Shown here piece after piece: positions 1 to 64,000 of a stretch of DNA of 64,000 bases. Each line of letters starts with the position of its first letter. The first letter of the stretch is position 1. Location: positions 8,098 through 72,097 of the forward strand of contig CAVXDT010000010.1 in the NCBI GenBank assembly GCA_963760525.1, written 5' to 3'. This DNA is from Nitrososphaeria archaeon (lineage in GTDB: Archaea; Thermoproteota; Nitrososphaeria; JACIWG01). A model generated the notes under the pieces. The model saw only the letters and a program-made list of their open reading frames with translations, had not been told where the DNA came from and made no database searches. The translations under genes and the position numbers were made by a program.

Positions 1-29
1 GGAAAACAAAAAGAGAAAACGCCATAGTC

Positions 30-632
30 ATGAGAGATACCATTTATGGCCCAATACTTATGGCACTCAGCCAAATCATGGAAAAGATAAGATCAGGAGA
101 AGCGTATTTTTCTCCCTCAGTTACACAGGATTTGGATAATGTGATGAACCACTATCTGTTCTATATGGTCAGTAAAGATTTGAAGGACAGATTGTATGAT
201 CTATCAAAAAGAGTTGAGAAATATGAGGCAATCAACTTGGCAGCCACTAATATACTCAATGATTCCATTAAGGAAAAAGCCAATAGAATCTATGGAATCG
301 ACATTGGCAGCCAAGATCCATGGATCAGAATAAAACTCGGCAACACTCAGGTTGAAGCAATTTCGTTAAAGCAAACCCTTCATACTAATATGACACCAAG
401 CAGATTTGTGGAAAATGGTGCTCAAAAATGGGGGGAAAGTATATCTGTGGATATATCAATTTCAGGAACAAAGGAGAATGAACTTAGTAAGTTCGAATCT
501 CTATATGAACTTGTGTTAGATGATATGAGGAAGACTCCTCTTTATGTAGAGGAAAGAAGACAAAATACACGTCTTATAGAAGAACTTGAAGGAGTGATTA
601 GCCAAATCAAAGTTCTCGTCAATTTTGAATAA
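30..632 (+). CDS. hypothetical protein (true start may lie upstream of window)
   Basis: 200-aa ORF from the track. The frame stays open back to the left window edge. Charged, helical-looking composition with no motif I recognise. Confidence 0.4.
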   Translation: MRDTIYGPILMALSQIMEKIRSGEAYFSPSVTQDLDNVMNHYLFYMVSKDLKDRLYDLSKRVEKYEAINLAATNILNDSIKEKANRIYGIDIGSQDPWIRIKLGNTQVEAISLKQTLHTNMTPSRFVENGAQKWGESISVDISISGTKENELSKFESLYELVLDDMRKTPLYVEERRQNTRLIEELEGVISQIKVLVNFE

Positions 633-657
633 TATCAGTTTGGTCTAATTTTACTTT

Positions 658-888
658 TTATTTCGCTAATAAATATAAACCTACGATTATTGTAACTATT
701 CCACCAACTGCAAGAATTACGAGAAATGTCGTACCCCAACCCAAAAGTTCATCCCCCAATCCTGGAACAAAGCTATTTAAAATGCCGCCAATAGCAATAC
801 CGAGAATACCAGCTATCGCTAAAGCAACGAAGATAACACCTATTCCAGTAATTACAAATGAGACAACTACTTTTATCAGACTACCCAA
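658..888 (-). CDS. small hydrophobic membrane protein
   Basis: 76-aa ORF composed almost entirely of G/I/V/L/A, consistent with 2-3 TM helices. No homolog recognised. Confidence 0.4.
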   Translation of the reverse strand: MGSLIKVVVSFVITGIGVIFVALAIAGILGIAIGGILNSFVPGLGDELLGWGTTFLVILAVGGIVTIIVGLYLLAK

Positions 889-1150
889 ATTACCATCCTC
901 ATAAAAGAATCAGCTCTTCTTTCATATTGGCAACCTCATTTTCTTAATCTTAACGTTCTAACATCACCTTAAAGACTACCAAAATTCCACCAAGAAGTAG
1001 CAAAGCGTAACCTATCCAAGACGGTATAAGTTCAGGAACTATTGCTGAAGCAAACACAACTATGATTCCCACTATCATCACCCAAATAGGTAAAGGTATA
1101 TCCAACTCACATAACCTCTTCCCACCTTGTACTCCATAGATTATTAGAGG

Positions 1151-1612
1151 TTATTTAGACGGAGGCTCTCCACCAATTTGAAGGAGCCTTTTTTCCGACA
1201 AGTTCTGTAAATACCATACTGATAAAGTAAGAGTCAGAGACACTATACCTATTAGTACATAGTTCACAGGAGAAACTTTTATACCAAAAAACATTTCATT
1301 TGCACCTAACATTATAAGGTCTGCAGACAACGATAAAATAGAAGCGAAGAAAAACAATGGAAAGATTAATAGGTTTATTTTTTTCGTACCATTCCTTGTG
1401 ATTTTTAGCATCTCTTTTCCCTTAATCGCTTTTACTTCAAGATATCCATCTTCAAGTAACGCATTAACCATTCTTCGAACAGGTTCGTCGTCAGCATATT
1501 TCAAAGCTTTACTTAGAGCTGACGTATTATACTGGAAACCATTCTTTTTCCAAATAAAGTATAAAATTCTCAATTTAGGTCTTAGAAATTCCATTGACCT
1601 TTGCTTACTCAT
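1151..1612 (-). CDS. membrane-anchored winged-helix-like protein
   Basis: ORF 1151..1639 with a likely internal Met start (MSKQRS). The N-terminal ~80 aa look like a wHTH (VRRMVNALLEDGYLEVKAIKGKE), followed by two hydrophobic segments. It is divergent from the surface-protein gene at 1755. Confidence 0.45.
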   Translation of the reverse strand: MSKQRSMEFLRPKLRILYFIWKKNGFQYNTSALSKALKYADDEPVRRMVNALLEDGYLEVKAIKGKEMLKITRNGTKKINLLIFPLFFFASILSLSADLIMLGANEMFFGIKVSPVNYVLIGIVSLTLTLSVWYLQNLSEKRLLQIGGEPPSK

Positions 1613-1754
1613 ATAACAAATTTCGATAACTACCGTCATTTAAATTTTAAAAAATACTTACAAAAACATAAGGTTGTATAAATCTAATTTATGAGAAATT
1701 TGGAATAAGCATAAATCCTAGAGTATGATAAATAAGCAAAGGAGGTTTTAGTCT

Positions 1755-2516
1755 GTGAAGGAAACAGTTAGCCACACACGTCTTTTGATAACTTTGCTAG
1801 TCGCCTTAGTAATTGCTGTCGTGGCAGTCCACATGCTTCTATCAACTCAGATAAGTGGTCTAACATCAACGACAAGTAGCCAAGCAAAAAACAAGATTTC
1901 CATTCAAAGCATTCATCTTTGGGCGAACGCCTCCAACCTGTATCCTCCAACTCTTGGAGCTAATCTCCTTATCAGTTCCGCATTGAAAAATCTGAGTATT
2001 TCCATAGATGGCGTTAAAGTATATTCTGAACCTTTCAATCAATATAACATTACAGATTGGAAAGATGAAGAAGGAATAGAAATCAGAAATCCGCGTGTGG
2101 CTATTTTGGTTGGAAAAGCCTATGCTGTAGATTTTACAGGATTGTTCAACGACGACAGTGTTTACACTACTTCTGCTACGGTAATCGCACAGCTAACGTT
2201 CCAATCCTATATTTCTTTGGAAGGTGGAGTTGAGCTTGCTACAAAGAGCATCTATCCTACACCATACCTTTCGACAGATGTCTTCGTTAATAGAAGCGTC
2301 CCTCTATCAAAGCTAAGCCTATTCATCAATGGCACGTTAGAAGCCAGTGGCTCTCAAGGGGAATCAGATAGAACGGTTTATGGCATTGTTTATAAGGCAC
2401 AGCCGTCGAATCAGGAAATGCCCATCATTGCTGGGAGAACCTATGAGGTTACTTTTGTCGCCACTTTTGAGGACAACAGCACTTCTACAGCATCAGTAAT
2501 AGTTGTAGCTGGATAA
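1755..2516 (+). CDS. secreted or anchored surface protein
   Basis: 253 aa with a GTG start. It has an N-terminal TM/signal (LLITLLVALVIAVVAV), a Ser/Thr-rich linker and multiple N-x-S/T sequons. Confidence 0.55.
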   Translation: MKETVSHTRLLITLLVALVIAVVAVHMLLSTQISGLTSTTSSQAKNKISIQSIHLWANASNLYPPTLGANLLISSALKNLSISIDGVKVYSEPFNQYNITDWKDEEGIEIRNPRVAILVGKAYAVDFTGLFNDDSVYTTSATVIAQLTFQSYISLEGGVELATKSIYPTPYLSTDVFVNRSVPLSKLSLFINGTLEASGSQGESDRTVYGIVYKAQPSNQEMPIIAGRTYEVTFVATFEDNSTSTASVIVVAG

Positions 2517-2930
2517 AAGGTCTAATTGTGCTTGAGCCTAAATATTTATGTCGGAAGAAAAGATTGACAAAAATGTGATATTCGGAATATCAGTCACTTT
2601 CTTCCTCCATATAACACAAAATTATATTTTTGCCATTTAATTCCAACATCTCTAAATCTGGCTTCCTCCAACCATCGAATTTCATCAGCCAGTCTGAAAG
2701 GATGGCCTTCACCTTCCTTCCTCGTACTCTTTAAGCTTGCAATCTGCTTTTCGCTTAAACTTCTAGACATGAATCTATGTCTTCATCAAAGCCGTAGGAC
2801 GTTTTGTTTCTATTTGTAGAGTTCTGGTGAACAGAAAAGTAATTTGTGTAGTATTATATGAGTCAACACATAGAAAATCATAGCATACTTTGAGTACATG
2901 AACTCATAGTATCTCTTTATGATACAATAT

Positions 2931-3551
2931 CTAGATATCTGGAAAGGCCTTCCCGCTAACCAGAAGGTAGATTCCCTGTGCTAAGGGCGAGGATATTATC
3001 TTGTCATCTTCCATGTAACCTTTAGCAAGTATCACTCCCGCTATCGGGTTGCTGTGGTTCGAGAAGTCCATATCCGTGTTGGGGAATCCGTAGCACCATC
3101 CTACACCTAGCCTCTCCGAAGTTCCATCAGAGATATAGAAGGTGATTTTTATGTAGTAGACTTCACAGGTTGTCATATTGTGTGGCATGTTGTAGAAGGT
3201 GACGCCTTCAAAGTTGACCGACGTTCCCTCTGGGAAATCCGACAGTCTTTTATAAGCAAACAATTCGGATTGCGTCTTATTCGGAAAAGTAATACTAAGT
3301 TCCCCTTCGTCTTGCACATTTGGAACTGTAGCTGTGACGACCACCACGGAAGTTGAGATACGGGTTTCCGTGGACGTTGTAACAGTGAAGGTGGTAGATG
3401 GCTGTAAGGTCACCGTAGTAGTGGATGCTATCTGGCTTGAGCCCGTTAACTCTTGAACTTGAACGAACTCATAGGCGAACAGTGAGCCGAAGATCATGGT
3501 GAGGACTGCGAATGCAGTCAACAGGAGATTCTTAAACTTAAGCGATGACAT
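2931..3551 (-). CDS. surface protein, paralog 1 (signal anchor, Thr-rich stalk, Cys-pair C-terminal domain)
   Basis: 206 aa. The N-terminus MSSLKFKNLLLTAFAVLTMIFGSLFAYEFVQVQ is shared with the ORFs at 3941 and 4680. A T/S/V-rich stalk is followed by a C-terminal domain with conserved DEGE, VTFY, GWCY and HSNP motifs. Confidence 0.6.
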   Translation of the reverse strand: MSSLKFKNLLLTAFAVLTMIFGSLFAYEFVQVQELTGSSQIASTTTVTLQPSTTFTVTTSTETRISTSVVVVTATVPNVQDEGELSITFPNKTQSELFAYKRLSDFPEGTSVNFEGVTFYNMPHNMTTCEVYYIKITFYISDGTSERLGVGWCYGFPNTDMDFSNHSNPIAGVILAKGYMEDDKIISSPLAQGIYLLVSGKAFPDI

Positions 3552-3629
3552 TATACTGCTGTCGATTTGATAGTTAAGTCTCTTTTAAGTTTTTGCAGAT
3601 TTTTATGATTACAATATTCGTGTTTCTGC

Positions 3630-3944
3630 TCATGGCAAGGTGACTGTTCGAATATAGTTAGATCCAATTTCTGTGTGAATCGAGACTTTGTAGTCGACAT
3701 TTGAAGATAATGGGGTACTGAAGCTCAATATAACAGTCCGCACCTCTCCTATTTTCAAGACAAAGGGCATTTCAGGACTTGATATTATGCCATTCATGGA
3801 GTTGACAGGTTTATCGTTTATGAATACGTCTGTGATATTAGCCTCGATATTGCCAGTGTTCTCGACAATCACCGATAACTCGGTCAAGCTATTACGGTGA
3901 ACATCTTTTACTGTAAGCCTTTCAAAATGAGTTGTTAACCTCAC
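3630..3944 (-). CDS. small beta-rich protein translationally coupled to paralog 2
   Basis: 104 aa. Its GTG start overlaps the stop of the 3941..4507 gene by 4 nt. The alternating polar/hydrophobic pattern suggests an Ig/CARDB-like sandwich. No signal peptide. Confidence 0.45.
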   Translation of the reverse strand: MRLTTHFERLTVKDVHRNSLTELSVIVENTGNIEANITDVFINDKPVNSMNGIISSPEMPFVLKIGEVRTVILSFSTPLSSNVDYKVSIHTEIGSNYIRTVTLP

Positions 3945-4507
3945 ACACTGACCAGAACGTAGATTCCTGCGTTTAAGGGCGAGGACACTATTGTCTCACC
4001 TGATTGATAATCGCGTGGGGCAAATATCATTCCAGCTCTCGGGTTACTGTGGTTCGTAAATTGTATACTTATCTTGATTGGATAACACCATCCCACATTA
4101 ATTCTCTCCCAAGTCCCGTCAGGGAACGTGGCCCTGATGTAGCGAACCGAGCAGCCGGTAATTGTGGTGTTGAGTGGCATACTGTAGAAGGTGACGTTTC
4201 TAAATGAAACCGATGCTCCCCCCTGCAAGTCTCCCACATACTTGTACTCAAAAGTGCCCATGTTTACAATTTCAAATTCGCCTTCATCTGGCAATTTTGG
4301 CACCGGAGAAGTGGCAGTTATAGTAGATGTAGTATACCAAGTTTCTGTTGTGGACGGTGTTGAAGTTACCGTAGTGGTGGAAGTAGTTATCCTTGAACTC
4401 TTTAACTGCTGAACCTGAACAAATTCATAAGCGGAAATAGAACCGAAGATTATGGTAAGGACTGCGAATGCCACCAAAAGCACACTTCTGAACTTGGAGA
4501 ATGACAT
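3941..4507 (-). CDS. surface protein, paralog 2
   Basis: 188 aa. The N-terminus MSFSKFRSVLLVAFAVLTIIFGSISAYEFVQVQ is followed by a Thr-rich stalk and the same C-terminal domain as paralog 1 (GCSVRYIRATF...NVGWCYP...TNHSNPRAG). Confidence 0.6.
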   Translation of the reverse strand: MSFSKFRSVLLVAFAVLTIIFGSISAYEFVQVQQLKSSRITTSTTTVTSTPSTTETWYTTSTITATSPVPKLPDEGEFEIVNMGTFEYKYVGDLQGGASVSFRNVTFYSMPLNTTITGCSVRYIRATFPDGTWERINVGWCYPIKISIQFTNHSNPRAGMIFAPRDYQSGETIVSSPLNAGIYVLVSV

Positions 4508-4679
4508 TATACTACTATCAATTAGGCGGATAAGCGGACAGTTGATAATAAAGGTTCTTTAATCTGTCGGTTTGTAATCCTTCACAAATTCTCAGTAAAA
4601 GAATACAGTTCTCCTTCTCTAATGAGAAAAGGATGAGCAATCATTGTATGGCCTATTCCACAATGTAATCGAGCATTTA

Positions 4680-5288
4680 TCATCTTTCTTCGACCATAAG
4701 ATAGAATCCTTCAACTATGAGTGAATTACCGTTTGAGATGATTATTCCAGCCTTGGGAGAGTGGATTGTGAAATACATGAGAGGTCGAGATTCTAAAGGT
4801 ATTATAAATATCTTTATCACTTCTGAAACTCCGTCTCTAAATGTGACCTTTATGAAAAAAACTGGAACCATATATGTTTCAGTAGCATTATGTTTTAGGT
4901 TAGTGAAGTTTACATTTCTAAAGATTATTGACGAGCCTTCTTCGAAAGTTTCTATACGCTTGTACGCATAGTCCTCTACATCGTTTAATATTATAGACCC
5001 TTCATCTGGAAGCATAGGTTTCGAGGTCATCACCGTGGAAGTGAATGTGGTGGAGTAGGTGGTTTCTGCCACTGTCGAAGTGATCATAGTTGTGGTCATA
5101 ATTGTAGCGGTAGTAGTATATGTAGTTGGGGGTGTGCTCTTTAATTCTTCAACCTCGCTATTCAAGCGGGAAATTTCCTTGTTCAGACCATCTACTTGAA
5201 CAAACTCATATGCTGATATGGAACCGAGTAACAGAAACATTATAGCGAAGGCTATAAGTAGAGCGTCTCTAAACTTAATAGAAGACAT
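4680..5288 (-). CDS. surface protein, paralog 3 (divergent, lacks the Cys pair)
   Basis: ORF 4680..5408, with the likely start at the internal Met giving MSSIKFRDALLIAFAIMFLLLGSISAYEFVQVD. It has a coiled-coil-like segment, a Thr-rich stalk and a related C-terminal domain. Confidence 0.55.
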   Translation of the reverse strand: MSSIKFRDALLIAFAIMFLLLGSISAYEFVQVDGLNKEISRLNSEVEELKSTPPTTYTTTATIMTTTMITSTVAETTYSTTFTSTVMTSKPMLPDEGSIILNDVEDYAYKRIETFEEGSSIIFRNVNFTNLKHNATETYMVPVFFIKVTFRDGVSEVIKIFIIPLESRPLMYFTIHSPKAGIIISNGNSLIVEGFYLMVEER

Positions 5289-5456
5289 TATCTTGTTCAA
5301 CACTGTGTTTTTGCTTAAAAACTTTAGAAGGGAGTAAAAGTCAGGTTTGAGCCCAAATATTTGTGTCAATACCCGGCCCTCGGCACTATTATTTGCCCTC
5401 TTTTGCATGTAAGTTTATAAAATTATTGTCATGAGATTAGAAAGAGAGCAGATAAT

Positions 5457-6256
5457 ATGAAGTCTCTGTCCTGAATGCGGAAGTCAACTCCCTTCTGAAA
5501 CCGTTAAGTTTTGTCCAAATTGTGGTTTTAGCATAGCGGCAATTTCAGGCAGAGAAACTCCTTCACTTGAGGATTCCACAACACCATCATTATCCACGCT
5601 TCCACTTGCTGATTCTCAAGCTCAGACAAACCCTACAATCCCCACTGACTCAACTCCTCCCCCCAATGATCAACCTCCAACTATGAAGGATTCCTCCAAA
5701 AAGCTCGCAGTCAGCTCCGGCAAAACTTCTGGAAAAACCGCATTCGCTGTTGGCAAACCCACAGGGCAAAAGGTTCTTCCCAAACTACTCGAACTCACCG
5801 GAAAACAGTTACAAGATTTAATAGAAAACGCATCAAAAGAGGAAGATAGTGGGATAGAGGAAGGAGTAGCAGGGAAAGAGCTCGAAGGATATCGTAGCAG
5901 ACATATTTCAAATGCGGAAATATGAAGTCCGACAAAGGAACTACCACGTTTACGAAAGAGAAATAGACATAGTGGCGGCAAGAGGAGGGAACGCGGTTAT
6001 GGTAGAGTGCAAAGCGCGTTCAAATCCCCTGAGAACAAGAGATTTAGATTCATACATCTACTTATTCCAACATCTTAGGCATCAACGTTTTAAAGACGCA
6101 ACAATTCAGAAACTCATAATTGTAGCCCCAAAAGGCGGCGTTTCGAGTTCCGCCAAGGACAAAGCGTATCGGGAGATGGGCGATTCCATAGACTTCTGGG
6201 AGAAAGATAGGTTCATTCAGGAATACGAGAAAGTCAAATATGAAGTCAAATATTAA
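5457..6256 (+). pseudogene. Zn-ribbon + Mrr-cat-like PD-(D/E)XK nuclease, two frame disruptions
   Basis: ATG at 5457 gives MKSL and then a stop. The +1 frame continues CPECGSQLPSETVKFCPNCGF (zinc ribbon), a P/T/S-rich linker and ...GKELEGY. A second +1 shift near 5893 gives VADIFQMRKYEVRQRNYHVYEREIDIVAARGGNAVMVECKA, a restriction-endonuclease-type core. Confidence 0.7.
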
Positions 6257-6337
6257 TAGCAAGAAAGCCATCCTGAGCCAGAGTATTAAAGTATAATAAT
6301 AGTTACTTCCACAATATACTCGTAAGGGGAGAATAAG

Positions 6338-6820
6338 TTGGCTGGTTCAGACTTTTTAGTATCATTGGGCTTGTGGTTTGTTCGAGCTTTCATTTCAAGT
6401 CTCATTTGTCTGGTGATTGGATACATCGGAATTAGATGCATCACACTTATGACGACGAAGATCAAAGAGTTCGAAAGCCTCAAGGGTAATTCTTTAGCAA
6501 CTGGCCTTTTTGTCGGTGGCTTTTTTGTTTATGCTGGTTTGGTTGTCTATGGTTCGATGGTCAATCCTTTCTTCCTTTCTCAGTCAGTGACTGTGGGCGC
6601 ATACTTCAACTTGCAGAGACTCCTCGTTGTAATCATCAGTTTCTTCGTAAGTCTGTTCTTCGGTGGCATGTTCTATCTGGTTTTTGCCAAGCTCAGACCT
6701 TTCGGCGTTGACCTAGACGATATCAATAAGCATCCTATGGCTATTGGAATCTTCCTGTTCTGCTATGAGGTGTTCCTAGGACTCATCATGTTAGCAAGCT
6801 TGACCATTCCCATGGGATAG
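6338..6820 (+). CDS. DUF350-like integral membrane protein
   Basis: 160 aa with a TTG start preceded by GGGGAG. Four or more TM segments and an EFESLKGNSLATGLFVGG motif resemble DUF350 (YjfL-type). The frame is intact. Confidence 0.55.
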   Translation: MAGSDFLVSLGLWFVRAFISSLICLVIGYIGIRCITLMTTKIKEFESLKGNSLATGLFVGGFFVYAGLVVYGSMVNPFFLSQSVTVGAYFNLQRLLVVIISFFVSLFFGGMFYLVFAKLRPFGVDLDDINKHPMAIGIFLFCYEVFLGLIMLASLTIPMG

Positions 6821-6834
6821 CTGAGGAACAGCAA

Positions 6835-7671
6835 ATGACTCGCATACGGTTCCTGACTTTGTTGTCCATTTTCTGTGTTTAGTTGTTTCTCAGAGCCAAA
6901 CTGCCAACGGACTTCCAGCCTCAAGATTCACTATGAAGGAAGGCGATTGGTACGACAACTGGGGAATAGACAGAAACTATTACGCGGGGAACTCACGGTT
7001 ACCTACCCAACCTTGCGACTGAAACGCTCAACGAAAACAAAGAGCTCGCTTACGGTATTGGCGAGAGGTTTAAAGCTAACTATCCAAGTGAAACAGATAG
7101 GGCAGTTGCCATTTTGAAGTATGTTCAAACGTGGACGAAGTATGGATATGATAGCGATAACGTCGTTAGAGATGGCGTCCCTCAAGAAGAGTGGGCATGG
7201 AACGCTGATGAGATGGCGCACGCCTTCAACGAAACCACAGGCGTTAAGGCAATCGGAGACTGCGAAGACATGGCTTTCTTATGCGGCACAATCTATGTCG
7301 GTGCAGGTTTTGACGCTGCTATCGTGGATGCCCCCGATCACGTGTGCTCTGTTGATTTGGCTTCCTGAGTTCTCAAACGCAAACAACTATTGGGATATTC
7401 CGAATGACGGCAGAGACGCTGGTTGGATATGGGTTGAAGCTACTGGTAGCTCTAACCCTCTAGGTTGGACTCCGCCAGATTTCGAAGACGGCGGTGGACC
7501 GCGTATCCTATAGGTAGTTTGGAATTTGTTACTAATACTGTTACTCCCACTGCGTCTGAACCAACTCAGACGACCTCAACGTCAACCTCGATTGACATTG
7601 ACCTTCTGGTGGCAATTGCTGTAGTAATATTCTCAATCATTTCTGCTCTTACGAAGGCGCGTGGACGCTGA
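6835..7671 (+). pseudogene. secreted transglutaminase-like cysteine protease with C-terminal TM anchor, at least 4 frame disruptions
   Basis: The pieces read across frames. Signal peptide MTRIRFLTLLSIF / LCLVVSQSQTANG...MKEGDWYDNWGIDRNYYAGN. Next THGYLPNLATE...AIGDCEDMAFLCGTIYVGAGFDAAIVDAPDHV (Cys motif and His). Then ALLIWLPEF...GWIWVEATGSS, and finally TAYPIGS...TQTTSTSTS + LLVAIAVVIFSIISALTKARGR. Confidence 0.7.
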
Positions 7672-8004
7672 ATTTACTTGAATATCATGATGAGCGATTC
7701 CACTTAATCTGATGACTCCTTTCGCACGACAAAATCTGCCCCTTCATCATCGACTTTTGATGAATATACATCGAACCCATATTCGGTAAACTCCATCCTA
7801 ACGAAGTATTCTACATATCAAGTTGAAGGCGTTAAGGCTGCTCCATTCATATTTCTGGGTAGCATACTTCAAAGATAATCATAACAAAGTGGAAAAGCTT
7901 ATTGTGAATCTTACTAACGAAATTAATGCAAGCGCATAGCACAAATTTAAATAAGCATTTGGGTCTTACATTTTATTGCGGGGAATAGTGGGAATTAGTG
8001 AGTT

Positions 8005-10428
8005 ATGACTTCAAAAAATAGTTCGGGACCAAAAGAGCTAAGTGGAAACAACTTTTATGCAGATTCAGAAAAAGGTTTAAGCTCAGATGAAGTTCAAAAA
8101 AGATTAGAGGAATTTGGATACAACGAAGTTCCAGAGAAGAAGGCTAACCCTCTCTCCCAATTTGTGAAGAGGTTTTGGGGCGTAACACCATGGATGCTTG
8201 AAGTAACCATAGTACTCGAATGGCTTCTAGGAAAATTACTTGAAATGTACATAATATCTGGGCTTCTAGTCTTCAATGCAGTTTTGGGCTTTTTGAAGAG
8301 GAAAGAGCTAACTCTGCGCTTGAGCTTCTTAAGCAAAGACTGAGAGTCAACGCGAGAGCAAAACGTAGTGGGGCTTGGACATTGATTTCTGCAAGAGAGC
8401 TAGTACCTGGAGACATCATTAGGCTTAGAGCAGGTGACCTTATTCCCGCAGACACCAAGGTATTAATTGGGAGCGCTGAAGTCGATCAGTCATCACTAAC
8501 CGGAGAGTCCCAAGCAGTCGAAAAACAAGTTAATGAAGTATTATATAGTGGTTCAATCCTTAGAAGAGGCGAAATATCCGGTATTGTTGTCTCTACGGGT
8601 GTAAAAACGTATTTTGGAAGAACCGTGGAGCTAGTCCAAGTTGCGAAACCCAAGTTGCACATGGAAGAGGTGACTTCCAAGGTTGTAAAGTGGCTTGATG
8701 GCGATTGTGGGATCATTTCTTTCAATTAGCATAGTCGTCTCCATCTTGAGAGGGATGGATATACTGGAGATACTTCCGTTAGCGGTCGTTCTTTTGATTT
8801 CGGCAATACCTGTTGCTCTGCCTACGATGTTCACGGTCACCATGGCCCTTGGCTCCTTGGAAATGATGAAGAAAGGGATACTGGTTACAAGGCTGAGCGC
8901 AAGCGAGGATGCGGCGACGACGGATGTAATATGTGTTGATAAGACTGGGACAATTACCATGAACAAGCTTCAAGTGGCGGAGACTGTGCCTGCAAGAGGA
9001 TACAGAAATGAGGATGTAATATTGTTTGGCGCTTTAGCATCTAATGAGGCAAACCAGGACTCGATCGACCTTGCTTTCCTATCAGCTGCGAATAACATTA
9101 GTGACCCAATTTGAAGGTTATTTGCAAGAGAAGTTTGTGCCCTTTGATCCTTTGACCAGGAGAACAGAGGCTATTATCTCCATAGAAGGGAAGAGATTTC
9201 ATGTGCTTAAAGGAGCGGTTGGAACTATATTCTCTTTGTGCAAGATGGGCCAAGAAGCATCAAGCCAGATGGGAGAGGGAAGTTGAGCGATTATCAAATA
9301 AGGGGTATAGGGTGATAGCTGTAGCTGAAGGTAAAGCTGACTATGACATTAACATGGTAGGTTTAGCTGCGTTGTATGACAAGCCTAGACCTGATTCCCA
9401 AGAGCTAATAACTGAGCTTAATGAAGTTGGCATTTCAGTGAAGATGTTAACTGGAGACGCTTTGCCAGTAGCTAAAGAAGTTGCAGAGCAGGTCGGCTTA
9501 GGCAAAAACATTGTCAAGTTCTCAGATGTAAAAGGGCTCCCGGAGGACGAACTCATTAAGACTTTGGAAGGAAATAGTGGATTCGCGGAGATCTATCCGG
9601 AGGACAAGTACTCTATAGTTAAGAGTCTTCAGAGAGGAGGGCACATTGTTGGAATGACAGGCGATGGCGTCAACGATGCTCCTGCCTTGAAACAGGCTGA
9701 AGTAGGTATAGCTGTAAGTAACGCTACGGATGTAGCTAAGAAGGCTGCCAGCGCTGTCCTCACAACAGAAGGACTAGTGGGTATACTGGACCTAATTAAA
9801 ACCGGTAGGATCATACATCAGAGGATAATAACTTGGATTCTTAATAAAGTGGTCAAAACATTCCAGATAACCATTCTAGTAGTCCTCGCATTTCTTCTGA
9901 CAGGAACGTACATAATATCCGCGTTTCACATGATCTTACTGATATTCTTAACAGATTTTGTAACCTTATCGTTATCAACAGACAATGTTCGATATTCTGA
10001 AAAACCAGATAGCTGGAATATAACAGGCCTGGTCAAGGTGGCTGTTTGCCTTGGGGGTTATAGTTGTGGCAGAGTTGCTGATCATACTCGGAATAGGCCT
10101 TAATTACTTTGGGCTCGGGAACAATATCAATCAATTGTATACTTTTTCGTTCGAACTGCTGATCTACGTGGAATTATGTGATATGTTGATAGTTAGGGAA
10201 CGGAAACATTTCTGGAATTCGAGACCCAGTAATCCTTTACTAATAATAATTTTAGGCGACCTATTGCTTGTCTTCCTCATATCAATTTTTGGGTTACCTG
10301 GGGTGACTCCGATAAATCCAATCATCGCTCTGATGGTTCCAGCGTTTTCTTTCACTGCAGCCTTCTTAGTGAATGATTTCATCAAGGTACCTTTAATAAA
10401 GAAGTTTTGGTCGAGAGTAGGTTTCTGA
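8005..10428 (+). pseudogene. type III (plasma-membrane H+-type) P-type ATPase, five frame disruptions
   Basis: Six consecutive ORF fragments (8005, 8382, 8695, 9044, 9201, 10051) together give a colinear P-type ATPase. Motifs present are TGES (SLTGESQAV), the phosphorylation site CVDKTGTITMNKL, and the hinge MTGDGVNDAPALKQAEVGIAV. Junctions lie near 8290 (T5 run), 8695, 9097, 9268 and 10055 (G5 run). Confidence 0.85.
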
Positions 10429-10522
10429 TGTATGACTCAATTCATTTGAGTCTGTCCTAGACATAGGCAATCAAAAAGACAAAGAACATGAGGGCATCAT
10501 CACATCAAAGAGAACATAACCT

Positions 10523-10918
10523 CTAATGCAGCCTTTCCACATGATTCTCTAGTGTTCCATTTATGTAAGCTTGTACTGCCTCATCAGCATCAATCTTATC
10601 AGTCAAAAAGGGTTTGATACCTGACTGTTTGATGGATTCATACGCGCCCCATCCCATTCCTCCTGCTATCAACGCTTCACAGTCCAGCACGTTAGAGAGC
10701 ATAGTATTATGTAATGCAGTCTCTCCGATGCCATGGTTGTGGTCATGGCTCAAACTATCGTCATGATGACTCATGCCTTCAAGATGACGCCCTGCCTTAG
10801 GCCTCGTTTCTATTCTTTGCGTTTTCTTATCCTGTATATCATAGACCTGATAGTATCTGGCTCTTCCAAAATGTGAGGATATCGTCTTCCCGTCGTCTGT
10901 AACTACGGCTATCTTCAT
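10523..10918 (-). CDS. NifX/NifB-C-terminal-like (dinitrogenase FeMo-cofactor-binding fold) protein with His-rich insertion
   Basis: 131 aa. MKIAVVTDDGKTISSHFGRARYYQVYD is typical of the COG1433 family. The insertion HLEGMSHHDDSLSHDHNHG is His-rich. Confidence 0.75.
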   Translation of the reverse strand: MKIAVVTDDGKTISSHFGRARYYQVYDIQDKKTQRIETRPKAGRHLEGMSHHDDSLSHDHNHGIGETALHNTMLSNVLDCEALIAGGMGWGAYESIKQSGIKPFLTDKIDADEAVQAYINGTLENHVERLH

Positions 10919-10929
10919 GTTCCATTCCC

Positions 10930-11454
10930 CTATTCAAAGATTACAGAAGCAACCTTCTTCTTGGCCTCTGATAGTATTTCATGTATCTTGTTCATCTTTT
11001 CTTCGTCAACGTACTCCCCGTTTTGGAAGACCATCGCTTGAATGTCCCTCACATCCCTCATGAAACCGAATGTGCCCATTCTATCTGTGTACTCTTTTCC
11101 AGCCTTGATTCTCTCCACTATGTCCTTATTATCATCAAGGTACTTCTTACCTTCAAGAGTCAACGAGTAGATCTTCTTTCCTTCCTTCTCTTCGTAAACA
11201 ACATACCCTAGGTCCTCAAGCTCTTGAAGTGTAGGATAGATCATTCCAGCACTGACAGGCCGCTGATGTTCCCTACCTATCTCCTGGATAAGGGCGTATC
11301 CGTGCATTGGCTTTTCCGATAAAGCCATCAAGACGAGGAAGCGGAAATCTCCCCTCCTCACTCCGAACGGTCCCCAGTGCATGTGCCTTCCTCCAGAGCA
11401 ACCCATCTCATCTGAGCATCCATGTCTCATACTATTGTGTCCACGTTCACACAT
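10930..11454 (-). CDS. PadR-family transcriptional regulator with Cys/His-rich N-terminal extension
   Basis: 174 aa. FLVLMALSEKPMHGYALIQEI...GMIYPTLQELEDLGYV is a PadR wHTH. The N-terminus MCERGHNSMRHGCSDEMGCSGGRHMH is rich in Cys and His. Confidence 0.8.
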   Translation of the reverse strand: MCERGHNSMRHGCSDEMGCSGGRHMHWGPFGVRRGDFRFLVLMALSEKPMHGYALIQEIGREHQRPVSAGMIYPTLQELEDLGYVVYEEKEGKKIYSLTLEGKKYLDDNKDIVERIKAGKEYTDRMGTFGFMRDVRDIQAMVFQNGEYVDEEKMNKIHEILSEAKKKVASVIFE

Positions 11455-11621
11455 ATTATATCACACAACATATCTATTGATATATTAATAAACATATCTT
11501 CATTTTCTCCCTATTAACTCCTATATCGGTTCAATTTTGGGATTCGAATTAGAACCACAAATAAGTCATTGAGTTGGTCACCAGAAGGGTGTCTCGGACA
11601 AGCTGTGGCATTTTTTTGTAC

Positions 11622-12788
11622 TCAATTGGCAATCTTATTTGTTCTTTTCGATTGAACATTGCGGACGATAAGCCGAGACACTCCAAGCATCTCTCCTTCT
11701 GTCGACCAACGCCCCAAGCTCAAGCGTAAAGCTCCCAACGCCTGTTCTCTTGTAAGACCCATCGCAAGAAGCACAGCAGATGGTTCTGTTGATCCAGCAT
11801 GGCAAGCTGAGCCCGTAGAAGCAGCGATTTCAGGCATCTGGCCTAATAGTTCCTCGCCTACCACATCCTTGATGCTTATGTTAAGAGTGTTAGGTAGTCT
11901 CCGTTCAGGGTGACCATTAAGCTTTACAATCTCTTCGCCCAAGCCAGTAAGAATGTTGCGGTGTAGCTTATCCCTCAAGGCCCTAATGTCTAGACCGAAA
12001 TTGTGGACAGTGCCTGAAGCTATCTCACACGCGCGACCCAATCCAACAATGTATGGCACGTTCTCTGTACCAGCCCGTCTTCTCTTTTCCTGTCCGGCTC
12101 CATGGACGAACATATCGAGGTTGGTCCCACTTCTAACGTACAAGGCGCCAATTCCTTTTGGAGCGTACAACTTATGCCCTGCTATCGTGAGCAAATCCAC
12201 GCTCAGTTTGACAACGTTGACGTCAATCTTACCGCATGACTGGGCTGCATCACAGTGGAAGATAACATCCTTCTCTTTTGCGATCCTGCCTATTTCTTCA
12301 ATAGGTTCGATAGTCCCTACCTCGTTGTTTGCATGCATTATGGTGATGAGTACTGTTTCGTCTGTTATCGCGTTCTCCACATCTGAGGGATTTACCATTC
12401 CATATTTGTCTACGGGTAAGCAGGTTATCTTGAATCTGAACTTCTCCTTCAGATATTCTAATGTTTCAAGAACTGAAGGGTGTTCGATTCGCGAAGTAAT
12501 TATGTGTCTTCCCTTTCTAATATTAGCGAGAGATGTTCCGATAATAGCATGGTTGTTGCTTTCGGTACCTCCGCTTGAAAATGTGATTTCGTCTGGTTCT
12601 GATCCAATCAGTTCAGCAACTTGTTTTCTTGCTATGTTCACAGCTTCTTTTGCCAGTTGCCCGTATGCATGATTACTTGACGGATTTCCAAAACGTTCCT
12701 TGAAGTAAGGAAGCATTGATTCAAGAACTTCTGGGTCAATGGATGTTGTAGCATTATAGTCCAAGTATATCGGCATCATGGTTTTCAT
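11622..12788 (-). CDS. cysteine desulfurase (NifS/IscS class V aminotransferase)
   Basis: 388 aa. Motifs seen are SSGGTESNN, the PLP-lysine region AGHKLYAPKGIGALYVR and the catalytic Cys loop STGSACHAGS. Confidence 0.9.
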   Translation of the reverse strand: MKTMMPIYLDYNATTSIDPEVLESMLPYFKERFGNPSSNHAYGQLAKEAVNIARKQVAELIGSEPDEITFSSGGTESNNHAIIGTSLANIRKGRHIITSRIEHPSVLETLEYLKEKFRFKITCLPVDKYGMVNPSDVENAITDETVLITIMHANNEVGTIEPIEEIGRIAKEKDVIFHCDAAQSCGKIDVNVVKLSVDLLTIAGHKLYAPKGIGALYVRSGTNLDMFVHGAGQEKRRRAGTENVPYIVGLGRACEIASGTVHNFGLDIRALRDKLHRNILTGLGEEIVKLNGHPERRLPNTLNISIKDVVGEELLGQMPEIAASTGSACHAGSTEPSAVLLAMGLTREQALGALRLSLGRWSTEGEMLGVSRLIVRNVQSKRTNKIAN

Positions 12789-12925
12789 CTATTCATACCA
12801 CCTGTCCAATTTACAATAGCCATCTTTCCACATCTCTTAAATAGTATGAACATAAGATCTTCTCCTCGTTACTCCACGTACTTCCGAGTTCTTTATCCAC
12901 CCCTCTCTTAGTCAACCAAAAAGCC

Positions 12926-13249
12926 TTAACCAAACGTTAACACTTTATCGGATTCTTCCACCAGCTTCACCAAATCCTTCATAGTGGAAATTGGACAAAC
13001 CGCAGAACCCCCTTTTTGTCTAGCTTTCAAGCAAGTGCCGCATGCCAACATTTCCCCCTTATTCGCAATGAACGAATCTATTTGTTCTTTCAAGTTGAAC
13101 TTTTCACCTTTAATATTTTCTGCTTCTACACCTTTATTAATCAAGAACATTTTTACTGCGTGATTTTCCTTTAGCGCAACATTCCCAAATCTAAACGCGT
13201 TCCAGACTTCCTCATCGTCATTAGTGCTCAACACAATACCGATCTTCAT
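12926..13249 (-). CDS. DsrE/DsrF-like family protein
   Basis: ORF 12926..13300, with the likely start at MKIGIVLSTNDDEE. It has a DsrE-like fold signature and an ACGTC...VCP cysteine motif. Confidence 0.6.
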   Translation of the reverse strand: MKIGIVLSTNDDEEVWNAFRFGNVALKENHAVKMFLINKGVEAENIKGEKFNLKEQIDSFIANKGEMLACGTCLKARQKGGSAVCPISTMKDLVKLVEESDKVLTFG

Positions 13250-13394
13250 CTTTGTAACACAATAGAAACATCTATAGATGGTATATAAAACCTCCCCCAT
13301 TTGGATAACATGAAAATAAAGGTATTTTCCACATAATTATCCTAGCCTTAATAATCTAGAATGGAATCTTCATTATTGTTCTATCGTTTATATA

Positions 13395-14144
13395 TTGGGT
13401 ATCTTAAGTTAACACAGAGAGTGGCTTTTCATAGCAGTTAGCGGTGACAATTTCATATTATCTGTATCAAACTTAAGTGTAAGAATTAAAGACCAAGTAA
13501 TTTTAGACAACATAAGCTTCAAACTCAAGAAAGGCACGACCTTGGCTATAGTGGGACCTAATGGCGCTGGCAAGACCACGTTATTTAGAGCATTACTGAA
13601 CCTGGCACCTTATACCGGTAAGATCGAATGGGAGGACAAAGTGAAAATAGGTTATGTTCCTCAGAAGCTTTATGTGGGAGACATACCGATTTCAGTAAAG
13701 GAGTTTCTGGCATTCAAATGTGGCATGAATGAGCAGGTTAGAAGTTGCGTTGAATCAGTTGAGTTGGAAATTGAATCGATACTTGATAGAAGACTCAGCG
13801 TTTTATCAGGAGGACAACTTCAAAGAGTGTTGATAGCTTGGGCTCTACTTGATAACCCGAATGTTCTCTTGCTTGACGAGCCAACAAGTGCTATACATAT
13901 CGACAGTGAAGAGGCAATCTACGAAATGTTGAACAAGCTTGAGAGAAAACAGAGAATAACCACGCTCATGATAACACATGATATACATCTTGTTCGAGAC
14001 TTTTCAGAATACATGCTGGCTTTGAACAACAGGTTGGTTTTCTTCGGAAAATCTGAAGAGATAACAAATCCTTCATTACTTCAGACCATCTACGGCAGTG
14101 GAACAGTGTTGAAGTCGCGGAAGGAAAGAGGATTATCTGCATGA
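13395..14144 (+). CDS. ABC transporter ATP-binding protein (ZnuC/MntB-type metal importer ATPase); start uncertain
   Basis: Walker A GPNGAGKTT, signature LSGGQLQR and Walker B LLLDEPTS are present. The frame is open upstream of the track start through ILSVSNLSVRIKDQVILDNISF. No ATG is present, so TTG at 13395 is the best candidate start. Confidence 0.8.
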
Positions 14145-14926
14145 CGGAAACGCTCTTACTTAGCCTTATCACCTCAATCGCAGTAGGTCTTGCAGCGGGT
14201 TATCTTGGCTCACTTATGGTGTTGAAGAGAATGGCTCTAGTTGGCGATGCCCTATCACATGTGGCTCTTCCCGGACTGGCTTTAGGTATACTGTTCAACT
14301 TCAACCCCTTCTTTGGAGCATTTGTTTTCCTTTTCGTATCTGCAACTGTGATCTGGCGTATCGAAAGGATCACTAGATTACCAGTTGAGACGATTGTAGG
14401 TTCACTATTTACACTTTCTCTTGCTGTTGGAATACTTGTTATTCCTCAATACGATTTACTTGAAGCACTCTTTGGTGACATCTCCAAAGTAAATTTGGAA
14501 AGTACAATAGTCGCAATAGCTGCTTCTCTTCTTGCTATTCTCTTGACAAAGATCATTTACAAGAATCTGATTTTGAGCATGATTTCAGAGGAGCTTGCTA
14601 CATCAGCGGGTATAAATGTTGCGAGAACGAATCTGTTATTCCTCTTATTCGTGTGCCTTACAGTAGCTGCAGGATTGCAGATTGTTGGAAGCCTGTTAGT
14701 TGGATTCCTAGTTGTAGTTCCAGCTGCAACTGCGAAGATTGTGAGTTCTAATATATTTCGATATGCTGTCTTAAGCTCTCTATTCGGCGCAATAAGCTCC
14801 TTCTTTGGAATTTTATTATCTAACTACATGGGTTTGCCTCCTGGCCCACTAATAGTCTTGTCCGGAATTCTCTTGTTTTTGGGAGCAGTCACAACGCGGT
14901 CTATCTCTAAAAGCTTTATTTACTAG
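14141..14926 (+). CDS. ABC-3 family metal transporter permease (ZnuB/MntC-type)
   Basis: 261 aa with 7-8 TM segments and GDALSHVALPGLALG typical of the ABC-3 family. There is a 4-nt overlap with the upstream ATPase gene. Confidence 0.8.
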   Translation: MTETLLLSLITSIAVGLAAGYLGSLMVLKRMALVGDALSHVALPGLALGILFNFNPFFGAFVFLFVSATVIWRIERITRLPVETIVGSLFTLSLAVGILVIPQYDLLEALFGDISKVNLESTIVAIAASLLAILLTKIIYKNLILSMISEELATSAGINVARTNLLFLLFVCLTVAAGLQIVGSLLVGFLVVVPAATAKIVSSNIFRYAVLSSLFGAISSFFGILLSNYMGLPPGPLIVLSGILLFLGAVTTRSISKSFIY

Positions 14927-15049
14927 ACTTCAGAATTTACCATTTTGAGATTAGTGCCCAAGCTACTTTGACGGTTTATTTCAATAGACTCAAGCAGAAC
15001 TAGCGTCCTGATAGGTCTGATTGGAGTTCATAAAGCGATGATACTGGTT

Positions 15050-16398
15050 TTACTTTGCTAATGTTCCCATTGGATCCCAACATGGGAGGACAATAGGTTC
15101 GGTGTCTAGAGCTTTTAAGAGCTCTGGAGAGAGGTATTTTTTCCTAACGGTTATTTCGTACAGGTATTCGTCGAACCATTCATCCATCATATACATATAA
15201 CCTTTGTCCCCAATCGTAGCCCCCCAGCTGTTTTCAACTCGCCATTTTCTCGGTTTGCCTTTCTCATCTAGGTCCACACCTGTTAAGACCATGGCGTGAG
15301 TCATCTCGCTGTTCCTATAGTCCAATCTTCCAGCTTTATCAAGTTTGAAATCCATTCCGAAGACGAGTTTATAGTCATATACGTTCAAATCCATTGCGCC
15401 CATCTCTGTTTCAAGCATCTGGGCTACGTCGCAGCCGAACCAAACCGCATGGTTATCCTTTATCATATCTACGGCAGCTTTCTTCAATGTCATCATATCA
15501 ACATTTAAGTAACGAACCGGACGTCCACCGATGACGTTACCGAGATACTGCACTGTGTAGAGTTTATTATAGGGCTTGTCCTTGGTTGGGGCGTTTATTA
15601 GGCAGACTAGATCATTCAGGTCAATATCCACATATTTCTTGTAGAACTCTTCTGGTGTTATGTTACCATGCCTGTGGAATATGTTGTCCTTGTCCCGCCA
15701 CTCCCAGTAGAAATTGGTCGGAGGTTTCCCAAGTGAATGGCGAGCATCCTATAGAACTCTTCGAGCATTTCTCCTTTTGACCTGCGCAGTTCCTGTGCAG
15801 GAGAACCCTGAGAATGCAGGTCTCTGAGCGTTTTCGCATATTCCCTTAGCTTGGCTACAAGCAGGGTGTTCATGGGATCAGAGTTGCTGCTACTGTCTGT
15901 CTCTGGCATAAAAGACTTCGGTACCACGCCGTACTTCTCTACGAGATTCACAAACATGTCCCATTGCCCACCATCGGAAAGTGGGTCAGAGAGAAGCGAC
16001 AGCACCAACCTGCTATCCAATGGCTCATCCCTGGTCTCGATGATGTTCTCAAGAAAGAAGTTCGCCTTCTCTAGTTTATCCCAGAACATCTGGTAGGCCT
16101 CCGAAAGTTCAAAAGTCTTAAGGTTCAACTTCTTCATAGCCTCTAGGCAAAGAGAACTAAGCCCGGAGAATAGCCAACATCGCCCTGACCGCTCCTGATT
16201 AGTAGCCTCCGGCGACTCTATAAGATGACTAAATGTGTAGTTAATTCGGTCAACTTCCTTCCGACTCAAAGCTACAGCAGCTATACCGTTCTCAGTCACA
16301 GCGTTCAACGCAAGAAGATTCTTAGGATCCCTATCAAAAGATGTTAAAAACCGCTTAACATCCGCATTCTGGATAGTCTTATCCAAGATATTTCTCAA
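15050..16398 (-). pseudogene. pepC: aminopeptidase C / bleomycin hydrolase (peptidase C1B), one frameshift
   Basis: ORFs 15658..16398 (active-site region NQERSGRCWLFS) and 15050..15631 (HAMVLTGV...ENSWG) are colinear with PepC. The frames join at AIHLG|KPPTNFYWEW, at an A/T3 run near 15725-15728. Confidence 0.8.
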
Positions 16399-16558
16399 CC
16401 ATTTGGGATACCTTAACTTTTAAAGTTTTGGATTAATAAGTTTGAAGCAATAAGTAACCTAACTAATTAATTTCTTTCCAGTAATCATGATTTATTAGAG
16501 ACCTTGCGTCCAATAGCTTCTTTGCGTTTGATTAAAGGCTTTAATACTTGACTGTGTT

Positions 16559-18355
16559 ATGATTCCTAAAATGCACATTAAGTCAAAGTTGAGAAGGATT
16601 TCTGCCATAATACTTCTGCCAGTGTGCCTGATAAACCTGTTATCTTTAACGCCTTTGGTGCTGGCTAATGAGCAGGGACAGCCAAACCCGCTTTGGAACC
16701 GAAAATGGGACGTATTATACCCCTCCAATATTGCTGTGGGTGATGATGGCATCTATGTTGCTGGAGCGTGGGGTGGTCAGAGTCCATCAAATGCTACTCT
16801 AACCAAGTTTAATTTTAGCGGGCAGAAAATTTGGAATCAAAGTTGGGGCGGACCAGCACCTGACGCAGGCTTTGATGTCGCTGTAGAAAACAACAGTGTC
16901 TATATGGTAGGGTTTACTTCAGTTGGAGCCTACTATAAGGCTTTTCTTGTAAAATATGATGGCGACGGTAATCTGATTTGGAATAGAACTTGGGCAGAGT
17001 ACTCTGAACACTCCTATGGCGTAGCAGTAGACGGCAACTACATTTACGTAGTAGGTGAAAGAAGCTATGTCCAAGGAGGCCAAGATGCGTTTATAGCCAA
17101 GTTTGATGCTGAAGGAAACCAACTATGGAACACCACGTGGGGAAGACAACCTGACGATTCCGTTGGCAATGGAGTAACAGTTGACAGTAGCGGAGTGTTC
17201 ATAGTTGGAAACACTGGTGAATTCGCATTCCTGACTAAGTATGATGCTAACGGAAACCAGTTGTGGAATTTAACTTGGCGAAGTGAAAATGGATGGGCTT
17301 CTGGCCAAAGAGTCGCAGCGCATGACGATAGCATCTATGTCACTGGAATCACACGGCCTTTTGACGGAGTAGATGACGCTCTCCTTATGAAATACGATGT
17401 TAATGGGAACCAAATCTGGAACAGGACATGGGGAGGGTCATCAGTTGAGGAGGGTTTTGGTGTTGCGGCTACTGATAGCGGGGTCTACATGGTTGGAGAT
17501 ACATATTCCTTTGGAGCTGGACTAATGGATGCCTTCTTGGCTAGGTATGATATTGATGGAAATCAGCTATGGAACACTACGTGGGGAACGTTAGAATATG
17601 AAAATGGTCTCGGAGTCACTGTTGACAGCAACAATATTTACATGGTTGGAGACAACATAGATTCACATTATGGTTTCTTAGTCAAGTTCGCCATCTTCTC
17701 CAAACCTCACCTATCAGACTTCAACCTGCTTTTCGTGGAAAACGATGTTCGAGTCATTTATCCCTCGGATGCTGGCAGCAAGCCACTCGGATGCGTTCCA
17801 GCGAAGCCCACCGACTGGACAGCGTCAGCGTACGTTACGACGAAGCTCGGAAGCTATGTTGAGGGCTTGGACACAGATAGCAGTTTCGTGGACCAAACGT
17901 GGGGTAAAGCAGTTGGAAGCCGTGGAAATGGTATTATCAGCTTCGGAGGTCCAGCGGTGAACCCTGTTCTAAAATATGCTGAAGCCGACTCTACGCCGGA
18001 AGTGGATAGGGCTCCGGTTAAATGGTATGATGAAGGCGGTATCGTCTATCGCTTCAAATACTCTAATGGGACGGATGTTCCTGGTGCGGAGGTCAACACG
18101 TCTAGGTTCAACAGTGAGGACCTGTTCGTAATCGAAGTCTACATGGATGGGGATGGTAGGCTGATCCTGTTGTCCTATGGCTTCGGGTGGAAGGGCACTT
18201 ATGCGGCAGGAAAATACTTTCATTCTGTGATCTACCCTAACATAGACTCGTATGATGTGGGCTGGCTGATAGTAAGATGGGAGGATACGAACCACGACAC
18301 TTTCGTTAACCTTCCAGGCCAAGGCGACACCTACACCCTAATAGCGTCAGCGTAG
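16559..18355 (+). CDS. secreted SBBP-type beta-propeller repeat protein with unknown C-terminal domain
   Basis: 598 aa with a signal peptide (LLPVCLINLLSLTPLVLA). Seven repeats of about 48 aa have the pattern G[NQ]xxWNxxWG...GxxVxxDxxxIYxxG. The C-terminal ~215 aa are unrecognised. Confidence 0.75.
   Translation: MIPKMHIKSKLRRISAIILLPVCLINLLSLTPLVLANEQGQPNPLWNRKWDVLYPSNIAVGDDGIYVAGAWGGQSPSNATLTKFNFSGQKIWNQSWGGPAPDAGFDVAVENNSVYMVGFTSVGAYYKAFLVKYDGDGNLIWNRTWAEYSEHSYGVAVDGNYIYVVGERSYVQGGQDAFIAKFDAEGNQLWNTTWGRQPDDSVGNGVTVDSSGVFIVGNTGEFAFLTKYDANGNQLWNLTWRSENGWASGQRVAAHDDSIYVTGITRPFDGVDDALLMKYDVNGNQIWNRTWGGSSVEEGFGVAATDSGVYMVGDTYSFGAGLMDAFLARYDIDGNQLWNTTWGTLEYENGLGVTVDSNNIYMVGDNIDSHYGFLVKFAIFSKPHLSDFNLLFVENDVRVIYPSDAGSKPLGCVPAKPTDWTASAYVTTKLGSYVEGLDTDSSFVDQTWGKAVGSRGNGIISFGGPAVNPVLKYAEADSTPEVDRAPVKWYDEGGIVYRFKYSNGTDVPGAEVNTSRFNSEDLFVIEVYMDGDGRLILLSYGFGWKGTYAAGKYFHSVIYPNIDSYDVGWLIVRWEDTNHDTFVNLPGQGDTYTLIASA
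16676..17700 (+). repeat. seven tandem SBBP-like blade repeats (protein level)
   Basis: The blades are marked by LWNRKW, IWNQSW, IWNRTW, LWNTTW, LWNLTW, IWNRTW and LWNTTW at about 48-aa spacing. Confidence 0.7.
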
Positions 18356-18654
18356 ACAGACGAAAAGAAGCCTGCTTCAACTGAACGATTAGAGGGCAGA
18401 AGTAGGATATATGGCAGCGGAGGCCTTCGGCAACACTTTTTTGGATAATGATGCGTGCGTAAGCTGTAAAAATCCTAGAAGGAGCTTCAAATCCTATAAG
18501 CATTGAATTTCTGTCAGTCACGAACCCTGATTTCGGAACCAAATATAGCACTGAAAACGCATTGCATCCCACCCGTTCACTCTCACGGATAATGTATGAA
18601 TACCCCATAACGATATAAATATATGAAAAGCAACACTGATGATTGAGAAGTCTT

Positions 18655-19704
18655 ATGTTTGATTTGTTTCTTGGAAGTCTAGCGAGAATTCCTAAACTTG
18701 AATCACGTTCAATTTCAGCAGAGAACATGCAAGGAGAAAAAGGTAAAGGTGGAATCGCGTCGAGTTCGCTTGGCGTTGGTCGCAAAGGAAGCCCTTGTAT
18801 ACGACTAAAGGCAAATGAAACTAGAACATTAGCTGAGATAAGAGGACCAGGATGTATTAGGCATATATGGATAGGGTTTAGAGAGGATTTAAGATTCCTC
18901 AGAGGAGCCCTTATTCGCATCTATTGGGATAACTTGCCATATCCCAGTGTTGAGTGCCCAATTGGCGACTTCTTCGGCGTTTCTCATGGAAGATGCGCAC
19001 CATACGCTTCTCTACTTACTGCGATGGTTGAAGGGCGAGGATATAACACTTGGATACCAATGCCATTCAATTCAGCTCGAGTCGAAATAGCATACGAGAC
19101 AGTCATAGACACAAGAACAGATAACAGACTCTTCTATCAGATCGATTACACTCTAGGTGACGAAGTCGATAACGTTGGAAGGCTCTGCTGCACTTTTAGA
19201 AGAGAAAATCCAACAACCATTGGTAAAGACTTCACTATCCTAGAAAGAGTCGAGGGAGAAGGTCGTTTTCTCGGAGATGTTGCCGGGGTCAGGACGATGG
19301 GAAGGGAATGGTGGGGTGAAGGAGAAATCAAGGTCTACTTGGATGGTGACAAAGAATTCCCAACCATATGCGGTACAGGAACTGAAGACTACATCTTATC
19401 CGCTTGGGGGGTTGGACAACATGCAAACCTATATCAAGGATGCCCACTTCATAGAAAAGACTTGATATCATTCTATAGATGGCACATTCTAGATCCCATT
19501 TACTTCCATAAAGACATCAAGATCACAATCCAGCAAATAGGTTTCCGTTACAGCGATCGAACATTGTTTGAGAGAAGTGATGACTGGTCTGTAGCAGCAT
19601 TCTACTACGTTCTACAACCTAAAGAGCTGCCAAAGATCCCTAGCGTCGAAGAAAGAATAGCAGACATCACTGAACAAAGAGAAAGTGTTCCCGCACCTTT
19701 GTGA
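18655..19704 (+). CDS. DUF2961 / glycoside hydrolase family 172-like protein
   Basis: ORF 18643..19704 with a probable ATG at 18655. SISAENMQGEKGKGG and GEGEIKVYLDGDKEFPTICGTGTEDY match my recollection of DUF2961 signatures. Confidence 0.65.
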   Translation: MFDLFLGSLARIPKLESRSISAENMQGEKGKGGIASSSLGVGRKGSPCIRLKANETRTLAEIRGPGCIRHIWIGFREDLRFLRGALIRIYWDNLPYPSVECPIGDFFGVSHGRCAPYASLLTAMVEGRGYNTWIPMPFNSARVEIAYETVIDTRTDNRLFYQIDYTLGDEVDNVGRLCCTFRRENPTTIGKDFTILERVEGEGRFLGDVAGVRTMGREWWGEGEIKVYLDGDKEFPTICGTGTEDYILSAWGVGQHANLYQGCPLHRKDLISFYRWHILDPIYFHKDIKITIQQIGFRYSDRTLFERSDDWSVAAFYYVLQPKELPKIPSVEERIADITEQRESVPAPL

Positions 19705-19833
19705 TATGGCTTCTTCTTTATCTAATAATATTCCAACTGTTTTACCTTATGTTGTCTGCAAATGAATAGAGAAAAGAGCATGTACGTCCAATTTCTTTCA
19801 AAGTTTTAATAAAACAAAAACTGAACTCAAATT

Positions 19834-20910
19834 ATGGACTATCACGAAATAGAGACTCCGGCCTTAATCTTGGAAGCAGACGTCATGGGACATAATATGA
19901 AAGTCATGAGAGAATGGTTGTATGGAAAGAATGTCAGGTTAAGGCCTCATTTTAAGACACCTAAGACACCTATTATTGCATGGCAACAAATACGAAATGG
20001 CGCCTTGGGTGTCTGCGCTCAAAAGCTTGGCGAAACCGAGGTGCTGGTTAATGCTGGAATTGAAGATATACTGCTTACTAATCAGATCGTAGATGAGAAT
20101 AAGATATTGAAGCTGGTAAATATGCGCAAGTATTCGGATATCAAGGTGGTTGTCGATAATGTTGCGAACATAAGAGATCTATCTAAACATGCGTCAAGGA
20201 AGAAAGTCGAAATTGGAGTTCTTGTTGAGATTAACGTGGGAATGAACAGATGCGGCATCGATGATCCTAGGGAAGCTCTTAGTGTTGCCAAGACTGTAAA
20301 CGAAAGTGAAGGTCTAGTTTTCAAAGGTTTGCAATGCTATTCAGGACATTTACAGATGGCTGACTTGAAGATTGGACGAGAAAAAAAGATAGAAGGATGT
20401 AAAAAGGTCTGCCAGAAGATAAACGAAACTAGAGAACTTTTTGACAATGAAGGCCTTCACCCTGAAATCATTTCTGGTGCGGGCACGGGAACTTACAAAT
20501 ACGAATATGAAGTATTAGATGAAATTCAAGCAGGATCCTATATTTTTATGGATGTTGGTTACAATAAGGTTGCGCCAGAATTTAGCATTTCTTTAACGTT
20601 GCTCGCAACAGTAATTAGTACACCTTCGAAGAATAGAGCGATAATAGATGCTGGGCTAAAAGCGATTTCCACCGACAACGGCATGCCAGTATTGAAGGAC
20701 ATTAAAGGCGTTGAATGTCTAATAAGTTCAGAGGAACACGGAGTTCTTATAGTAAATGATCAATCTACGCAGTTCAATATAGGAGATAAAGTCGAACTCT
20801 ATCCGAGCCATTGCGATACAACAGTAAATCTACATGATGCATACAACGTTGTCAGAGACGGTGAACTTGAAGCCGTATGGCCAATAAGCGCACGAGGACA
20901 ATTTTATTGA
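19834..20910 (+). CDS. D-serine dehydratase-like / D-threonine aldolase family PLP enzyme (alanine racemase N-terminal fold)
   Basis: 358 aa. It has the PLP-lysine motif LRPHFKTPKT and a C-terminal ELYPSHCDTTVNLHD typical of the DSD1/D-TA family. Confidence 0.75.
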   Translation: MDYHEIETPALILEADVMGHNMKVMREWLYGKNVRLRPHFKTPKTPIIAWQQIRNGALGVCAQKLGETEVLVNAGIEDILLTNQIVDENKILKLVNMRKYSDIKVVVDNVANIRDLSKHASRKKVEIGVLVEINVGMNRCGIDDPREALSVAKTVNESEGLVFKGLQCYSGHLQMADLKIGREKKIEGCKKVCQKINETRELFDNEGLHPEIISGAGTGTYKYEYEVLDEIQAGSYIFMDVGYNKVAPEFSISLTLLATVISTPSKNRAIIDAGLKAISTDNGMPVLKDIKGVECLISSEEHGVLIVNDQSTQFNIGDKVELYPSHCDTTVNLHDAYNVVRDGELEAVWPISARGQFY

Positions 20911-21348
20911 GCCAAAGTTTTTTTCCATGATCTCGACGCAGCTTCGAAAATACTGATTTCTAAGCATCATTGCTGTACGATTTTCCATAATCTCCACACG
21001 ACAGTTTTATGATTCATTTGTACCTCTTGTGCGCCATATCTGACACGGATACCCTCGTTTGCGGAGTATCTTGCTACGAAAAGCTGTCCACTTATGCTTC
21101 AATCTGCCTTAGCTTATACCAAAAGATTCAGCAAATTTCTCTAACGCTCTGAGCCCTCTTTCTTCCCTATCTTTTTCCAGAACCTCTTCAGATTCAATGG
21201 AAATCTGAATACAATCAGAGCAATTCTTACGGGAGCCTTCTATCCCATTCGTTATATCTGATGGGAGTATCATTCCTTGTTGAATATCTTGTTTCTGAGT
21301 TTCTTTGTGCGTTATAAGAAACTGTCTCCACTTATGTTTCAATCGACC

Positions 21349-22377
21349 TTACCTGATTTCCTGTCTGGTGAATAGCATATATGAGGCGATGAAAGCGATG
21401 ATCATCACCAATACAAGCACTAGGATGTTTGGCCAAGCAGAAGATAGACTCTCCGTGACCGAAACACTTCTTACACTGGAAGAGGAAGAAGAAGTGGTAG
21501 TTGTGGTAGTTGTTCTAGTAGAATTCCCCCCGGCAAACCCTCCTGGAGGCACTCCACCAGGCCCACCAATCCCTCCTCCGGTTCTACCTATATTTACAGA
21601 ATATTCTAAAATGTACTGCGCTATTTTACTGAAATGGTAGTTTGGTGTAAAACTATTTATTGTTTCTTCGATTGCAGTACGTTTAGTATATAATGCTATG
21701 AGTTCTGAGTTTCCAGTTCTGGTTATGTTCTGTCCTGGTTGGAAGCTTATGGGCACCATGCTTGTTGCGACAAGAGAAGCAATGATAGATATTATGAACG
21801 CTGAGATGATCCAGATTACAACACCAACGATCACGCTTGTTGTAGTTCTCTTTGAAACTGTGGATAAGAAGATGGCTATGCCATAGAATGTCATAGCGAA
21901 GATGATGGAGAACAACATGAAGAGCGTGAGCCTTGCGACATCATCGCCTGTTGGGGTTATCCCTAGAGCTATCACGGAGACTGCAATGTTTGAGATGGTT
22001 GCTATTAGTGTTGCTAAAGAGATGGCGAGAAAGGCAGAAAGAAATTTCCCATTTATTATTGTGTCTCGGAATACAGGTTGGGCTAGGGTTAATTTAAGTG
22101 TGCCTTTTTCCTTCTCGCCAGATATCGCATCAACACCAAGGGCTAGACCCAAGATTGGGGCGAAGTATGACATCATAGTACCCAAGCTATTTGCGACTCT
22201 GCTGAGAAACGAGCGGGGCATGCCAGCTTGTGCTGCCGTGTTTTGTGCATTCGAAAGATAGACTGTTGCTACAGCAGCACCCATTACTAAAGCAAACACT
22301 GCCACAAGTAAGATGAACCTTCTGCCTTTCACTATGTCTGAGAATTCCTTAGATGCAATAGTAAACGTATTAGCCAT
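21349..22377 (-). CDS. ABC-2 (NosY-like) exporter permease with G/P-rich and T7S6 low-complexity loop before last TM
   Basis: 342 aa with six or more TM segments. The N-terminus MANTFTIASKEFSDIVKGRRF is typical of ABC-2 permeases. There is an 8-nt overlap with the upstream ATPase gene. Confidence 0.8.
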   Translation of the reverse strand: MANTFTIASKEFSDIVKGRRFILLVAVFALVMGAAVATVYLSNAQNTAAQAGMPRSFLSRVANSLGTMMSYFAPILGLALGVDAISGEKEKGTLKLTLAQPVFRDTIINGKFLSAFLAISLATLIATISNIAVSVIALGITPTGDDVARLTLFMLFSIIFAMTFYGIAIFLSTVSKRTTTSVIVGVVIWIISAFIISIIASLVATSMVPISFQPGQNITRTGNSELIALYTKRTAIEETINSFTPNYHFSKIAQYILEYSVNIGRTGGGIGGPGGVPPGGFAGGNSTRTTTTTTTSSSSSSVRSVSVTESLSSAWPNILVLVLVMIIAFIASYMLFTRQEIR

Positions 22378-23326
22378 ATATTATCCCCTCTCTATTATAG
22401 TATTTAATAAATAGATCTTCGAGGGATGGCTCCAGTAGGTCGAGTGTAAGGATTTCAATCCCATGTATTGGTGCTAGTTTACCGATTTCTATTCTGATAT
22501 CGCTGGTGGCGCGAACAATGAGAACCTTTCCTTCTAACTTGACTTCCTTTACACCATTTAGTTCTGCTAGACTATTAGCGAATAGTCCCAAGTTCCCTGT
22601 TCCCTCAATCTTGATCCTATATCCTTCTTCAGTCATAAGTTTTTCAATAAGCTCCTTGACGTTTCCCTGTGCAACAAACTTACCATGGTTAATTATGCCA
22701 ACTTCTTTGCAGAGAGGCCCCACTTCAAAAAGTAGGTGAGTGCTAAGCATTACAGTTTTTCCCTCATTACTGAGTTTAATAACCAAGTCCTTAAAGGCTC
22801 TTGCTCCTTCAGGATCTACACCAGCTGTTGGCTCATCGAATATAAGAAATTCTGGGTTCTTTATAAAAGCTTGAGCTATACCTAACCTCTGCTTCATTCC
22901 TCTTGAGAAGCCACTATACTTTCTGTCTTTAACTTCATGTAAACCCACAGTTGTCAAAGCTTCGCTTACCCGCTTTTCTCTTTCTTCTTTAGGAATATCA
23001 TTTAATGCTGCAATATAGCGGAGATTTTGCTGGGCTGTCAGGTTGTCGTAGAAACCGAAGCCTTCAGGCAAGAGACCAATCTTTTTCCGAATCTGTATAG
23101 ACTCTTTCATAATATCATATCCGAGAACCTTTGCAGTGCCACTTGTTGGCAATGTTAGACCAGACATCATCATTATGAGAGTTGTCTTACCTGCTCCGTT
23201 AGGTCCCAATAAACCAAATACGGAGCCTTTTTCAATGGTTAGGTTTATATGATCCACAGCTAACACAGTGTCTTTCTCAGACTTGTATGACTTGGTTAGA
23301 TCATTAGTTTCAAGAGCGTATTCCAA
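22370..23326 (-). CDS. ABC transporter ATP-binding protein (ABC-2 exporter type)
   Basis: 318 aa with Walker A GPNGAGKTT, signature FSRGMKQRLGIA and Walker B FLIFDEPTAGVD. Confidence 0.9.
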   Translation of the reverse strand: MEYALETNDLTKSYKSEKDTVLAVDHINLTIEKGSVFGLLGPNGAGKTTLIMMMSGLTLPTSGTAKVLGYDIMKESIQIRKKIGLLPEGFGFYDNLTAQQNLRYIAALNDIPKEEREKRVSEALTTVGLHEVKDRKYSGFSRGMKQRLGIAQAFIKNPEFLIFDEPTAGVDPEGARAFKDLVIKLSNEGKTVMLSTHLLFEVGPLCKEVGIINHGKFVAQGNVKELIEKLMTEEGYRIKIEGTGNLGLFANSLAELNGVKEVKLEGKVLIVRATSDIRIEIGKLAPIHGIEILTLDLLEPSLEDLFIKYYNREGIIYG

Positions 23327-23332
23327 TCATAT

Positions 23333-26300
23333 TCACCTTCTTCCAAACCTCCTATAAATAAAGAATAGCCCCACGACTGCTAATATAATGAGTATTACTG
23401 CATATATGATCCAGTTCGTTGTTTGGAGAACTTCAACCCTTAACGTGACGACTTGGGATGTGGTTTGATCAGATGATATGGTGAAGTCGATATAATAGTT
23501 GCCAGCATTGACACTTGGGTCTGTCTGGGCTGTGATGGTGAAGGTGGACTCCTGATTTGTTTCTAATGAGGATGTGGATGTAGGGTTAACGCTTACAGTG
23601 AAACCATCTGGTGCTGTTCCTGCGACAACCTTCGCATTTGTGATCTCTCTGCTTCCGTCATTCAGGATGGTCAAGGAGAATGTTCCTTGACTACCAACAT
23701 TCAAAGAGGTGTAGAAGTTCTGGTTGGTTATTGTGACTTCGTATTTGCCTACGATGTTAAGGGTTAGATCTATTGTTTCATTTAATTCAGCATTGAATGC
23801 TGAGGTAGAGAACGCTTGGGGTCCTAATTCCACCTTTGTGGGTGTTGAGACAATCATATAGAATTGTTTTGACTGACTTGCCTGCACGTAGACCTTAGTG
23901 ATCTCTTGTTCCGTAGTGTCTTCGAACCAAACCTTAAAGTCTTTTGTTAGTCCTACAGTTGTAAGGTTAAGAAGTTCATCATAACCACCTAAATCAGAAA
24001 GTTTGAGCGTGAACTTTGCTTGGGAGCCTCCGTACACATCTTCATAAGGTGGGATGGCTTCTAATCCGATACTCGCGGTGTGTCTTTGTATAACTAGAAG
24101 CAATGGTAGATCCTCAGACAGCCATGTGGACTTTGCTGTGAAGACTAAATCATATTTTCCTTCGCTGACACTTAATGGTGTGGAGACTGCAATGACAAGA
24201 TCTACAGACCCGCTTCCTTCCAACGTCACTTCTGACACCGTTTCACCTTGGGTGTTCATAATGGACACAATCCAATCTTTCTGGATTGAGTCAACCGAAA
24301 CGCTGAAAAGCTGTTTGACATCTGTTGGGTTCATCACATTAACTTTGAATTGAACGGTTTCGCCAGGTGCAGCAGACTTCCCAGGAAACTGGCAGGATAT
24401 TACTGTCTTAGTTGAAGGCTGGACCTTTATCATAAAATCTAGTGATGAATTTATTTTTCCGATAGCTGTTAGAGTTAAGTTATAGTTCAAGAGAGCCGTT
24501 GATGGAACCATGACTTCCAACGTAAGCGACAAACTCTGCCCAGACGCCAACGCAGCCTTTAAAACCTCTTGGTCATCCTGACCGAGAATTCGCGTAGACC
24601 ACCCTCCAGGATTGGATACCAAAAACACTATGGTTTCTGACACTCCGCCAATATTGCTCACCATGAATGGAATCAGCAGCTTACTGCCAGGACTTGCAAC
24701 CACACTCAAGACCGAGGAAGACAACTTGACAGCTTTAGCCAACACTATTTCCCCAACATCGACATTCACATCTTTCAAGACAACATTCTTAGCGACTTCA
24801 ACATATCCCTCCCTCGAAAAGTGGACGGAGACCGTGGTGGAAGTCGGCAATTCAATTGAGAAGGCTCCATTGGGAGATGTGTCTGAACTCCCAATAAGAA
24901 CCCCATCAGAAGAATACACTTCGATACCAACTTCCTCCATCCTCTTGCCATATTCATCCACAACGTTACCGGAAAATGTGATAGCAGGCTGGGAACGAGT
25001 GACTATCGTAAAAACCAATGACGAATTAGTAGCCGTTCCAATAACCGTTAATGGGATATTATAATCCATATCCAAGAGAGCCGTTGATGGAACCATGACT
25101 TCCAACGTAAGCGACAAACTCTGCCCAGACGCCAACGCAGCCTTTAAAACCTCTTGGTCATCCTGACCGAGAATTCGCGTAGACCACCCTCCAGGATTGG
25201 ATACCAAAAACACTATGGTTTCTGACACTCCGCCAATATTGCTCACCATGAATGGAATCAGCAGCTTACTGCCAGGACTTGCAACCACACTCAAGACCGA
25301 GGAAGACAACTTGACAGCTTTAGCCAACACTATTTCCCCAACATCGACATTCACATCTTTCAAGACAACATTCTTAGCGACTTCAACATATCCCTCCCTC
25401 GAAAAGTGGACGGAGACCGTGGTGGAAGTCGGCAATTCAATTGAGAAGGCTCCATTGGGAGATGTGTCTGAACTCCCAATAAGAACCCCATCAGAAGAAT
25501 ACACTTCGATACCAACTTCCTCCATCCTCTTGCCATATTCATCTAAGACCCTGCCTGAGAAGGTAATCGTGGGTATGGAACGAGTGACTATCGTAAAAAC
25601 CAATGACGAATTAGTAGCCGTTCCAATAACCGTTAATGAAATATTGTAACCTAGGTTCAAGACAGCTGTTAATGGAACCGAAACCTCCAACTTAAGCGAC
25701 AAACTCTGCCCAGGCGACAACGCAGACTTTGAAACCTCATAGTTCTGGTCCATAACACTTACAGACCAAGTTTGAGGCTTCGAAACTTGATACTGCACAA
25801 CTTCGGATCCTTCACCAAGATTGCTCACCGTAAACGGAATGCTGATTTCGTCCCCAGGAGCAGCTAACAAGCTTAAGGTTGAAGCTGAAAGCTTCAAAGC
25901 CTTACTCAAAACTATGGAACGAGTGACTATCGTAAAAACCAATGACGAATTAGTAGCCGTTCCAATAACCGTTAATGAAATATTGTAACCTAGGTTCAAG
26001 ACAGCTGTTAATGGAACCGAAACCTCCAACTTAAGCGACAAACTCTGCCCAGGCGACAACGCAGACTTTGAAACCTCATAGTTCTGGTCCATAACACTTA
26101 CAGACCAAGTTTGAGGCTTCGAAACTTGATACTGCACAACTTCGGATCCTTCACCAAGATTGCTCACCGTAAACGGAATGCTGATTTCGTCCCCAGGAGC
26201 AGCTAACAAGCTTAAGGTTGAAGCTGAAAGCTTCAAAGCCTTACTCAAAACTATGGTACCCAAATTAGTGAGTATGTCCTGCACGTTGATGTTCTTAACA

Positions 26301-26578
26301 GTTTTAGAGTATCCAGTCTTAGTAAAGTAGAAGCTGACTGTTCCGTATTCGACAAACATATTAAATGATCCATTTGAATCTGTAGAGGTTGTAGCAATAA
26401 GAGTTCCACCAGCGTTGTATACACTTACTTTGACATTGCTAAGCTCCACACCTTCTTCGTCCACAACTACACCATAAGTTGCAGCGTATTGAGCCGCGAA
26501 TGAGGATGGCAAAAAGGATATGGAAACTGCCATAATCACCAAAATCAAAGTCAAGCTTCCGTTTACTTTCTTAATCAT
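23333..26578 (-). CDS. large cell-surface protein: signal peptide, CarboxypepD_reg-like and NEW3/CARDB-like (COG1470-type) modules, C-terminal TM anchor
   Basis: 1081 aa with a signal peptide. It has repeated modules, VVDEEGVELSNVKVSVYN...SNGSF (carboxypeptidase-regulatory-like) and APGDEISIPFTVSNLGEGSE (CARDB/NEW3-like). The C-terminus is WIIYAVILIILAVVGLFFIYRRFGRR. It ends 6 nt upstream of the ABC ATPase gene. Confidence 0.85.
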   Translation of the reverse strand: MIKKVNGSLTLILVIMAVSISFLPSSFAAQYAATYGVVVDEEGVELSNVKVSVYNAGGTLIATTSTDSNGSFNMFVEYGTVSFYFTKTGYSKTVKNINVQDILTNLGTIVLSKALKLSASTLSLLAAPGDEISIPFTVSNLGEGSEVVQYQVSKPQTWSVSVMDQNYEVSKSALSPGQSLSLKLEVSVPLTAVLNLGYNISLTVIGTATNSSLVFTIVTRSIVLSKALKLSASTLSLLAAPGDEISIPFTVSNLGEGSEVVQYQVSKPQTWSVSVMDQNYEVSKSALSPGQSLSLKLEVSVPLTAVLNLGYNISLTVIGTATNSSLVFTIVTRSIPTITFSGRVLDEYGKRMEEVGIEVYSSDGVLIGSSDTSPNGAFSIELPTSTTVSVHFSREGYVEVAKNVVLKDVNVDVGEIVLAKAVKLSSSVLSVVASPGSKLLIPFMVSNIGGVSETIVFLVSNPGGWSTRILGQDDQEVLKAALASGQSLSLTLEVMVPSTALLDMDYNIPLTVIGTATNSSLVFTIVTRSQPAITFSGNVVDEYGKRMEEVGIEVYSSDGVLIGSSDTSPNGAFSIELPTSTTVSVHFSREGYVEVAKNVVLKDVNVDVGEIVLAKAVKLSSSVLSVVASPGSKLLIPFMVSNIGGVSETIVFLVSNPGGWSTRILGQDDQEVLKAALASGQSLSLTLEVMVPSTALLNYNLTLTAIGKINSSLDFMIKVQPSTKTVISCQFPGKSAAPGETVQFKVNVMNPTDVKQLFSVSVDSIQKDWIVSIMNTQGETVSEVTLEGSGSVDLVIAVSTPLSVSEGKYDLVFTAKSTWLSEDLPLLLVIQRHTASIGLEAIPPYEDVYGGSQAKFTLKLSDLGGYDELLNLTTVGLTKDFKVWFEDTTEQEITKVYVQASQSKQFYMIVSTPTKVELGPQAFSTSAFNAELNETIDLTLNIVGKYEVTITNQNFYTSLNVGSQGTFSLTILNDGSREITNAKVVAGTAPDGFTVSVNPTSTSSLETNQESTFTITAQTDPSVNAGNYYIDFTISSDQTTSQVVTLRVEVLQTTNWIIYAVILIILAVVGLFFIYRRFGRR
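24488..25657. repeat. tandem 585-bp (195-codon) duplication inside the surface-protein gene
   Basis: Copy 1 (24488-25072) and copy 2 (25073-25657) look identical by eye for about 470 bp. They then differ in a ~40-bp patch (24957-24995 vs 25542-25580), are identical again for ~60 bp, and diverge at the end. Confidence 0.9.
25575..26252. repeat. perfect tandem 339-bp (113-codon) duplication inside the surface-protein gene
   Basis: 25575-25913 and 25914-26252 read identically base for base by eye. The unit starts with the same ~75 bp that also ends each 585-bp unit. Confidence 0.9.
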
Positions 26579-26865
26579 TTTCTATCTGGTATTGTTCGCT
26601 TTGAGACATGTTATATAACTATTTTTCAGAATTAAGCCAAAATTCATTCCAATTTGAAAATGCGAGGACTTCAATACTCGACCTTCGAGGTAAAAGACAG
26701 CACTCTAACTATATTTGGGCATGATGCTTACAGTTGTTGACGATCAAGTTATTCTCTTGGAAATATGCTCAAAATAGAAGGATGTCTTATCGAGAAGTGA
26801 CAAAAAGTAGCAAAAGTGATAATAACATTTTAATAAGGTAAGATATTATCAATTCAAAATGGGAG

Positions 26866-27277
26866 ATGTATAGAATGGAATTAACTTTGGAAGAAGCAAA
26901 AAAGATCGTACAAGATGCAGAAGCTAAAGCAAAAGAGATAAGCGTCATGATGAACATCGCAGTTGTAGATATCGGCGGAAACCTAATCGCATTTGAGAGG
27001 ATGGACAAGGCCTGGCTAGGAAGCATAAACATAGCCATAAACAAAAGCGTTCACAGCAGTTGCGTTCAATATGACGACCGAGGATTTAGGCAAAGAATCT
27101 CAAGCAGGCAAATCACTCTTTGGAATACACGCAACAAACAACGGCAGACTGGTAATATTCGGCGGCGGCATTCCTCTAAAGAAGAAAGGTGAACTTGTAG
27201 GCGCAATCGGCGTCAGCGGAGGAGCTGTACCCCAAGACATAGAAGTCGCCAAAGCAGGCATTAAAAACTTCAAGTAG
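26866..27277 (+). pseudogene. GlcG/HbpS-like (DUF336) heme/corrinoid-binding family protein, one frameshift at an A4 run
   Basis: ORFs 26866..27192 and 27071..27277 join as ...INIAINK|AFTAVAFNMTTEDLGK...GGGIPL...GAIGVSGG. The junction is at the A-run 27043-27046. Confidence 0.7.
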
Positions 27278-27396
27278 GCAAACAACCCTACTTTCCTTTT
27301 TTTCGGTAATTTTGGACAAAAGACCAGATTTTTATGGTCTCTGAATCACCTCTTGTGATTATAATGATATAAAGGGCTGAGGATTATTCAAAAAAA

Positions 27397-27864
27397 ATGC
27401 CCCATCTGATTATTGAGAAGTTGCATACTCAGTACTTGCAAGGGACAGAACCTGACATTTTAGGAATTCCCAGATGCTACACTTTGACCCATTCTGATTC
27501 GACAGGTGATTTATTCTTGACAATAGGACCCAACTACGATCGACAACAGATTTCAGGTTGGTACACACGTTTGATGAGAGATGAAGTACTTGCTGAATGG
27601 AAACTCGACTCAGATAAGCTAACACTAGATGTATTCTGCCACATCAGCGGAGGTTTAGTTTTTGGCAGAGCTGGATGGAGGAATACAATTTTTCGAAATG
27701 AGCTACCATTGGTCCTTGAAACTTTCAGATATGGGGACAAAACACTATATGACAATGATCCTAAACTGGACAAATCGCCTATTATCATATACTTTCAATC
27801 ATCAAACAAAAAGTACAACAAAATCGAAAAATGGGGAATTCCAGCTGACTACAAGATTTCCTAA
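27397..27864 (+). CDS. STAY-GREEN (SGR) family protein, Mg-dechelatase homolog
   Basis: 155 aa. PRCYTLTHSD, GWYTRLMRDEVLAEWK, CHISGG, IFRNELPLVLETFRYGD and YFQSSNKKYNKIEKWG are colinear with the conserved core of plant SGR/NYE1 as I remember it. Confidence 0.8.
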   Translation: MPHLIIEKLHTQYLQGTEPDILGIPRCYTLTHSDSTGDLFLTIGPNYDRQQISGWYTRLMRDEVLAEWKLDSDKLTLDVFCHISGGLVFGRAGWRNTIFRNELPLVLETFRYGDKTLYDNDPKLDKSPIIIYFQSSNKKYNKIEKWGIPADYKIS

Positions 27865-27953
27865 GATAGCCTGTCTACTTTAGAATGATCAAACCAGGAA
27901 CTATTGTTTCAAACTAAGTTTTATATACAAACCGTTTAATTTAGAGATACGTA

Positions 27954-29420
27954 TTGAACATCATTAAGGACATAGAAAAGCTTACTACACACGGCAACAT
28001 TCAAGGCAGACAAATCGTCTTGGAGATCCTCGAAGCGGGGCTTAGGGCGTCTGACCCATATGAAAACACAAGAAAACTAATCAATTTTGTCGATGGAAAA
28101 CTCATGATTGGACGGAAAGGTTTAGCATGCCACACATCGGATGGGAGATTTACAGCTAAACCGTTGCTCTTTGACCTATCCAAAATTGGAAAAATATTCG
28201 TTGTAGGGGGAGGAAAAGCAGCTCAAAGACAAGCCAAGGCGATAGAAGATGTCTTAGGTGATCTTATTTCGGAAGGCCACATAAACGCAAAGAAAGGTGA
28301 AGAAATCCTACTGAATAGAATCGGTGTGACTTTAGCTGGTCATCCAATACCAGACGAAGACAGTGTTAAAGGCTCAATGAAGGTAATGGAAATTGAAAAG
28401 AAAGCCCGTAAGGGTGACATCGTATTCTTCTCTGAATCAGGCGGCGCTTCAGCCTTGATGGCTCTACCTGCACCTGGAGTGACTCTACAGGACATAAGAG
28501 AGGTTACTAGAAAGCTCTACTTTGAATGCGGAGCGTCCATGTGGGACACAAACGCTGTCAGATGGAATCTTATGATTTTGAGAGGAAAAGATGAGAGGTA
28601 CATAGGAGAAGCTACGTTAATTGAATTTCATACTGATGAGAGGCCCCAAGAGGTAAATGTCGATATCAGAAGACACAGGCGTGGCACAGGATCCTACAAA
28701 GATGCGATTAACGTCCTCAGAAAATACAAAATATGGGATACAGTACCATATTCTGTCCGGAATCACTTGGAGAAGGCCGACCCACAATATGGACAATTAA
28801 GATATGAAGAAATCAAGGGCAAGCCACATTATCATTTCAGAGTCATGGGACCAGAATACATGCTAGAAGCAGCGACGAAAAAAGCTAGGGAAATGGGAAT
28901 AAACGCCAATATTATTGCTTCAAGTTTAAGCGACATAGAAGCTCGATCAGCTGGAGAAATGCTAGCATTTATGGCCAAAGAAGTTGAAGTATATGGGAGA
29001 CCATTCACGCCACCCTGCGTCCTCATCTGTGGCGGCGAACTGCTTGTCAGGGTTGGAGAGAGCAAGGGGGTAGGCGGTCGAAATCAAGAATTCGTACTTT
29101 CAACTGCAACTAGAATAGCTGGCAGTAAGAACATAGTTATAGCGTCAGCTGACTCTGACGGTGCAGATGGACCCACAGACGCTGCAGGAGGCATTGTTGA
29201 CGGTTACACCCTGAGAAGAGCTAAACAAAATGGCGTAAATATACTGGAAGAACTTGATAAGCACAATTCCTATGAAGCTCTAAAAAGATTGAAAGACAAT
29301 ATCTTCACGGGCGTACAAGGAACAAACGTCCAAGACCTTCGAATAGCGTATGTAGGCGGAAGGACAAAGGCACGTGCTAACCGCTTGCCAGAGGTCATCC
29401 GCGCTCTAGTTGCCAAATAG
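27954..29420 (+). CDS. glycerate 2-kinase / hydroxypyruvate reductase (MOFRL family)
   Basis: 488 aa with a TTG start. VGGGKAA, CGGELLV, GVGGRNQE and SADSDGADGPTDAAGG are typical of the GckA/TtuD MOFRL family. Confidence 0.85.
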   Translation: MNIIKDIEKLTTHGNIQGRQIVLEILEAGLRASDPYENTRKLINFVDGKLMIGRKGLACHTSDGRFTAKPLLFDLSKIGKIFVVGGGKAAQRQAKAIEDVLGDLISEGHINAKKGEEILLNRIGVTLAGHPIPDEDSVKGSMKVMEIEKKARKGDIVFFSESGGASALMALPAPGVTLQDIREVTRKLYFECGASMWDTNAVRWNLMILRGKDERYIGEATLIEFHTDERPQEVNVDIRRHRRGTGSYKDAINVLRKYKIWDTVPYSVRNHLEKADPQYGQLRYEEIKGKPHYHFRVMGPEYMLEAATKKAREMGINANIIASSLSDIEARSAGEMLAFMAKEVEVYGRPFTPPCVLICGGELLVRVGESKGVGGRNQEFVLSTATRIAGSKNIVIASADSDGADGPTDAAGGIVDGYTLRRAKQNGVNILEELDKHNSYEALKRLKDNIFTGVQGTNVQDLRIAYVGGRTKARANRLPEVIRALVAK

Positions 29421-29626
29421 ACAAGATGCTCATCTTTTTCCTTACACTTACATTTTGGCAGGAACTTGTCTTGCAATGAATAAATGTTGATGAGCTTTAA
29501 CTAATTCACCATTTACGTTAGACCCTGACCCCTTATCGAGTAAAGCGCGCATGTGTTCCTTCACTAGAAGGTGTCATAACAGTACAAAAGGTTATAAGCT
29601 TGCTAGAGCGAAGAAAGTATCAAGTT

Positions 29627-31474
29627 ATGCCTAACGGATATATGGGAAAAATCGGCGTAATCGATCTTTCGGATAAAACAGTGAAAATTAAGGATACACT
29701 TGAAGAATACGCAAAGAAGTATCTCGGAGGAAAAGGCTACGCACTGGCACTCCTCTACGAATACTTAAGAGAATTCGAGTCTAAAGGCAACGCAGCAAGG
29801 GACTTGGATCCCTTAGGCCCAGACAATATTCTTATTTTTGCAACAGGTCCTGGCACAGGAATACCAGGTTTCCCGTCGCCCGGAAGATATCAGGCAATGG
29901 CGTTACGTTCTCCACTAACGGGTTCCATAGGTAGCGCCAATTCTGGTGGAGAATTCGGTGCCTTCCTCAAGTTCACAGGTTTCGATGCTTTAGTAATAAA
30001 AGGTGCTTCTGAAAAACCAGTTTACATCTCTGTCGTAGATGGTTCAATAGAGGTTCATGATGCATCTGGATATTGGGGGAAGACGGTCTTCGATACTGAC
30101 GATTTTCTTAGGAAGACTGTAAGCGGGAAAAACGTAAGCGTAGCATGTATAGGAGTTGCTGGAGAAAATCTTGTGCCAATGGCTGTAATCGTGAACGATA
30201 AGCATCGCGCAGCGGGAAGAACTGGATTAGGGGCGGTCATGGGGTCGAAGAAGTTGAAGGCCATAGTTGTCTCTGGTTCCGGGCACGTTTCTATTGCGAA
30301 TCCAGCGAAGTTCAAGGAAGTTTCTAAGGCAGCTTACGAAAAGGAAAGGAAGAACTCTGTTACGGGTGATGGGCTTCCAACATATGGTACAGCGGTCCTT
30401 GTCAACGTAGTAAACAGCGCAGGAATCTTGCCTTACATGAACTGGCAGTTCGGCTTCAATCCTAAAGCGGACAAGATTAGCGGAGAAACCCTCACGAAAC
30501 AATATCTTGAAAAGAAAAGACCATGTTGGGGGTGTAACATCGCTTGCGGGCGCATAAGTTCCGTAAAATCAGGTCCATATCAAATATCACACACAGAGGG
30601 ACCTGAATATGAGAGCATATGGGCGCTGGGAAACTCAACAGGGATCATGGACATGGGCGCTATTATAAAGGCAAATCACCTGTGTGATGAATTCGGACTT
30701 GATCCCATCTCAGTCGGTTCAACAATTGCTGCTGCAATGGAACTACACCAGAAAGGTTACATTAAAGAAGGAGACCTTCAAGGTATGGATCTATCCTTTG
30801 GAAATGCGTCTGCTTTAGTTGATTCAGTTTGGAGGATCGCCCACAAAGATGGATTTGGAAAGTATCTTGCCCTAGGATCAAAAAGACTCTGTGAGATGTT
30901 CGGAGCTCCCGAGCTTTCCATGAGTGTAAAAGGGCTCGAGATGCCTGCCTATGATCCACGGGGAGTGAAAGGAATGGGTTTGAACTATGCAACAGCTAAC
31001 CGTGGAGGCTGTCACGTGACAGGGTATACAATTGCTCCTGAAATAGTTGGGCTTCCGGAAAAAATTGATCCATTAACTATTGAAGGAAAAGCAAAGTGGA
31101 CAAAAACCTTCCAAGATTTGACATGCGTAGTGAACTCTACAGTCAACTGCCTATTTACTACCTTCGCTTTGAGCGCGTCTGATATCGCATCTCTATTGTC
31201 AGCTGTAACTGGATGGAGTCTCACAGAAGATGAAGTAATGAAGATTGGTGAAAGAATTTACAACTTTGAGCGCTTCATAATCAGCAAATACGGGTTCACA
31301 GACAAAGAAGACACTCTGCCCCCTCGTCTACTATCTGAACCCATGCCTGAAGGTCCAGCGAAAGGACAGACAGTCGACCTAGAAACAATGAAGAAAGACT
31401 ATTACAATCTAAGGGGATGGGTGAAGGGAGTACCAACACAAAAGAAATTGAAAGAGCTTCAAATTGAGCTCTAA
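29627..31474 (+). CDS. aor: tungsten-containing aldehyde:ferredoxin oxidoreductase (AOR family)
   Basis: The N-terminus MPNGYMGKIGVIDLS resembles AOR N-termini. EYESIWALG, DPISVGSTIAAAMEL and NRGGCHVTGY motifs are present. The track ORF starts at TTG 29600. Confidence 0.9.
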   Translation: MPNGYMGKIGVIDLSDKTVKIKDTLEEYAKKYLGGKGYALALLYEYLREFESKGNAARDLDPLGPDNILIFATGPGTGIPGFPSPGRYQAMALRSPLTGSIGSANSGGEFGAFLKFTGFDALVIKGASEKPVYISVVDGSIEVHDASGYWGKTVFDTDDFLRKTVSGKNVSVACIGVAGENLVPMAVIVNDKHRAAGRTGLGAVMGSKKLKAIVVSGSGHVSIANPAKFKEVSKAAYEKERKNSVTGDGLPTYGTAVLVNVVNSAGILPYMNWQFGFNPKADKISGETLTKQYLEKKRPCWGCNIACGRISSVKSGPYQISHTEGPEYESIWALGNSTGIMDMGAIIKANHLCDEFGLDPISVGSTIAAAMELHQKGYIKEGDLQGMDLSFGNASALVDSVWRIAHKDGFGKYLALGSKRLCEMFGAPELSMSVKGLEMPAYDPRGVKGMGLNYATANRGGCHVTGYTIAPEIVGLPEKIDPLTIEGKAKWTKTFQDLTCVVNSTVNCLFTTFALSASDIASLLSAVTGWSLTEDEVMKIGERIYNFERFIISKYGFTDKEDTLPPRLLSEPMPEGPAKGQTVDLETMKKDYYNLRGWVKGVPTQKKLKELQIEL

Positions 31475-31587
31475 TCCTCTCCCTTTTTTCTAAGAATCTT
31501 ACTAATATCCTGATATGATACCTTATAGACGTCAACATACTTTTATATTATTTCTTATTGCTTACTCCAGTTAACTAGTGTAGAGTC

Positions 31588-32877
31588 ATGTCAGCATCCC
31601 CCAAAGCAATGCAGATCGAGATTACCAACAAATGCAATTTCAAATGTATCTACTGCATTCGGAACTTCTGGAATATTCATACAGAAGAAATGAATTTCCC
31701 AACCTTTAGAAAGTTAGCTGAGTCTTTTGGAGACCTGAACAAAATCATCCTGTATGGTCAAGGGGAGCCTCTTGCTCACGAACGCTTTGCTGACATTGTC
31801 AAGCTAACAAGGGAGAAACTTGGCTACGAAGGTGAAATAGATTTTAGCACGAATGGTTCCATGTTGACAGAAGCTCTTGCTTACAAGCTCGTTAAGAGCA
31901 TTGGCGTAAACAAGATATCGTTCTCACTCGACACATTAGAACGTTCAAATCTTGAAAAGTTTAGAGTAGGCGCTGTTGGAAGCAGCATAATAGAAAACTT
32001 GGTGAATATTTCCAAGATCAAGAGCAAGTCCAAGTTTCCGTTTTCTCTTTCTTTGGAAGTCATATTGATGAAGGATAACTACAAGGACCTCCCAAATCTC
32101 ATAAAGTTTGCTGCTGAGAATGATATAGATGATGTACTTGTTACTAATCTTATAGTATATTCAGAGGTTTTGAACGGGCAACAGCTCTATATTCCTTCAA
32201 GCAGGAAATCTTATGAAATAGTTGAGAACGTCTTGGATAAGGGTTGGGATATAATACATGCAGCGACAGTTGGAGCCTATGGTTTAACCCATACGGGGAA
32301 GTATGAACAGGACGACTTGGAAAGGTATAGTAAACTTTGGGAAAGAGTTGAAAATGGAGGTTATTGGATGAACCTGCCACTTCTATTAAAGATGAGAGAT
32401 CAGCTGGATAGAATTAAGGAAGTAGAAGATGTTTTCAAGGAGTCATCTAAAATAGCGAGGAAAGGAGGCGTTAATTTGCAGCTTCCAAGCATCTTCGCTG
32501 ACAGGAGGTCAAGAGCATGTGCCCTTACATCGAAAACGGGGTAATGGCTGTCAGAGCTGATGGAAGCGCAGTGCCATGTCTCGAATATATGTACCCTCAC
32601 ATGGAATATGTAAACCATCACTCGAAAGACATTGGCATGATGACCTTTGGTAATGTCAAAGGCCAAACTGTAAAAGGCATTTGGAATGGTGATGAATATA
32701 TTAGCTTTAGAGAATCTCGAAGATTCATAGATGAGAAAGATCCCGTGGTGTGGCGATTGCGTGTACTCCACATTGGGTTGCTTCTATGTTCGTTCCAATG
32801 AGATAGATTGCCAAAGGGTCGAAAGCTCTTGTAGCGAATGCCTCTACAGTACAAATATAGCCAAATGTATGTTATAA
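31588..32877 (+). pseudogene. radical SAM/SPASM protein of the AOR-associated Cmo (cofactor-modifying) type, two compensating frame shifts
   Basis: CNFKCIYC is a CxxxCxxC cluster. The reading frame goes 1 -> 0 near 32495-32515 (MCPYIENGVMAVRADGSAVPC) and back to 1 near 32738 (IPWCGDCVYSTLGCF...CSECLYSTNIAKC). The gene lies immediately downstream of aor. Confidence 0.7.
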
Positions 32878-32928
32878 TACGTAGTTTATTTTTCTTGTTA
32901 TGGCTATGCAAAGTATCTTTAATTTTTT

Positions 32929-33798
32929 CTAGCTCTGATAGAACGCTTTGTTGGCTTCTACTGTTTTGCCAGTTTTTATGAAATCGCCTTGATCCAATTC
33001 TCGGAAGGCCTTCTCCAACTCTTGTTGGGTATTCATGACGATAGGTCCTCCCCAGGCTATAGGCTCATTCAGTGGTTTACCTGATACGAATAAGAAGCGG
33101 AGACCGTTTTTCGCGGTTATTCGTACATTATCTCCTTCACCGAACAGGACACAATGTTGCTTTTCTATCGTGATACTGTCGGTGTAACCTGCTCCTTCGA
33201 TTGTGTAGGCAAACACGTTGCAGTTTCTTTCTGTCTTATGCTCAAACATCTTTCCAGCGGCTAATCTCACATCAAAATACTCAACTTTGATGGCAAGGTC
33301 TTTGACCGCCCCCTCCGTATCATCAATTGTCCCCGCTATCAGCTTGACCTCAACCCCTTCCTCCTTCACTTTGGGGATTTGGTCTTTGTTTATTCCTCGA
33401 TATTTTGGAGTCGCCATCTTCTTTTTTGCAGGGAGGTTAACCCAAAGCTGGAATCCCTGCATCAAGCCATCATATTTTCTAGGCATTTCCTGATGAATTA
33501 TCCCCGAACCAGCGGTCATCCATTGAATGTCTCCTGAACCAATAAGCCCGCGGTTTCCTATGCTATCACCGTGTTCAACTTCTCCGCTAAGCATGTAAGT
33601 GACAGTCTCAATACCCCTGTGAGGATGCCATGGAAAACCCCGCATGTAATCGTCGGGATTTTCTGAACCAAAATGATCTAGAAGCAGAAAAGGATCAAAT
33701 AAAGGAACTTCATTGTAGCCAAAAACTCGTTTGAGCTTGACACCTGCACCCTCAATTGTCACTTTACTTCTAAAAACCTGCTTTACTATCCTATCCAT
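32929..33798 (-). CDS. pirin family protein
   Basis: 289 aa. FPWHPHRGIETVTYMLSGEVEHGDSIGN...QWMTAGSGIIHQEMP is the pirin cupin signature. Confidence 0.9.
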   Translation of the reverse strand: MDRIVKQVFRSKVTIEGAGVKLKRVFGYNEVPLFDPFLLLDHFGSENPDDYMRGFPWHPHRGIETVTYMLSGEVEHGDSIGNRGLIGSGDIQWMTAGSGIIHQEMPRKYDGLMQGFQLWVNLPAKKKMATPKYRGINKDQIPKVKEEGVEVKLIAGTIDDTEGAVKDLAIKVEYFDVRLAAGKMFEHKTERNCNVFAYTIEGAGYTDSITIEKQHCVLFGEGDNVRITAKNGLRFLFVSGKPLNEPIAWGGPIVMNTQQELEKAFRELDQGDFIKTGKTVEANKAFYQS

Positions 33799-33892
33799 CG
33801 GTACACCTACCTCATTCTACTATCGTGTGTCCAGTAAAAAAAGATAATTTAAGCAATTAGACTCTTCCACTTCACACATCTATTTGTGATAG

Positions 33893-34237
33893 CTAATAGG
33901 GCATCTTTGCCTTTCGTAGCTCTGAATTGACTCTGTTGAAACCTTCAAACGTTTCTTTTATGCCTATTGGTGACTTTCTCTGTATGTATTTTCCTGATAT
34001 CGCCATTATGCCGCCTATTACATCAGATATTCCCGTTGGCTCCGGTATGACAACTATAGCAACCCCCAAAGCTGTAAGCTTTTTCCCAGCTTTGTTCGAA
34101 TAGGATACTTTCTTTATCCCCGCTTTGACCGAGCTTGCTTTTATGCCGGAGCTCGAATCCTCTAAAATGGAATTCAGATCTTCACATTCCCTTGACGCTG
34201 TCTTCACGAATTTCATCCGCTCATGGCATTCATTCAT
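33893..34237 (-). CDS. hypothetical protein with one central hydrophobic segment
   Basis: 114-aa ORF with no recognised motif. Confidence 0.35.
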   Translation of the reverse strand: MNECHERMKFVKTASRECEDLNSILEDSSSGIKASSVKAGIKKVSYSNKAGKKLTALGVAIVVIPEPTGISDVIGGIMAISGKYIQRKSPIGIKETFEGFNRVNSELRKAKMPY

Positions 34238-34325
34238 TGAGATTCTAATTCTTGCGCAGCTAATTAAATTGCCAAAGATATTAAAAATAATGCTTTGCGT
34301 TAAAAAAATTTCACAATATAGGAAG

Positions 34326-35918
34326 CTATGGAACTGACTGTCCTGTTGGAACAGAAAGAAGTATTTCTTTGACTTTGTCTATTCCAAAGTCAACAACATA
34401 AGGCCCTAGTCTCGGACCGCTGGTAGTACCTAAGAGTATTCTGTACAAAAGTTCGAAGAATTTCTTCGGCTCAACAGAGTATTTCTTTGCAACTTCAAAG
34501 ACCGAGTACTGGATTGTCTTCGGATCATTTGCTGCCAATCCATTCGCAAACTCAAGCGCCATTTCTTTCTCTGTTTCAGTCAACTGTACCTTCTTCCTTT
34601 CGACTGCACTCATATCTCTTGACCAATTCAATGCTAGTCGTATTCTTTGATCAAGTTCAGGCTCTGATTCTTTTATCATTCCATATTGCTGCAGTTTACT
34701 TATGACATAAGCTACCTCTCTGTCTTTTGGCGCAACAGTACAAAGTTGGACTAGAAGAGAATATGGTACATGTTGAGAAACCTTTTCTGGTGGTTTGAGA
34801 AGATGTATGTATTCGTATAATCCTCTGGATTTTATTTCTTTCATTTCTTCTGATATTTCTTTGGAAAAATATATCTTCTCAAGTTGGTCAACCTCATCCA
34901 TGTAGTTCGGTATGTCATTGACGGAAAGCGCCCTTGTGCCCACGATTCTCTTGAAAAGCAGTAGCAGGAGTGATTGAGGTGTGCCATATGTTAGCCATGT
35001 TTGCGGTGTGAAAACGTTTCCAGCTGATTTTGAAATCTTTTTGCCGCTTCTGTCCAAGAACATCTCGTATCTGACGTGATGGGGGTGGGGAAAACCGAGT
35101 ATGTTGTCAGCCACCCAATCGTTTACCTTTACTGATTCCGCTATGTCTTTACCATATGCTTCATATCTAATGTCTAGGGCAGACCATCTTGCAGCAAACT
35201 CCACCTTCCAAGCAAGCTTTCCATGCCCTTCGGTGACCTTCACTTCACCTTCATGGCCGCAGCCTTGAATGAATTTCTTTCTTATTTCAGCACCTTCGCA
35301 TTTATAGATTACCTTCTGACTTGTTTTGTCATATTCCAAAGCCTTGGGGAGATAGATCCTTCCACATTTCTCGCATATTGGAAAATAGGGTAACTGATCT
35401 TGATATTTTGTTTGACCGGTTATTTTTTCGATCGCCTCACCAATCTCATCAACTTTTTCCAGTATCTTTACTATTTGAGAATTGTATGTTCCCTTTTGGT
35501 AGGCTTCATGCCCACTCATAAATGTGTACTGGATTCCACACTTATCCATTGCATCCATGAGCATTGAACTCATGTGAGCTCCATAGTTTTCATGACATTT
35601 GCACGGGTCTGGTATCGCAGAAACGGGGAAAGCAAGATAGTTGGAGAGCCATTCAGGCAAACCATGTGGAACCTTTCTCAAACCGTCCAAATCATCGGAG
35701 AAAGCTATGAACTCCGACTTGTAACCTAGATTCTCGATTGCAAGTTTTACACCCGCCGCCCTTGCAGCATCAGCAAGGCTTCCAACATGGGGAATACCAG
35801 ATGCTCCCAGTCCGCTTTCAACGCGTATTAGGCTTATAGGTCGACCTAGGCTTTTCTCCCTTTCTACCACTTTCAATGCAACTAAATCTATCCAAGTGCC
35901 CTTCCCTATTATATTCAT
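34326..35918 (-). CDS. lysK: lysyl-tRNA synthetase, class I (archaeal type)
   Basis: 530 aa with GASGIPHVGSLADAARA (HIGH-region equivalent), KISKSAGN (KMSKS) and a Cys cluster CEKCG...CGHEG. Confidence 0.9.
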   Translation of the reverse strand: MNIIGKGTWIDLVALKVVEREKSLGRPISLIRVESGLGASGIPHVGSLADAARAAGVKLAIENLGYKSEFIAFSDDLDGLRKVPHGLPEWLSNYLAFPVSAIPDPCKCHENYGAHMSSMLMDAMDKCGIQYTFMSGHEAYQKGTYNSQIVKILEKVDEIGEAIEKITGQTKYQDQLPYFPICEKCGRIYLPKALEYDKTSQKVIYKCEGAEIRKKFIQGCGHEGEVKVTEGHGKLAWKVEFAARWSALDIRYEAYGKDIAESVKVNDWVADNILGFPHPHHVRYEMFLDRSGKKISKSAGNVFTPQTWLTYGTPQSLLLLLFKRIVGTRALSVNDIPNYMDEVDQLEKIYFSKEISEEMKEIKSRGLYEYIHLLKPPEKVSQHVPYSLLVQLCTVAPKDREVAYVISKLQQYGMIKESEPELDQRIRLALNWSRDMSAVERKKVQLTETEKEMALEFANGLAANDPKTIQYSVFEVAKKYSVEPKKFFELLYRILLGTTSGPRLGPYVVDFGIDKVKEILLSVPTGQSVP

Positions 35919-35959
35919 CTATAAAGGAGAAAAAAGTGGTTGTAATAAATAGTTTGCTT

Positions 35960-38137
35960 CTACCGGTAGTATGGTTTAATTTCCTTTTCAGGTATCTTGC
36001 CTTCCTTTGCTGCACGAACTTTGCTAATTGCATAGTCTATGTGTTTCTGCGTAATGATGGCTTCATCAGCGTGTTTCTTTGCTTCTTCTGGACTCGGGTA
36101 CTTTGAGATATACTCTTGGACTACCAGCGACACTGCTGTGTTTGCTACAGATGCGAGATCTGCTCCGGAGAATCCATCTGTGGCATCAATCGTCCTATCA
36201 ATATTGACTTCTGGAGATAGAGGTTTGCCTTTGAAATGGATTTCAAGTATTTGTCTTCTTGCAGTTTTATCAGGTAGTGGGACAAGGATAAGTTTATCGA
36301 ACCTTCCTGCTCTGAGTAGTGCTGGATCAACCATGTCTATGCGATTTGTTGCAGCTAGAACGATGACTTGCTGGAGTTCCTGTATCCCATCCAGTTCGGT
36401 GAGAAGCGAACTTACGACGCGTTCTGTCACCATGCTCTCTCCCATTCCATACCCTCTCATCGGAGCTAGGGAGTCTAATTCGTCGAAGAATATGATGCAT
36501 GGACCAGCCTGTCTTGCCTTTCTGAAGATTTCTCTTACACCTCTCTCTGATTCACCCACCCATTTTGATAGAAGTTCAGGACCTCTTACACTGATGAAGT
36601 TGACTTCGCTTTCTGTCGCCACGGACTTGGCAAGCAAAGTTTTGCCCGTCCCAGAAGGACCGTACAATAAGATGCCTTTTGGCATACTATATCCTACCTT
36701 CTGATATACCTCAGGAAATCTTAAAGGCCATTCTATAGCCTCTTGGAGTTCCTTTTTAATGTTTTCCAGCCCTCCTATATCAGACCATTTAACATTAGGG
36801 GACTCGAGAAACACTTCACGGAGCGCTGAAGGCTGGACGTCCTTCAATGCCTTTTCAAAATCGGACATCGTGACCTGCAGTTTATTCAATGTTTCATAGT
36901 CTATTCTCTCTTCCTTAAGTTTCAATTCTGGAAGAAGGCGTCTGAGAGACTTCATTCCTGCTTCTTTGCAGAGATATTCAAGGTCCGCTCCCACGAAGCC
37001 ATGCGTCACCGAAGCAAGCTTTTCTTGATCAACATCACTGGTAAGAGGCATGTTACGTGTATGAATCTGGAGAATCTCAAGTCTGCCTTTCTTGTCTGGG
37101 ACCTTGATCTCGATTTCTCGGTCAAAACGTCCGGGTCTTCTCAAAGCGGGGTCCAAAGCGTTTTGTCTATTTGTTGCTGCAATGACTATGACTTTTCCTC
37201 TTGCTTCAAGACCGTCCATTAGATTCAAAAGCTGGCTGACGACTCGGCGTTCAACTTCACCTGTCACTTCTTCGCGTTTAGGGGCTATAGAATCTATTTC
37301 GTCTATGAAAATTATGGATGGCGATTTTTCCTTCGCTTCTTTGAATATTTCTCTCAATCTTGCTTCTGATTCTCCATAGTACTTGCTCATGATTTCTGGA
37401 CCACCGATGCTAATGAAGTATGCAGCACTTTCATTAGCCACAGCTTTTGCTAGAAGGGTCTTGCCCGTTCCAGGAGAACCGTAGAGAAGCACTCCTTTCG
37501 GGGGTTCGATACCTAAACGCTCAAATAGTTCAGGATGCCTTAATGGAAGTTCAATCATTTCCCGAACCTTCTGAATCTCGTCTTTTAAGCCTCCTATGTC
37601 CTCGTATGTTATCTGGGGAACATTTCTAAGTGCTTCTCCTCTTTCTGAGATAACGAATTCAGTCCTTTTTGTTACGACAACAGCGTCAGCGTTAGGAGCC
37701 ATTGCCACAATATTGAAAATTAACTTGCTGCCAAAATAGGGCACCATAATATTGTCACCTTTGGTTACGGCAAGGCTCTCAAGGACTTCAGCGAAGTACC
37801 TCTTGTCGAGTGGAGGATATCCCTCTGGCGGGACAAGAGTAACTCTTTCTGCAAGACTTGCGTTGATCTTTTTAACCATCACGGTATCCCCGAGGGGAAC
37901 ATCGGCATTATTACGAGTTATACCATCAACTCTAACTATGTCCTTGCCTTCGTCTGAAGGGTGAACAGGAAGAACTTTTGCGACAGTCCTCTTCCTGCCT
38001 CTTATTTCTATTACATCTCCCGTATGTGCCTGAAGTAGATCCATTACTGAATAGTCAACTCTGGCAATGCCACGGCCGACATCCCGTGTATATGCCTCCA
38101 TGACTTGAAGTTTAATCCATTCGCTCATGTCTATCAC
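35960..38137 (-). CDS. cdc48: Cdc48/VCP-like AAA+ ATPase
   Basis: 725 aa with an N-domain plus two AAA modules ([17 protein letters not shown] and [17 protein letters not shown]; DEID/DELD Walker B). Confidence 0.95.
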
Positions 38138-38143
38138 CCATGT

Positions 38144-38653
38144 CTAGACGACACTTATATTTGTAAATTCGCTGTCAGCTTCCCTAATTTTTACATTGAC
38201 TGTCAAAAGACCGTTTCTGAAGGAGCATGATGAAGTCAACGGATCTACTTCAGCTTCCAGATCGACTTCTGCATGATACGCTCTGTCTTCATTCTTAGCA
38301 TCAAGAATGAGCTTGTCAGTCGAAGTTCTAAGTTGAATGTTATCCTTTTCAATTCCTGGAAGTTCGAAGATCAATGTTAGCTGCTTTCTATTTGTGTCAA
38401 CTAACTGATCATAAAATGGCGTTCTAGCGTTCTTCTGCGACATCAGATTGTCCCCAAATTTGCTAATCTTAGGCGAACCTCTCTCATCCATCTGTACAGA
38501 AAAACCATAGAACCTTGGTTTTCCGAGAGCTTTCTCATAATCACTTCTGAGAAGATTTCTCATAGACTTTTCAACATCTTCCATTGTTTGTTCAATGAGA
38601 TCTTCAAGTTCTTCAAAGAATTCCTCGAAATTCTTTTTGTCATTAGCCTGCAT
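38144..38653 (-). CDS. hsp20: small heat-shock protein (Hsp20/alpha-crystallin family)
   Basis: 169 aa. LTLIFELPGIEKDNIQL...RNGLLTVNV is an alpha-crystallin domain pattern. The gene ends 7 nt upstream of cdc48. Confidence 0.8.
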   Translation of the reverse strand: MQANDKKNFEEFFEELEDLIEQTMEDVEKSMRNLLRSDYEKALGKPRFYGFSVQMDERGSPKISKFGDNLMSQKNARTPFYDQLVDTNRKQLTLIFELPGIEKDNIQLRTSTDKLILDAKNEDRAYHAEVDLEAEVDPLTSSCSFRNGLLTVNVKIREADSEFTNISVV

Positions 38654-38670
38654 TTTTTACCACCAATTAA

Positions 38671-38685
38671 TTAACCAAAGGTTAA
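38671..38685. promoter_or_regulatory. perfect inverted repeat TTAACC-N3-GGTTAA in the hsp20 / wHTH divergent intergenic region (candidate operator)
   Basis: ttaaccaaaggttaa is centred in the ~58-bp AT-rich spacer. It sits 18 nt from the hsp20 ATG and ~27 nt from the regulator TTG start. Confidence 0.35.
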
Positions 38686-38711
38686 GTTTAAAAAGCTTTC
38701 TACCTCACATA

Positions 38712-39182
38712 TTGTCGTTGAACAAAAACACAATAGAAGAAATCTTCAGAATTATTGGATCATATCACAGATTCAGGATTCTGGAGATGCTCTATAAAAA
38801 ATCACTTTCCATGGACGAATTAGCGAAAGAGTTCAACATAAGTATCCCCGCTGTTTCAAAGCACTTGAGCGTTCTGGAAAAGGGAGGCATCATCTCTTGC
38901 AAAAGCTCCAAAGACAAAGCAGAAGGAAGACCAAAGCACGTATATTATCTTACACAGAAAGTGATTCCAAGGATAGTTATTGACGATGAAATTCAGGCAA
39001 TTGAATTCTACAAAATTAACCCTAGAGCAGAAACAGGAGAATACTATGATATTGAAGAAGCTGAATTGAAGAAAACCCTGTTACAGATAAAATTAAGAAG
39101 GCTTCAAAAAAAGAAGCTTAAGATACTCAAAGAACTTGGAAGGCTGGAGAAGTCTAATCAAATGATCTTTGAAAGTTTATAA
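38712..39182 (+). CDS. ArsR/Phr-like winged-helix transcriptional regulator with C-terminal coiled coil
   Basis: HRFRILEMLYKKSLSMDELAKEFNISIPAVSKHLSVLEKGGII is an ArsR-type HTH. The start is probably TTG at 38712 or 38718, since the track ORF runs antisense into hsp20. It is divergent from hsp20-cdc48. Confidence 0.7.
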   Translation: MSLNKNTIEEIFRIIGSYHRFRILEMLYKKSLSMDELAKEFNISIPAVSKHLSVLEKGGIISCKSSKDKAEGRPKHVYYLTQKVIPRIVIDDEIQAIEFYKINPRAETGEYYDIEEAELKKTLLQIKLRRLQKKKLKILKELGRLEKSNQMIFESL

Positions 39183-39210
39183 GATGAAGACAAGAGACAA
39201 TCTAAGACCT

Positions 39211-40010
39211 ATGAAAGCCATCTTGGTCACAAACGATGATGGATATGATAGCGAAGGAATAAGATCTCTATATGATTCAGTTAAGGATTTAGGTGAAGCC
39301 TTCGTTGTAGCACCAGAGCGCCCCCAAAGTGGTGCAAGTATGAGCCTTACATTTCATAAACCATTAAGGGTTAGCAAAGTAATGATAGGGGATGTTCTAG
39401 CTTACTCTGTCTCTGGAAGCCCTGCGGATGCGGTAATGTTAGGAATACATTCTGTTCTAAAAAGGAGACCTGATATCGTGGTTTCAGGAATAAACTATGG
39501 AGATAACACAACTTTCCAAGATGTCTTCGCAAGTGGCACAGTTGCTGCAGCAATAGAAGGGGCAATAAATAAAATCCCATGTATAGCTTTTTCAATGTGC
39601 GTTCCAGAAATGGCAATTTTTTCTCCTGGGCTTATAGGCGTAAATTTCAAGGAAGCAGGACCTGTCTCCAAGGCTATAACTGAATGGATTCTTCAGAAGA
39701 ATCTTCCACGTGGAGTGGACATTTTAAATGTCAATTATCCGTTAAAAATTGACCGAAACACGAAGACAATTATAACAAAGTTGGCCAAAAGGAAGTATTC
39801 GGATTTTGTCATAGAAAGAAAGGATCCAAGGGGAAGGGCTTATTATTGGATTTGGGGTAGAAGGTTCAGTAAGTTCAGAAGTGGACTGATGCTTATGCCA
39901 TACATCATGAAAAAGCCATCTCAATCACGCCTATCGGTCTCAATCTTACAGCATTTGTGGACAGGGGGGAGCTTAAGGACTTGGTGGAACTTGTTAATAG
40001 TAGACTTTAG
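39211..40010 (+). pseudogene. surE: 5'/3'-nucleotidase SurE, one or two frame shifts near the C-terminus
   Basis: MKAILVTNDDGYDSEGI, SGINYGDN and the C-terminal TDAYAIHHEKAISITPIGLNLT are found in a different frame after YYWIW (G4 run at 39854-39857 and about 39880). Confidence 0.8.
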
Positions 40011-40013
40011 GAA

Positions 40014-40319
40014 TCAAACCTTTTCAATTATCTTCACATCATCACTAGTATAGCATTCTGCTGCAACAACTGCAGAATCATTTGAAGGAGAAATGTAAAG
40101 AGCCCTTGCCCTTAATATAATAAGCGAGGACTGTTGCCCAATACCTAGACTTATCACGGCTATTTCTTTACCCGACATTGAAGTTATGGCTACTGTTATT
40201 GATGGCGTTCTCAATGTTAATCCTGATAATACATCACCGTCCTTAAAAACTAGAAAATTATCTTTGGCAGCTATGAAATTCAGCTTTGCCGGCTGTTGAA
40301 AAACATATTCTGAGCTCAA
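40014..40319 (-). CDS. hypothetical protein
   Basis: 101-aa ORF with a TTG start and no motif recognised. Confidence 0.35.
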   Translation of the reverse strand: MSSEYVFQQPAKLNFIAAKDNFLVFKDGDVLSGLTLRTPSITVAITSMSGKEIAVISLGIGQQSSLIILRARALYISPSNDSAVVAAECYTSDDVKIIEKV

Positions 40320-40379
40320 TTCTACTTACCATATGTTAGCAACGTTCATAACTCTTATCTTGATGTACAGTATGGCAAT

Positions 40380-40667
40380 ATGGTCAGTACTCCATACTTC
40401 AGAGGAAGAAGTAGAGAATATAGAGCTATGGGAGCGCTTAGGGTAGAAGGTTGGAGATGTAGCAGAAGCGCTATGTCACATGGCCCAGTAGACATATTCG
40501 CTGGAAAAGATGGAAGAATACTTCTTATTCAAGTCAAAAGCGGTAAAGCTAGAATGAGTAAACAGGAAAGAGAGAAACTAATTGAATGGGCTAAGGCTTT
40601 TGGAGCAGAAGCCGAGATATGGTATTATTCAGGAAAGAAAGGAAATACAATCGAAAGAGTTGCCTAG
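40380..40667 (+). CDS. small Hjc-like PD-(D/E)XK nuclease (Holliday-junction-resolvase fold)
   Basis: 95 aa. It aligns by eye with archaeal Hjc: SREYRAM (E), PVDIFAG (D), LLIQVKSGK (Q-x-K in place of E-x-K), followed by EREKLIEWAKAFG. Confidence 0.5.
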   Translation: MVSTPYFRGRSREYRAMGALRVEGWRCSRSAMSHGPVDIFAGKDGRILLIQVKSGKARMSKQEREKLIEWAKAFGAEAEIWYYSGKKGNTIERVA

Positions 40668-41087
40668 TACAGCCTATTGAAAAAAAATCTTCCTCCCCAA
40701 AGATAACTCACGGACGATAGTCTTAATTTACTCCGCTCAAAATCAGCTTAATCCAATAAGCAATAGTGACTGTAAGAATGTAAGCATGCTCTGTCTACCT
40801 TAATCTTCACGATTACTCCGTTTCAAGTTCGAATGGAATGTCTCATCTTCTCTGTTCTCTAAGCTTGAGGTCATATAGTAATAACAAAACACCTAATAGA
40901 CCCAGCGCTAGCACTAGAACAGAAAGCGGAAACATGAAGTCTAGTTCAAAGATCGTGAGCATTCCCATACAAGCCCCTACCTATTACAAGTATTGATATG
41001 CCTTATTAACTATTCAATATCCCAAGATACATGAGAATCAAGGCTCGATGAAAACATTAATAAAAGTCAATCCTCAGATTATGGTTT

Positions 41088-42525
41088 GTGAACACGGAAA
41101 ACTTAGATTCTGATATTCCCCTCTATGCAGTTGCAGAAGCTGAGAAAGCAGGTGCAGAATATGCTGAAGCAAGATTGCAGGCAAAGAAAGACATTATGGT
41201 AGCAATAAGAAATGGACAACAAGAACCGATTGTTACAAGCGAATCTTTTGGCTTGGGTGTAAGAGTAATCAAAGAAGGAGGCTTAGCTTTTTCTGCTACA
41301 AATGTCCTTGATAAAGAAAACATACGTCTACTTGTAGAACAAACAGTCAAGAAAGCACAAGCGACGTCCACCTTTGTTCAAAAAGGGATTAAATTCAGCA
41401 GAGAAAGGAAAGCGAAAAGAAAATGGAGAGCACAAGAAAAAGACAAATTGGAGGACAAGAACTTCGAAGATATCATGAAGATACTCCGTGAACTTGACAA
41501 CATTATTCTTCTGAGGAGGGACTATATTCCCATGAGGATCTTGGAGATGGACATCACGATTGATGAAAAAATCCTAAGTAACACACAAGGGACATTCATC
41601 CAAGGATATGTACCAAGAATTTACGTTGAAGGCTTTTTGACAGGTATGAAAGAAGGAAAAATGGCACAGAAGTCGATAGAATATGGCGGTAGTGGAGGAT
41701 GGGAGATAATCGAAACCTTGAAGATTAGAGAAGAAATACAGCATGAGACAGATGTCATAAAACAGATCATTGAGAAGGGGCGAGCGGTCACTCCTGGCAA
41801 TTACGATATTGTGACCGGTTCTGAAGTCACTGGTATAATGGCCCATGAATCCATAGGACACCCCTTCGAGGCAGATAGGATATTGGGTAGAGAAGCAGCT
41901 CAAGCTGGCGAATCTTATCTGAAGTCTTCTGACATTGGAAGAAAGATAGGTGATAATGAAGTTAATGTGAGTGATGACCCGACCATTCCGAATTCATATG
42001 GCTTCTACCTGTATGACGAAGAAGGAATCCCTGCGAAGAAAAAGAAGACTTGTTGTAAACGGTATTGTAAATGAACTCTTACATAACAGAGGTACAGCCA
42101 GAGAGTTCGGGACAAAAAGCAATGGTTCCTCGAGAGCTTCGGCATTTGACCGTGAACCCATAGTTAGAATGGCAAACACTTTTGTTGAGCCCGGAAGCTA
42201 CTCTTTTGAAGAACTCATCAGAGAAGTTAAGAATGGAATATACATGAACTCTTTCATGGAATGGAATATAGACGACACAAGATGGAATCAAAGATATGTC
42301 GGTCATGAATCCTACCTAATAGAGAAAGGAGAGATCAGAGCTCCTATAGTCAACCCCATCATAGAAATTACTACTGAGAGATTGTGGGGTAGTCTAGACG
42401 CTAGAGGAAAAGATCTTAGATTTTGGGCCGCTACATGTGGCAAGGGGGACCCTATGCAAGGTGCCCCAGTTTGGGCCGGTGGACCAAACCTAAGATTCAA
42501 GAACATGATGGTGAAGACAAGATGA
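41088..42525 (+). pseudogene. tldD: TldD metalloprotease, one frameshift at an A5 run
   Basis: ORFs 41088..42074 (GTG start; HESIGHPFEADR zinc motif) and 41971..42525 join as EEGIPAKKK|RLVVNGIVNELLHNR at the A-run 42039-42043. Confidence 0.85.
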
Positions 42526-43862
42526 ACACTGAAATCCTCGATAAAATGACTGACATAGCCTTCAATAAAGCCAAGAGTCTCGGTGCTGATGACATTTCTG
42601 TGATTTCAGCATATGGAGAGGAGTCGATGCTCCGTTTCAGCAACAATTCAGCCACAATTACCAACACACTAAAGGAGGCAGCTCTGTTTGTATACATGAG
42701 CAAAAATAGAAGGAGAGCCATAGGAACCACATCTTCAGTCAATGGGATAAGCTTAGACAAATTTGTAGAAAACCTATTCGAAAGTCTGAGACTTGTGGAA
42801 GAGAGCGTTGATTATGTACAATTGCCAAAGGGTCCATTCAAGTTTAATGCTCAAAGTACATTTGACCCCAGAATAGAGGAGCTTGGAGAAGATATTGTTG
42901 AACAAGGTGTGATAGCTGCGAATGCAGCCTTACAGGGAGGGGCGAAAAGAGCCTCTGGTGTACTCACGGCCAATGTTGGAACTTATGGGATAAGAACCTC
43001 TGCAGGTGTTGAAGCTTTTGACAAAGACAGTTCTATAACAATCAATGTTAGAGCGTTCACTGAGAAGAATTCCAGCGGACATGGGCTGTCATGTGCAGCT
43101 ACACTTCCACGGTTCAGTGCAGAAGAAGCAGGCACTACTGCTGGCACATTCGCAAAGGAATCTGAAAGGGTGGGTCATTGGGAAGAAGGTGAATATGACC
43201 TTATAATGGGACCGACTGTTGCTGCTAGCATTGTGCAAGCTATTGGATATTCATCTTCAGTATTTCGAATTGAATCGGGGACTTCCTTCCTGAGGGATCT
43301 CCTTAGTAGGAAAGCTGCTGCAGAAAACTTCACTTTAGAGGACTGTGGTGTAATAGAAGGCGGATTTGGTGGAAGGGCATTTGATGATGAAGGTGTACCT
43401 ACACAGAATACTACTATTATAGAATCTGGAACCCTCAAGACCTACCTGCATAACTCCTCAACTGCAAACAAATATCGCGTCAAGACAACTGGAAATGCTG
43501 GAGTAATTGCACCTCATCCATGGAATCTGGTCGTTAAGCCAGGTAAGATCACAGTTGATGAAATGATTGGTGATTCAAAGAAAGCGGTCTATGTTACAAA
43601 CAACTGGTATACTAGATATCAGAACTACTTGACTGGCGACTACTCCACACTGCCTAGAGACGCAGCTTTCTTGATAGAAAGCGGGGGAATAAAATATGCA
43701 ATAACTGGCTCAAGAATTAGTGACAATATTCCAAGGCAAATGCTTAACATAAAGGCAATAGGCAAAGAGACCAAATGGATTAAATGGTGGGAAGTCGACA
43801 CTCCGACATGCACCCCAGCATTACTGATAGAGAAAGCCAGAATAACAAAGGCACAAATGTGA
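42522..43862 (+). CDS. pmbA: PmbA/TldE protease partner
   Basis: Likely start MNTEILDKMTDIAF at 42522, overlapping the tldD stop (ATGA). Family-typical GNAG...PWN and NWYTRY motifs are present. Confidence 0.85.
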   Translation: MNTEILDKMTDIAFNKAKSLGADDISVISAYGEESMLRFSNNSATITNTLKEAALFVYMSKNRRRAIGTTSSVNGISLDKFVENLFESLRLVEESVDYVQLPKGPFKFNAQSTFDPRIEELGEDIVEQGVIAANAALQGGAKRASGVLTANVGTYGIRTSAGVEAFDKDSSITINVRAFTEKNSSGHGLSCAATLPRFSAEEAGTTAGTFAKESERVGHWEEGEYDLIMGPTVAASIVQAIGYSSSVFRIESGTSFLRDLLSRKAAAENFTLEDCGVIEGGFGGRAFDDEGVPTQNTTIIESGTLKTYLHNSSTANKYRVKTTGNAGVIAPHPWNLVVKPGKITVDEMIGDSKKAVYVTNNWYTRYQNYLTGDYSTLPRDAAFLIESGGIKYAITGSRISDNIPRQMLNIKAIGKETKWIKWWEVDTPTCTPALLIEKARITKAQM

Positions 43863-44087
43863 CGCATGGTTTATTAGTTCAAATAATACAGCGGTTTTCT
43901 CTTGTTCATATATTGTTGTAAATAAGTGAATTAGGGCGGGTATTGCTCTGGCATTTCGACCATTGCTATAGATTTTTTGATGCAAAATGCCAATTGAACG
44001 TGATTATTTCCGCCTCTAGATACCATGCTGCTATGGTAAGTTTGATAATGTTTATTATTTAGGCGAATTTTTTTCTGGCGGTAGCTG

Positions 44088-45683
44088 ATGGAAGAATTCG
44101 ACTTGGAAATATTCGAAAAGACTGCGGTGAGAATAAGGGATAGAGCAATAAAAGAAGACAGGTTAGTGGATAATCCTTCTGAAGAATATCTTAGAAACCT
44201 TGTGGAGAAGGAGGAAGGTGTCAAAAAGACTATTTATGACAGCTATGTTGTTGAAAGCGAACCCATGTCAAGAGCTGCCATGTTCACTAAGAATAGTGTT
44301 GATACTACATTTGGAGAAAAAGAACTAAAGCTCTTGAAAGATTGTGAGGAGTGTTTATCTAGAGAGAGAATAATATCTACAGATAGAATTGTTGGCAATC
44401 ACAACAGTAAGACTGTAGTCAGACTGATCGTCCCTGAACGCTTTGCACATATAGTCTATGGTGGAAGCCATCTTTTTATTCGTGTTAAAGAAAAGGTCTA
44501 TGTCCCAGACTATCAGATCGTATTTTTCTTTGATAATGCCTATGAAAGCAATAAAATAAAATCTCTTCCAGAAAAAGATATTACGATCCGATTAGCCATG
44601 TTAGACAATCAAAGAGTTATCAAGATTATCAGGAATAGCAATTACATAGGTGAATATAAGAAAGGTGTATTTGCAGCTGAAGATTGGGTTGCAAAAACAA
44701 AGCGAGGCGGACTCTTCTTGCATTGCGGTTGTAGAGAGGACTTTCTTCAATCAACTCATGGTGAATATGTGAAAAGAAGAACATTATTTCTTGCTTTAAG
44801 TGCGAATGGAAAGACTACTTTGACCTGCAAGATTCTGGCAAGAAAAGGCAAAGAACAGTCTTGGATGATTCAAGACGATGGCGGAACTCTCATGCCAGAT
44901 GGGTCTTTTCATGGATTTGAAGCTGGAGGTATCTTTGTTAAGACAGAAGGTGTAAACCCTGGTTCTCAGCGTGAAATATTCTATGGATTGTTAAGGCCTG
45001 AAACTTTGTGTGAAGATGTCTACGTAGACGAAGATAGTGATTTTGACTTCTACAATATTGAGAGAACCTCTAATGGGAGAGCTGTAATATTAAGGAGGAA
45101 TGTTATGCATGCATCAACTCATATTGATGCTGACAAAATTGATAATATAATATTGATCACTCGAGGCGCCTTGATCCCTGCGATTTGTAAGCTGACAATT
45201 GAGCAGGCAGTTGCTCTGACTATATTAGGTTTGGCTATGGAATCTTCTGCAGGAGACCCGACAAAAGCAGGCAGAACAAGAAGCGAATTTTTTTATGATC
45301 CTTTCATGGCTGGTGATAAAGCAGAGCATGCAAACAAGTTCTTTGAGATCTTACAAGGCCTTCCACATATACGATACTTTCTATTAAACACAGGAGGAAT
45401 TGGTGAGGGACCACGTTATAGGAAGATAACTCTTGAACATACAATGGGAATATTAGATTCTTTGTTACGAGGTGGACTTGAGGATTGGATAGATTCACCT
45501 ATAGGTTTCCAAGTTCCAACTTCGGTAAGGACTGTTGACGACATCTTCTTACATCCAGAAAAATTATACCCTCAAATTGTCTTTGAAGAAAAAGTAAAAG
45601 AATTCAACAGAATAAGGAGTGATGCCATAAAGAGTCTTGGCGATAGATTGAATCCCAACGTGAGACGCGCTTTCAATAGTTAG
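44088..45683 (+). CDS. pckA: phosphoenolpyruvate carboxykinase (ATP), divergent
   Basis: 531 aa. The kinase-1a-like LSANGKTTLT, IQDDGGTL...FEAGGIFVKTEG (compare IGDDEHGW...FEGGCYAKT) and LLNTGGIGEG are colinear with ATP-PEPCK. Confidence 0.7.
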   Translation: MEEFDLEIFEKTAVRIRDRAIKEDRLVDNPSEEYLRNLVEKEEGVKKTIYDSYVVESEPMSRAAMFTKNSVDTTFGEKELKLLKDCEECLSRERIISTDRIVGNHNSKTVVRLIVPERFAHIVYGGSHLFIRVKEKVYVPDYQIVFFFDNAYESNKIKSLPEKDITIRLAMLDNQRVIKIIRNSNYIGEYKKGVFAAEDWVAKTKRGGLFLHCGCREDFLQSTHGEYVKRRTLFLALSANGKTTLTCKILARKGKEQSWMIQDDGGTLMPDGSFHGFEAGGIFVKTEGVNPGSQREIFYGLLRPETLCEDVYVDEDSDFDFYNIERTSNGRAVILRRNVMHASTHIDADKIDNIILITRGALIPAICKLTIEQAVALTILGLAMESSAGDPTKAGRTRSEFFYDPFMAGDKAEHANKFFEILQGLPHIRYFLLNTGGIGEGPRYRKITLEHTMGILDSLLRGGLEDWIDSPIGFQVPTSVRTVDDIFLHPEKLYPQIVFEEKVKEFNRIRSDAIKSLGDRLNPNVRRAFNS

Positions 45684-45826
45684 TATAATGATATATCCCG
45701 AATCCAACAAGCCACTGAATTTGAATGGAAAAATATCCTGAGTTGCCAACATTGCTTACATAATAAGTAACCTTAAATGGATGCACTGTTGTCAGGCAGG
45801 TTCCTTCTGTATTTGCACTTAATTCA

Positions 45827-46762
45827 TCAAACTAGAGATTGAATCTTACTCAGATATTTTTTTGGGAAACCAGCTGCAACAGACCATATATTACCTAGAG
45901 TTATTTTCCCAAGGAGACTACATAGTTCCCATGCATCCCATCTGTTTACACCATATTCCTCCATCCATCGGCTAAGATTCACGTATGCGAGTCTTATTGT
46001 ATCCTCTAAGGTTCTTCCTACTCCTGTGCATGCAACGCTCATAATATATTCGTCGTTTTCAATCCTTGGCCAATCTAGATCCTTATTTTTTATTAAGTCA
46101 ACTTTCAAAGTAACCTCTGCTGGCATTTCAACTGCTGCTGATGAGATTTCTCCTTCTCCCTGGATTGCGTGCGCATCCCCGATATGAAGTAGTGCTCCCG
46201 GAACCTTTACCGGTAAGTAAAGCTTACACCCATTGGTTATACAGGGAAGGTCTAAATTTCCCCCATGAGGTCCTGGTAAATATGTTGAAATCGCTTCCAA
46301 ATCAGGAGCAGTCCCTATCGTTCCTATCATAGGTTTGTAAGGCAATGTCAATTTGTCGAAATATACGCTATCTTCCTTTATTGGCATTATTTTCAAGCCA
46401 TCTGGAATAGTGGGTTGCAAGAAATCAGCCATGGCTTGATTGGATTCTCTATGACCTAAGTACCACCACCATTTTGCCAGCTTGGTTATGCCTTGACCGA
46501 TTGTCGGACTTATTTTGAGTAATTCCATAACAAGGGTGTCACCTTTCTCAGCACCGTTGATATAGAAAGGCCCAGATTGAGGATTCGAATAAGGCGCTTT
46601 CTTATAGTCCCTTTTATCAGTCAACTTTCTGATTTGACCTGATGACGCGTCTTCTGTTTCAACGATTACAGTTTGTCCCGGATCCAGATACATTCTTGGC
46701 TTGTTTTGCGAGCTAATGGAATAGTAGAGTTCTCCTTGGTCTCTTAACGTTAACCTTTTCAT
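45827..46762 (-). CDS. acetamidase/formamidase family protein
   Basis: GPFYINGAEKGDTLVMELLKI, GGNLDLPCI and GALLHIGDAHAIQGEGE are present. The likely start is the internal Met (MKRLTLRD) of ORF 45827..46837. Confidence 0.8.
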   Translation of the reverse strand: MKRLTLRDQGELYYSISSQNKPRMYLDPGQTVIVETEDASSGQIRKLTDKRDYKKAPYSNPQSGPFYINGAEKGDTLVMELLKISPTIGQGITKLAKWWWYLGHRESNQAMADFLQPTIPDGLKIMPIKEDSVYFDKLTLPYKPMIGTIGTAPDLEAISTYLPGPHGGNLDLPCITNGCKLYLPVKVPGALLHIGDAHAIQGEGEISSAAVEMPAEVTLKVDLIKNKDLDWPRIENDEYIMSVACTGVGRTLEDTIRLAYVNLSRWMEEYGVNRWDAWELCSLLGKITLGNIWSVAAGFPKKYLSKIQSLV

Positions 46763-47016
46763 ATTTAGAATTCGACTTTGTTTTTCTAATAAAGGTTTTG
46801 ATGCAGTATGGAATTTACTAATTACTGTAACCATCAAAGATGGATCTATCCCTCAACTGATCAGATTAATCGATTGCCTTCTGTTGCGCATTATTATGTA
46901 AACAAAAAAAGTGAATTAGAATGCGATATTATTTGGGACGTTCGTCATAAGTGCACTTTATTGGTTGTTGTATACCCAATTCATGTAGCTACACGGGCAA
47001 ACTTATCAATTCAATA

Positions 47017-47562
47017 TCAGATTGAACTGCAGAAATTCATAATGATCTGTGGATTGAATACTTCAGGATGAAAAAGGCAACCGTATAATTCCATAGTCTT
47101 ATGCCTTACAATACAGTCTAATCTTTCAGATTCAGCAAGAGCCACAAAATGTCTTCCTACTTCTATAGCCTTTGAATTTAGAAAATATGAATAAAATTCC
47201 TTTCCGGATACTAACTTGCTTTCTAGAACCACTTTGACATGAAATCTACCTATCATAGTTTTGTCAACCAATTTGCATTCAAAGATTCTTGCTAGAATCT
47301 GCATCCCTGCACAAATGCCAAGAAAAGGCTTACCATAGTCTCTCAGCCATAGAAATCGATCAATGTTATTTAGATACTCGAAGTCTCTGAGGGCAGTACC
47401 ACATATTATGATCTTGTCTGCTTCTCGCAGGTCATTTTCACTTACTTGAAAATAGTGCTTCTCTACCACAATTTGTCTTTGGTTTTTCAATAAATCTTCT
47501 ATTGGTACGACAAATTCAAGTTCACTAAGCTTTTCTGAGCAAACACTTATTATCAATATCAT
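47017..47562 (-). CDS. class I glutamine amidotransferase (GuaA-N-like), triad intact
   Basis: 181 aa with the nucleophile elbow LGICAGMQIL and His/Glu in LFHPEV. Its ATG overlaps the stop of the upstream Dph6-like gene (ATGA at 47559-47562). Confidence 0.75.
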   Translation of the reverse strand: MILIISVCSEKLSELEFVVPIEDLLKNQRQIVVEKHYFQVSENDLREADKIIICGTALRDFEYLNNIDRFLWLRDYGKPFLGICAGMQILARIFECKLVDKTMIGRFHVKVVLESKLVSGKEFYSYFLNSKAIEVGRHFVALAESERLDCIVRHKTMELYGCLFHPEVFNPQIIMNFCSSI

Positions 47563-48239
47563 TTCGAAGTCGACCTTACATTTTTTATCTTAAATGAGCC
47601 CGAATAGTTTTTATGAGTAATATCATAATCGATTACTTCCAATCTTCTTTTGAAAAAAGGGGCATCAAGAACGGTGGTTTCGATCTCACCACCTTCTCCT
47701 GAAGGATTCAAACCGAATTTCTTTTCAAACTCAGCCAGAGTTTCAATCATAGTACCGTCAATTTCCCTTCCTAGGTAACTCCTGTCAAGGGGGTACGCGA
47801 ACACACCAGAAATGATAACTCTAAAGCCTTCTTCAACAATCTCTTTTAGGAGCTCCACTTGGTTTCTCAACCACAATGGGTTAAAGCACCACATATCGAG
47901 CCCAAAACAAATCCTTTGAATTCTACTAGCCTGGTAAACTGACTTAATAGCGCCTGTGACAATCCCTTCAATTCCATACTCTTCTTTTGCATTGACTAAA
48001 GCATCCCGCAAATCCTTCAACTCTTCCTCCTTCTGCCCTTTTGTGTTCTTCAGGACCAATGGAAGCCCTATTGAGTTGGCCTGAACTCTAACAAGTTCGA
48101 TGTTTGGAACATGGAACATATAGCTTTCTTCATTCTCAGAAACTAAACTTATCAAACATGATACTTCATGAAGCTTTTGAGCTTTATAGAAGGCTAGACA
48201 AGAGTCCTTGCCCCCTGAAAACAATATGCCTGTCTTCAC
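47559..48239 (-). CDS. dph6: MJ0570-family ATP pyrophosphatase (diphthine-ammonia ligase Dph6 homolog)
   Basis: GTG start giving VKTGILFSGGKDSCLAFYKA (PP-loop SGGxDS). LVSENEESYMFHVPN and GEGGEIETTVLDAPFF align closely with M. jannaschii MJ0570 as I recall it. Confidence 0.85.
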   Translation of the reverse strand: MKTGILFSGGKDSCLAFYKAQKLHEVSCLISLVSENEESYMFHVPNIELVRVQANSIGLPLVLKNTKGQKEEELKDLRDALVNAKEEYGIEGIVTGAIKSVYQASRIQRICFGLDMWCFNPLWLRNQVELLKEIVEEGFRVIISGVFAYPLDRSYLGREIDGTMIETLAEFEKKFGLNPSGEGGEIETTVLDAPFFKRRLEVIDYDITHKNYSGSFKIKNVRSTSK

Positions 48240-48400
48240 AAAACAGAAACAAAGAGATTCTTTAATAAACCTATCTGAGTATGAAGAAAAGACAAACTTT
48301 GATGAAGAAGACTTGTTATATTCTGGGGAATTCACTCTATCATAAGCGTCCTAAATCTCTATGCGTTAACCTAATATTCAAGTGATGCTTACACCATAAG

Positions 48401-49321
48401 GTGAGTCAAATGATTGAGTCCAAGAATATTTCTGAAATCATGAGAAGTGCATTTGAAAAGAAGATGCTAATTCCAGCTTTTAACGCAGCCTATGTCCCAA
48501 TGGTCAAACCAATAATCGATACTCTGGTAGAATGTAAGACATTTGGTCTTGTTGAAGTTGCCCGACTCGAAGTTGAAAAATTCGGAGCGGGAAGTTTTGA
48601 AACCATAGCAAAAGAGTATAGAGCTCACTGCAATCCCAAATTCACAAGACTTCATTTAGATCATATCCCTGTAATAGATGAGGATGGAGTTCGGGTTGAT
48701 TGGAAAAGTCTGATACAAAGAGGTTTAGATGCAGGTTATGATTCAGTCATGATAGATGGTTCACGTCTTCCTTTTGAAGAAAATGCCAGTGTTACCAAGG
48801 AAGTCGCTACTATGGCGCACCTAAGAGACAGACCGGCTGAAGCTGAATTGGGAGCTGTTTTAGGTCATGAAAAGGAAATCCCCATGTCATATGATGAGAT
48901 ATACGAGAAAGGGGTAGGTTTCACCAATCTAGAACAAGCTTCCCTTTTTGTTAAGAAAACAGGCGTTGACTGGCTTTCAGTTGCCATAGGCAATATTCAT
49001 GGGGCAGTGAGTGGTGCTGCAAAAGATAAGGACAAAGTTCATGCGCGTTTGAACATTGCTCATCTTCACAAGCTCAGTGAAAGAACTAATATTCCGTTGG
49101 TGTTGCATGGAGGTTCAGGTATCCAAATAGAGTATGTTCTATCTGCGATAAAAAATGGCATAACAAAGATCAATATTGGCACTGATATTAGAAAGGTCTA
49201 TGAGAAATCAATAAACTCACAGCCTGGAGACATTGAACTAGCACGAAAACAAGTATCTTTGAAGATGAAGGAATTGATTTGCGACGTTTACCATATTGAA
49301 GGTTCAGCTTCCAAACTCTAG
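48401..49321 (+). CDS. class II ketose-bisphosphate aldolase family protein (fructose/tagatose-bisphosphate aldolase-like)
   Basis: 306 aa with IPAFNAAY, LHLDH and LVLHGGSG motifs of PF01116-type aldolases. Confidence 0.8.
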   Translation: MSQMIESKNISEIMRSAFEKKMLIPAFNAAYVPMVKPIIDTLVECKTFGLVEVARLEVEKFGAGSFETIAKEYRAHCNPKFTRLHLDHIPVIDEDGVRVDWKSLIQRGLDAGYDSVMIDGSRLPFEENASVTKEVATMAHLRDRPAEAELGAVLGHEKEIPMSYDEIYEKGVGFTNLEQASLFVKKTGVDWLSVAIGNIHGAVSGAAKDKDKVHARLNIAHLHKLSERTNIPLVLHGGSGIQIEYVLSAIKNGITKINIGTDIRKVYEKSINSQPGDIELARKQVSLKMKELICDVYHIEGSASKL

Positions 49322-49744
49322 CGAGAAGATATTTCATACATTCCCACATAAGAAAACGATAGCAGAATAGGTGCGCCTTTACAAAACTGGCCTGATAATT
49401 ATTAGAAGAAGGCCAAAGCCTTAGGTCAAGCCCAGTTGAACATATATGTCGGTTGGCACAAAAACTGAGCTTAGCAAATATCTGATCGGTTTCGGCCAAC
49501 CCGTGCCATTCTTTTTTAATTTATAAATATTATACTGTTATAGAAGGAAGTTAATTGATTTCCATCCCTCTTTGCTAGTCAGAGTCTTGAGTCATATGTT
49601 TTCGTGTGTAAAAACTGCTAACATAAGCCTATGTACAGGAAACAACCTAAATACAGGAATGAAAACATAAGCAACGATGATGATTTAATGAAAGAGGAAG
49701 AAAAAGGTCCTTCATGGTAGGAACAGTTTAAGGTGAACTTATGA

Positions 49745-50242
49745 ATGCGCTTCAACCTCAACTCTATAGTAGACTGGTTCAGGTCACTAACGATGCCAGA
49801 CAACGTAAGAAAAGGCTACGACTACGTTGTAGCACACACCAAAATAGTCTTGCACGTTGAACCATCAGGGGCAATCGTAGAAAGAAATCTTAGGGATACA
49901 CCTTGGAGCGAAGAAAAATACTATGGACTAGGCAAATTCGGATGGTACAGTGACAAGATAGACTGCTCAGACTATGAGGGAACAGATTATGTTGGGGCAA
50001 AATCGGAAATCCACTGGCCTATGTTCTACTGCCCAACCAACATTCACAGCACACAAAACGGCTGGCTGCAGACAACCCCAATAATAATAGTTGATGCCAA
50101 CTTTCATGGAGAATACAGGAAAGATGTGGTAGTGGATGGTAACCTTATTCACAGCTATCACCCAACAGCTGACGATTGGAGTGGTTCTTCTGCGTGGATT
50201 CACTATAACCTAATAACTGGAGAATGTGTTGATTTAGGATGA
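49745..50242 (+). CDS. hypothetical protein (Trp/Tyr/His-rich)
   Basis: 165-aa ORF with no motif recognised and an uncertain start. Confidence 0.35.
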   Translation: MRFNLNSIVDWFRSLTMPDNVRKGYDYVVAHTKIVLHVEPSGAIVERNLRDTPWSEEKYYGLGKFGWYSDKIDCSDYEGTDYVGAKSEIHWPMFYCPTNIHSTQNGWLQTTPIIIVDANFHGEYRKDVVVDGNLIHSYHPTADDWSGSSAWIHYNLITGECVDLG

Positions 50243-50360
50243 AAAAAGTTTCCTAAGAATTCTTTGGAATGGTCTAGAGGAAAGACACTAAATTGACTTC
50301 TACAATACAATATTCAAGCCTTAGGAATTCGGACTATTGTAAAAAGAGAGTTCAATAAGT

Positions 50361-51797
50361 TTAGGCTAGTAGCTCATTGAATAATGGTTTGACGCTAACA
50401 TACAGTTTTCGGTATACATTGTACAATTTCGTATAATTCTTATGAGCCTCCATGTCTGGTTCAATCACTTTGCCGAGCTTAACAAGCCTCTCACACGTTT
50501 CAACAGGATCCCTGTACAAGCCAACACCGAGACCAGCGAGCACAGCATCCCCCAAAGGCTCAGCATCCGACAACACGGGTCGAATCGGAATCCCCAGAAC
50601 ATCGGATTTAATCTGAAGCCACAACCTACTCTTCGAACCACCACCCATCGACCTCATCTCACCAAATGTCACACCACACTCCTGAGCAGTGTCTATTATG
50701 TGCCTAAACCCGAACACGACAGACTCCATAAGAGCCCTAGCAATATGAGCCTTCGTGTGTGCGTAAGACAAGCCGAACATCACACCACGTGCGTTCGAAT
50801 CCCAAATCGGCGACCTTTCACCATTAAAATATGGAAGAATAACCAGATTGTCAGAGCCAGCGGGAACCTTTGAAGCCTCCAGATCCATTATTTCAAAAGG
50901 AGAAAGCCCGGTCCTGGCAGCAGCCTCCGACTCCTCACCGCCCAACTCATCCCTAAACCATTTATACAACCCACCACCACTAGACATCCCACCAGCTACC
51001 TCCCACGTTCCAGGAACCACGCCAGGTGAGTGCCATAAACCCCTGCTAGTAGCTTCTGGGTGTTCTTTATCAGTCACCATCATTACAACTGCGCTCTGAC
51101 CTGTGAATTCTCCAGTTCTACCAGCCTTGACAAGTCCGCTTCCGTAGTTGGCTACTATTCCGTCAGCAGAACCTGCTACCACAGGGGTTCCTGTTGCTAA
51201 ACCGGTTTCCTTTGCTGCTTCAGCTGTCACTTCACCTACCACCTGTGACATTTGGTAGATATCAGGAAACTTGTCCATTAAATCGCCAAGACTTTCAGCT
51301 ACTTCCTTGTTGTTCCACCATACTTGTGGCATGTCAGCTGAATATTGGCCTGTTAGCTTGTGAATAAGAAAACCGTTTGCGAACAATACCTTGTGTGTCT
51401 TTTTCGTGATGTCGGGCTGGTTATCCCTTATCCAAAGGAGTTTAGGGAATGCGTTATGCGGACCACCTCTTGTATCCATCCAGATTATTGCAGGCCGAAG
51501 AGGCTTCCCATTTTTGTCAACTGAAACAACTGTTGGCCCTAATGAGTCTACACCGATTCCTGCAATAAGATCAGACGGTATACCAGAAGTTGCCAAGACC
51601 TTGCTTACTGTCTTCTTTAATGCGTCCCACCATTGTTCAGGTGGATGTTCCGCCCATCCAGGCTTCGGATGAAAAGTCGGATATTCTTGGCCTGCAAGAG
51701 CCAAAAGCTGCCCATCTACATCGTAGAGACCAGTTTTCAAAGATGTCGTGCCAGCGTCAATACCAAGAAGATAGGTTCTTTTTCTTAAATTCGACAT
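50361..51797 (-). CDS. FGGY-family carbohydrate kinase (xylulokinase/glycerol-kinase-like)
   Basis: 478 aa with LLGIDAGTTSLKTGLYD and a C-terminal GGGSKSRLWLQI. Confidence 0.85.
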   Translation of the reverse strand: MSNLRKRTYLLGIDAGTTSLKTGLYDVDGQLLALAGQEYPTFHPKPGWAEHPPEQWWDALKKTVSKVLATSGIPSDLIAGIGVDSLGPTVVSVDKNGKPLRPAIIWMDTRGGPHNAFPKLLWIRDNQPDITKKTHKVLFANGFLIHKLTGQYSADMPQVWWNNKEVAESLGDLMDKFPDIYQMSQVVGEVTAEAAKETGLATGTPVVAGSADGIVANYGSGLVKAGRTGEFTGQSAVVMMVTDKEHPEATSRGLWHSPGVVPGTWEVAGGMSSGGGLYKWFRDELGGEESEAAARTGLSPFEIMDLEASKVPAGSDNLVILPYFNGERSPIWDSNARGVMFGLSYAHTKAHIARALMESVVFGFRHIIDTAQECGVTFGEMRSMGGGSKSRLWLQIKSDVLGIPIRPVLSDAEPLGDAVLAGLGVGLYRDPVETCERLVKLGKVIEPDMEAHKNYTKLYNVYRKLYVSVKPLFNELLA

Positions 51798-52610
51798 GCG
51801 AAAATCATCTCACCAAATATACACATTGACAATAACGTAGGGTGTATAGATATTTAACTTTTGACTGATTATCATAATAGTCTCGCGGTTGACTCAAGCA
51901 AATCACAACAAGAAAAAATCGACTGAAAAGCTGATTTTTTTCAAAAGGGATGTGCATAGAGTTGATTGTCTTATGTTTATTATCAGGACATCACACTACC
52001 TTGGATTAGAGTTTATCTAGGAGAAAGCGAAACTTGATGAAATTTAGTAAGATTAATTCGCATAAGAACCGATTGATTGCAATTTCGGCAATACTAATAA
52101 CTATCGCCATAGCATCGTTTGTCTACCTTAGTGGCTAAATAACTAAGATAGTGTGACAATTATTACATGATCGCCAGGACATCAAATCAGGCTCTTACAT
52201 ACTTTGATTGCGTTTTCTCAAAAATACGAGATTATAGTTTCTTGTGACAGCTTTTTCTCTAAATATTTGCCTTTGCCAAGGCGAATAAGAAAATGTCGTT
52301 TGAACAAACCGACTGAATAGAGGGATTGTTCAGGCTAAAGCAAAAAAACCGGAACCCAGAGACTGAACTAGAAAGATATTCATAATCTCCACATGCAATT
52401 TGAAATGAAGGCATTCTTTGTTTTTTGTGTATTTAGGTTTGGCAGATTGGAACATGGTGGGACTCATAGAAAGGTAAACTTTAAAAAGGGTCGTTTGGTT
52501 GGTACTCTCAGGTGCCTGTTCTCCGAAAGAAGAACAAGCACTAAAATATATCGAAAAATGGAGGTGAAATAGGATTGGGATATAACAGCTACAGGGGAAG
52601 GCCGAGAGAA

Positions 52611-52724
52611 ATGCACAAAATAACATGTTCTGACTGCGGAAAAGAAGCAGAAGTACCATTCGCGCCGACCGAAGGCAAACCTGTATATTGCAGAGATTGT
52701 TATCAGAAACATCGAACATATTAG
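52611..52724 (+). CDS. CxxC-x17-CxxC zinc-ribbon mini-protein
   Basis: 37 aa: MHKITCSDCGKEAEVPFAPTEGKPVYCRDCYQKHRTY. There are exactly 17 residues between the two CxxC pairs, a widespread small-protein family. It is not in the ORF track because it is under 60 aa. Confidence 0.7.
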   Translation: MHKITCSDCGKEAEVPFAPTEGKPVYCRDCYQKHRTY

Positions 52725-52952
52725 ATCGTTTATTTTAAGTCTGATTCAGGCTTAGATCTTATCCTTTTTATTTTTTTATTTTTTCATGGGAGGTGAGTAA
52801 CAGATTGATTACGGCATCTAGCCTTCTGGTTATCAAGCTTAGTTCCTCAAATACTTCGTTCATCTTTAACGCCTTTGAGAAATTCGCCTTCTTTTAATTC
52901 TATTCCAATCCACCAGTCCATGACTTGGATAGGCGCCATACATTCATAAGCG

Positions 52953-53064
52953 CGCCGGGGGTGGGATTTGAACCCACGACACCCACGAGGAGTGACAGGC
53001 TTACTCGCTGCAACTTTTGCGTTTGTCTCAAGGCCTGCGCATTAGTCCACTCTGCCACCCCGGC
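52953..53064 (-). tRNA. tRNA-Ser(UGA) with ~25-nt intron after position 37/38; no encoded CCA
   Basis: Manual fold. Acceptor GCCGGGG/CCCCGGC; anticodon stem CAGGC/GCCTG; loop CUUGAGA (anticodon at 53030-53028); long variable arm; T arm GTGGG-TTCAAAT-CCCAC; discriminator G. Confidence 0.85.
53002..53026 (-). other. tRNA-Ser intron
   Basis: ACAAACGCAAAAGTTGCAGCGAGTA interrupts the anticodon arm. The boundary is ambiguous by 1 nt because of flanking A residues. It contains an internal GCAA-AAG-TTGC hairpin. Confidence 0.7.
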
Positions 53065-53091
53065 TTTGACCTTTTGTCAGAATGCTCTAAG

Positions 53092-53107
53092 TATTTAAGT
53101 ATAAATA
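53092..53107. promoter_or_regulatory. near-palindromic TATA-like element shared by divergent tRNA-Ser and archease genes
   Basis: tatttaagtataaata lies in the 67-bp spacer. TATAAATA ends 24 nt before the archease ATG, which fits a leaderless mRNA. The reverse complement lies ~30-40 nt upstream of the tRNA 5' end. Confidence 0.4.
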
Positions 53108-53131
53108 TCGTTTCCACTTCATCTGCACAGT

Positions 53132-53560
53132 ATGCATCCGTTCTACAAAATCCTTGAGCATGTCTCTGATGCCTACATAGAGGTCAGTGGGAAAAGTCTT
53201 GAGGAATGTTTCAGTAAAGCGGGTCTTGCTCTTGTAGATCTCATGGTTGATTTAGGGACGATTTCAGAAACTGCAGACTTCGCCTTTAAAACTGAAGGTA
53301 AGGATTTGTTTTCACTTCTCTATAACTTTATGGAAGTCATTTTGATCAAGGTGACTTCTGAAGAATTCCTACCTCGTTCATTAAAGATTGAAATAAGAAA
53401 GGTGAAGGACGACTATAGGCTTAGATGTACTGGCTCAGGCGAAAACTTATCTCTCAGGAAACACAAGACCAAGTTAGAAGTTAAAGCCATGACTTACCAC
53501 CTCATGGAGATAAAGGAAGCTCCTGGGCATTTTGTTGTAAGGTTTCTGCTCGACTTATGA
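53132..53560 (+). CDS. archease (RtcB tRNA-ligase cofactor)
   Basis: 142 aa. FYKILEHVSDAYIEVSGKSLEECFSKAGLAL and the C-terminal KAMTYHLMEI fit the archease family. Confidence 0.85.
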   Translation: MHPFYKILEHVSDAYIEVSGKSLEECFSKAGLALVDLMVDLGTISETADFAFKTEGKDLFSLLYNFMEVILIKVTSEEFLPRSLKIEIRKVKDDYRLRCTGSGENLSLRKHKTKLEVKAMTYHLMEIKEAPGHFVVRFLLDL

Positions 53561-53612
53561 GACATAATTAAGAAGTCCTTGGAACCAAGACTGATACAAG
53601 ACCAGGAATCTT

Positions 53613-53960
53613 CTATTTAATGTATTCTTTGAGCATGTTTTCGAGATTCCTTTCACCCACTGCGCCTACAAGACAGTCCAAGATAGCGCCTTTTTGGAAG
53701 AGCATCAAAGTTGGCACAGTAGCTATTGAATATTTGGAAGATATCTCGGAAAATTTCTCAGCGTCAATCTTTCCTACCAGAAGTTTACCATTATATTTCA
53801 AAGCAATCTTCTCCACAACTGTAGCCATGAACTTGCATGGGACACACCATTTGGTCCAGAAATACACCAATACAAAGTCATTGCTTTCAACATGCTTCTT
53901 GAAGTTCGAATTGTCAAACATTAGTACAGCATCCAAGACTGTGTCAGACCCAGAACGCAT
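53613..53960 (-). CDS. trxA: thioredoxin
   Basis: WCVPCK active site and thioredoxin-fold length. The start may be the internal Met at 53921. Confidence 0.85.
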   Translation of the reverse strand: MRSGSDTVLDAVLMFDNSNFKKHVESNDFVLVYFWTKWCVPCKFMATVVEKIALKYNGKLLVGKIDAEKFSEISSKYSIATVPTLMLFQKGAILDCLVGAVGERNLENMLKEYIK

Positions 53961-54058
53961 ACAACAGAAACTTATTTAACAGTTGTTAGGATATAATCTC
54001 ATTATTGGCAAAATCACAAATCCTTAGGTGTGCATTAGCTGAGAGATTGTTTTCTTGA

Positions 54059-55423
54059 TCAGAGTCTCCTAATGTATCTGTCAATTTCCCAACTTGTCAC
54101 TTGCGTTCTATAGAAGTCCCATTCTTTTCTCTTTTCGCGGAGGTAGTTTTCGAAGACTGTTTCACCAAGCGCTTTCTTCATGAATTCGCTTTCTTCTATT
54201 TTATCCAATGCTTCTTTCAATGACTCAGGCAAAGAGACGATACCTTTTGACCTCCTTTCTTCATAGCTCATTTTGTACACGTTGAGTTCGGTTGGTTCAC
54301 CTGGCTCAATCTTTTTCTCTATTCCATCCAGTCCAGCCAAGCAGAGTACAGCGAATTGCAAGTATGGATTGCCAGCGGGATCAGGACATCTGATTTCACA
54401 TCTTGCTGCATTCTTCTTTCCTCCGAAATTTGGAACTCTGATCAGAGGCGATCTGTTCTTAAACGCCCACGCAATGTAGACTGGAGCTTCATACCCTGGA
54501 ACAAGTCTCTTATAGGAGTTTGGCCATGACGCTAAAACACCACACATTTCTTGACCATGTCCCAATTGTCCTCCTATAAAGTAGCGTGCTATATCTGAAA
54601 GGTATCCTGTTGATTCATCTTCAGAGTAGAATAGGTTGCTGGTTCTGTCAGTGTTCCAAATGCTCTGGTGTACGTGCATCCCCGAACCATTAATGCCAAA
54701 GAAAGGTTTTGGCATATATGTCGCCAGATACCCGTTCATAGCAGCAGTCACTTTCGCCACCATTCTCATCGTAACTGCTCTGTCTGCAGTAACAAGTGCT
54801 TCATCAAACTTGAAGTCTATCTCATTCTGTCCTAAAGCTACCTCATGATGGGAAAGCTCTATTTCAATACCGAAATACTCTGCTAGGTCAGCAATCTCTC
54901 TCCTGATGCTATCAGTAACATCTCCAGGATGGTAGTCGAAGTAACCTGCCAAGTCGATTGGTGTAGGGGCCTTCCCTTCACTATTTTCTTTTAAGAGAAA
55001 GAATTCAAGTTCAGGTGCACAGACGTAGGTCATATCTTTTGCTCTACACTTTGCAATAGCTTTTTCCAAGACATATCTTGGGTCTCCTTCGAAACGTTTG
55101 TTGTTAGGCATGTAGACATCGCAGATGAGTCTACAAGAAGCTTTCTCTGTTGACCTCCAAGGAATGACAGCGAATGTGGAAGGATCAGGATAAAGCACCA
55201 TGTCTGATTCTTCGATTGGTCTGAAGCCCGTAATAGATGAGCCATCAAACGACTGCCCGTTCTCAAATATGTTCTCGATATTCTTGGAAGTCACCGCTAA
55301 ACTCTTGATAAACCCATTTATGTCTACGAACTGAAGTCTGATAAACTTCATTTCCTTTTCTTGAATGTGCTTGACTACCTTTGTAACATTCTCTTTCCAT
55401 ATAGCATCTTTGAAGTTTCTCAT
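54059..55423 (-). CDS. glnA: glutamine synthetase, type I
   Basis: 454 aa with FIRLQFVDINGF, FDGSSI, GSGMHVHQS and NRSPLIRVP motifs. Confidence 0.95.
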   Translation of the reverse strand: MRNFKDAIWKENVTKVVKHIQEKEMKFIRLQFVDINGFIKSLAVTSKNIENIFENGQSFDGSSITGFRPIEESDMVLYPDPSTFAVIPWRSTEKASCRLICDVYMPNNKRFEGDPRYVLEKAIAKCRAKDMTYVCAPELEFFLLKENSEGKAPTPIDLAGYFDYHPGDVTDSIRREIADLAEYFGIEIELSHHEVALGQNEIDFKFDEALVTADRAVTMRMVAKVTAAMNGYLATYMPKPFFGINGSGMHVHQSIWNTDRTSNLFYSEDESTGYLSDIARYFIGGQLGHGQEMCGVLASWPNSYKRLVPGYEAPVYIAWAFKNRSPLIRVPNFGGKKNAARCEIRCPDPAGNPYLQFAVLCLAGLDGIEKKIEPGEPTELNVYKMSYEERRSKGIVSLPESLKEALDKIEESEFMKKALGETVFENYLREKRKEWDFYRTQVTSWEIDRYIRRL

Positions 55424-55637
55424 CTACGATACAACCAACTATTAGCCCTGAATTCACATTAATAAAGTAATCTGAATTCACACTAATAGCTCTGAATTCA
55501 CATTAATCGTTTTTCTAGCATTTTGCCCATATTACTCCTTCTATTATTCCTACCTGCTCAATAATCGAAAAATGAATAAAACTCTGACGGAAAGTGTGAT
55601 ATTATTATTCAATTACGAGAAAAAAAATACCTTGGAT

Positions 55638-56678
55638 TTAGTATTGTCCTGAAGGAATTTTCTTAGGTTTTCCTATGATTGGTATTTTTAACCCGCAATT
55701 TGGGCACTCGTTATTTTCTGTTAGATTTATTTTAATAACTCCTAAACTGTACCTTCCAATTAGAAGATCATGGCATCGTGGGCAATGCGTGTCTTCAAGC
55801 CCTTCAACATAAACGTTCTCCACATATACGTATTCAAGCCCTTTTTCATAAGCTAGGTTTGCAGCACCCATAAGCGTATCAGCTGGAGTAGGAGGTCTAT
55901 CTATCATCTTGTATGCGGGATAGAATCTTGTGAAGTGCACAGGAACATTCGATTTAAGCTCGCGGATAACCCAATCTAGAAAGCGTCCTATCTCATCCAT
56001 TGAATCGTTGAGTAGCGGTATGATAGGATATGTTGTTTCTGTATGAATGTTTCGTTCAAATATGTACTTCGTAGCGTCCAAGACTGGCGATAACTCACCT
56101 AGGCAGTACGTTCTGTAGAATTCTTCAGAGAAACTCTTGATATCAACACATACTGCATCAATGTCCTTAGCAAGACCTTTAAGTGCTTCTATTGTAACAT
56201 ACCCATTTGTTACTAACACATTACTTATTCCGGCTTCTTTGGTTAGTCTGGATGTATCTTTGATAAACTCGTACCATATTACCGGTTCATTATACGTGTA
56301 AGATATTGAAGGAGCGCCATATTTCTTTGCCATGTTTACAACTTCCTCAGGTTGTGTCTCAAAAGTAACAAGGCTTCCTACATTAGCTTGTGAAATACTG
56401 TAATTTTGGCACCAAGCACAAACAAAAGAACAACCAATTGCTGATATAGAAAGCGTCTGTGTTCCAGGATGGAAATGGAAAAGAGACTTCTTTTCAATTG
56501 GATCAATCACTTGGTTGGAGAACTCACCATAAATCAAAGTGTACAAGACACCGTCCCTATTCTCTCTAACTCTACAGAAACCTGTTCTTCCAGGCTTGAC
56601 CATACAAAGCCTTGGACAAAGACAACACCTGACATTCCCATCTTCTAGTCTCTCATAACATTCCGCTTCCCTTATCAT
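55638..56678 (-). CDS. AmmeMemoRadiSam-system-type radical SAM enzyme (PflA-like)
   Basis: 346 aa. VRCCLCPRLCMVKPGRTGFCRVR, DPIEKKSLFHFHPG and GCSFVCAWCQNYSISQ are present, with a C-terminal zinc ribbon HCPRCH...CPNCG. Confidence 0.8.
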   Translation of the reverse strand: MIREAECYERLEDGNVRCCLCPRLCMVKPGRTGFCRVRENRDGVLYTLIYGEFSNQVIDPIEKKSLFHFHPGTQTLSISAIGCSFVCAWCQNYSISQANVGSLVTFETQPEEVVNMAKKYGAPSISYTYNEPVIWYEFIKDTSRLTKEAGISNVLVTNGYVTIEALKGLAKDIDAVCVDIKSFSEEFYRTYCLGELSPVLDATKYIFERNIHTETTYPIIPLLNDSMDEIGRFLDWVIRELKSNVPVHFTRFYPAYKMIDRPPTPADTLMGAANLAYEKGLEYVYVENVYVEGLEDTHCPRCHDLLIGRYSLGVIKINLTENNECPNCGLKIPIIGKPKKIPSGQY

Positions 56679-56874
56679 ACTGAAAGAATGAATTATCGCG
56701 CTACCTTATATGAATATCTTTAGGCATATTCGTCGTTAGCCAAAGCCCATACTATTCGCACGTGAACTGTTGAGGTTTTGGGAACGCCCTTCATATCGGA
56801 AGACTGGTACAGAAGACTTGAATAAAGTCCGACTGATATTTGTTTCCCTACGGTTAAAATAGTAGCTCCTGATA

Positions 56875-57777
56875 GTGATTTTCGTGAGCAATCAAGAATT
56901 TCTAGCACTTCCAGGACCATCTTCAGTATTGTTTGCAAGATTAGTAGTGAAACAGCTGAACTGCGAAATGGTAGACATGGAATTCAAAGAATTTGCTGAT
57001 GGCGAAAACTATTTTCGCCTTATATCGGATGTTGCTGGAAAGAGAGTCCTAGTTATTCAGTCCCTTTATCCACCAGTTGACCATCATCTCATGCAACTAA
57101 TCTTCATTTCGAAGAAGCTCTCAGAAGAAGGAGCTTTTGTCTATGCAATATGCCCATATCTAGGATACTCTAGACAGCACAGGGAATACTTGACAGGAGA
57201 AGTAATGAGCTTGAGGACTGTAGGTCAACTTTTGACATTCGCAGGTGTAAAACACATGATAACCCTTGACATACATAATGCTGAAGGTTTGGGTCTGATT
57301 AAGTTCCCCACTTTTAGTCCATCAGCCATTCCAACTTTGGCGGAATATGTCAAGAATTGCAAAGATGTTTCAAACTCTATAGTAGTTTCTCCTGACTTGG
57401 GAAGCTCAGCTAGAGCAGAAGCTTTTGCTGAACTTGTAGGAAGGCCATATCTCGTTTTTGAGAAGGAAAGAGATAGATTCACTGGTGAGGTCAAGACGAA
57501 GTCTAGATCTTCGAGTCTAAGTGGTTCCAAAGCATACATTGTGGATGATATGATATCCACTGGAGGCACAATTGTGAAGGCTGCCAAAGTCTTATCCAGT
57601 CTCGGCGTAAAGGAAATGACGGCTGTTTGCGTTCATGCGATAATGGTTGCTGATGCCGGAAATAGAATTAAAGCTGCAGGGGTATCGAGTATTATTGCTT
57701 CAAATACCATCCCAACAGAATTCAGTGAAGTTGATGTCTCTAAAGTTGTAGCTGACTACATTAATCTCCTTGGATGA
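56875..57777 (+). CDS. prs: ribose-phosphate pyrophosphokinase
   Basis: 300 aa with a GTG start. FADGE and the PRPP-binding loop YIVDDMISTGGT are present. Confidence 0.9.
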   Translation: MIFVSNQEFLALPGPSSVLFARLVVKQLNCEMVDMEFKEFADGENYFRLISDVAGKRVLVIQSLYPPVDHHLMQLIFISKKLSEEGAFVYAICPYLGYSRQHREYLTGEVMSLRTVGQLLTFAGVKHMITLDIHNAEGLGLIKFPTFSPSAIPTLAEYVKNCKDVSNSIVVSPDLGSSARAEAFAELVGRPYLVFEKERDRFTGEVKTKSRSSSLSGSKAYIVDDMISTGGTIVKAAKVLSSLGVKEMTAVCVHAIMVADAGNRIKAAGVSSIIASNTIPTEFSEVDVSKVVADYINLLG

Positions 57778-58736
57778 GAGGTATGAGCCTTAAGGTTGTC
57801 TTTCTAGGCACCTCAGCAGCTGTTCCAACAGTGAGCAGGAGCTTTCCGTCAACAGCAATTGTAAGAGAAGATGAAGTAATACTTGTTGACTGCGGAGAGG
57901 GAACGCAAAGGCAGGTACTACAAGCAGGATTAGGCTTCAACAAGAAAATGAAGATTCTAATTACACACTTGCATGGAGACCATGTTGGAGGAGTTACAGG
58001 TCTGCTTCAAACGATGAGTATGATGAGACGTATCAGACCTGTCGATATATATGGCCCAAGAGGAATCCGAGGGCTCCTAAAATCCACTCTTAATTATTTG
58101 AGAGTAAACCTTCAGTATTCCCTAGTAATTAATGAAGTCAAAGAAGGCGTTGTTGTTAAAGAAAAGGAATATGAAATACTCTCCAGAAGAGGATCGCATT
58201 CAATTAGAGACTACTGTTATCTTTTTAGAGAATTCCCCAGACCAGGTAAATTTAATGTTGAGAAAGCAATCAGATTAGGCATTCCAGAAGGACCCCTTTG
58301 GAACAAACTGCAATCCGGAAAAGCCATTTCTATTGGAGAAATGGTAATCGAGCCTTCAATAATTCTCGGAGCTTCCAGAGCTGGGAGAATGATCGGATTT
58401 TCAGGGGACACAAGACCTAGGAGATTCTTTAACAGGTTCTTCGAAAAAGCAGACTTGCTTGTATTTGAAGCAACATATTCCGAAAAAGACTTTGAGAAAG
58501 CTGTTCAGAATATGCATACAACTGCAACTGAAGCAGCTAAATTAGCTTCGAAAGCTAATGTCAAAATGCTTGCACTCGTCCACCTAAGCTCAAGATACAT
58601 CGATGCCGAAGCAATCTTAGCTGAAGCTTCAAGATATCACAAGAATGTGATTATTCCTGAAGACCTTACTGCTGTCGAGATACCTTATCCAGAGTCAAAT
58701 GAACCTCTCAAAGTCCATCGCTTATCATCTTCTTGA
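57774..58736 (+). CDS. rnz: ribonuclease Z (tRNA 3' endonuclease)
   Basis: VVFLGTSAAVPT and ITHLHGDHVGG (HxHxDH) are present. It overlaps the prs stop (ATGA). An alternative start lies at 57783. Confidence 0.9.
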   Translation: MRGMSLKVVFLGTSAAVPTVSRSFPSTAIVREDEVILVDCGEGTQRQVLQAGLGFNKKMKILITHLHGDHVGGVTGLLQTMSMMRRIRPVDIYGPRGIRGLLKSTLNYLRVNLQYSLVINEVKEGVVVKEKEYEILSRRGSHSIRDYCYLFREFPRPGKFNVEKAIRLGIPEGPLWNKLQSGKAISIGEMVIEPSIILGASRAGRMIGFSGDTRPRRFFNRFFEKADLLVFEATYSEKDFEKAVQNMHTTATEAAKLASKANVKMLALVHLSSRYIDAEAILAEASRYHKNVIIPEDLTAVEIPYPESNEPLKVHRLSSS

Positions 58737-59499
58737 GAATCTTTACACAATTAAAAGGCTCTTGGATACTTTCGATAACGTAGATACCGCTGAAGATTTC
58801 CTTGTTCAGTCTACCTATGATGTAAGCCCAGTCAATGTTACCCTTGCCTATCATTAGATGTTCATCTTCTATCCCATTATTATCATGAACATGCACTACA
58901 ACCATTCTCTTTTCTAGTTCGTCAACAAACTCCTTTGAAGTTCCATTGAGATTCGCATGGCCGGTATCATAGGTCATTCCCATCTGGGATCCTGTCCTTT
59001 GGTAAAATTCAAGAAATTCCTTAGGGGTAGTAAACATGTGATTATTCCTAGGGATATGATTTTCAACTGAAGCATTAATTCCCAAGGACTTGGCATAATC
59101 AAAAATATTCTCTAAAAACTCAAAGTGCTGCACCTTGACCTCTTCGACAGCTTTGCCATTCGGAATATCCGATGGGTGGACAACATAAACCAAAGGAGAA
59201 AGCTCAGAAACATCATACATAGACTGCATCAACTTGTTCAGAGACTCCTTTCTTATCCCATCATCAGGATTGACAAAATCTAATGGGCGAAAAGGACAAT
59301 GTGCTGTGAACTTATACCCCGACTCAACCAGCTGCCTCAGCCTAATAATTCGACACTTTGACAGTTTTGTCGGACCATCATCTACAATATCCCATGCATC
59401 AGGAAGCTCCTCTGAGCTCCTATCCTTTTCTATTTCTTCAATCATCTGCTCAAAAGACCTAGGCCACACAAATAGAACAGACAATGAAATTACATTCAT
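58708..59499 (-). CDS. xylose-isomerase-like TIM-barrel protein (AP endonuclease 2 / sugar-phosphate isomerase superfamily)
   Basis: 263 aa. It shows the pattern VVHP...ENH...YDTGHAN...HVHDNNGIEDEHLMIGKGNIDW. Its start overlaps the stop of the upstream gene (ATGA). Confidence 0.75.
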   Translation of the reverse strand: MNVISLSVLFVWPRSFEQMIEEIEKDRSSEELPDAWDIVDDGPTKLSKCRIIRLRQLVESGYKFTAHCPFRPLDFVNPDDGIRKESLNKLMQSMYDVSELSPLVYVVHPSDIPNGKAVEEVKVQHFEFLENIFDYAKSLGINASVENHIPRNNHMFTTPKEFLEFYQRTGSQMGMTYDTGHANLNGTSKEFVDELEKRMVVVHVHDNNGIEDEHLMIGKGNIDWAYIIGRLNKEIFSGIYVIESIQEPFNCVKILKKMISDGL

Positions 59500-59948
59500 T
59501 TTCTCTTAGCCCTCTTTTTTTCCCTTTCTTCTTCGCTTACATCTGGTGCCAGCCAATCTATTACCCGAAGGATTTCCGGGCTACCTATCTCTAGAAATAT
59601 TGGACCCAATGGTGACTCAGCTTCTTCCTCACATAGCACTATATTCTCTACAAATGCAGCTTGTCTGTTGAGCATTATCTGTGTTCTTTCACCATCCAAA
59701 TTTTCTAGCAGAAGCCTTCGAGCAGCAGAGATTATCTTCCTGTCTCTGATCTTATGAAAGAAGCTTTGTAGAGCGTTATCTCCTTCATATCTGAGAATCG
59801 CCATGCTATTTTTCTCAACCAAGCTTGATAGCTCAAGACCCCCTACGACATTCTTTAGGGCTCTAATCACTTTTGAAGGATCCTCTGAGGCACTTATTGT
59901 TGCGCTTATCTTAAGTACAATTTCTGACCATTGGGAAACCATTGTCAT
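59496..59948 (-). CDS. UPF0201-family putative RNA-binding protein (COG1931-like)
   Basis: Start at ATG 59948 overlapping the stop of the UPF0200 gene (ATGA). The assignment rests on my recollection of the UPF0200/UPF0201 gene pair in archaea. Confidence 0.5.
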   Translation of the reverse strand: MTMVSQWSEIVLKISATISASEDPSKVIRALKNVVGGLELSSLVEKNSMAILRYEGDNALQSFFHKIRDRKIISAARRLLLENLDGERTQIMLNRQAAFVENIVLCEEEAESPLGPIFLEIGSPEILRVIDWLAPDVSEEEREKKRAKRK

Positions 59949-60517
59949 GCAAAACCATCCTCCTTCATCCAAGCTCTCAGCAACTGCTTTGCTTGACTAA
60001 TCAAATTTTCAATTGTCGAGTTATTTGAGATTATTTCATCAGCTAACGCTATGGCATTTCCTACACCTACATTCAGTTCACGCCTATCCCTGATATCAAA
60101 TTCTCTTCTAATCATTGGGGCATCCTTTCTACCTCTTCCTTCTAAGAACCCGAACCTCCTCTCAGGCGAAGCGTGTAAAGACAAAAGCCTTGTCTTCCCA
60201 ACCTTCTTATATTCTCTAACTTCAAATACACTTCTAATTCCATCTATGACATACAGGTTCCTTTCAGAGGAAAGTTTATCCAATGACAGCTTTGCAATAA
60301 CATAAGGACCACACTCCTTTCTCAAATCAACCATGACTTGACCACAGTTTTCGTCGGTAAGCTCAAGACCTCTGATCCTGGTCTGTTCCCTCACAACATC
60401 CCCTAAACTGACATAGAACAACCCCATCTTAGCAATTTCCTTCGAGACAACAGTCTTCCCGCAACCAGGCATACCTGTCACACACAAGATGAATTTCCTT
60501 TTCAAGATATTACACAC
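59945..60517 (-). CDS. UPF0200-family P-loop nucleotide kinase (dephospho-CoA-kinase-like)
   Basis: 190 aa with P-loop GMPGCGKT, then VIDGIRSVFEV, HASPERRFGFLEGRGRKD and RDRRELNVGVGNAIALAD. Confidence 0.65.
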   Translation of the reverse strand: MCNILKRKFILCVTGMPGCGKTVVSKEIAKMGLFYVSLGDVVREQTRIRGLELTDENCGQVMVDLRKECGPYVIAKLSLDKLSSERNLYVIDGIRSVFEVREYKKVGKTRLLSLHASPERRFGFLEGRGRKDAPMIRREFDIRDRRELNVGVGNAIALADEIISNNSTIENLISQAKQLLRAWMKEDGFA

Positions 60518-60791
60518 TAGCCTCCTTACCTCAGCATAATTATATTTTTTTAGCTGAAAACAACTTTATGCTGATGTTCTCCAGCATATCTAGTTTCGGT
60601 CCATCTTTCTGGTCATTTCGCAGGATTCTTTATTGAAAAAGAGTGACGGTTTTACTTGACCGACTGCTTGGGCAGATAAGTGTTATGATAAGCATTACCA
60701 TGCCAATCGAATAGATGCATTCCAAGAATTACGTAACGAGTACCCACTTACCTCATTCTTTTTCTTCTGCTTTTTTCTTTCTTAGATATCG

Positions 60792-61151
60792 CTATAAACC
60801 AGGTGGTAAATACTTGTTTGTTGTTAACCATTCCACATCAATTCCCCTATATCTCCAAAGTACATCTGCACGGTCGTCATCAAAGTCCCACGGTGCAACA
60901 AGGACAATATCATTTTCTCTAATCCACATCCTTCTTTTCATCTTCCCTCTTATCCTGCATAATCTGATCTTACCATCAATACAGTTCACAATAAGGAGAT
61001 CGCCACCTGAAAGTTTTCTCACTCGTCCAAGAAATTCTCCCTCAGACGGCTTCATCGGACTCTTGAGGTTTGATTCACTCAAGACTTTTCTCTTTCCCAA
61101 TATATTCTTCTCCTTTTTTGTCTCTGCAAGGTCATTATTATGTGTTTGCAT
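60792..61151 (-). CDS. eif1a: translation initiation factor aIF1A
   Basis: EGEFLGRVRKLSGGDLLIVNCIDGKIRLCRIRGKMKRRMWIRENDIVLVAPWDF is an S1-like eIF1A signature. The start is probably the internal Met of ORF 60792..61187. Confidence 0.9.
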   Translation of the reverse strand: MQTHNNDLAETKKEKNILGKRKVLSESNLKSPMKPSEGEFLGRVRKLSGGDLLIVNCIDGKIRLCRIRGKMKRRMWIRENDIVLVAPWDFDDDRADVLWRYRGIDVEWLTTNKYLPPGL

Positions 61152-61208
61152 AGATATTGAATTATCGGTGATAATGCTTATCAACAAGACTAGACCTTCC
61201 GTCGTCTA

Positions 61209-61775
61209 ATGACATTGTTACGCACTTTCATAGCATTAGAATTGGACAATGTGAAGGTCAAGGAAGAAGTATCACGCGTGCAGAAAGAACTTCTGTCGTT
61301 GGGGATTGAAGCCAAGCCAGTGGAGCAAGTGAATCTTCACTTTACTTTGAGGTTCCTAGGAGAGATTGAAGAATCAGTTACAGAGAGTGTAGCTTCCGCA
61401 TTATCTGAAATAAAGTGCGAGCCTTTCAAAGTCGTCTATAGGGGGCTTGGAGCGTTCCCCTCAATTTCTCGCATAAATGTTGTTTGGGTAGGGGTGGACG
61501 AGACTTCATCCAAGAACATCTGTTCATTGTGGGAGAAAGTTGAGTTAGGCTTAGAGAAAGTTGGCTTGAGAAGAGAGGAAAGATTCGATCCTCATTTAAC
61601 AATATTGAGAGTTAAGAGTGGCTTACATCGAGTAGAACTTGCAGATGCTCTACGTAAGTATTCAAATACATCTTTCGGGGAAGAGCAGGTGTCGAAACTC
61701 AAGTTCAAAAAGAGCGTACTTACACCAAAAGGGCCTATCTATTCAGATCTTCACATATTGGATTTCGGAGGATAG
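61209..61775 (+). CDS. thpR: RNA 2',3'-cyclic phosphodiesterase (ThpR/LigT 2H family)
   Basis: 188 aa with two HxT motifs, HFTLRFLG and HLTILR. Confidence 0.85.
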   Translation: MTLLRTFIALELDNVKVKEEVSRVQKELLSLGIEAKPVEQVNLHFTLRFLGEIEESVTESVASALSEIKCEPFKVVYRGLGAFPSISRINVVWVGVDETSSKNICSLWEKVELGLEKVGLRREERFDPHLTILRVKSGLHRVELADALRKYSNTSFGEEQVSKLKFKKSVLTPKGPIYSDLHILDFGG

Positions 61776-61778
61776 TCT

Positions 61779-63155
61779 TTGCTATCCGAAATCATCCAGT
61801 CAGCAAGAGAAACTGTAACACCGAAGTTGAACGAATACAAAAGCGTGGATAGAGTCGCGAAAAAGGTAATTGAACTAATCAGGAAACACTCAGAGAATAG
61901 CCCTTTTCACCCAGAAACTATCATAGGAGGTTCATATGCACGTGATACTTGGTTACCTTCTGAAGTTGACTTAGATATCTTCTTAAGATATTCGGTTAGA
62001 GCACAAAGAGAAGACCTTGGAAAGGATAGCTATAGAATATCTAGTGATGCTTTTGGAAAAGAGAATTTGATTATAAGATATGCTGAACATCCATATGTCG
62101 AAACTTACATCAACAAAGTTCGGATAAATATTGTTCCATGTTACGATGTTGCCCTTGGAAACTGGATTTCAGCAGTTGATCGATCACCTTTCCATCTTGA
62201 ATTCATAAAGAAAGCTCTTAGCCCCGTTCAAAAGAATGATGTCAGACTTTTGAAGAAATTTATGAAGAAAGTCAAAGTGTATGGTGCTGAAATAAAGGTC
62301 GGAGGTTTTAGCGGATACTTTTGCGAGGTTCTTATATATCGCATGAAGAGTTTTGAAAACATCGTATTGTCTGCTTCGAAATGGAAATTACCACTTATGA
62401 TAACTGATGAAGACAAGCAGGACTCTGTCAAACAACGATTCAAAGGAGATAAAATCATTGTGACTGATCCAATTGACATAAATAGGAATCTAGGAAGGGC
62501 TCTATCCATAAAAGCTCTATCTCGTTTCGTAATAGCATGCAGGACTTTTGCCCAGAAGCCATCAATGAATTTCTTCGTTCATGGAAAGCGTAAACTCAAT
62601 AAAAGCATGTCTAACAAAGCATTGATAAAAAATGTACAAGGCATAATATTTAAACATCCTAAGATGAGTGCAGATATACTTTGGGGAATGCTAAATCGAA
62701 CATTAAACAACCTCACAAAGCAGTGTGAAAAGAACGGTTTCAGGATCACTAGATCCATTGCTACGAGCAATGACTTGGATAGCAGCGCGTTCTTATTCCT
62801 CTTTGAAGTAACAGAAGTAACACCATATGAGACAAGAGTTGGGCCTTCAATTTTTGAGGAAGAGAACTTCAACAAGTTTGTGTCAAAGAACCTGAATACT
62901 TCTTACTTTCTATGGATAAACAGCCAAGGAAGAATATGCTCTCTGAGAAAGAGAACAATTCATAGCGCTTCTATGCTCTTTAGAGAATATGTCAAAGAGC
63001 CAGTAAAATATGGAATATCAAAGAATATTGCTGAATCGATTAGAACCAATCACAGATTATGTTCGGGAAAGATATTGATAAAAGGAAAGAAAGATTGGAT
63101 AATTGAGGGAGTAGGCGAGCTTCTTGAACCAAAAGATCAAGATTATCTCAGTTAG
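61779..63155 (+). CDS. cca: CCA-adding tRNA nucleotidyltransferase, archaeal class I
   Basis: 458 aa with a TTG start. GGSYARDTWLPSEVDLDIF is the nucleotidyltransferase motif, and RSPFH and GAEIKVGGFSGY are also present. Confidence 0.9.
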   Translation: MLSEIIQSARETVTPKLNEYKSVDRVAKKVIELIRKHSENSPFHPETIIGGSYARDTWLPSEVDLDIFLRYSVRAQREDLGKDSYRISSDAFGKENLIIRYAEHPYVETYINKVRINIVPCYDVALGNWISAVDRSPFHLEFIKKALSPVQKNDVRLLKKFMKKVKVYGAEIKVGGFSGYFCEVLIYRMKSFENIVLSASKWKLPLMITDEDKQDSVKQRFKGDKIIVTDPIDINRNLGRALSIKALSRFVIACRTFAQKPSMNFFVHGKRKLNKSMSNKALIKNVQGIIFKHPKMSADILWGMLNRTLNNLTKQCEKNGFRITRSIATSNDLDSSAFLFLFEVTEVTPYETRVGPSIFEEENFNKFVSKNLNTSYFLWINSQGRICSLRKRTIHSASMLFREYVKEPVKYGISKNIAESIRTNHRLCSGKILIKGKKDWIIEGVGELLEPKDQDYLS

Positions 63156-63906
63156 AGACCTCGCTGATCCTCCATTTAGCCTTCTGCTTTCGTACCCTAA
63201 AGTAGATAGGAATAGAATTACGAGCCTAGTCGACAAGCTGGCTCAAGCCGGCGTTAGCTATGTACATCTTGATGGAGAAACACAGATAAGTGGATTGAAA
63301 CTGTTGGGAAAAGGCTGCACAAGTATCGTATTCAAAGCTACGTTTAGAAATAAGCCTTCTGCAGTCAAAGTGCTGAGGATAGATGCAGACAGAGCAACAT
63401 TGAGGAAGGAGGCTGAATTTCTGGAAAAAGTGAACACTTCAAGCATAGGTCCAAAACTCTATTATGTTTCTGATGAGTTCATTATCATGGAACTAGTTCG
63501 AGGGCCTCCCATATTCAATTTCATAACTGCAATCAGGGGAAGAGGCACCGCAAGAAGAACTAGACTTCTTATTTCGGATATTCTTTCACAGTGTTTCATT
63601 TTAGACCAAAAGAACATTGCACACTGCGAACTGAGCAACCCGACAAAGCACATAATCATAAAAGACAATAAAAAACCTGTAATAATCGATTTCGAATCTG
63701 CAAGCTTGAATAAGAAATATTCAAATGTGACATCACTCGCACAAAGCCTATTCGTAGGTGGCAAATATGCTCCAAGAATCAGAAGAATGATTGGGATCAA
63801 GAATACTGGAGAATTGATCAGAGCTCTTAGAGAATACAAAAAGAAGACTGATCAGATATCTTTCAATAAGATACTGAACACCCTAAAGCTAACACCAAAA
63901 CAATAA
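63124..63906 (+). CDS. RIO/Bud32-like small protein kinase (COG2112-type); start uncertain
   Basis: LGKGCTSIVFKA...AVKVLR (glycine loop and Lys), HCELSNPTKHIII and IIDFESA (DFG equivalent) are present. The TTG start overlaps the cca 3' end. Confidence 0.6.
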   Translation: MNQKIKIISVRDLADPPFSLLLSYPKVDRNRITSLVDKLAQAGVSYVHLDGETQISGLKLLGKGCTSIVFKATFRNKPSAVKVLRIDADRATLRKEAEFLEKVNTSSIGPKLYYVSDEFIIMELVRGPPIFNFITAIRGRGTARRTRLLISDILSQCFILDQKNIAHCELSNPTKHIIIKDNKKPVIIDFESASLNKKYSNVTSLAQSLFVGGKYAPRIRRMIGIKNTGELIRALREYKKKTDQISFNKILNTLKLTPKQ

Positions 63907-63940
63907 ACAAATAAACTGTCTGATACAATCACCATTTGTT

Positions 63941-64000
63941 GGGGCCATCGTCCAGCTTGGTCAAAGATGCCAGCCTGGGGAGCAGAAAAGCCCAGAACGC
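63941..64000 (+). tRNA. 5' part of tRNA-Pro(GGG), probably intron-containing, truncated by window end
   Basis: Acceptor GGGGCCA; D arm GTCC..AGAT; anticodon stem CCAGC; loop CTGGGGA. The expected 3' stem GCTGG is replaced by GCAGAAAAGCCCAG. CCCAG is complementary to the CTGGG of the anticodon loop, as expected for an archaeal pre-tRNA intron helix. Confidence 0.55.

Follow-up and report, generated by a model that had tools for sequence, protein, structure and literature searches.

Clustered One-Base Frame Shifts in the Assembly of a Nitrososphaeria Archaeon: Probable Consensus Errors in a Predicted Acquired Island

Three consecutive genes in the MAG of a Nitrososphaeria archaeon, encoding a nuclease-like protein, a transglutaminase-like protein and a P-type ATPase, are colinear with full-length homologs but cannot be translated in a single frame. 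This raises the question of whether the organism has lost these genes or the assembly has misread them. The locus (positions 5457–10428, hereafter the block) lies within a stretch of 64,000 nucleotides that was analyzed as a whole and is referred to as the window. The original prediction, made from the sequence alone, offered three alternatives, namely an accessory island that was inactivated recently, a consensus region of low coverage or mixed strains, and an error-prone assembly of a divergent haplotype.

Frame shifts and their density in the block

A total of 12 one-base frame shifts were counted across the 4,972 bases of the block, with two in the Mrr-like nuclease gene, four in the transglutaminase-like gene and six in the ATPase gene (Table 1). 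About 11 disruptions had been expected, two, at least four and five in the respective genes; all 11 junctions exist within a few bases of their predicted places, and a twelfth was added at 10415. At least 11 of the events involved exactly one base (for the event at 5466, either +1 or −2 would fit), and approximately nine of the 12 were insertions. Several sites were located outside homopolymers and some in short homopolymers. The read-throughs of all three genes were colinear with their homologs and contained no in-frame stops, and no larger or out-of-frame deletions were seen in these genes, in agreement with the original prediction.

The background was estimated in two ways: by inspection, which revealed seven frameshifts in conserved genes over the remaining 59 kb of the window, and by comparison with Logan contigs, which gave three indels per 14.3 kb. 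The block thus showed an 11–20-fold excess over the window background, and the Poisson probability of at least 12 events in it ranged from 2e-12 to 1e-9, which bears out the claimed more than tenfold density. The embedded DUF350 gene is uninterrupted, as had been noted, and was 87% identical, without gaps, to its homolog in L181/L182. Its intactness was considered as a sign of selection and rejected, since 12 events would all miss its 483 nt with a probability of 0.29, which is not significant; the gene therefore does not serve as an informative contrast to its neighbors.

A genome-wide ab initio count of frameshifts, based on a 3-periodic Markov model and a 7-state Viterbi frame tracker, returned 171 candidates. 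At the cut-off used for this count, the tracker recovered just three of the block's 12 events, and on inspection most of its other calls were ordinary operon gene boundaries; the count and its clustering test were therefore discarded.

Table 1. Genes, frame changes and polymorphic positions in and at the edge of the block (window coordinates).
Feature	Position	Strand	Basis or remark
Zinc-ribbon and UPF0102/Mrr_cat PD-(D/E)XK nuclease-like gene, three frames	5457..6256	+	Frame reading; Pfam on C-terminal piece
Frame change 0 to 1 just past ATG (MKSL / CPECG)	5460..5470	+	Homologs read M..(K/Y/F)CPECG
Frame change 1 to 2 (+1) at about 5890, ...GKELEG / IVADIFQMRKY...	5885..5897	+	Homologs unbroken, GKEFE-DIVADIFQVRKY
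DUF350 membrane protein gene, intact, 160 aa, TTG start	6338..6820	+	Pfam PF03994
Secreted, C-terminally anchored transglutaminase-like (Cys-His core) gene, three frames, four changes	6835..7671	+	Homolog alignment
−1 at 6877/8, T3 in window vs T4 in homologs	6875..6880	+	A6 column 549
+1 at 6985, adjoining G4 run	6983..6988	+	A6 column 657
+1 at 7342 in CACGTGTG, non-homopolymer	7340..7345	+	A6 column 1014
−1 at 7494/5 in GGCGG^TGG, non-homopolymer	7492..7497	+	A6 column 1167
Plasma-membrane proton-efflux (type IIIA) P-type ATPase gene (predicted), six open pieces and shifted last codons	8005..10428	+	Pfam; homologs
−1 at 8295/6, after TTTTTG	8293..8297	+	A2 column 325
+1 at 8694, non-homopolymer	8692..8700	+	A2 column 725; A1 column 710
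+1 at 9102, non-homopolymer	9100..9104	+	A2 column 1133
+1 at 9274, GGG run	9270..9275	+	A2 column 1305
+1 at 10053, G5 vs G4 in 3/3 homologs	10049..10053	+	A2 column 2084
+1 at 10415, relocates stop codon; not in Logan contig L175	10413..10417	+	A3 column 332
Five SNPs vs Logan contig L175, all synonymous third positions	10084..10311	+	Marks second haplotype

The disrupted genes and their homologs

The zinc-ribbon frame of the Mrr-like gene lacks a start codon of its own. Its read-through was colinear with seven homologs of 207–273 aa, all of which carry PF02021 (UPF0102) and PF04471 (Mrr_cat), and several also the zinc ribbon PF13240 or PF13248. In the Pfam search, the UPF0102 match was above the cut-off (E = 1.8e-6), and Mrr_cat remained under the cut-off on the fragment. 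The gene is thus predicted to belong to the Mrr/UPF0102-type class of PD-(D/E)XK nucleases.

The transglutaminase-like protein represents a large family without Pfam annotation, for which 704 homologs were found; the best 120 of the 704 were 250–291 aa long, and the six that were aligned were 268–270 aa. The read-through was at most 86% identical to homologs in the alignment. The four shifts were placed by DNA alignment to L181/L182 (A6), in which the natural indels of the gene measured 24, 6 and 6 nt. The gene was absent in 40 relatives and common in metagenomes. In other contigs, too, a DUF350 gene is located directly 5′ of the transglutaminase-like gene.

The pieces of the third gene matched the Pfam families Cation_ATPase_N, E1-E2_ATPase and Hydrolase, and its read-through contained CVDKTGTITMN and MTGDGVNDAPALK, that is, the DKTGT and TGDGVNDAPAL motifs. 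The protein was 87–91% identical to proteins named H+-transporting or proton-efflux ATPase, reaching 91% amino acid identity with the intact 804-aa gene of genome G004 over the 300-aa piece searched. The gene is therefore a predicted type IIIA P-type H+-ATPase. Full-length DNA alignments (A1, A2) included three homologs, two of them intact and the third (G004_C19) itself shifted by +1. The indels at 8295/6, 8694, 9102, 9274 and 10053 were present in the window only and in none of the three homologs.

The proposed dN/dS check was applied to two of the reconstructed ORFs. Pairwise dN/dS was 0.13 for the ATPase and 0.36 for the transglutaminase-like gene. On the ATPase tree, the window branch carried 45 nonsynonymous and 102 synonymous changes, compared with 33 and 73 on the branch of the intact G004 sister (Fisher P = 1). 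Thus, no excess of nonsynonymous change, and hence no relaxed selection, was detected on the ATPase window branch.

Independent assembly, second haplotype and acquired island

Logan provides an independent k-mer assembly of run ERR10755944. Contig L177 (10,622 nt; window 39868–50490) differed from the window by three one-base indels, at 39876, 39963 and 42039, with no mismatches, and contig L176 (3,654 nt) was identical to the window, so that no substitutions were found over the 14.3 kb compared outside the block. The three indel sites are the frameshift sites of SurE and TldD in the window; both frames are restored in Logan, where TldD is intact (478 aa). Contig L175 lacks the extra base at 10415, and the ATPase on it ends with ...FWSK(stop), as in the homologs. 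Single frames were therefore regained at every site that the independent assembly covers, the outcome that had been named as the mark of assembly error.

Of the 12 block shifts, Logan covered one, that at 10415. Look-ups with exact products (DUF350, two ATPase pieces and two surface proteins of the left flank) returned no Logan contig over 5457–10083, and protein searches with the three read-throughs returned no near-identical products from run ERR10755944. Scans of metagenome and genome contigs with the 300-aa ATPase piece gave nothing above 66% identity, and a DNA search of 5400–8000 among 40 relatives gave no match. At 11102, the Logan contig, and not the MAG, carries a 2-nt insertion that breaks the frame of a PadR gene; Logan is thus not always the intact version.

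The right edge of the block contains a second haplotype. L175 differs from the MAG by five SNPs at the end of the block, whereas no SNPs were found in the 15.4 kb of flanks compared (Fisher P = 5e-9). Since L175 represents the other haplotype at this edge, a copy of the ATPase with an intact end exists; strictly, the MAG copy is not thereby proven wrong. A chimeric contig on the right side was considered and rejected because the end of the ATPase gene is joined to the NifX-like gene and PadR on the independent contig L175 as well. Cross-talk between paralogs was likewise rejected, since no other P-type ATPase in the genome exceeds 40% identity.

The 91% identity of the ATPase contrasts with that of the core orthologs, which was 64–65% for PmbA and 45% for the NifS-like protein. 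Together with the gene distribution, this identifies the block, at the level of sequence comparison, as a horizontally acquired island, and that part of the first alternative was upheld. Its inactivation is unsupported, since neither relaxed selection nor stop codons were observed. The other two alternatives, a mixed-strain or low-coverage consensus and the assembly of a divergent haplotype, fit both the Logan restorations and the five SNPs.

Origin of the clustered shifts

We consider the twelve shifts to be one-base consensus errors of the MAG and not mutations of the organism, with a probability of about 0.85. Indel errors occur elsewhere in the assembly, and one was found inside the block; the other 11 block sites would be errors of this kind as well. 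Such shifts also occur genome-wide, in genes that cannot be pseudogenes: the gene for the universal ribosomal protein S3Ae falls into at least three frame pieces (C14:135402-135963), and the seven frameshifts in the rest of the window lie in conserved genes. The underlying process would produce indels only and act across the whole assembly, at roughly 0.1–0.2 per kb in the window. Its density is raised 11–20-fold inside the block, presumably because the acquired island is present as at least two close haplotypes, possibly at lower depth, and reads from non-identical copies were merged at consensus or polishing. The SNPs at the right end and the acquired nature of the island suggest that mixed haplotypes or low coverage probably concentrated the errors. 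The sequencing platform was presumably of the long-read type. In real cells, the three disrupted genes are probably unbroken and maintained by purifying selection.

It is unlikely that the genes are real, very recent pseudogenes, in which a burst of one-base indels hit three of the four genes on one strain's acquired island and left a sister strain intact. The accessory, acquired nature of the block, the coexistence of two haplotypes at its right end, the +1 shift in the G004:C19 homolog and the frame-breaking 2-nt difference at 11102 between haplotypes or assemblies would all suit such an event, as would a further concentration of frame changes in accessory, defence-type genes at C14:266.9-272.1 kb. 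That concentration would equally fit the decay of accessory DNA. However, the ATPase window branch shows no nonsynonymous excess, the genes contain neither stops nor larger or out-of-frame deletions, and essential S3Ae is broken alike. Real prokaryotic pseudogenes have a deletion bias, and the predominance of insertions in the block is the opposite. Twelve indels are normally accompanied by on the order of a hundred neutral substitutions, a ratio taken from general knowledge, and wherever like shifts were checked, at three background sites and at 10415, they proved to be assembly errors. Still less probable is a narrower version, in which one strain genuinely carries the shifts: a burst of about a dozen one-base indels, insertions for the most part, would have struck the freshly acquired island with hardly any substitutions, the sister haplotype remaining intact. 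If true, it would imply that newly integrated DNA in a soil archaeon is subject to a localized mutational process prone to indels.

We find it slightly more doubtful again that consensus errors account for most shifts while a single shift or a few, such as that in the G5 run at 10053 or in the T run at 6877, reflect genuine homopolymer-length polymorphism between haplotypes. Haplotype differences at the block edge do include indels (10415, 11102), and some sites are located in short homopolymers, but nothing sets these sites apart, and all homologs have the frame-preserving length. Recoding at expression, through programmed ribosomal frameshifting, transcriptional slippage or RNA editing, is scarcely credible. 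The read-throughs are indeed perfectly colinear with homologs and free of stops; however, no motif or slippery sequence is common to the 12 sites, the aligned homologs are single-frame at all these positions, and the identical-looking shifts elsewhere are absent from the sample's DNA as assembled by Logan.

The preferred reading, consensus error, places the block close to a known class. Indel errors are a known behaviour of long-read consensus sequences at modest coverage. In such assemblies, consensus indels cause frameshift errors, which improve above about 40-fold coverage (PMC9262707; Sereika et al., 2022). The class comprises false frameshifts and truncated gene calls in assemblies and MAGs, of the kind addressed by IDEEL-type tests. 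As in Nanopore or PacBio CLR type data, nearly all events are one-base, and some are in short homopolymers; they occur genome-wide, affect essential genes too, and are absent from the independent assembly of the same run where the sites are covered, and the affected genes show no sign of relaxed selection. Unlike in that class, the density is raised 11–20 times over the local background within 5 kb, many sites are non-homopolymer, and sequence composition seems not to underlie the clustering, which appears to go with the polymorphic acquired island instead. The block also resembles collapsed-haplotype or mixed-strain regions, having a second haplotype at its edge and monomorphic flanks, although classical collapse yields chimeric SNP patterns or contig breaks and not frameshifts; the link from strain collapse to indel errors is a proposed one. 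With decaying islands and recent pseudogenes the block shares several adjacent disrupted accessory genes between intact core flanks. It differs from them in having no relaxed dN/dS, stops, deletion bias or larger deletions, and at least one of its sites is contradicted by the independent assembly.

Consensus errors in MAGs can therefore cluster strongly, 11–20-fold in this case, and coincide with a polymorphic acquired segment. Since errors cluster in such a segment, a uniform error model would wrongly flag the block as biology, and "pseudogene islands" or frameshift hot spots in assemblies of this kind should be checked against reads first. Some modest biology is left over, namely a DUF350 and transglutaminase-like cassette that is widespread and lacks annotation, and an H+-ATPase on the acquired island that shares 91% identity with its counterpart in a different genus. 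Under automatic annotation of the MAG, the proton pump, the surface transglutaminase-like protein and the nuclease would be listed as pseudogenes, and the functions of the organism would be under-counted.

Broken and intact genes of the block

The block at window positions 5457–10428 was examined by an ORF map of window 4000–12500 and three-frame translations, which were used to trace frame changes. Three plus-strand genes were readable only across frames, and a fourth gene between them was open. The block as a whole held 12 frame-shift events in 4,972 bases (see table), which confirms the original prediction of three disrupted genes with about 11 events; its junction coordinates also proved accurate in DNA alignments and frame maps.

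Indels in the P-type ATPase gene were called by DNA alignment to the homolog of G004, a genome of another genus of the same family, and to two further homologs. The G004 homolog is intact (804 aa) and was 91% identical across the 300-aa piece searched; five indels, of one base each, were found in the window only. The transglutaminase-like gene matched no Pfam family. It had 704 homologous matches, the best 120 of which were 250–291 aa long, and the six aligned homologs were 268–270 aa, with identity of up to 86% in the alignment. The read-through of the zinc-ribbon/Mrr-like gene was colinear with seven homologs of 207–273 aa. The 330-nt spacer between the transglutaminase-like and ATPase genes (7675–8004) contained only two overlapping minus-strand ORFs of 30–31 aa, one of which reads MEFTEYGFDVYSSKVDDEGADFVV...; the spacer may be a gene remnant.

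Genes and frame shifts of the block, and loci of the two-gene cassette
Feature	Coordinates	Strand	Remarks
Zinc-ribbon/Mrr-like gene	5457–6256	+	frame changes at ~5466 and ~5890
DUF350 gene	6338–6820	+	intact; 87% identity, zero gaps to homolog
Transglutaminase-like gene	6835–7671	+	large unannotated family
Shift, transglutaminase-like	6877/8	+	-1; DNA alignment to two intact homologs
Shift, transglutaminase-like	6985	+	+1; same alignment
Shift, transglutaminase-like	7342	+	+1; same alignment
Shift, transglutaminase-like	7494/5	+	-1; same alignment
P-type ATPase gene	8005–10428	+	six open pieces; Cation_ATPase_N, E1-E2_ATPase and HAD-hydrolase domains in correct order
Shift, ATPase	8295/6	+	-1; window only
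Shift, ATPase	8694	+	+1; window only
Shift, ATPase	9102	+	+1; window only
Shift, ATPase	9274	+	+1; window only
Shift, ATPase	10053	+	+1; G5 vs G4; window only
Shift, ATPase (sixth)	10415	+	stop codon displaced; extra base vs contig L175
Cassette, window	6338–7671
Cassette, metagenome contig L181	3962–5342
Cassette, metagenome contig L182	7355–8801
Cassette, metagenome contig L183	1329–2775

Background rate and independent assembly

Inspection of the window outside the block revealed seven frameshifts in conserved genes (one each in PepC, GlcG-like and TldD, two each in Cmo-type radical SAM and SurE), and independent contigs gave a background of 3 frameshifts per 14.3 kb. A genome-wide ab initio frame tracker had low sensitivity and, on inspection, poor precision; its counts were not relied on. 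On either background, the events in the block were 11–20 times the expectation (Poisson P 2e-12 to 1e-9), and the more than tenfold density proposed earlier was thus borne out. The embedded DUF350 gene is indeed uninterrupted; however, this has no weight as evidence, since 12 events distributed across the block would spare its 483 bases by chance in 29% of cases.

Contigs of Logan, an independent k-mer assembly of the public run ERR10755944, were reached via exact-product look-ups. The run evidently includes this organism. Contig L176 (3,654 nt) was identical to window 11537–15190. Contig L177 (10,622 nt), spanning window 39868–50490, matched it without a substitution and differed at just three positions, by one-base indels (39876, 39963 and 42039) that coincide with the SurE and TldD frameshift sites; TldD is intact in L177 (478 aa). 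Natural mutation does not yield three frame-breaking indels with zero substitutions; the pattern is characteristic of indel errors in the consensus of the MAG. Such errors are well documented for long-read assemblies at modest coverage (PMC9262707), a class to which this MAG may belong.

Polymorphism and origin of the block

Contig L175 (1,475 nt) extended into the block up to 10084 and reached one of the 12 sites, 10415. There it lacked the extra base of the window, and the ATPase then ends in ...FWSK and a stop, like its homologs. L175 is a different haplotype at this site, which proves the existence of an intact-ended copy, not an error in the molecule of the MAG. It differed from the window by five SNPs at 10116–10311, every one in a synonymous third position of the ATPase frame, whereas the 15.4 kb of flanks compared had zero SNPs (Fisher P = 5e-9 vs the block end). 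The population is therefore polymorphic at the block, and the all-synonymous SNPs indicate that the ATPase gene is under purifying selection in it. No near-identical copy of the block from an independent source turned up in scans of sequence collections or in protein searches.

Differences were also observed beside the block. In the minus-strand PadR-like gene (window 11100–11104), L175 has two extra bases (GC, positions 457–458) at 11102, which break the frame and shorten the protein to 108 aa, compared with an intact 174 aa in the MAG; this is either a true strain difference or a k-mer assembly error. To the left, 3941–4507 and 4680–5408 (minus strand) are two paralogous genes for Thr-rich, N-terminally anchored surface proteins. 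Searches for these exact products had no match among the Logan contigs; thus, the zone of polymorphism or poor assembly may reach further left than 5457.

The H+-ATPase was 91% identical in protein and about 88–90% in DNA to its G004 homolog (contig C2, 10047–12461 of the locus), far above core orthologs (PmbA 64–65%, NifS-like 45%), and no homologs of the transglutaminase-like gene were found in the 40 relatives searched. Together, these comparisons mark the block as foreign to this lineage. The gene neighbourhoods of the ATPase differ between the window and G004, and sequence comparison points to a pump gene that was exchanged horizontally, and recently, between members of the family. In soil and sediment metagenomes, the gene for the secreted transglutaminase-like protein is common and lies within ~14 nt behind DUF350, the two forming a conserved cassette. 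A second ATPase copy in G004 (contig C19, 7272–9720 of the locus) has its own +1 shift (column 431 of the ATPase DNA alignment); G004 may share this type of consensus error, or this copy may be a true pseudogene.

Consensus errors or gene decay

If a single strain had truly, and very recently, turned these genes into pseudogenes, the same shifts would result, but several properties of the genes make this improbable. None of the three read-throughs contained an in-frame stop. Pairwise dN/dS of the ATPase was 0.13, and in a four-sequence alignment synonymous changes outnumbered nonsynonymous ones to the same degree on its window branch (102 and 45) as on the branch of the intact G004 gene (73 and 33; Fisher P = 1). 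At equal ratios, few neutral substitutions could hide on the window branch. When a gene has taken six real indels, many more neutral substitutions normally accompany them. At least 11 of the 12 events were exactly one base (that at 5466 was +1 or -2), about nine were insertions, and the indels fixed by evolution in the transglutaminase-like gene measured 24, 6 and 6 bases. This gene also held compensating pairs, -1/+1 108 nt apart (6877/6985) and +1/-1 152 nt apart (7342/7494), and SurE held a -1/+1 pair 87 nt apart (39876/39963). Since both SurE shifts were shown to be assembly errors, the pairing suggests local misalignment while the consensus was built. Opposite-sign shifts were often paired ~90–235 nt apart, including about 32503/32738. 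On contig C14 of the same MAG, the gene of the universal ribosomal protein S3Ae (135402–135963) was broken into three or more frame pieces; being essential, it cannot be a pseudogene, and its break-up points directly to assembly error.

A second dense run, with about 6 same-strand frame changes in 5 kb, was observed at C14:266900–272130, a few kb from the contig end. It comprises ParB-like, McrB-like AAA and other defence-type genes, the McrB-like one reading in at least three frames, and could be compatible with either error or decay. Pseudogenisation, with a low probability, and a mixture of consensus errors and genuine shifts, with a chance of a few per cent, were retained because of this run, the PadR difference, the single site reached by Logan and the other haplotype of L175.

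Consensus errors could have been multiplied where the consensus drew together reads from at least two close haplotypes, as the foreign origin of the block and its polymorphism in the population would suggest. Lower depth of a variable island, and stray reads from ~90%-identical copies in co-occurring relatives, are candidate added contributors. The shifts in the block are very probably not a biological feature of this archaeon; very probably, consensus errors of the assembly are concentrated locally here, in an island that was acquired horizontally and is polymorphic.

Follow-up and report, generated by a model that had tools for sequence, protein, structure and literature searches.

Two long tandem repeats lie within a single surface-protein gene of an uncultured Bathyarchaeia archaeon, and they raise the question of whether the organism truly carries them and, if so, how and when they arose. 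The gene, P0001 (1081 aa by ORF list and translation; 23333-26578), was studied within a window of 64,000 nt from contig CAVXDT010000010.1 (GCA_963760525.1), part of a metagenome-assembled genome (MAG) of 1.22 Mb that is 68.5% complete. All coordinates are positions of this window, and apart from two antisense ORFs, the gene and all features located below are on the reverse strand. P0001 is predicted to begin with a signal peptide, to continue through ten β-sandwich domains, and to close with a C-terminal anchor in the membrane and the tail sequence RFGRR. With HMMs built here, the domain order is C-N-N-C-N-C-N-N-N-N (C, CarboxypepD_reg; N, NEW3), the distal-most domain being parsed as another CarboxypepD_reg domain. 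Both assignments clear the Pfam cut-offs, with 93.8 bits for PF10633 (NPCBM_assoc/NEW3; cut-off 24.4) and 71 bits, in three matched stretches, for PF13620 (CarboxypepD_reg; cut-off 32.3). Surface anchoring is likewise a prediction, made from an N-terminal signal-like helix and a hydrophobic helix at residues 1056-1078 followed by RRFGRR. The gene is the first of a conserved operon: 6 bp past its end begins an ABC transporter ATPase (22370-23326; Pfam ABC_tran and NCBIfam DrrA/GldA-like matches), which overlaps by 8 bp with an ABC-2 permease of the NosY/GldF-like type (21349-22377; Pfam ABC2_membrane_2). This order is kept in the Pfam-annotated loci L013, where the operon occurs twice, and L017; for L002 it was deduced from ORF sizes only.

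Comparison with relatives indicates what has been gained. Close relatives (database homologues, up to 57% identity) measure 751-788 aa and follow the order C-N-C-N-N-N-N, the same single-copy layout as in L017, the nearest relative. Alignments of P0001 with homologues (A1 and A2) are full-length and collinear, with invariant columns through R1080 and R1081, and take in the TM anchor, the RFGRR tail, and the three N domains nearest the membrane; in the domain tree, the domains fall into orthologous groups by position. The three membrane-proximal NEW3-like domains, N3-N5 (23432-24415; HMM domain parse and domain tree), occur in one copy each, and throughout the family each falls into a stable group of orthologues. 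In four same-family genomes, the open frames are 775-809 aa long and align with P0001 over residues 1-220 and again from about 453-517 to 1081, but nowhere between. Both repeat periods are divisible by three, giving 113 and 195 codons, and the units correspond to whole domain modules; given that 1081-113-195 leaves 773 aa, and given the layout of the relatives, both duplications are lineage-specific gains of whole domains. The initial annotation had proposed that whole-domain modules are tandemly duplicated at the DNA level, and had called for a comparison of module number in relatives; the units prove to be in frame, domain-bounded, and single-copy in every close orthologue. A third C domain was seen in none of the 33 homologues examined, and no same-genus genome was found for comparison. 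P0001 is the longest close member, only two longer sequences occurring among the best 150 of 820 representatives (E up to 0.001). NEW3 membrane proteins encoded beside ABC-2 transporters match it in domains, anchor, RFGRR tail, and operon, but P0001 has three extra distal domains. Self-matches of at least 100 bp and at least 90% identity number only 11 in the whole 1.22-Mb genome, and two of them fall in P0001: the period-585 repeat (668 bp, 94.6%) and a 344-bp perfect repeat. The repeats of P0001 are far beyond chance.

The shorter unit covers a single NEW3 domain. Positions 25574-25917 and 25913-26256 are identical over 344 bp, with 0 differences, a run composed of the 339-bp period and 5 bp of microhomology, and TRF counts 2.0 copies, which are 100% identical; the earlier description of this unit as repeated without differences is thereby confirmed, and the array end, formerly placed at 26252, moves to 26256. 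The first copy, Na1 (25918-26256; aa 108-220), is orthologous to N1 and clusters with the N1 domains of orthologues in the domain tree; the second, Na2 (25579-25917; aa 221-333), follows directly. In codon-register alignment the pentamer CCATA (gene strand) recurs at the left border (26252-26256), at the junction (25913-25917), and at the right border (25574-25578), that is, exactly at domain borders. N1 alone would have been copied when two of these pentamers took part in illegitimate, microhomology-mediated recombination or in slippage during replication, and this copy looks very recent.

The longer unit is a mosaic. With a period of 585 bp, a tract of 471 bp is repeated with 0 differences: the first copy, B1 (25073-25543; aa 346-502), contains C2a (a C domain) with the head of Nb1 (a NEW3 domain), and the second, B2 (24488-24958; aa 541-697), holds C2b and the head of Nb2. 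There follows a diverged patch of 33 bp, in which 16 bases differ between P1 (25544-25576), the N1-to-C2 linker IPTITFSGRVL, and P2 (24959-24991), the linker QPAITFSGNVV before C2b, the latter unique in the genome. None of the 11 codons is identical between the two, seven differing synonymously and four non-synonymously. Beyond this patch the copies agree again over 62 bp without a difference (24992-25053 and 25577-25638). The initial annotation had thus been right on the roughly 470 identical bp and on the return to identity, and had overestimated the patch, at about 40 bp. It had also drawn the mosaic too simply, a second diverged patch, x (19 bp; 25054-25072), lying between the 471-bp tract and the tail, within the hybrid domain Nb1; patch x is unique in the genome and unlike both the N2 tail and the present N1 tail. 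Contrary to the earlier claim, a shared ending of about 75 bp is not found in all four copies: the common tail is 62 bp long and belongs to three NEW3 domains, as T1 (25916-25977), T2 (25577-25638), and T3 (24992-25053), the last being an N1-type tail on Nb1. The most C-terminal copy, Nb2, has its own diverged tail (24407-24487), of native N2 type, which carries a 2-codon deletion and aligns with the N2 tails of orthologues. In gene coordinates, Nb1 is identical to Nb2 through position 1506, and from 1526 onward it is identical to the N1 tail.

This hybrid points to the way in which the longer unit may have formed. In the domain tree Na1 and Na2 group with N1, and Nb1 and Nb2 with N2; within P0001, N1 and N2 share 83-89% nucleotide identity in one tract, including a 21-bp exact match, whereas in four orthologues their identity is 36-69% and the high-identity tract is absent, which speaks for an older exchange between the two. 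The 585-bp unit would derive from unequal homologous recombination between these paralogous NEW3 domains, the crossover yielding C1-N1-C2-[N2 head/N1 tail]-C2-N2, and recent intragenic gene conversion would then have made the flanking 471-bp and 62-bp tracts identical. Between the paralogous units in cis we observe identical tracts interspersed with strongly diverged patches, the mosaic by which concerted evolution through intragenic gene conversion is recognized. The diverged patches retain only 52% and about 60% identity and their synonymous sites are saturated; because of this saturation, the 585-bp duplication is probably not new but older and homogenized by gene conversion, an argument on age carried by only 54 diverged bases. 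Where the initial annotation had offered very recent duplication or ongoing conversion for the array as a whole, recency suits the 339-bp unit, while for the 585-bp unit an older duplication with gene conversion is the best reading.

The same 54 bases could be read differently, namely that both duplications are very recent, that a diverged strain or species donated x and P2 by recombination, and that the 62-bp tail was re-converted later, with no old duplication at all. The combined y1+P1 sequence matches L017 at 40 of 54 bases, near the overall orthologue level of 68-77%, and x+P2 does so at 29 of 54 only, P1 being the version nearer to L017; x+P2 and y1+P1 are about 56% identical, against 74% for the nearest orthologue, as a distant donor would explain, and the lack of a third C domain in all 33 homologues also fits a young duplication. 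This scenario nevertheless demands at least three events, among them an exact 62-bp re-conversion between two patches and an import from outside, for which no donor turned up, and its signal is confined to 54 bases; neither a donor nor a paralogue for the diverged patches was detected in the recovered genome (the 68.5%-complete MAG). An old duplication followed by conversion calls only on processes already seen in P0001 and in L013, and we regard import as unlikely.

The assembly itself could also be at fault. Had an extra repeat cycle or stitched strain haplotypes produced the array, the true gene would be of the canonical 773 aa or of some other copy number. The MAG was drawn from a mixed population (between contig L016 and the window there are 9 SNPs and 1 homopolymer indel), short reads resolve perfect repeats of 344-471 bp poorly, and an exact look-up of P0001 and fragment-sized homology searches returned no second assembly with the whole array. 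Metagenome scans by protein and by a degenerate DNA pattern of the shared tail gave no match, and searchable collections held no near-identical strain. Two flanking Logan contigs (k=31 assembly), L015 (run ERR10755944) and L016, were recovered through neighbouring genes, and the first supplies independent evidence. L015 corresponds to window positions 16487-24517 and agrees with the MAG at 100% identity over 8 kb, including 1.2 kb of P0001. It ends at 24517, 30 bp (k-1) inside tract B2, exactly where a contig should break at the repeat border under a k=31 unitig model, as expected if the reads hold both continuations; the Logan assembly branches exactly where tract B ends. The assembler alternative that the initial annotation had raised is weakened by this break for the 585-bp unit, on which, rather than on the 339-bp junction, the Logan evidence bears. 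The k=31 unitigs predicted for the B tract, the Na head, and the 5' part were not on record in Logan. Patches x and P2, as unique sequences, must stem from real reads, and physically join the N2 head, the N1 tail, and the start of C2 within 114 bp, so that even a two-strain chimera would still require a strain with the hybrid domain. At the 339-bp junction the microhomology is only 5 bp, and therefore no k-mer (de Bruijn) cycle could have generated it. Both units are, furthermore, in frame with edges at domain borders, as expected of real, selected duplications, and an analogous duplication exists in a second genome, GCA_030153565.1. Together, these observations make an artefactual array quite improbable. 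Consensus building and bubble-popping may nonetheless erase a few true copy differences, and the perfect identity of the copies is therefore an upper bound.

The second genome, also from the Bathyarchaeia, offers a parallel case. Its homologue P0010 (906 aa; L013/L014) is of the same family and operon layout, and contains a mosaic tandem duplication of N1 with a period of 342 bp, in which 215 bp are identical and the tail that follows has dropped to about 55%. Unlike P0001, it has gained one extra domain only, lacks the C2-N duplication, and has been homogenized in the head of the domain but not in its tail. Given that the two P0010 copies are sisters in the domain tree, this event was independent. 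Internal exact repeats were found in no orthologue other than P0010.

Overall, with a probability of about 0.7, we favour the reading that the array is real and that whole extracellular modules were duplicated in tandem twice, in frame and in this lineage alone, by the mechanisms proposed above; what we infer within it is how the recombination took place, how old the two events are relative to each other, and whether surface reach is affected. Both duplications would sit in the half far from the membrane, within a type-I-anchored protein co-transcribed with an ABC-2 exporter, the ectodomain having grown from seven to ten β-sandwich domains and the protein from 773 to 1081 aa, and with such long identical tracts in place, modules would be likely to be gained, lost, or converted again. 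In an AF2 model (mean pLDDT 84) P0001 is all-β with a helix at 1056-1078, and all ten modules, hybrid included, are confident β-sandwiches, the Na1-Na2 junction being a low-confidence linker; the pTM of 0.34 leaves the overall shape undefined. Foldseek returned only generic Ig-array matches at TM <0.3 (hydin, the MG domains of alpha-2-macroglobulin), and no sequence match was found in the PDB. Programmed variation, by site-specific recombination or a diversity-generating retroelement through which the cell would switch its distal modules in number or in sequence, would draw its sole support from a general likeness to variable surface proteins; the locus has no flanking recombinase, reverse transcriptase, or inverted repeats, and its joints are plain homology or microhomology, making such a system extremely improbable.

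Duplications of whole modules by the proposed routes bring P0001 close to known systems. The bacterial Periscope Proteins (SasG, Rib/alpha C, Sgo_0707, CdrA) change in length by what is accepted to be homologous recombination between repeats (Whelan et al. 2021, PMC8201768; PMC9704523). They share with P0001 surface anchoring and a stalk of Ig-like domains (both predicted for P0001), and long, identical or near-identical tandem repeats at the DNA level. P0001 is, however, archaeal, and archaea are absent from both of these papers; its copies agree at 100% along 344 bp and along 471+62 bp, yet each of its two units has only two copies, where Periscope Proteins carry a long array. Further differences are that one unit is a two-domain module with a hybrid domain, that a distinct ligand-binding head is not visible, and that the gene is encoded with an ABC-2 transporter. 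Periscope repeat number varies between closely related strains, whereas P0001 is known here from one assembled allele. Streptococcal M protein, whose size variation has likewise been put down to intragenic recombination (Hollingshead et al. 1987, cited in PMC9704523), resembles the present case in unequal homologous recombination, in-frame intragenic repeats, and altered surface-protein length; the M protein repeats are short coiled-coil blocks and the process was demonstrated experimentally, whereas those of P0001 are folded β-sandwich domains and its history is read from sequence. P0001 is a clear but ordinary case of length change in repeat-built surface proteins, a well-known phenomenon. 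That the distal C-N modules of this ABC-transporter-linked family form an archaeal Periscope counterpart, in which conversion-kept tracts let module number vary from cell to cell or strain to strain within one Bathyarchaeia population and so tune reach from the cell surface, is a doubtful proposition; the C-N module would then have been duplicated anciently (to C-N-C-N), independently in GCA_030153565.1, and twice in P0001. Such copy-number variation, if true, would extend the concept of variable-length surface proteins to archaea.

What the gene offers is three stages side by side: an old, partly decayed conversion tract, a putative crossover hybrid domain, and an apparently brand-new microhomology duplication, in a lineage of uncultured archaea whose cell surface is essentially uncharted. 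Different assemblies of this organism will probably differ here by whole modules, and the annotated 1081 aa, where about 773 aa is usual in the family, is not to be taken as a fixed length. Our literature search found nothing on surface-protein duplications in Bathyarchaeia or on run ERR10755944; COG1470 is named by one paper, and only in passing, and one family homologue is labelled "uncharacterized membrane protein" in its JGI source. Frameshift sites in the 5.4-10.5 kb region of the window are not clearly homopolymer-bound. Other neighbours of the operon in the window are D-threo-3-hydroxyaspartate-aldolase-like, HbpS-like, and Staygreen-like genes. Two antisense ORFs of 150 aa each (24612-25064 and 25197-25649) were rejected as genes, since they are the repeated DNA read in reverse.

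The repeats lie in a surface-protein gene (23333-26578, minus strand; an ORF of 1081 aa) from a metagenome-assembled genome (MAG) of 15 contigs, 68.5% complete. The encoded protein has a signal-like N-terminus and, at its C-terminal end, a hydrophobic helix with RRFGRR after it; Pfam assigns it CarboxypepD_reg (C) and NPCBM_assoc/NEW3 (N) domains. An ABC ATPase gene starts 6 bp past it and shares an 8-bp overlap with an ABC-2 (NosY/GldF-like) permease gene; this three-gene order is also present in relatives, and named homologues carry the label Bathyarchaeia. At period 339, 25574-25917 equals 25913-26256 over 344 perfect bp (repeat finder, TRF and per-base period scan concordant). At period 585, 24488-24958 equals 25073-25543 over 471 bp with no differences (tract B), next to which stands a 33-bp patch with 16 mismatches between copies (P1, 25544-25576; P2, 24959-24991), and beyond it 24992-25053 and 25577-25638 are identical over 62 bp. 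The tandem repeats reported in the initial annotation are thus present, as are the identical tracts around a diverged patch in the 585-bp unit, although a second, smaller patch of 19 bp (x, 25054-25072) had been overlooked. An ending of ~75 bp shared by all four copies, as had been stated, is not borne out: the 62-bp tract recurs a third time at 25916-25977 and is common to three NEW3 domains, the fourth having its own tail. Self-BLAST of the whole 1.22-Mb genome yielded just 11 repeats 100 bp or longer, which sets those of the surface gene apart from background. Identical 150-aa antisense ORFs (24612-25064 and 25197-25649, plus strand) were rejected as genes, being merely repeated DNA read in reverse.

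Parsed with domain HMMs built for this analysis, the protein reads C-N-N-C-N-C-N-N-N-N, against C-N-C-N-N-N-N in its full-length close homologues (751-788 aa); subtracting 113 and 195 residues from 1081 leaves 773 aa, the family norm. Module number compared across related genomes confirms that both units are extra here. In four same-family genomes, open frames of 775-809 aa match only residues 1-220 and ~453-517 onward. The nearest relative found (JGI 3300056618; ~66% amino-acid identity) has the canonical layout, and its surface gene (1618-3907) contains a frameshift inside N2, either real or a sequencing error, that yields overlapping frames of 338 and 443 aa. In the N-domain tree, orthologous grouping is stable for the three membrane-proximal domains, the two copies of the 339-bp unit (Na1 and Na2) group with the orthologues' N1, and the NEW3 domains of the 585-bp copies (Nb1 and Nb2) with N2. 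Both duplications are, on these comparisons, judged lineage-specific. The C-N module itself seems to have duplicated anciently as well, since N1, N2 and the first N of shorter C-N-N-N-N forms fall in one clade; lengths among family representatives span ~400-1231 aa, with steps of about one domain. An AF2 model (33-sequence alignment, mean pLDDT 84) predicts ten separate beta-sandwiches plus the terminal helix, with low confidence at the new Na1/Na2 joint (residues 220-227) and at residues 333-335, the pTM of 0.34 leaving the overall shape undefined. Foldseek against PDB gave generic Ig-array matches only, and a PDB sequence search gave no match.

The two units point to distinct histories. The period-339 identity run measures 339+5 bp, and the pentamer CCATA (gene strand) marks the C1/N1 and N1/C2 borders as well as the new junction, a signature consistent with microhomology-mediated tandem duplication; the unit would have arisen via slippage or illegitimate recombination between these pentamers. 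With zero differences between copies, this duplication would be very recent. Nb1, in turn, is a hybrid that equals Nb2 up to gene position 1506 and the N1 tail from 1526, a structure that unequal crossover between N2 of one chromosome copy and N1 of the other is expected to generate, in the order C1-N1-C2-[N2 head/N1 tail]-C2-N2. The shared N1-N2 tract, 83-89% identical here with a 21-bp exact core and 36-69% identical in four orthologues, provides a recombination substrate, and also indicates earlier exchange between both domains, now partly decayed. The diverged patches do not look young on base-level comparison: P1 and P2 differ in all 11 codons (seven synonymously, four non-synonymously), and against the nearest relative y1+P1 matches 40/54 bases, close to the 68-77% found overall for orthologues, with just 29/54 for x+P2. 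The most economical reading is an older 585-bp duplication: its copies diverged, and distinct conversion events later made the 471-bp and the 62-bp tract uniform. Alternatively, and less probably, the duplication may be recent, with the patches imported and the 62-bp tract converted again later. The signal that bears on this choice spans 54 bases, and such a history needs a diverged donor, of which none was seen in genome, homologue or metagenome searches. The earlier proposal of very recent duplication or ongoing gene conversion is partly supported: the first part suits the 339-bp unit and the second fits the 585-bp tracts, whereas the diverged patches suggest that the 585-bp duplication is older.

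That the array is an assembly artefact rather than true genomic structure appears unlikely. The MAG does differ from a nearby Logan contig (L016, k=31, run ERR10755944) in homopolymer length and by nine SNPs. However, x and P2 occur nowhere else in the genome and connect N2 head, N1 tail and C2 start within 114 bp, and so have to stem from real molecules with two C2 copies. A second Logan contig of that run, L015, recovered via the neighbouring ATPase, is 100% identical to 16487-24517 and ends exactly at 24517. That end, k-1 = 30 bases within the 471-bp repeat, is where the repeat border is expected when unitigs are modelled from the assembled sequence; the reads thus hold two different continuations past tract B. 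Five bp of microhomology cannot make a k-mer cycle, from which we infer that the 339-bp junction should be read-supported as well. Both units are in frame with ends at domain borders, as explained by selection on real variants, not by assembler error. Moreover, N1 has been tandemly duplicated separately in another Bathyarchaeia genome, GCA_030153565.1 (period 342 bp; 215 bp identical, tail ~55% identical), and the same sequence also occurs in a JGI assembly; no internal exact repeats were found in other orthologues. In GCA_030153565.1 the entire three-gene operon stands twice in tandem (locus positions 1-8633; surface proteins of 914 and 906 aa), with a trypsin-like/PDZ protease gene between the copies. 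Two copies per unit is the assembled number, and the true one could be higher, cycles being collapsible; consensus building can mask a few real differences between copies, and the array is not necessarily fixed in the population.

Long identical in-frame repeats that encode stalk domains and change in number by recombination are known from bacterial Periscope Proteins and M-protein size variation (PMC8201768, PMC9704523). The surface gene resembles these in its proposed mechanism and predicted consequence, but it has only two copies per unit and no evident distinct head domain. It is a candidate for that class rather than an established member.

Upstream, L016 starts at 26646, 68 bp before the surface-gene ATG; from the MAG sequence by itself no k=31 branch is expected at that point, and the Logan contig expected over the gene's 5' end was not found. 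At 27040-27046 (ORF 26866-27192, plus strand) the window has AAAA and L016 AAA; the HbpS-like gene encodes 133 aa in L016, and the 108-aa window ORF matches only profile positions 1-74 of 128, probably through a 1-bp homopolymer error, or variant, in the MAG. The nine SNPs fall in 29830-31222, six within 31058-31222 (3' part, aldehyde:ferredoxin oxidoreductase gene), while L015, flanking the opposite side of the surface gene, is 100% identical over 8 kb, which suggests local strain variation or recombination. Elsewhere, a 311-bp repeat (52467-52777) recurs with 100% identity on another contig (C2:1883-2193); an overlapping ORF (52330-52719, minus strand) had no match in a Pfam search, and a nearby 112-nt tRNA match (52953-53064, minus strand) probably contains an intron. 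The genome also holds a perfect 103-bp tandem duplication (C8:60145-60350) and a 749-bp inverted match at 99% (C14:12-760 and C3:1019-1765), near the ends of both contigs, where a repeat may have been left unresolved at the contig break.

Follow-up and report, generated by a model that had tools for sequence, protein, structure and literature searches.

A 155-aa open reading frame in a 64-kb stretch of DNA (hereafter the window) encodes a full-length Staygreen-family protein, SGR, that belongs to the prokaryotic branch of SGR homologs. Comparison with characterised relatives predicts that it is very likely to have Mg-dechelatase activity, and the fuller description, of a cytoplasmic enzyme of the AbSGR-h type in a non-phototrophic member of the Thermoproteota, expressed from a transcription unit of its own and unrelated to the GlcG gene upstream, is likely as well. 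A preliminary description of this DNA had proposed a stay-green homolog of an archaeal non-phototroph that forms a tetrapyrrole-handling unit with GlcG. The homolog, its archaeal non-phototrophic setting and the integrity of the contig stand, but the two-gene unit, tetrapyrrole binding by GlcG and the implied novelty do not.

The SGR protein matched the Pfam Staygreen family (PF12638) with E=5.3e-47 and 159.8 bits, far above the cut-off of 27, and its residues 7-152 aligned with positions 5-147 of the 147-position model. With the domain spanning nearly all of the 155 residues, a transit peptide or a Cys-rich tail could not be accommodated; the protein has neither a signal or transit peptide nor a C-terminal Cys-rich motif, as had been described, and the motifs quoted earlier for this reading frame all occur in the translation. 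Among proteins of the PDB, SGR aligned gap-free over residues 1-154 with 7Y5Y (E=2.3e-60), the structure of AbSGR-h. An AlphaFold2 model of SGR (pLDDT 86.2, pTM 0.84) had 7y5y_A as its sole Foldseek match below 1e-3 (E=3.5e-22, TM 0.92/0.94, RMSD 1.7 Å, 58% identity).

Conservation extends to function-critical positions. [quoted passage not shown] Among them, the catalytic H32, D34 and D62 (AbSGR-h numbering) occupy identical positions, and both the structural residues (the R26-D114 salt bridge, Y28 and T29) and the oligomer residues (T31, R61, E63 and R95) are conserved. The catalytic residues are strictly conserved in more than 80 SGR homologs. In a neighbour-joining tree, window SGR falls within a clade composed mostly of Bathyarchaeia sequences.

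AbSGR-h, from Anaerolineae bacterium SM23_63 (KPK94580), has the same length as window SGR, and both are single-domain proteins without targeting or Cys-rich extensions. They differ in host, a bacterium as against an archaeon, and in genomic context. AbSGR-h accepts Chl a, b and c, chlorophyllide a and protochlorophyllide, and bacterial SGR homologs have broad specificity (PMC11006732). With the plant and algal chloroplast Mg-dechelatases SGR1, SGR2 and SGRL (NYE1), window SGR shares the PF12638 core and the catalytic aspartates, the counterparts of D34 and D62 being Asp107 and Asp132 of AtSGRL (PMC8531759). Unlike the plant proteins, it carries neither transit peptide nor C-terminal Cys-rich tail. 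The plant enzymes, furthermore, are specific for Chl a or chlorophyllide a and are part of the PAO/phyllobilin pathway, whose downstream genes were not seen in the window. Judged by these features, window SGR is a homolog of the core only and not a plant-type SGR/SGRL.

Archaeal members of the family had been reported before. Non-photosynthetic bacteria and Archaea (MCG/Bathyarchaeota and Thorarchaeota) carry SGR homologs (PMC8531759), and the proteins of MCG-1 SG8-32-1 (KON32503), MCG-6 AD8-1 (KON32872) and Thorarchaeota SMTZ-45 (KXH70069), which like window SGR come from non-phototrophic sediment archaea, already appear in published alignments and trees (PMC8531759 supplement). Sequences of this sort carry the NCBI label 'staygreen family protein [Candidatus Bathyarchaeota archaeon]'. 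Window SGR is ~55% identical to the protein of the AD8-1 locus (L062) and lies in a different clade of the tree, and by LysRS the host here is nearer to 'Nitrososphaeria archaeon' MAGs than to Bathyarchaeia. We found SGR homologs in at least 590 species genomes; members of the family come chiefly from anaerobic heterotrophs of sediments, such as Bathyarchaeia, Anaerolineae and Dehalococcoidia. SGR of non-phototrophic bacteria and archaea has been in print since 2019, and the closest bacterial member has both a crystal structure and enzymology. Window SGR is one more archaeal sequence of a known family and opens no new question in itself.

The contig is archaeal, from the Thermoproteota, and its host is apparently non-phototrophic. 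A profile search of the 64-kb window returned the archaeal markers lysS_arch (TIGR00467), cca_archaeal (TIGR03671) and CDC48, all above cut-off, and the window also contains the archaeal-type archease and diphthamide synthase genes. Rfam detected one tRNA, which bears a 28-nt intron; an ARAGORN scan of the window found none. The best matches of the window LysRS are 'Nitrososphaeria archaeon' MAGs, at 73-76% identity. None of the ~50 annotated ORFs of the window belongs to a tetrapyrrole-synthesis family, and the window showed no genes for F430 or corrinoids. The archaeal context given in the preliminary description is confirmed by the markers above.

Mis-binning could also have placed SGR here, or a chimeric assembly in which a bacterial (Chloroflexota) fragment was fused to archaeal sequence, and the nearest characterised homolog is indeed from the Chloroflexota, with many of the top matches from Anaerolineae or Dehalococcoidia. 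However, the gene order GlcG-SGR-MOFRL-AOR is reproduced in the independent assembly L001, and the left-flank gene, SGR and MOFRL are joined on L087, a contig of a sister lineage, so that the junctions have been found again in two independent assemblies. GC and tetranucleotide composition run without a break along the window; SGR clusters with Bathyarchaeia sequences; and the exact SGR protein occurs together with other window proteins on one 88-kb contig. Synteny and homogeneous composition effectively refute a mis-join at SGR, which we dropped as having practically no probability.

The gene immediately upstream of SGR on the same strand had been assigned to the DUF336/GlcG family, and its match to PF03928 agrees with this; its stop codon lies 119 nt before the SGR start. 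In the present assembly it is read in two frames, 26866-27192 corresponding to PF03928 positions 1-74 and 27071-27277 to positions 64-127, a split that the preliminary description missed. The true start is likely to be 26875. An additional A is found in the run at 27043-27046, where L001 has AAA; this is the one difference between the two assemblies over 461 nt, and the GlcG of L001 is intact, with 133 aa. At least three other genes of the window are also broken, which indicates assembly indels, and the break in a TldD/PmbA-like gene likewise falls in an A-run. Because of the A-run, the absence of the extra base from L001 and the other broken genes, a homopolymer error of assembly is the most likely cause of the frameshift; the same three observations disfavour a programmed frameshift or a real pseudogene.

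Table 1. Features of the window around SGR, with positions counted from its first nucleotide.
Feature	Position	Strand	Basis or remark
D-serine-dehydratase-like/BhcC-like PLP enzyme	19834..20910	+	Pfam, NCBIfam
6.5-kb segment without counterpart between the two flanking genes of L087	20911..27396	.	Synteny comparison
GlcG/DUF336 (PF03928), EfgA-like type	26875..27277	+	Split by +1 frameshift here; intact form 133 aa
Frameshift site, one extra A in homopolymer	27040..27049	+	AACAAAAGCG in window, AACAAAGCG in L001
T7 run, 20 nt past GlcG stop codon	27297..27303	+	Candidate archaeal oligo-T terminator, putative function
Perfect 6-bp hairpin AGACCA-N8-TGGTCT, T5 in loop	27321..27340	+	GlcG-SGR spacer
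TATA-like TTATAA, ATATAA, 25-38 nt before SGR start codon	27359..27372	+	Candidate SGR promoter, archaeal consensus
SGR/Staygreen-family Mg-dechelatase homolog	27397..27864	+	PF12638, 7Y5Y, model; 155 aa, single domain
TTTATATA box, 27-34 nt before TTG start of next gene	27920..27927	+	Putative
DUF4147+MOFRL protein, glycerate-2-kinase-like	27954..29420	+	Pfam; NCBIfam glycerate 2-kinase models below cut-off
Aldehyde:ferredoxin oxidoreductase (AOR)	29600..31474	+	PF02730, PF01314
Radical SAM protein resembling tungsten-cofactor oxidoreductase maturase	31588..32544	+	Below cut-off

When GlcG was compared with the PDB, the best match over residues 1-129 was EfgA (6BWS, E=2.5e-33), the structures of which (6BWS and 6C0Z) are deposited as 'Glycolate utilization protein' (Efga). 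EfgA, the closest solved relative, is a PF03928/DUF336 member like GlcG and is the formaldehyde sensor of Methylobacterium extorquens; the window copy differs from it in being frameshifted in this assembly, and archaeal orthologs of the window gene pair with a MIP channel gene. HbpS, an extracellular haem-binding protein of Streptomyces, also belongs to PF03928, but it is a distant match (E ~1e-10) and is secreted, whereas window GlcG has no signal peptide. The 'haem-binding' label of PF03928 originates with HbpS. Resemblance to HbpS is a weak basis for the tetrapyrrole link drawn in the preliminary description and, with EfgA so much the nearer relative, tetrapyrrole binding by GlcG is unsupported.

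On that link rested the proposal that GlcG, as a haem or corrinoid binder, and SGR constitute a two-gene unit handling scavenged chlorophyll, F430 or corrinoid intermediates. The two genes do share a strand and a short spacer, their order is repeated in L001, and PF03928 takes in the PduO C-terminal domain in addition to haem-binding HbpS. Yet when SGR loci were searched by phmmer and with the family HMM, GlcG was found within 6 kb of SGR at none of 80 species-representative loci and none of 12 further loci. In L087, whose SGR is 86% identical to that of the window, a D-serine-dehydratase-like gene abuts SGR in place of GlcG. Close GlcG homologs (84-90% identity) adjoin the MIP channel gene in 3/3 loci, and at none of these three distinct loci is SGR nearby. 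The adjacency, seen in this organism only, is not conserved. The kinship of GlcG with EfgA and the lack of F430 and corrinoid genes from the window also speak against the unit, as does the spacer itself, with a T7 run after GlcG and a TATA-like box before SGR.

Motif inspection placed a TATA-like box before each of GlcG and SGR, and these boxes, the T7 run and the hairpin in the 119-nt spacer suggest separate transcription units. Promoters and terminators were called here as sequence motifs, and from them SGR appears, on balance, to be transcribed independently as a stand-alone unit. A joint tetrapyrrole unit is very improbable; the partnership proposed for GlcG is refuted by these genomic comparisons, according to which GlcG is no functional partner of SGR but a recent, unrelated neighbour.

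How GlcG came to lie there is suggested by the sister lineage. The ortholog of the window PLP-enzyme gene (85% identity, L087:3-356) is directly 5' of SGR in L087; here this gene is 6.5 kb upstream of SGR. The intervening segment, which encodes an ABC-2 permease, an ABC ATPase, a 1081-aa surface protein and GlcG, is no outlier in tetranucleotide composition (r=0.92 with the remainder of the window). A lineage-specific insertion or deletion of these 6.5 kb probably brought GlcG beside SGR. The MOFRL gene, 91% identical and adjoining SGR in L087, is the only SGR neighbour kept in the sister lineage. In the window, the neighbours of SGR are genes of C2/C3-acid and aldehyde metabolism. AOR is near SGR in three lineages (the window, L002-L004 and L071), in differing orientations and at differing distances, which leaves it unproven as a conserved SGR partner; we assume that AOR paralogs may be frequent in such genomes.

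By homology, SGR would bind a chlorophyll-type Mg-tetrapyrrole and exchange its central Mg2+ for two protons, giving a free-base pheophytin or pheophorbide analogue. If it follows the published AbSGR-h mechanism, D34 would coordinate and destabilise the Mg and the H32-D62 pair would carry out proton transfer (PMC11006732; roles of the three residues are also described in PMC8531759). In published work, bacterial SGR homologs vary widely in activity and specificity, and their activity on chlorophyll has been termed 'promiscuous', with its physiological relevance unsettled. SGR could accordingly be a true SGR-fold enzyme whose native archaeal substrate is not of the chlorophyll type, with chlorophyll dechelation a side activity and some other metallated or planar compound the real ligand. 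The variability of the bacterial homologs, the non-phototrophic host, the aldehyde and organic-acid metabolism encoded locally and the varied contexts of archaeal-clade SGR genes (PhzF, DsrE, nitroreductase and AOR) would all fit. We consider it unlikely: the residues that act on chlorophyll Mg are the strictly conserved ones, the nearest characterised relative shows high activity towards many Mg-chlorins and porphyrins (PMC11006732), and the recurrent neighbours of SGR in relatives, among them heliorhodopsin, photolyase and TspO-like genes, are related to light or tetrapyrroles. Dechelation of Mg-tetrapyrroles remains the predicted activity.

As to what SGR does in organisms that make no chlorophyll, its neighbourhood in relatives provides a testable lead. 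Neighbour clusters without SGR overlap were confirmed with Pfam and re-counted by phmmer over 80 species-representative loci. Clusters overlapping SGR were left out because, when raw ORFs were grouped by single linkage, some of the clusters (1, 2, 4, 5 and 10) proved to represent antisense and shadow ORFs of SGR in high-GC Chloroflexota. Heliorhodopsin occurs at 13/80 loci, in eight cases within 300 nt and on the same strand. Peroxiredoxin-like genes were counted at 11 of the 80 loci, photolyase at 9, MsrB at 7 and a TspO-like gene at 8, this last label being tentative because 5/8 members reach PF03073 at E<=0.1 and the cluster profile has no relative in the PDB at E<=1. Altogether, 24/80 loci have one or more genes of the set heliorhodopsin, photolyase, CrtI-like and YbgA. 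This recurrent company suggests a role in light or photo-oxidative stress. In the literature that we searched, no mention of this company of SGR was found.

The lead concerns the loci of relatives and not the window. No heliorhodopsin, photolyase, CrtI-like or other carotenoid, YbgA, MsrB, peroxiredoxin, TspO-like or pigment genes are present in the 64 kb, and phmmer searches of the window with representatives of the recurrent neighbours returned ABC ATPase and AOR matches only. Both this absence and the acid and aldehyde metabolism of the neighbouring genes count against a light-stress role here. Pheophytin and pheophorbide are themselves photosensitisers, and for this reason dechelation alone is no obvious detoxification.

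A nutritional role, in which SGR strips Mg from detrital chlorophyll of sediment or soil for breakdown (phytol, macrocycle carbon) or for Mg recovery, would suit the concentration of the family in anaerobic sediment heterotrophs, and an alpha/beta-hydrolase gene, of the fold of pheophytinase and chlorophyllase, is near SGR at 8/80 loci. However, no pigment esterase, oxygenase or transporter gene stands beside SGR in the window, SGR lacks a signal peptide, and in other genomes it recurs mainly beside stress and light genes and not beside catabolic ones, which makes nutrition quite an improbable purpose.

A possible but tentative role for window SGR is, in our view, to clear away Mg-tetrapyrroles, whether exogenous or stray, within a response to light or photo-oxidative stress, the basis for this being gene company in other genomes. 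More speculative still is a general form of this proposal, that prokaryotic SGRs, the archaeal ones included, are heliorhodopsin-linked effectors of the light or photo-oxidative-stress response, often paired with a TspO/MBR-like tetrapyrrole-binding membrane protein, that under light demetallate Mg-tetrapyrrole photosensitisers, whether derived from phototroph neighbours or endogenous. If this were true, the long-unexplained SGRs of non-photosynthetic organisms would gain a physiological role, the function from which plants afterwards took SGR into senescence would be identified as the ancestral one, and window SGR would be a stand-alone copy of a light-response effector.

We searched SGR, the Staygreen-family ORF of the window, against Pfam and all PDB sequences, and compared its AlphaFold2 model (pLDDT 86.2, pTM 0.84) with solved structures by means of Foldseek. 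PF12638 (Staygreen) matched at E=5.3e-47 and 159.8 bits (cut-off 27 bits) and aligned residues 7-152 with model positions 5-147 of 147; in essence the protein is a bare Staygreen domain. [quoted passage not shown] The model superposed on 7y5y_A with TM 0.92/0.94, RMSD 1.7 A and 58% identity, and this was the only structure to match below 1e-3. Such agreement lies far beyond chance. All motifs quoted in the preliminary description are present in the translation, and its Staygreen assignment is correct and solid. Unlike plant-type SGR, the protein has neither an N-terminal extension nor a Cys-rich tail, which places it in the prokaryotic SGR-homolog branch.

Twelve residues of AbSGR-h have been mutated: R26, Y28, T29, T31, H32, D34, T36, R61, D62, E63, R95 and D114 (Dey et al. 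2021, PMC8531759). D34N and D62N proteins were soluble and inactive, H32A had weak activity, and R26, Y28, T29 and D114 were required for folding (PMC8531759). In the mechanism drawn from the crystal structure, D34 coordinates the central Mg while H32 and D62 aid proton transfer; substrates are Chl a, chlorophyllide a, protochlorophyllide a and Chl b/c (Sato et al. 2024, PMC11006732). All 12 residues were found in the window SGR with identical numbering; among 20 close homologs, 11 of them are invariant and T36 is present in at least 90%. The protein very probably catalyses cytoplasmic Mg-dechelation of chlorophyll-type Mg-tetrapyrroles through the D34/H32/D62 mechanism.

The surprising element, an SGR in archaea, is already published, and the novelty implied in the preliminary description has been overtaken. 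SGR homologs of non-phototrophic bacteria and archaea have been on record since 2019. PMC8531759 describes their physiological relevance as unknown, and its supplement includes proteins from MCG-1 SG8-32-1, MCG-6 AD8-1 (locus L062 in our survey) and Thorarchaeota SMTZ-45. NCBI already uses the label 'staygreen family protein [Candidatus Bathyarchaeota archaeon]', and a 2026 preprint that mentions archaea puts the number of prokaryotic SGR-type proteins across genome catalogues at 1,674. The window contributes a further SGR, from a Nitrososphaeria-labelled lineage, to a known family.

The host is a Thermoproteota (TACK) archaeon, as shown by archaeal equivalogs over cut-off (lysS_arch, TIGR00467; cca_archaeal, TIGR03671; CDC48), archease and diphthamide synthase genes, an intron-containing tRNA detected by Rfam and missed by ARAGORN, and a class-I LysRS with 73-76% identity to 'MAG: Nitrososphaeria archaeon' proteins, ~60% to Nitrososphaerales and 56-59% to Bathyarchaeia. 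A bacterial/archaeal chimera joined at SGR is ruled out for practical purposes. Neither GC content nor tetranucleotide composition (r=0.83-0.94 over all 4-kb blocks) breaks along the window; one 88,049-bp contig on record carries the exact SGR, MOFRL and three further window proteins; and L087, a sister-lineage contig from a different sample, keeps the left-flank gene, SGR and MOFRL together in a row as orthologs with 85%, 86% and 91% identity. In a neighbour-joining tree of 81 SGR sequences, built without bootstrap, the window SGR falls inside a mostly Bathyarchaeia clade with Dehalococcoidia adjacent. Hadarchaeota, Hodarchaeota, MCG-6 and one euryarchaeote SGR are dispersed among Chloroflexota in this unbootstrapped tree, which suggests that SGR has been transferred repeatedly.

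The upstream gene does match PF03928 (HbpS-like/GlcG/DUF336) and ends 119 nt before SGR, but GlcG and SGR, proposed earlier as a two-gene tetrapyrrole-handling unit, are almost certainly not a functional unit. SGR relatives turned up in at least 590 genomes when one genome per species was scanned. We took the best 80 of these loci, with 6 kb on either side, plus 12 additional SGR loci from metagenomes, and searched them with the repaired GlcG (phmmer) and an HMM from 120 GlcG homologs; apart from the window itself and L001, an independent assembly's contig of the same locus, none had GlcG near SGR. In L087 a D-serine-dehydratase-like gene directly abuts SGR; in the window 6.5 kb separate the two, and this segment, which encodes an ABC-2 permease, an ABC ATPase, the repeat-rich surface protein and GlcG, is a lineage-specific insertion or deletion. 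In 3/3 distinct loci, the closest long-contig GlcG homologs (84-90% identity) have a MIP channel gene next to them downstream on the same strand, and no SGR within 5 kb. Nor is the tetrapyrrole reading of GlcG supported: among solved structures its best match is the formaldehyde sensor EfgA (6BWS/6C0Z, E=2.5e-33), whereas haem-binding HbpS reaches only ~1e-10. GlcG and the MIP channel may form a small-aldehyde sensing and permeation pair. Motifs around the spacer would fit separate archaeal transcripts, leaderless or short-leader. Conservation within the GlcG family is unusually high.

Features of the window and of comparison loci (L-numbers)
Feature	Location	Strand	Remarks
P-type ATPase	8002-10100	+	>=5 frame pieces
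PepC-like peptidase (Peptidase_C1_2)	15050-15631 + 15658-16398	-	two pieces, frame break
BhcC-like/D-serine-dehydratase-like PLP enzyme	19834-20910		flanks SGR
Surface protein	23333-26578	-	1081 aa; CarboxypepD_reg + NPCBM_assoc domains, C-terminal TM helix
GlcG 5' piece	26866-27192	+	PF03928 model positions 1-74
GlcG 3' piece	27071-27277	+	PF03928 model positions 64-127
T7 run	GlcG-SGR spacer		20 nt past GlcG stop
Perfect hairpin	GlcG-SGR spacer		
TATA-like boxes	GlcG-SGR spacer		25-38 nt before SGR start codon
SGR	27397-27864	+	155-aa ORF, translated
TTTATATA box	27-34 nt before start of gene after SGR		
MOFRL glycerate-2-kinase-like protein	27954-29420		flanks SGR
AOR	29600-31474		flanks SGR
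AOR + radical-SAM maturase-like gene	29600-32544		flank SGR
TldD/PmbA-like gene	41088-42074 + 41971-42525	+	frame break, split at A5 run
tRNA	52953-53064	-	112 nt, 28-nt intron, long variable arm; Rfam 48 bits
AOR near SGR, other lineages	L002:5522-7907; L071:6614-8503		
GlcG homolog + MIP (aquaporin/glycerol-facilitator) gene	L088:5001-6125; L089:5001-5993; L090/L091:5001-6213	same	
TspO/MBR-like gene	L031:5065-5865; L017:3874-4659; L041:2-928; L044:125-988; L051:5076-5858; L057:475-1257; L028:5143-6054; L082:10123-11034		
Heliorhodopsin-SGR examples	L027:4677-6014; L022:84-1364; L029:5118-6447; L046:5175-6465; L077:5155-6468; L085:420-1811; L052:868-2814; L092:1-7634		

The only SGR neighbour retained in the L087 lineage is the DUF4147+MOFRL glycerate-kinase-like gene. 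MOFRL, the aldehyde:ferredoxin oxidoreductase (AOR) and the radical-SAM maturase-like gene look more like aldehyde/organic-acid metabolism than pigment chemistry, and the flanking set, with NCBIfam scores all under cut-off, calls to mind glyoxylate/glycerate metabolism or the lower non-phosphorylative Entner-Doudoroff branch. Three lineages have AOR no more than ~2 kb from SGR: that of the window, the P0002 lineage (where a Fer4 gene accompanies it and the arrangement is divergent) and L071, a Nitrososphaeria MAG. Orientation and distance vary among them, so the proximity may be accidental should such genomes commonly hold AOR paralogs.

Among the best 80 of at least 590 species loci (±6 kb), SGR neighbours include heliorhodopsin (PF18761; 13/80, representative E=9e-102, 8 within 300 nt on the same strand), DegV and MFS transporters (13/80 each), AhpC/TSA-like proteins (11/80), DNA photolyase (9/80), PNPOx-like proteins and alpha/beta hydrolases (8/80 each), CrtI-like amine oxidase (7/80), MsrB (7/80, all adjacent on the same strand) and DUF523+DUF1722 (YbgA; 6/80). 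In 24/80 loci SGR has one or more of heliorhodopsin, photolyase, CrtI-like and YbgA nearby. Archaeal loci with such neighbours are L009, L012, L031, L052 and L064; L092, whose SGR is similar to archaeal-clade sequences, combines heliorhodopsin, MFS, SOD, nitroreductase, SGR and YbgA. By our own estimate rather than a computed control, adjacency within 12 kb would arise by chance in <1% of genomes for a single-copy gene in a few-Mb genome. A TspO/MBR-like membrane protein of ~270 aa was present in 8/80 loci, directly upstream of SGR on the same strand in 6. PF03073 matches this set weakly (best E=3e-7, in Bathyarchaeota chromosome CP070765, L031; 5/8 at E<=0.1), and searching the PDB with its profile yielded no relative. 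It is a better candidate than GlcG for a tetrapyrrole-binding partner of SGR.

Several of these SGR neighbours belong to families also described near heliorhodopsin genes and read there as light/oxidative-stress functions: Chazan et al. list AhpC/TSA, photolyase, PNPOx, DegV and MFS/ABC transporters, and Bulzu et al. list carotenoid genes, photolyase and redox proteins. Staygreen is unmentioned in both papers and in the other heliorhodopsin literature searched. Together with this literature, the recurrence of the neighbourhood in relatives favours a light-linked role, in which SGR might handle Mg-tetrapyrrole photosensitisers in light. For the window SGR we advance this role only tentatively, because the 64-kb window has none of these partner genes and dechelation by itself does not put an end to photosensitisation. 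What deserves to be taken further is the occurrence of heliorhodopsin and TspO-like genes around SGR in relatives.

GlcG in the window is read in two frames, with the switch at AACAAAAGCG (27040-27049). The short contig L001 (run ERR10755944, independent of the window) encodes an identical SGR protein and repeats the order GlcG-SGR-MOFRL-AOR; its 461 aligned bases are identical save AAA for the window's AAAA, and its GlcG is intact at 133 aa. Since other window genes are also broken, the GlcG frameshift is most simply a homopolymer indel in the assembly. The A-run insertion and the three other broken genes point to homopolymer assembly errors, or to several pseudogenes. The surface-protein gene contains two perfect tandem duplications (24488-25372 and 25574-26256; 2 copies each, 100% identity), one with a period of 585 bp and the other of 339 bp, which are either very recent or an assembly artefact.

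Follow-up and report, generated by a model that had tools for sequence, protein, structure and literature searches.

A conserved archaeal gene pair probably encodes a glutamine-hydrolysing diphthamide synthetase composed of Dph6 and a class-I amidotransferase

The window, a stretch of 64,000 nucleotides of archaeal DNA, contains two overlapping genes on the minus strand. The upstream gene, dph6 (47559..48239, minus strand), has a GTG start codon, encodes 226 amino acids and ends with TGA at 47559-47561. Its product is a PP-loop ATP pyrophosphatase of the diphthine--ammonia ligase family. The downstream gene (47017..47562, minus strand) starts with ATG at 47562, ends with TGA at 47017-47019 and encodes a class-I glutamine amidotransferase (GATase) of 181 amino acids, the proposed glutaminase subunit. 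The stop codon of dph6 and the start codon of the GATase gene have three bases in common in the sequence ATGA (47559..47562, minus strand). The host of the gene pair is an uncultured wetland archaeon.

A putative TATA-like box, TTTATTAAA (48261..48269, minus strand), lies ~26 nt upstream of the GTG at 48239 and is read as such from the general layout of archaeal promoters. Read likewise from the sequence, a tract of seven T residues (46904..46910, minus strand), ~107 nt past the GATase stop codon, is a possible archaeal terminator. The gene caller had produced a longer dph6 model of 258 amino acids that starts at a GTG at 48335. This model is probably over-extended, because all homologues begin MK(L/T)G(V/I)LFSGGKDS and because the TATA-like sequence is upstream of 48239. 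A motif scan of the window found no further PP-loop motifs and no further GATase nucleophile motifs.

The overlapping frames were also recovered from public data. A contig assembled from a public wetland run spans positions 46800-48400 and has 7 substitutions and no indels relative to the window. Since there are no indels over this interval, both frames and their overlap are probably not an assembly artefact. The run may be the sample from which the window itself came, and 7 substitutions are too few for any inference on selection. We found no RNA runs containing the locus, and there were zero reads from it in three small Nanopore metatranscriptomes from the same study.

We found that the PP-loop protein belongs to the Dph6 family. 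Membership of archaeal Dph6 is defined by the NCBI equivalog model TIGR03679 (Dph6_archaeal), together with Pfam PF01902 and PF28410. The window protein scored 274.2 bits against TIGR03679, above the cut-off of 197.3 bits, and 243 bits against PF01902 (cut-off 23.2 bits; 3e-72). The ATP-binding PP-loop motif SGGKDS (residues 8-13; 48201..48218, minus strand) is invariant in the Dph6 alignment. The C-terminal EGGE-x-E motif of the Dph6 subgroup is present as EGGEIE (E182-E187; 47679..47696, minus strand), within GEGGEIE, and E182, G183, G184, E185 and E187 are invariant in the alignment. Further motifs in the protein are ESYMFH and GEGGEIETTVLDAPFF. The EGGE-x-E motif and the residues of Dph6 that face elongation factor 2 (EF-2) have been named previously (PMC3541065). 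The counterparts of these residues in the window protein, S39, E73, Y102, Q103, A148, E182, E185 and E187, which were mapped to PF0828 numbering by motif, are likewise invariant.

The same assignment held for related proteins. Dph6 domains from partner or fused genes (from DPANN archaea, Methanothrix and six fusions) scored 257-288 bits against TIGR03679, and the partner or fused PP-loop domains reached only 37-77 bits on the models of the paralogues, PAB0415_fam and TTX_0299. The N-terminal domain of one fused homologue (P0122, 46% identical) superimposed on PH1257/PF0828 with a TM score of 0.94 and an rmsd of 1.4 A, at 43% identity. The activity of archaeal Dph6 is still awaiting experimental confirmation (PMC8305020).

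The downstream protein is a class-I GATase (47.9 bits against PF00117; cut-off 22.8 bits). Its putative nucleophile is Cys84 in the motif GICAGMQ (codon 47311..47313, minus strand), and the catalytic triad is completed by His165 (47070-47068) and Glu167 (47064-47062) in His165-Pro166-Glu167 (47062..47070, minus strand), the FHPE of an FHPEV motif. The Cys-His-Glu triad is unchanged in all of the 24 stand-alone and 48 fused GATases that we aligned, which supports the view that the GATase is active. The family comprises 183 clusters at 50% identity (E<=1e-30) and is marked by an 8-residue N-terminal insert, C..LS..EFV.PI. The window GATase also has a weak likeness to gamma-glutamyl peptidase and gamma-glutamyl-CDP-amidate hydrolase. 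A preliminary description of the locus had reported the two ORFs with their ATGA overlap, a Dph6-family PP-loop enzyme, and a 181-aa GATase with an intact triad. All three were borne out: the overlap by reading the ORFs at 47562-47559, the enzyme family by the equivalog score and the two motifs, and the triad by its invariance across the family.

We found that the two genes are kept together in distantly related archaea. Loci were surveyed with an alignment as query; a single-protein query gave one relative only. Of 81 species-level loci seeded with the GATase, 75 carried Dph6 upstream in the same orientation, and a 4-nt (A/G)TGA overlap was kept in 56. In six of the 81 the retrieved sequence contained no Dph6, and approximately 10 more had intervening genes between Dph6 and the GATase. 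When loci were seeded with Dph6, a GATase of this family was downstream or fused in 66/78; it abutted or overlapped dph6 in 58 of these, was within 400 nt in 5 and was fused in 3. Lineages that carry the pair include Bathyarchaeia, several DPANN groups, Methanothrix, Methanoculleus, Theionarchaea and Thermoplasmata. The pairing is beyond chance, and the recurrence of the overlap (56/81) far exceeds random expectation.

Approximately 15% of the closest Dph6 genes (among the 78 Dph6-seeded loci) had no GATase of this family downstream. Some lineages thus manage without the GATase partner, and Dph6 may use free ammonia. We know of no such GATase partner for the Dph6 proteins of Pyrococcus and M. 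jannaschii. The flanking genes (PmbA/TldD, PEPCK, acetamidase-like, FBP aldolase and FGGY kinase genes) are not conserved beside the pair, which indicates that conservation is confined to the two genes themselves. The downstream acetamidase/formamidase-like gene was considered as a supplier of ammonia and was rejected because it is not conserved beside the pair.

In dozens of proteins the two domains are joined. These natural fusions (Dph6-linker-GATase, 410-470 aa) cover 99-100% of a query made by concatenating the two window proteins, with 37-46% identity. Mapped on the GATase tree, the fused state takes 6 changes by parsimony, and no fewer than 2 when well-supported branches are counted. 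Two fusions, each from a different clade, were modelled with AlphaFold2; the models had pLDDT values of 92.7 and 91.4 and a pTM of 0.91 each, and both fusions are predicted to be compact two-domain proteins. One fused gene, in a 3.0-Mb Methanothrix-like contig, follows a CbiA/CobB-like amidotransferase gene at a distance of 76 nt; a B12-type neighbour of this kind is not conserved beside the pair.

Based on these results we suggest that Dph6 and the GATase are probably the subunits of a heteromeric diphthamide synthetase that hydrolyses glutamine. The preliminary description had proposed a glutamine-dependent diphthamide synthetase, and had named the adjacency in relatives and the position of the GATase relative to GuaAA, the amidotransferase subunit of GMP synthetase, as checks. 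Both came out in favour of the proposal: the adjacency is conserved across distant archaeal lineages (75/81 GATase-seeded and 66/78 Dph6-seeded loci), and the GATase falls outside GuaAA (see below). On a third check, an interaction of the two proteins, the evidence is indirect and consists of the many natural fusions and the pTM of 0.91 for two of them. We infer four elements of this reading: the complex of the unfused pair, the transfer of ammonia, the dependence on glutamine, and diphthine-EF2 as the substrate.

In the proposed mechanism, the PP-loop of Dph6 would bind ATP and the diphthine carboxylate on EF-2 would be adenylated. The 181-aa GATase would hydrolyse glutamine by way of a thioester on Cys84, with His165 and Glu167 assisting, and would hand the ammonia to the active site of Dph6 over a fixed subunit interface. 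Ammonia would then displace AMP to give diphthamide. The net reaction would be ATP + diphthine-EF2 + Gln + H2O -> AMP + PPi + diphthamide-EF2 + Glu. The 4-nt overlap may couple translation of the two genes and so provide the subunits in a ratio of approximately 1:1.

The GATase might instead be the GuaAA of the organism, working with a guaAB gene elsewhere, so that its position beside dph6 would have no functional meaning. GuaAA is indeed its nearest relative among models and structures. The best NCBIfam match of the window GATase is the GuaAA model NF001975 (45.5 bits, 6e-12), the closest solved structure by sequence is MjGuaAA (2lxn, 2e-12), Foldseek gave TM scores of 0.72-0.77 to GuaAA, and many family members are named 'GMP synthase (glutamine-hydrolysing)' in IMG. 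However, judged from its sequence, the GATase of the pair is not a GuaAA. Membership of GuaAA is defined by NF001975/TIGR00888 with a cut-off of 198 bits, and the family GATases scored 45-97 bits, all below the cut-off (fused domains at most 97 bits; the 24 stand-alone GATases matched weakly at best, with a best E of 1.5e-16). The window GATase is 28% identical to MjGuaAA, whereas pairs of archaeal GuaAAs from different phyla share 51-65% identity. In the tree, the family forms one clade (support 92/89), and E. coli GuaA-N and 32 archaeal GuaAAs lie beyond a 99/95 branch; E. coli GuaA-N is nearer to archaeal GuaAA than the family is. The deep rooting of this tree is uncertain because E. coli PabA, on a long branch, fell among the GuaAAs. 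The alignment of the family lacks the GuaA motifs (GxQY near the N terminus, SGGP, W-x-SH-x-DEV and HPEV-x-HT); in their place are C..LS..EFV.PI, CGTA, YFLNSK, and HPEV-x-N with a deletion of 4 residues. We found no guaAB (the ATP-PPase domain of GuaA) in 163 loci of the family; in contrast, guaAB was directly upstream in 18/80 canonical guaAA loci. A scan for contigs with GuaAA motifs, mainly from Micrarchaeota, Methanocaldococcus and Archaeoglobaceae, found no assembly accession in common with the pair-carrying loci. One fusion (P0130) is labelled Micrarchaeota by NCBI, a group in which many members carry a canonical guaAA, frequently together with guaAB; the coincidence is at the level of the phylum only. 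With the GATase domain also fused to Dph6 in many lineages, we consider a role as GuaAA very unlikely.

Three other explanations were considered. The GATase could be shared (amphibolic), like TrpG/PabA of Bacillus subtilis, and supply another synthetase, for instance GuaAB, besides Dph6. GuaA-type GATases are the nearest relatives of the family, and the 6/81 loci without Dph6 in the fetched sequence and the approximately 10 more with genes in between would fit such sharing. But covalent fusion to Dph6 in several clades indicates a dedicated partner, and none of the unlinked copies of the GATase adjoins another PP-loop or synthetase gene; we regard sharing as unlikely. Alternatively, the pair could be a glutamine-dependent amidotransferase that acts not on diphthine-EF2 but on a different substrate, such as a corrinoid or some other metabolite, in line with what has been suggested for the DUF71-B12 subgroup. 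The CbiA/CobB-like neighbour of the Methanothrix-like fusion and the lack of experimental characterisation of archaeal Dph6 (PMC8305020) leave some room for this idea, which we think improbable: all of the partner and fused PP-loop domains are above the Dph6 equivalog cut-off and score no more than 37-77 bits with the models of the paralogues, the residues that correspond to the EF-2-facing ones do not vary, reduced DPANN genomes retain the pair, and the neighbours, B12 gene included, are not conserved. Finally, the operon could reflect co-regulation only, the GATase being a stand-alone glutaminase or gamma-glutamyl hydrolase that delivers no ammonia to Dph6. Its weak likeness to gamma-glutamyl peptidase and gamma-glutamyl-CDP-amidate hydrolase would be consistent with this, but the 4-nt overlap across phyla, the repeated fusion and the predicted fixed arrangement of the domains fit a physical complex better, and we give co-regulation alone very little credence.

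The proposed synthetase resembles several known enzymes in its logic. NAD+ synthetase (NadE) and MurT/GatD likewise combine a glutaminase module with an adenylating or ATP-dependent amidoligase, but they belong to other, unrelated glutaminase and synthetase families than the window pair and act on unrelated substrates. The closest parallel in sequence and structure of the GATase is the archaeal two-subunit GMP synthetase (GuaAA and GuaAB; M. jannaschii MJ1131/MJ1575; PDB 2lxn, 7d40), in which a small class-I GATase of ~185 aa with a Cys-His-Glu triad feeds ammonia to a separate adenylating ATP pyrophosphatase. Unlike in GMP synthetase, the synthetase partner here is Dph6 (PF01902/PF28410) and not GuaAB, and the reaction is predicted to act on a modified histidine of the protein EF-2 and not on XMP; unlike GuaAA, the window GATase is in a separate clade, has no GuaA signature motifs and has the 8-residue N-terminal insert. 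On the synthetase side, the window protein is like Dph6 (EC 6.3.1.14; yeast YLR143W; archaeal PH1257, PF0828 and MJ0570) in passing the equivalog cut-off, in its PP-loop and EGGE-x-E motifs and in the homologous domain (TM 0.94). In contrast to the window pair, characterised Dph6 uses ammonium; the coupling or fusion of Dph6 to a glutaminase subunit of its own would imply a reaction of the EC 6.3.5 type.

Other sources of ammonia for Dph6 have been proposed. Yeast Dph6 has RidA-like C-terminal domains, and the ammonia donors put forward by de Crecy-Lagard et al. 2012 were of the AsnB and RidA types only (PMC3541065). AsnB-DUF71 fusions occur in Methanohalophilus, Methanosalsum and Nanosalinarum, and glutamine hydrolysis may feed Dph6 in these proteins (PMC3541065). 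The glutaminase of the AsnB-DUF71 fusion is a class-II Ntn domain at the N terminus, accompanied by a second PP-loop domain (Asn-synthetase), and the fusion is found in few genomes. In contrast, the partner described here is a class-I triad GATase, either C-terminal or encoded downstream, from a widespread family with 183 clusters at 50% identity. In the literature that we searched, we found no description of a glutamine-hydrolysing form of Dph6 with a class-I GATase. This agrees with the preliminary description, which knew of no such form; the AsnB (GAT-II)-DUF71 idea is the nearest precedent (PMC3541065).

We lean, by a narrow margin, towards a broader view: that in a large part of the Archaea (Bathyarchaeia, most of the sampled DPANN groups, Methanotrichales, Methanomicrobiales, Theionarchaea and some Thermoplasmata) diphthamide is made by an obligately heteromeric or fused synthetase that hydrolyses glutamine, and that its dedicated class-I glutaminase would be active only while adenylated diphthine-EF2 is bound to Dph6. 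If the pair is a glutamine-hydrolysing diphthamide synthetase, the source of the amide nitrogen of diphthamide would be answered for many archaea, and a pathway thought to require only Dph2, Dph5 and Dph6 would gain an extra subunit. The activity would be new, with a new and easily recognised GATase family, and would need its own EC 6.3.5 entry and a new name for the subunit. It would also tie a class-I GATase to the post-translational modification of a protein. The natural fusions would be ready single-chain constructs for structural and enzymological work on archaeal Dph6.

The names now attached to these proteins would also be affected. In IMG, members of the family carry the label 'GMP synthase (glutamine-hydrolysing)' or else 'GMP synthase-like', and one fusion is annotated 'GMP synthase subunit A' in NCBI. 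Under our reading these labels would be a systematic mis-annotation that can give false evidence of GMP synthesis in reconstructions of DPANN archaea and Bathyarchaeia.

We found that the Dph6 and class-I glutamine amidotransferase (GATase) genes of the window overlap on the minus strand. The Dph6 ORF (226 aa) runs from a GTG at 48239 to a TGA at 47559-47561 and the GATase ORF (181 aa) from an ATG at 47562 to a TGA at 47017-47019, so that the Dph6 stop and the GATase start share an ATGA (47562-47559). The Dph6 protein is a full-length PF01902 protein (Pfam, 3e-72) and scored 274.2 bits on the NCBI curated archaeal Dph6 equivalog TIGR03679 (cut-off 197.3); its PP-loop reads SGGKDS and its C-terminal motif GEGGEIE. 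The GATase scored 47.9 bits on PF00117 (cut-off 22.8), with the nucleophile Cys84 in GICAGMQ and His165 and Glu167 in FHPE. A preliminary description had reported an MJ0570/Dph6 relative at 48239-47559, the ATGA overlap, and an intact Cys-His-Glu triad in a 181-aa GATase, all of which were confirmed. A public wetland-metagenome contig covered the entire locus, differing from it by 7 substitutions and by no indels; the run behind it may represent the window's own sample.

In the public gene annotation, the window Dph6 (P0121) is 258 aa long and begins at a GTG at 48335, 32 codons upstream (48240-48335) of the start used by homologues, which all begin MK(L/T)G(V/I)LFSGGKDS. This gene model is probably too long. 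A TATA-like TTTATTAAA on the minus strand (48269-48261), ~26 nt before the 48239 start, suggests that the transcript begins near 48239 and is leaderless or has a short leader, and a T7 tract lies 3' of the GATase gene on the same strand (46910-46904). No transcripts of the locus were found in three small Nanopore metatranscriptomes (zero reads). An acetamidase/formamidase-family gene (PF03069; 45827-46837, minus strand) lies ~180 nt downstream of the GATase gene, a position not kept in relatives. A 165-aa ORF (49745-50242, plus strand) had no Pfam match.

We found that the pairing is conserved. A word-indexed search with the GATase gave 415 matches, all ~180 aa, and those with organism names were from Bathyarchaeia. 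An exhaustive profile search (E<=1e-30) placed the family in 183 clusters at 50% identity. An alignment of 24 stand-alone members led to 80 species-level loci, and a single-protein locus search added one more. In 75 of these 81 loci the GATase gene was preceded by a Dph6 homologue on the same strand, and in 56 of them the stop/start overlap was exactly 4 nt, (A/G)TGA. We also did the reverse, fetching loci with a Dph6 alignment only, so that the set had no bias from the GATase, and counting those with downstream room (n = 78). The GATase gene abutted or overlapped dph6 in 58, was within 400 nt in 5, was fused in 3, and was absent in 12. Thus, ~15% of the closest Dph6 genes have no partner beside them, indicating that the GATase is not universal and that Dph6 may be able to use free ammonia as well. 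Lineages carrying the pair, as labelled, were Bathyarchaeia, MAGs called Nitrososphaeria, Methanothrix/Methanotrichaceae, Methanoculleus, Methanolinea, Theionarchaea, Thermoplasmata, and Woese-, Pace-, Nano-, Aenigmat- and Nanohalarchaeota. Genes on either side of the pair were not conserved across loci, indicating that the conserved unit is the two-gene cassette.

Some loci have an additional gene between dph6 and the GATase gene. Four DPANN loci (labelled Woesearchaeota/Nanoarchaeota) have a conserved DUF3977 (PF13122) gene encoding 80-99 aa (L036:5762-6004, L048:5763-6017, L054:3997-4254 and L079:2450-2749), with ATGA-type overlaps on both sides in L036 and overlapping or abutting ends in the others. 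Its product may be a third component or adaptor. Two other DPANN loci contain, with 4-nt overlaps at both junctions, a 419-aa GNAT plus squalene/phytoene-synthase-like gene (L075:4745-6004) or a 318-aa APH-type phosphotransferase gene (L077:5048-6004). The pair or the GATase also occurs on contigs filed as bacterial MAGs (L002/L086, L110 and L051; Acidiferrales, Limnocylindrales and an unclassified 'bacterium'). Mis-binning of archaeal contigs probably accounts for these cases; the L002 GATase shares 87% identity with its counterpart in a Bathyarchaeia MAG.

GuaAA, the glutaminase subunit of split archaeal GMP synthase, is the nearest known relative of the GATase family, and the preliminary description had left the placement of the window protein relative to GuaAA to be determined. 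We found that the family is distinct from GuaAA. On the GuaAA equivalog (cut-off 198), the scores of the 24 stand-alone members and of six fused domains all lay at 40-97 bits. Over the same stretch of M. jannaschii GuaAA, canonical archaeal GuaAAs of different phyla were 55-65% identical and the family 31-44%; the window GATase was 28% identical over its full length. In a maximum likelihood tree (LG+C20), the family formed one clade (support 92/89), separated by a 99/95 branch from E. coli GuaA-N and 32 archaeal GuaAAs. E. coli PabA was placed on a long branch within the GuaAA group, so the deep rooting calls for caution. None of the GuaA motifs GxQY, SGGP, W-x-SH-x-DEV and HPEV-x-HT occurs in the family, which carries an 8-residue N-terminal insert of its own, C..LS..EFV.PI. 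A GuaA-type ATP-pyrophosphatase domain was found at none of 163 family loci; guaAB was directly upstream in 18 of 80 canonical guaAA loci. Six Micrarchaeota loci and one Ca. Iainarchaeum locus (L167, L169, L185, L187, L189, L193 and L203) have a divergent stand-alone PF01902-like gene (31-38% identity to the window Dph6) ~1-2 kb from canonical guaAA on the opposite strand, with one or two intervening genes in four of the seven, whose ORFs were read. This proximity looks like lineage synteny, not an operon.

Natural fusions join the two proteins in operon order. With the concatenated window proteins as query, dozens of matches were single chains of 410-470 aa that covered 99-100% of it with 37-46% identity and had the architecture PF01902 + PF28410 + PF00117. 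These included large Methanothrix clusters, named by NCBI simply 'diphthine--ammonia ligase', and proteins labelled Micrarchaeota and Aenigmarchaeota. On the GATase-domain tree, the fused state required at least two changes on well-supported branches (six by parsimony), indicating that fusion or fission occurred more than once. A stand-alone Methanothrix GATase lay in an unresolved fork with a large, otherwise fused clade that holds NCBI-labelled Methanothrix proteins. Two fusions, taken from different clades, were modelled with AlphaFold2 (48-sequence alignment each) at pLDDT 92.7 (P0122) and 91.4 (P0183), both with pTM 0.91, which in a two-domain chain implies a defined predicted arrangement of the domains. 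With Foldseek, the N-domain matched PH1257/PF0828 (TM 0.94, rmsd 1.4 Å) and the C-domain GuaAA structures (TM 0.72-0.77); no solved chain spanned both. A 505-aa CbiA/CobB-type cobyrinic-acid diamide synthase gene (CbiA + GATase_3; L083:6408-7925) is located 76 nt upstream of one of the fused genes, on a 3.0-Mb Methanothrix-like contig. This arrangement, not shared by other loci, recalls the proposed DUF71-B12 link.

The PP-loop partner appears to be Dph6 itself. PP-loop domains of DPANN and Methanothrix partners and of six fusions passed the Dph6 equivalog at 257-288 bits; on PAB0415_fam and TTX_0299, which model paralogues, they scored only 37-77 bits. Counterparts of residues modelled at the EF-2 interface by de Crecy-Lagard et al. 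(PMC3541065) are invariant. Archaeal Dph6 activity is still without experimental demonstration (PMC8305020).

Based on these results we think it likely that Dph6 and the GATase form a glutamine-dependent diphthamide synthetase, as the preliminary description had suggested; the comparative evidence for this (pairing, fusions, a non-GuaAA clade, and Dph6 identity) is strong. In this heteromeric enzyme, Dph6 would adenylate the diphthine carboxylate on EF-2, and the GATase would hydrolyze glutamine at Cys84 and hand the ammonia to the Dph6 site; the 4-nt overlap would lead to stoichiometric synthesis of both subunits. We infer that the unfused pair forms a complex, and we likewise infer ammonia transfer, glutamine dependence and the substrate. 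Joining a glutaminase to an adenylating synthetase is classical logic. The 2012 DUF71 comparative-genomics paper discussed the ammonia source, proposing RidA domains for eukaryotes and, for a few archaea, fusions of AsnB (class-II GATase) to DUF71, and reported no class-I GATase clustering with DUF71 (PMC3541065). No class-I GATase partner is mentioned in a 2018 survey of dph genes across archaea, and full-text searches on diphthamide or diphthine in connection with glutamine or an amidotransferase found nothing relevant. The pairing and the GATase family thus appear undescribed, in agreement with the earlier impression.

Database names were inconsistent among proteins P0002-P0120 and P0121-P0240. 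In IMG, the GATase goes under 'GMP synthase (glutamine-hydrolysing)', 'GMP synthase-like' or HisH, and many of the Dph6 proteins are annotated 'ABC transporter with metal-binding/Fe-S-binding domain ATP-binding protein'. At NCBI, named stand-alone GATases are 'hypothetical protein' and one fusion is 'GMP synthase subunit A'.
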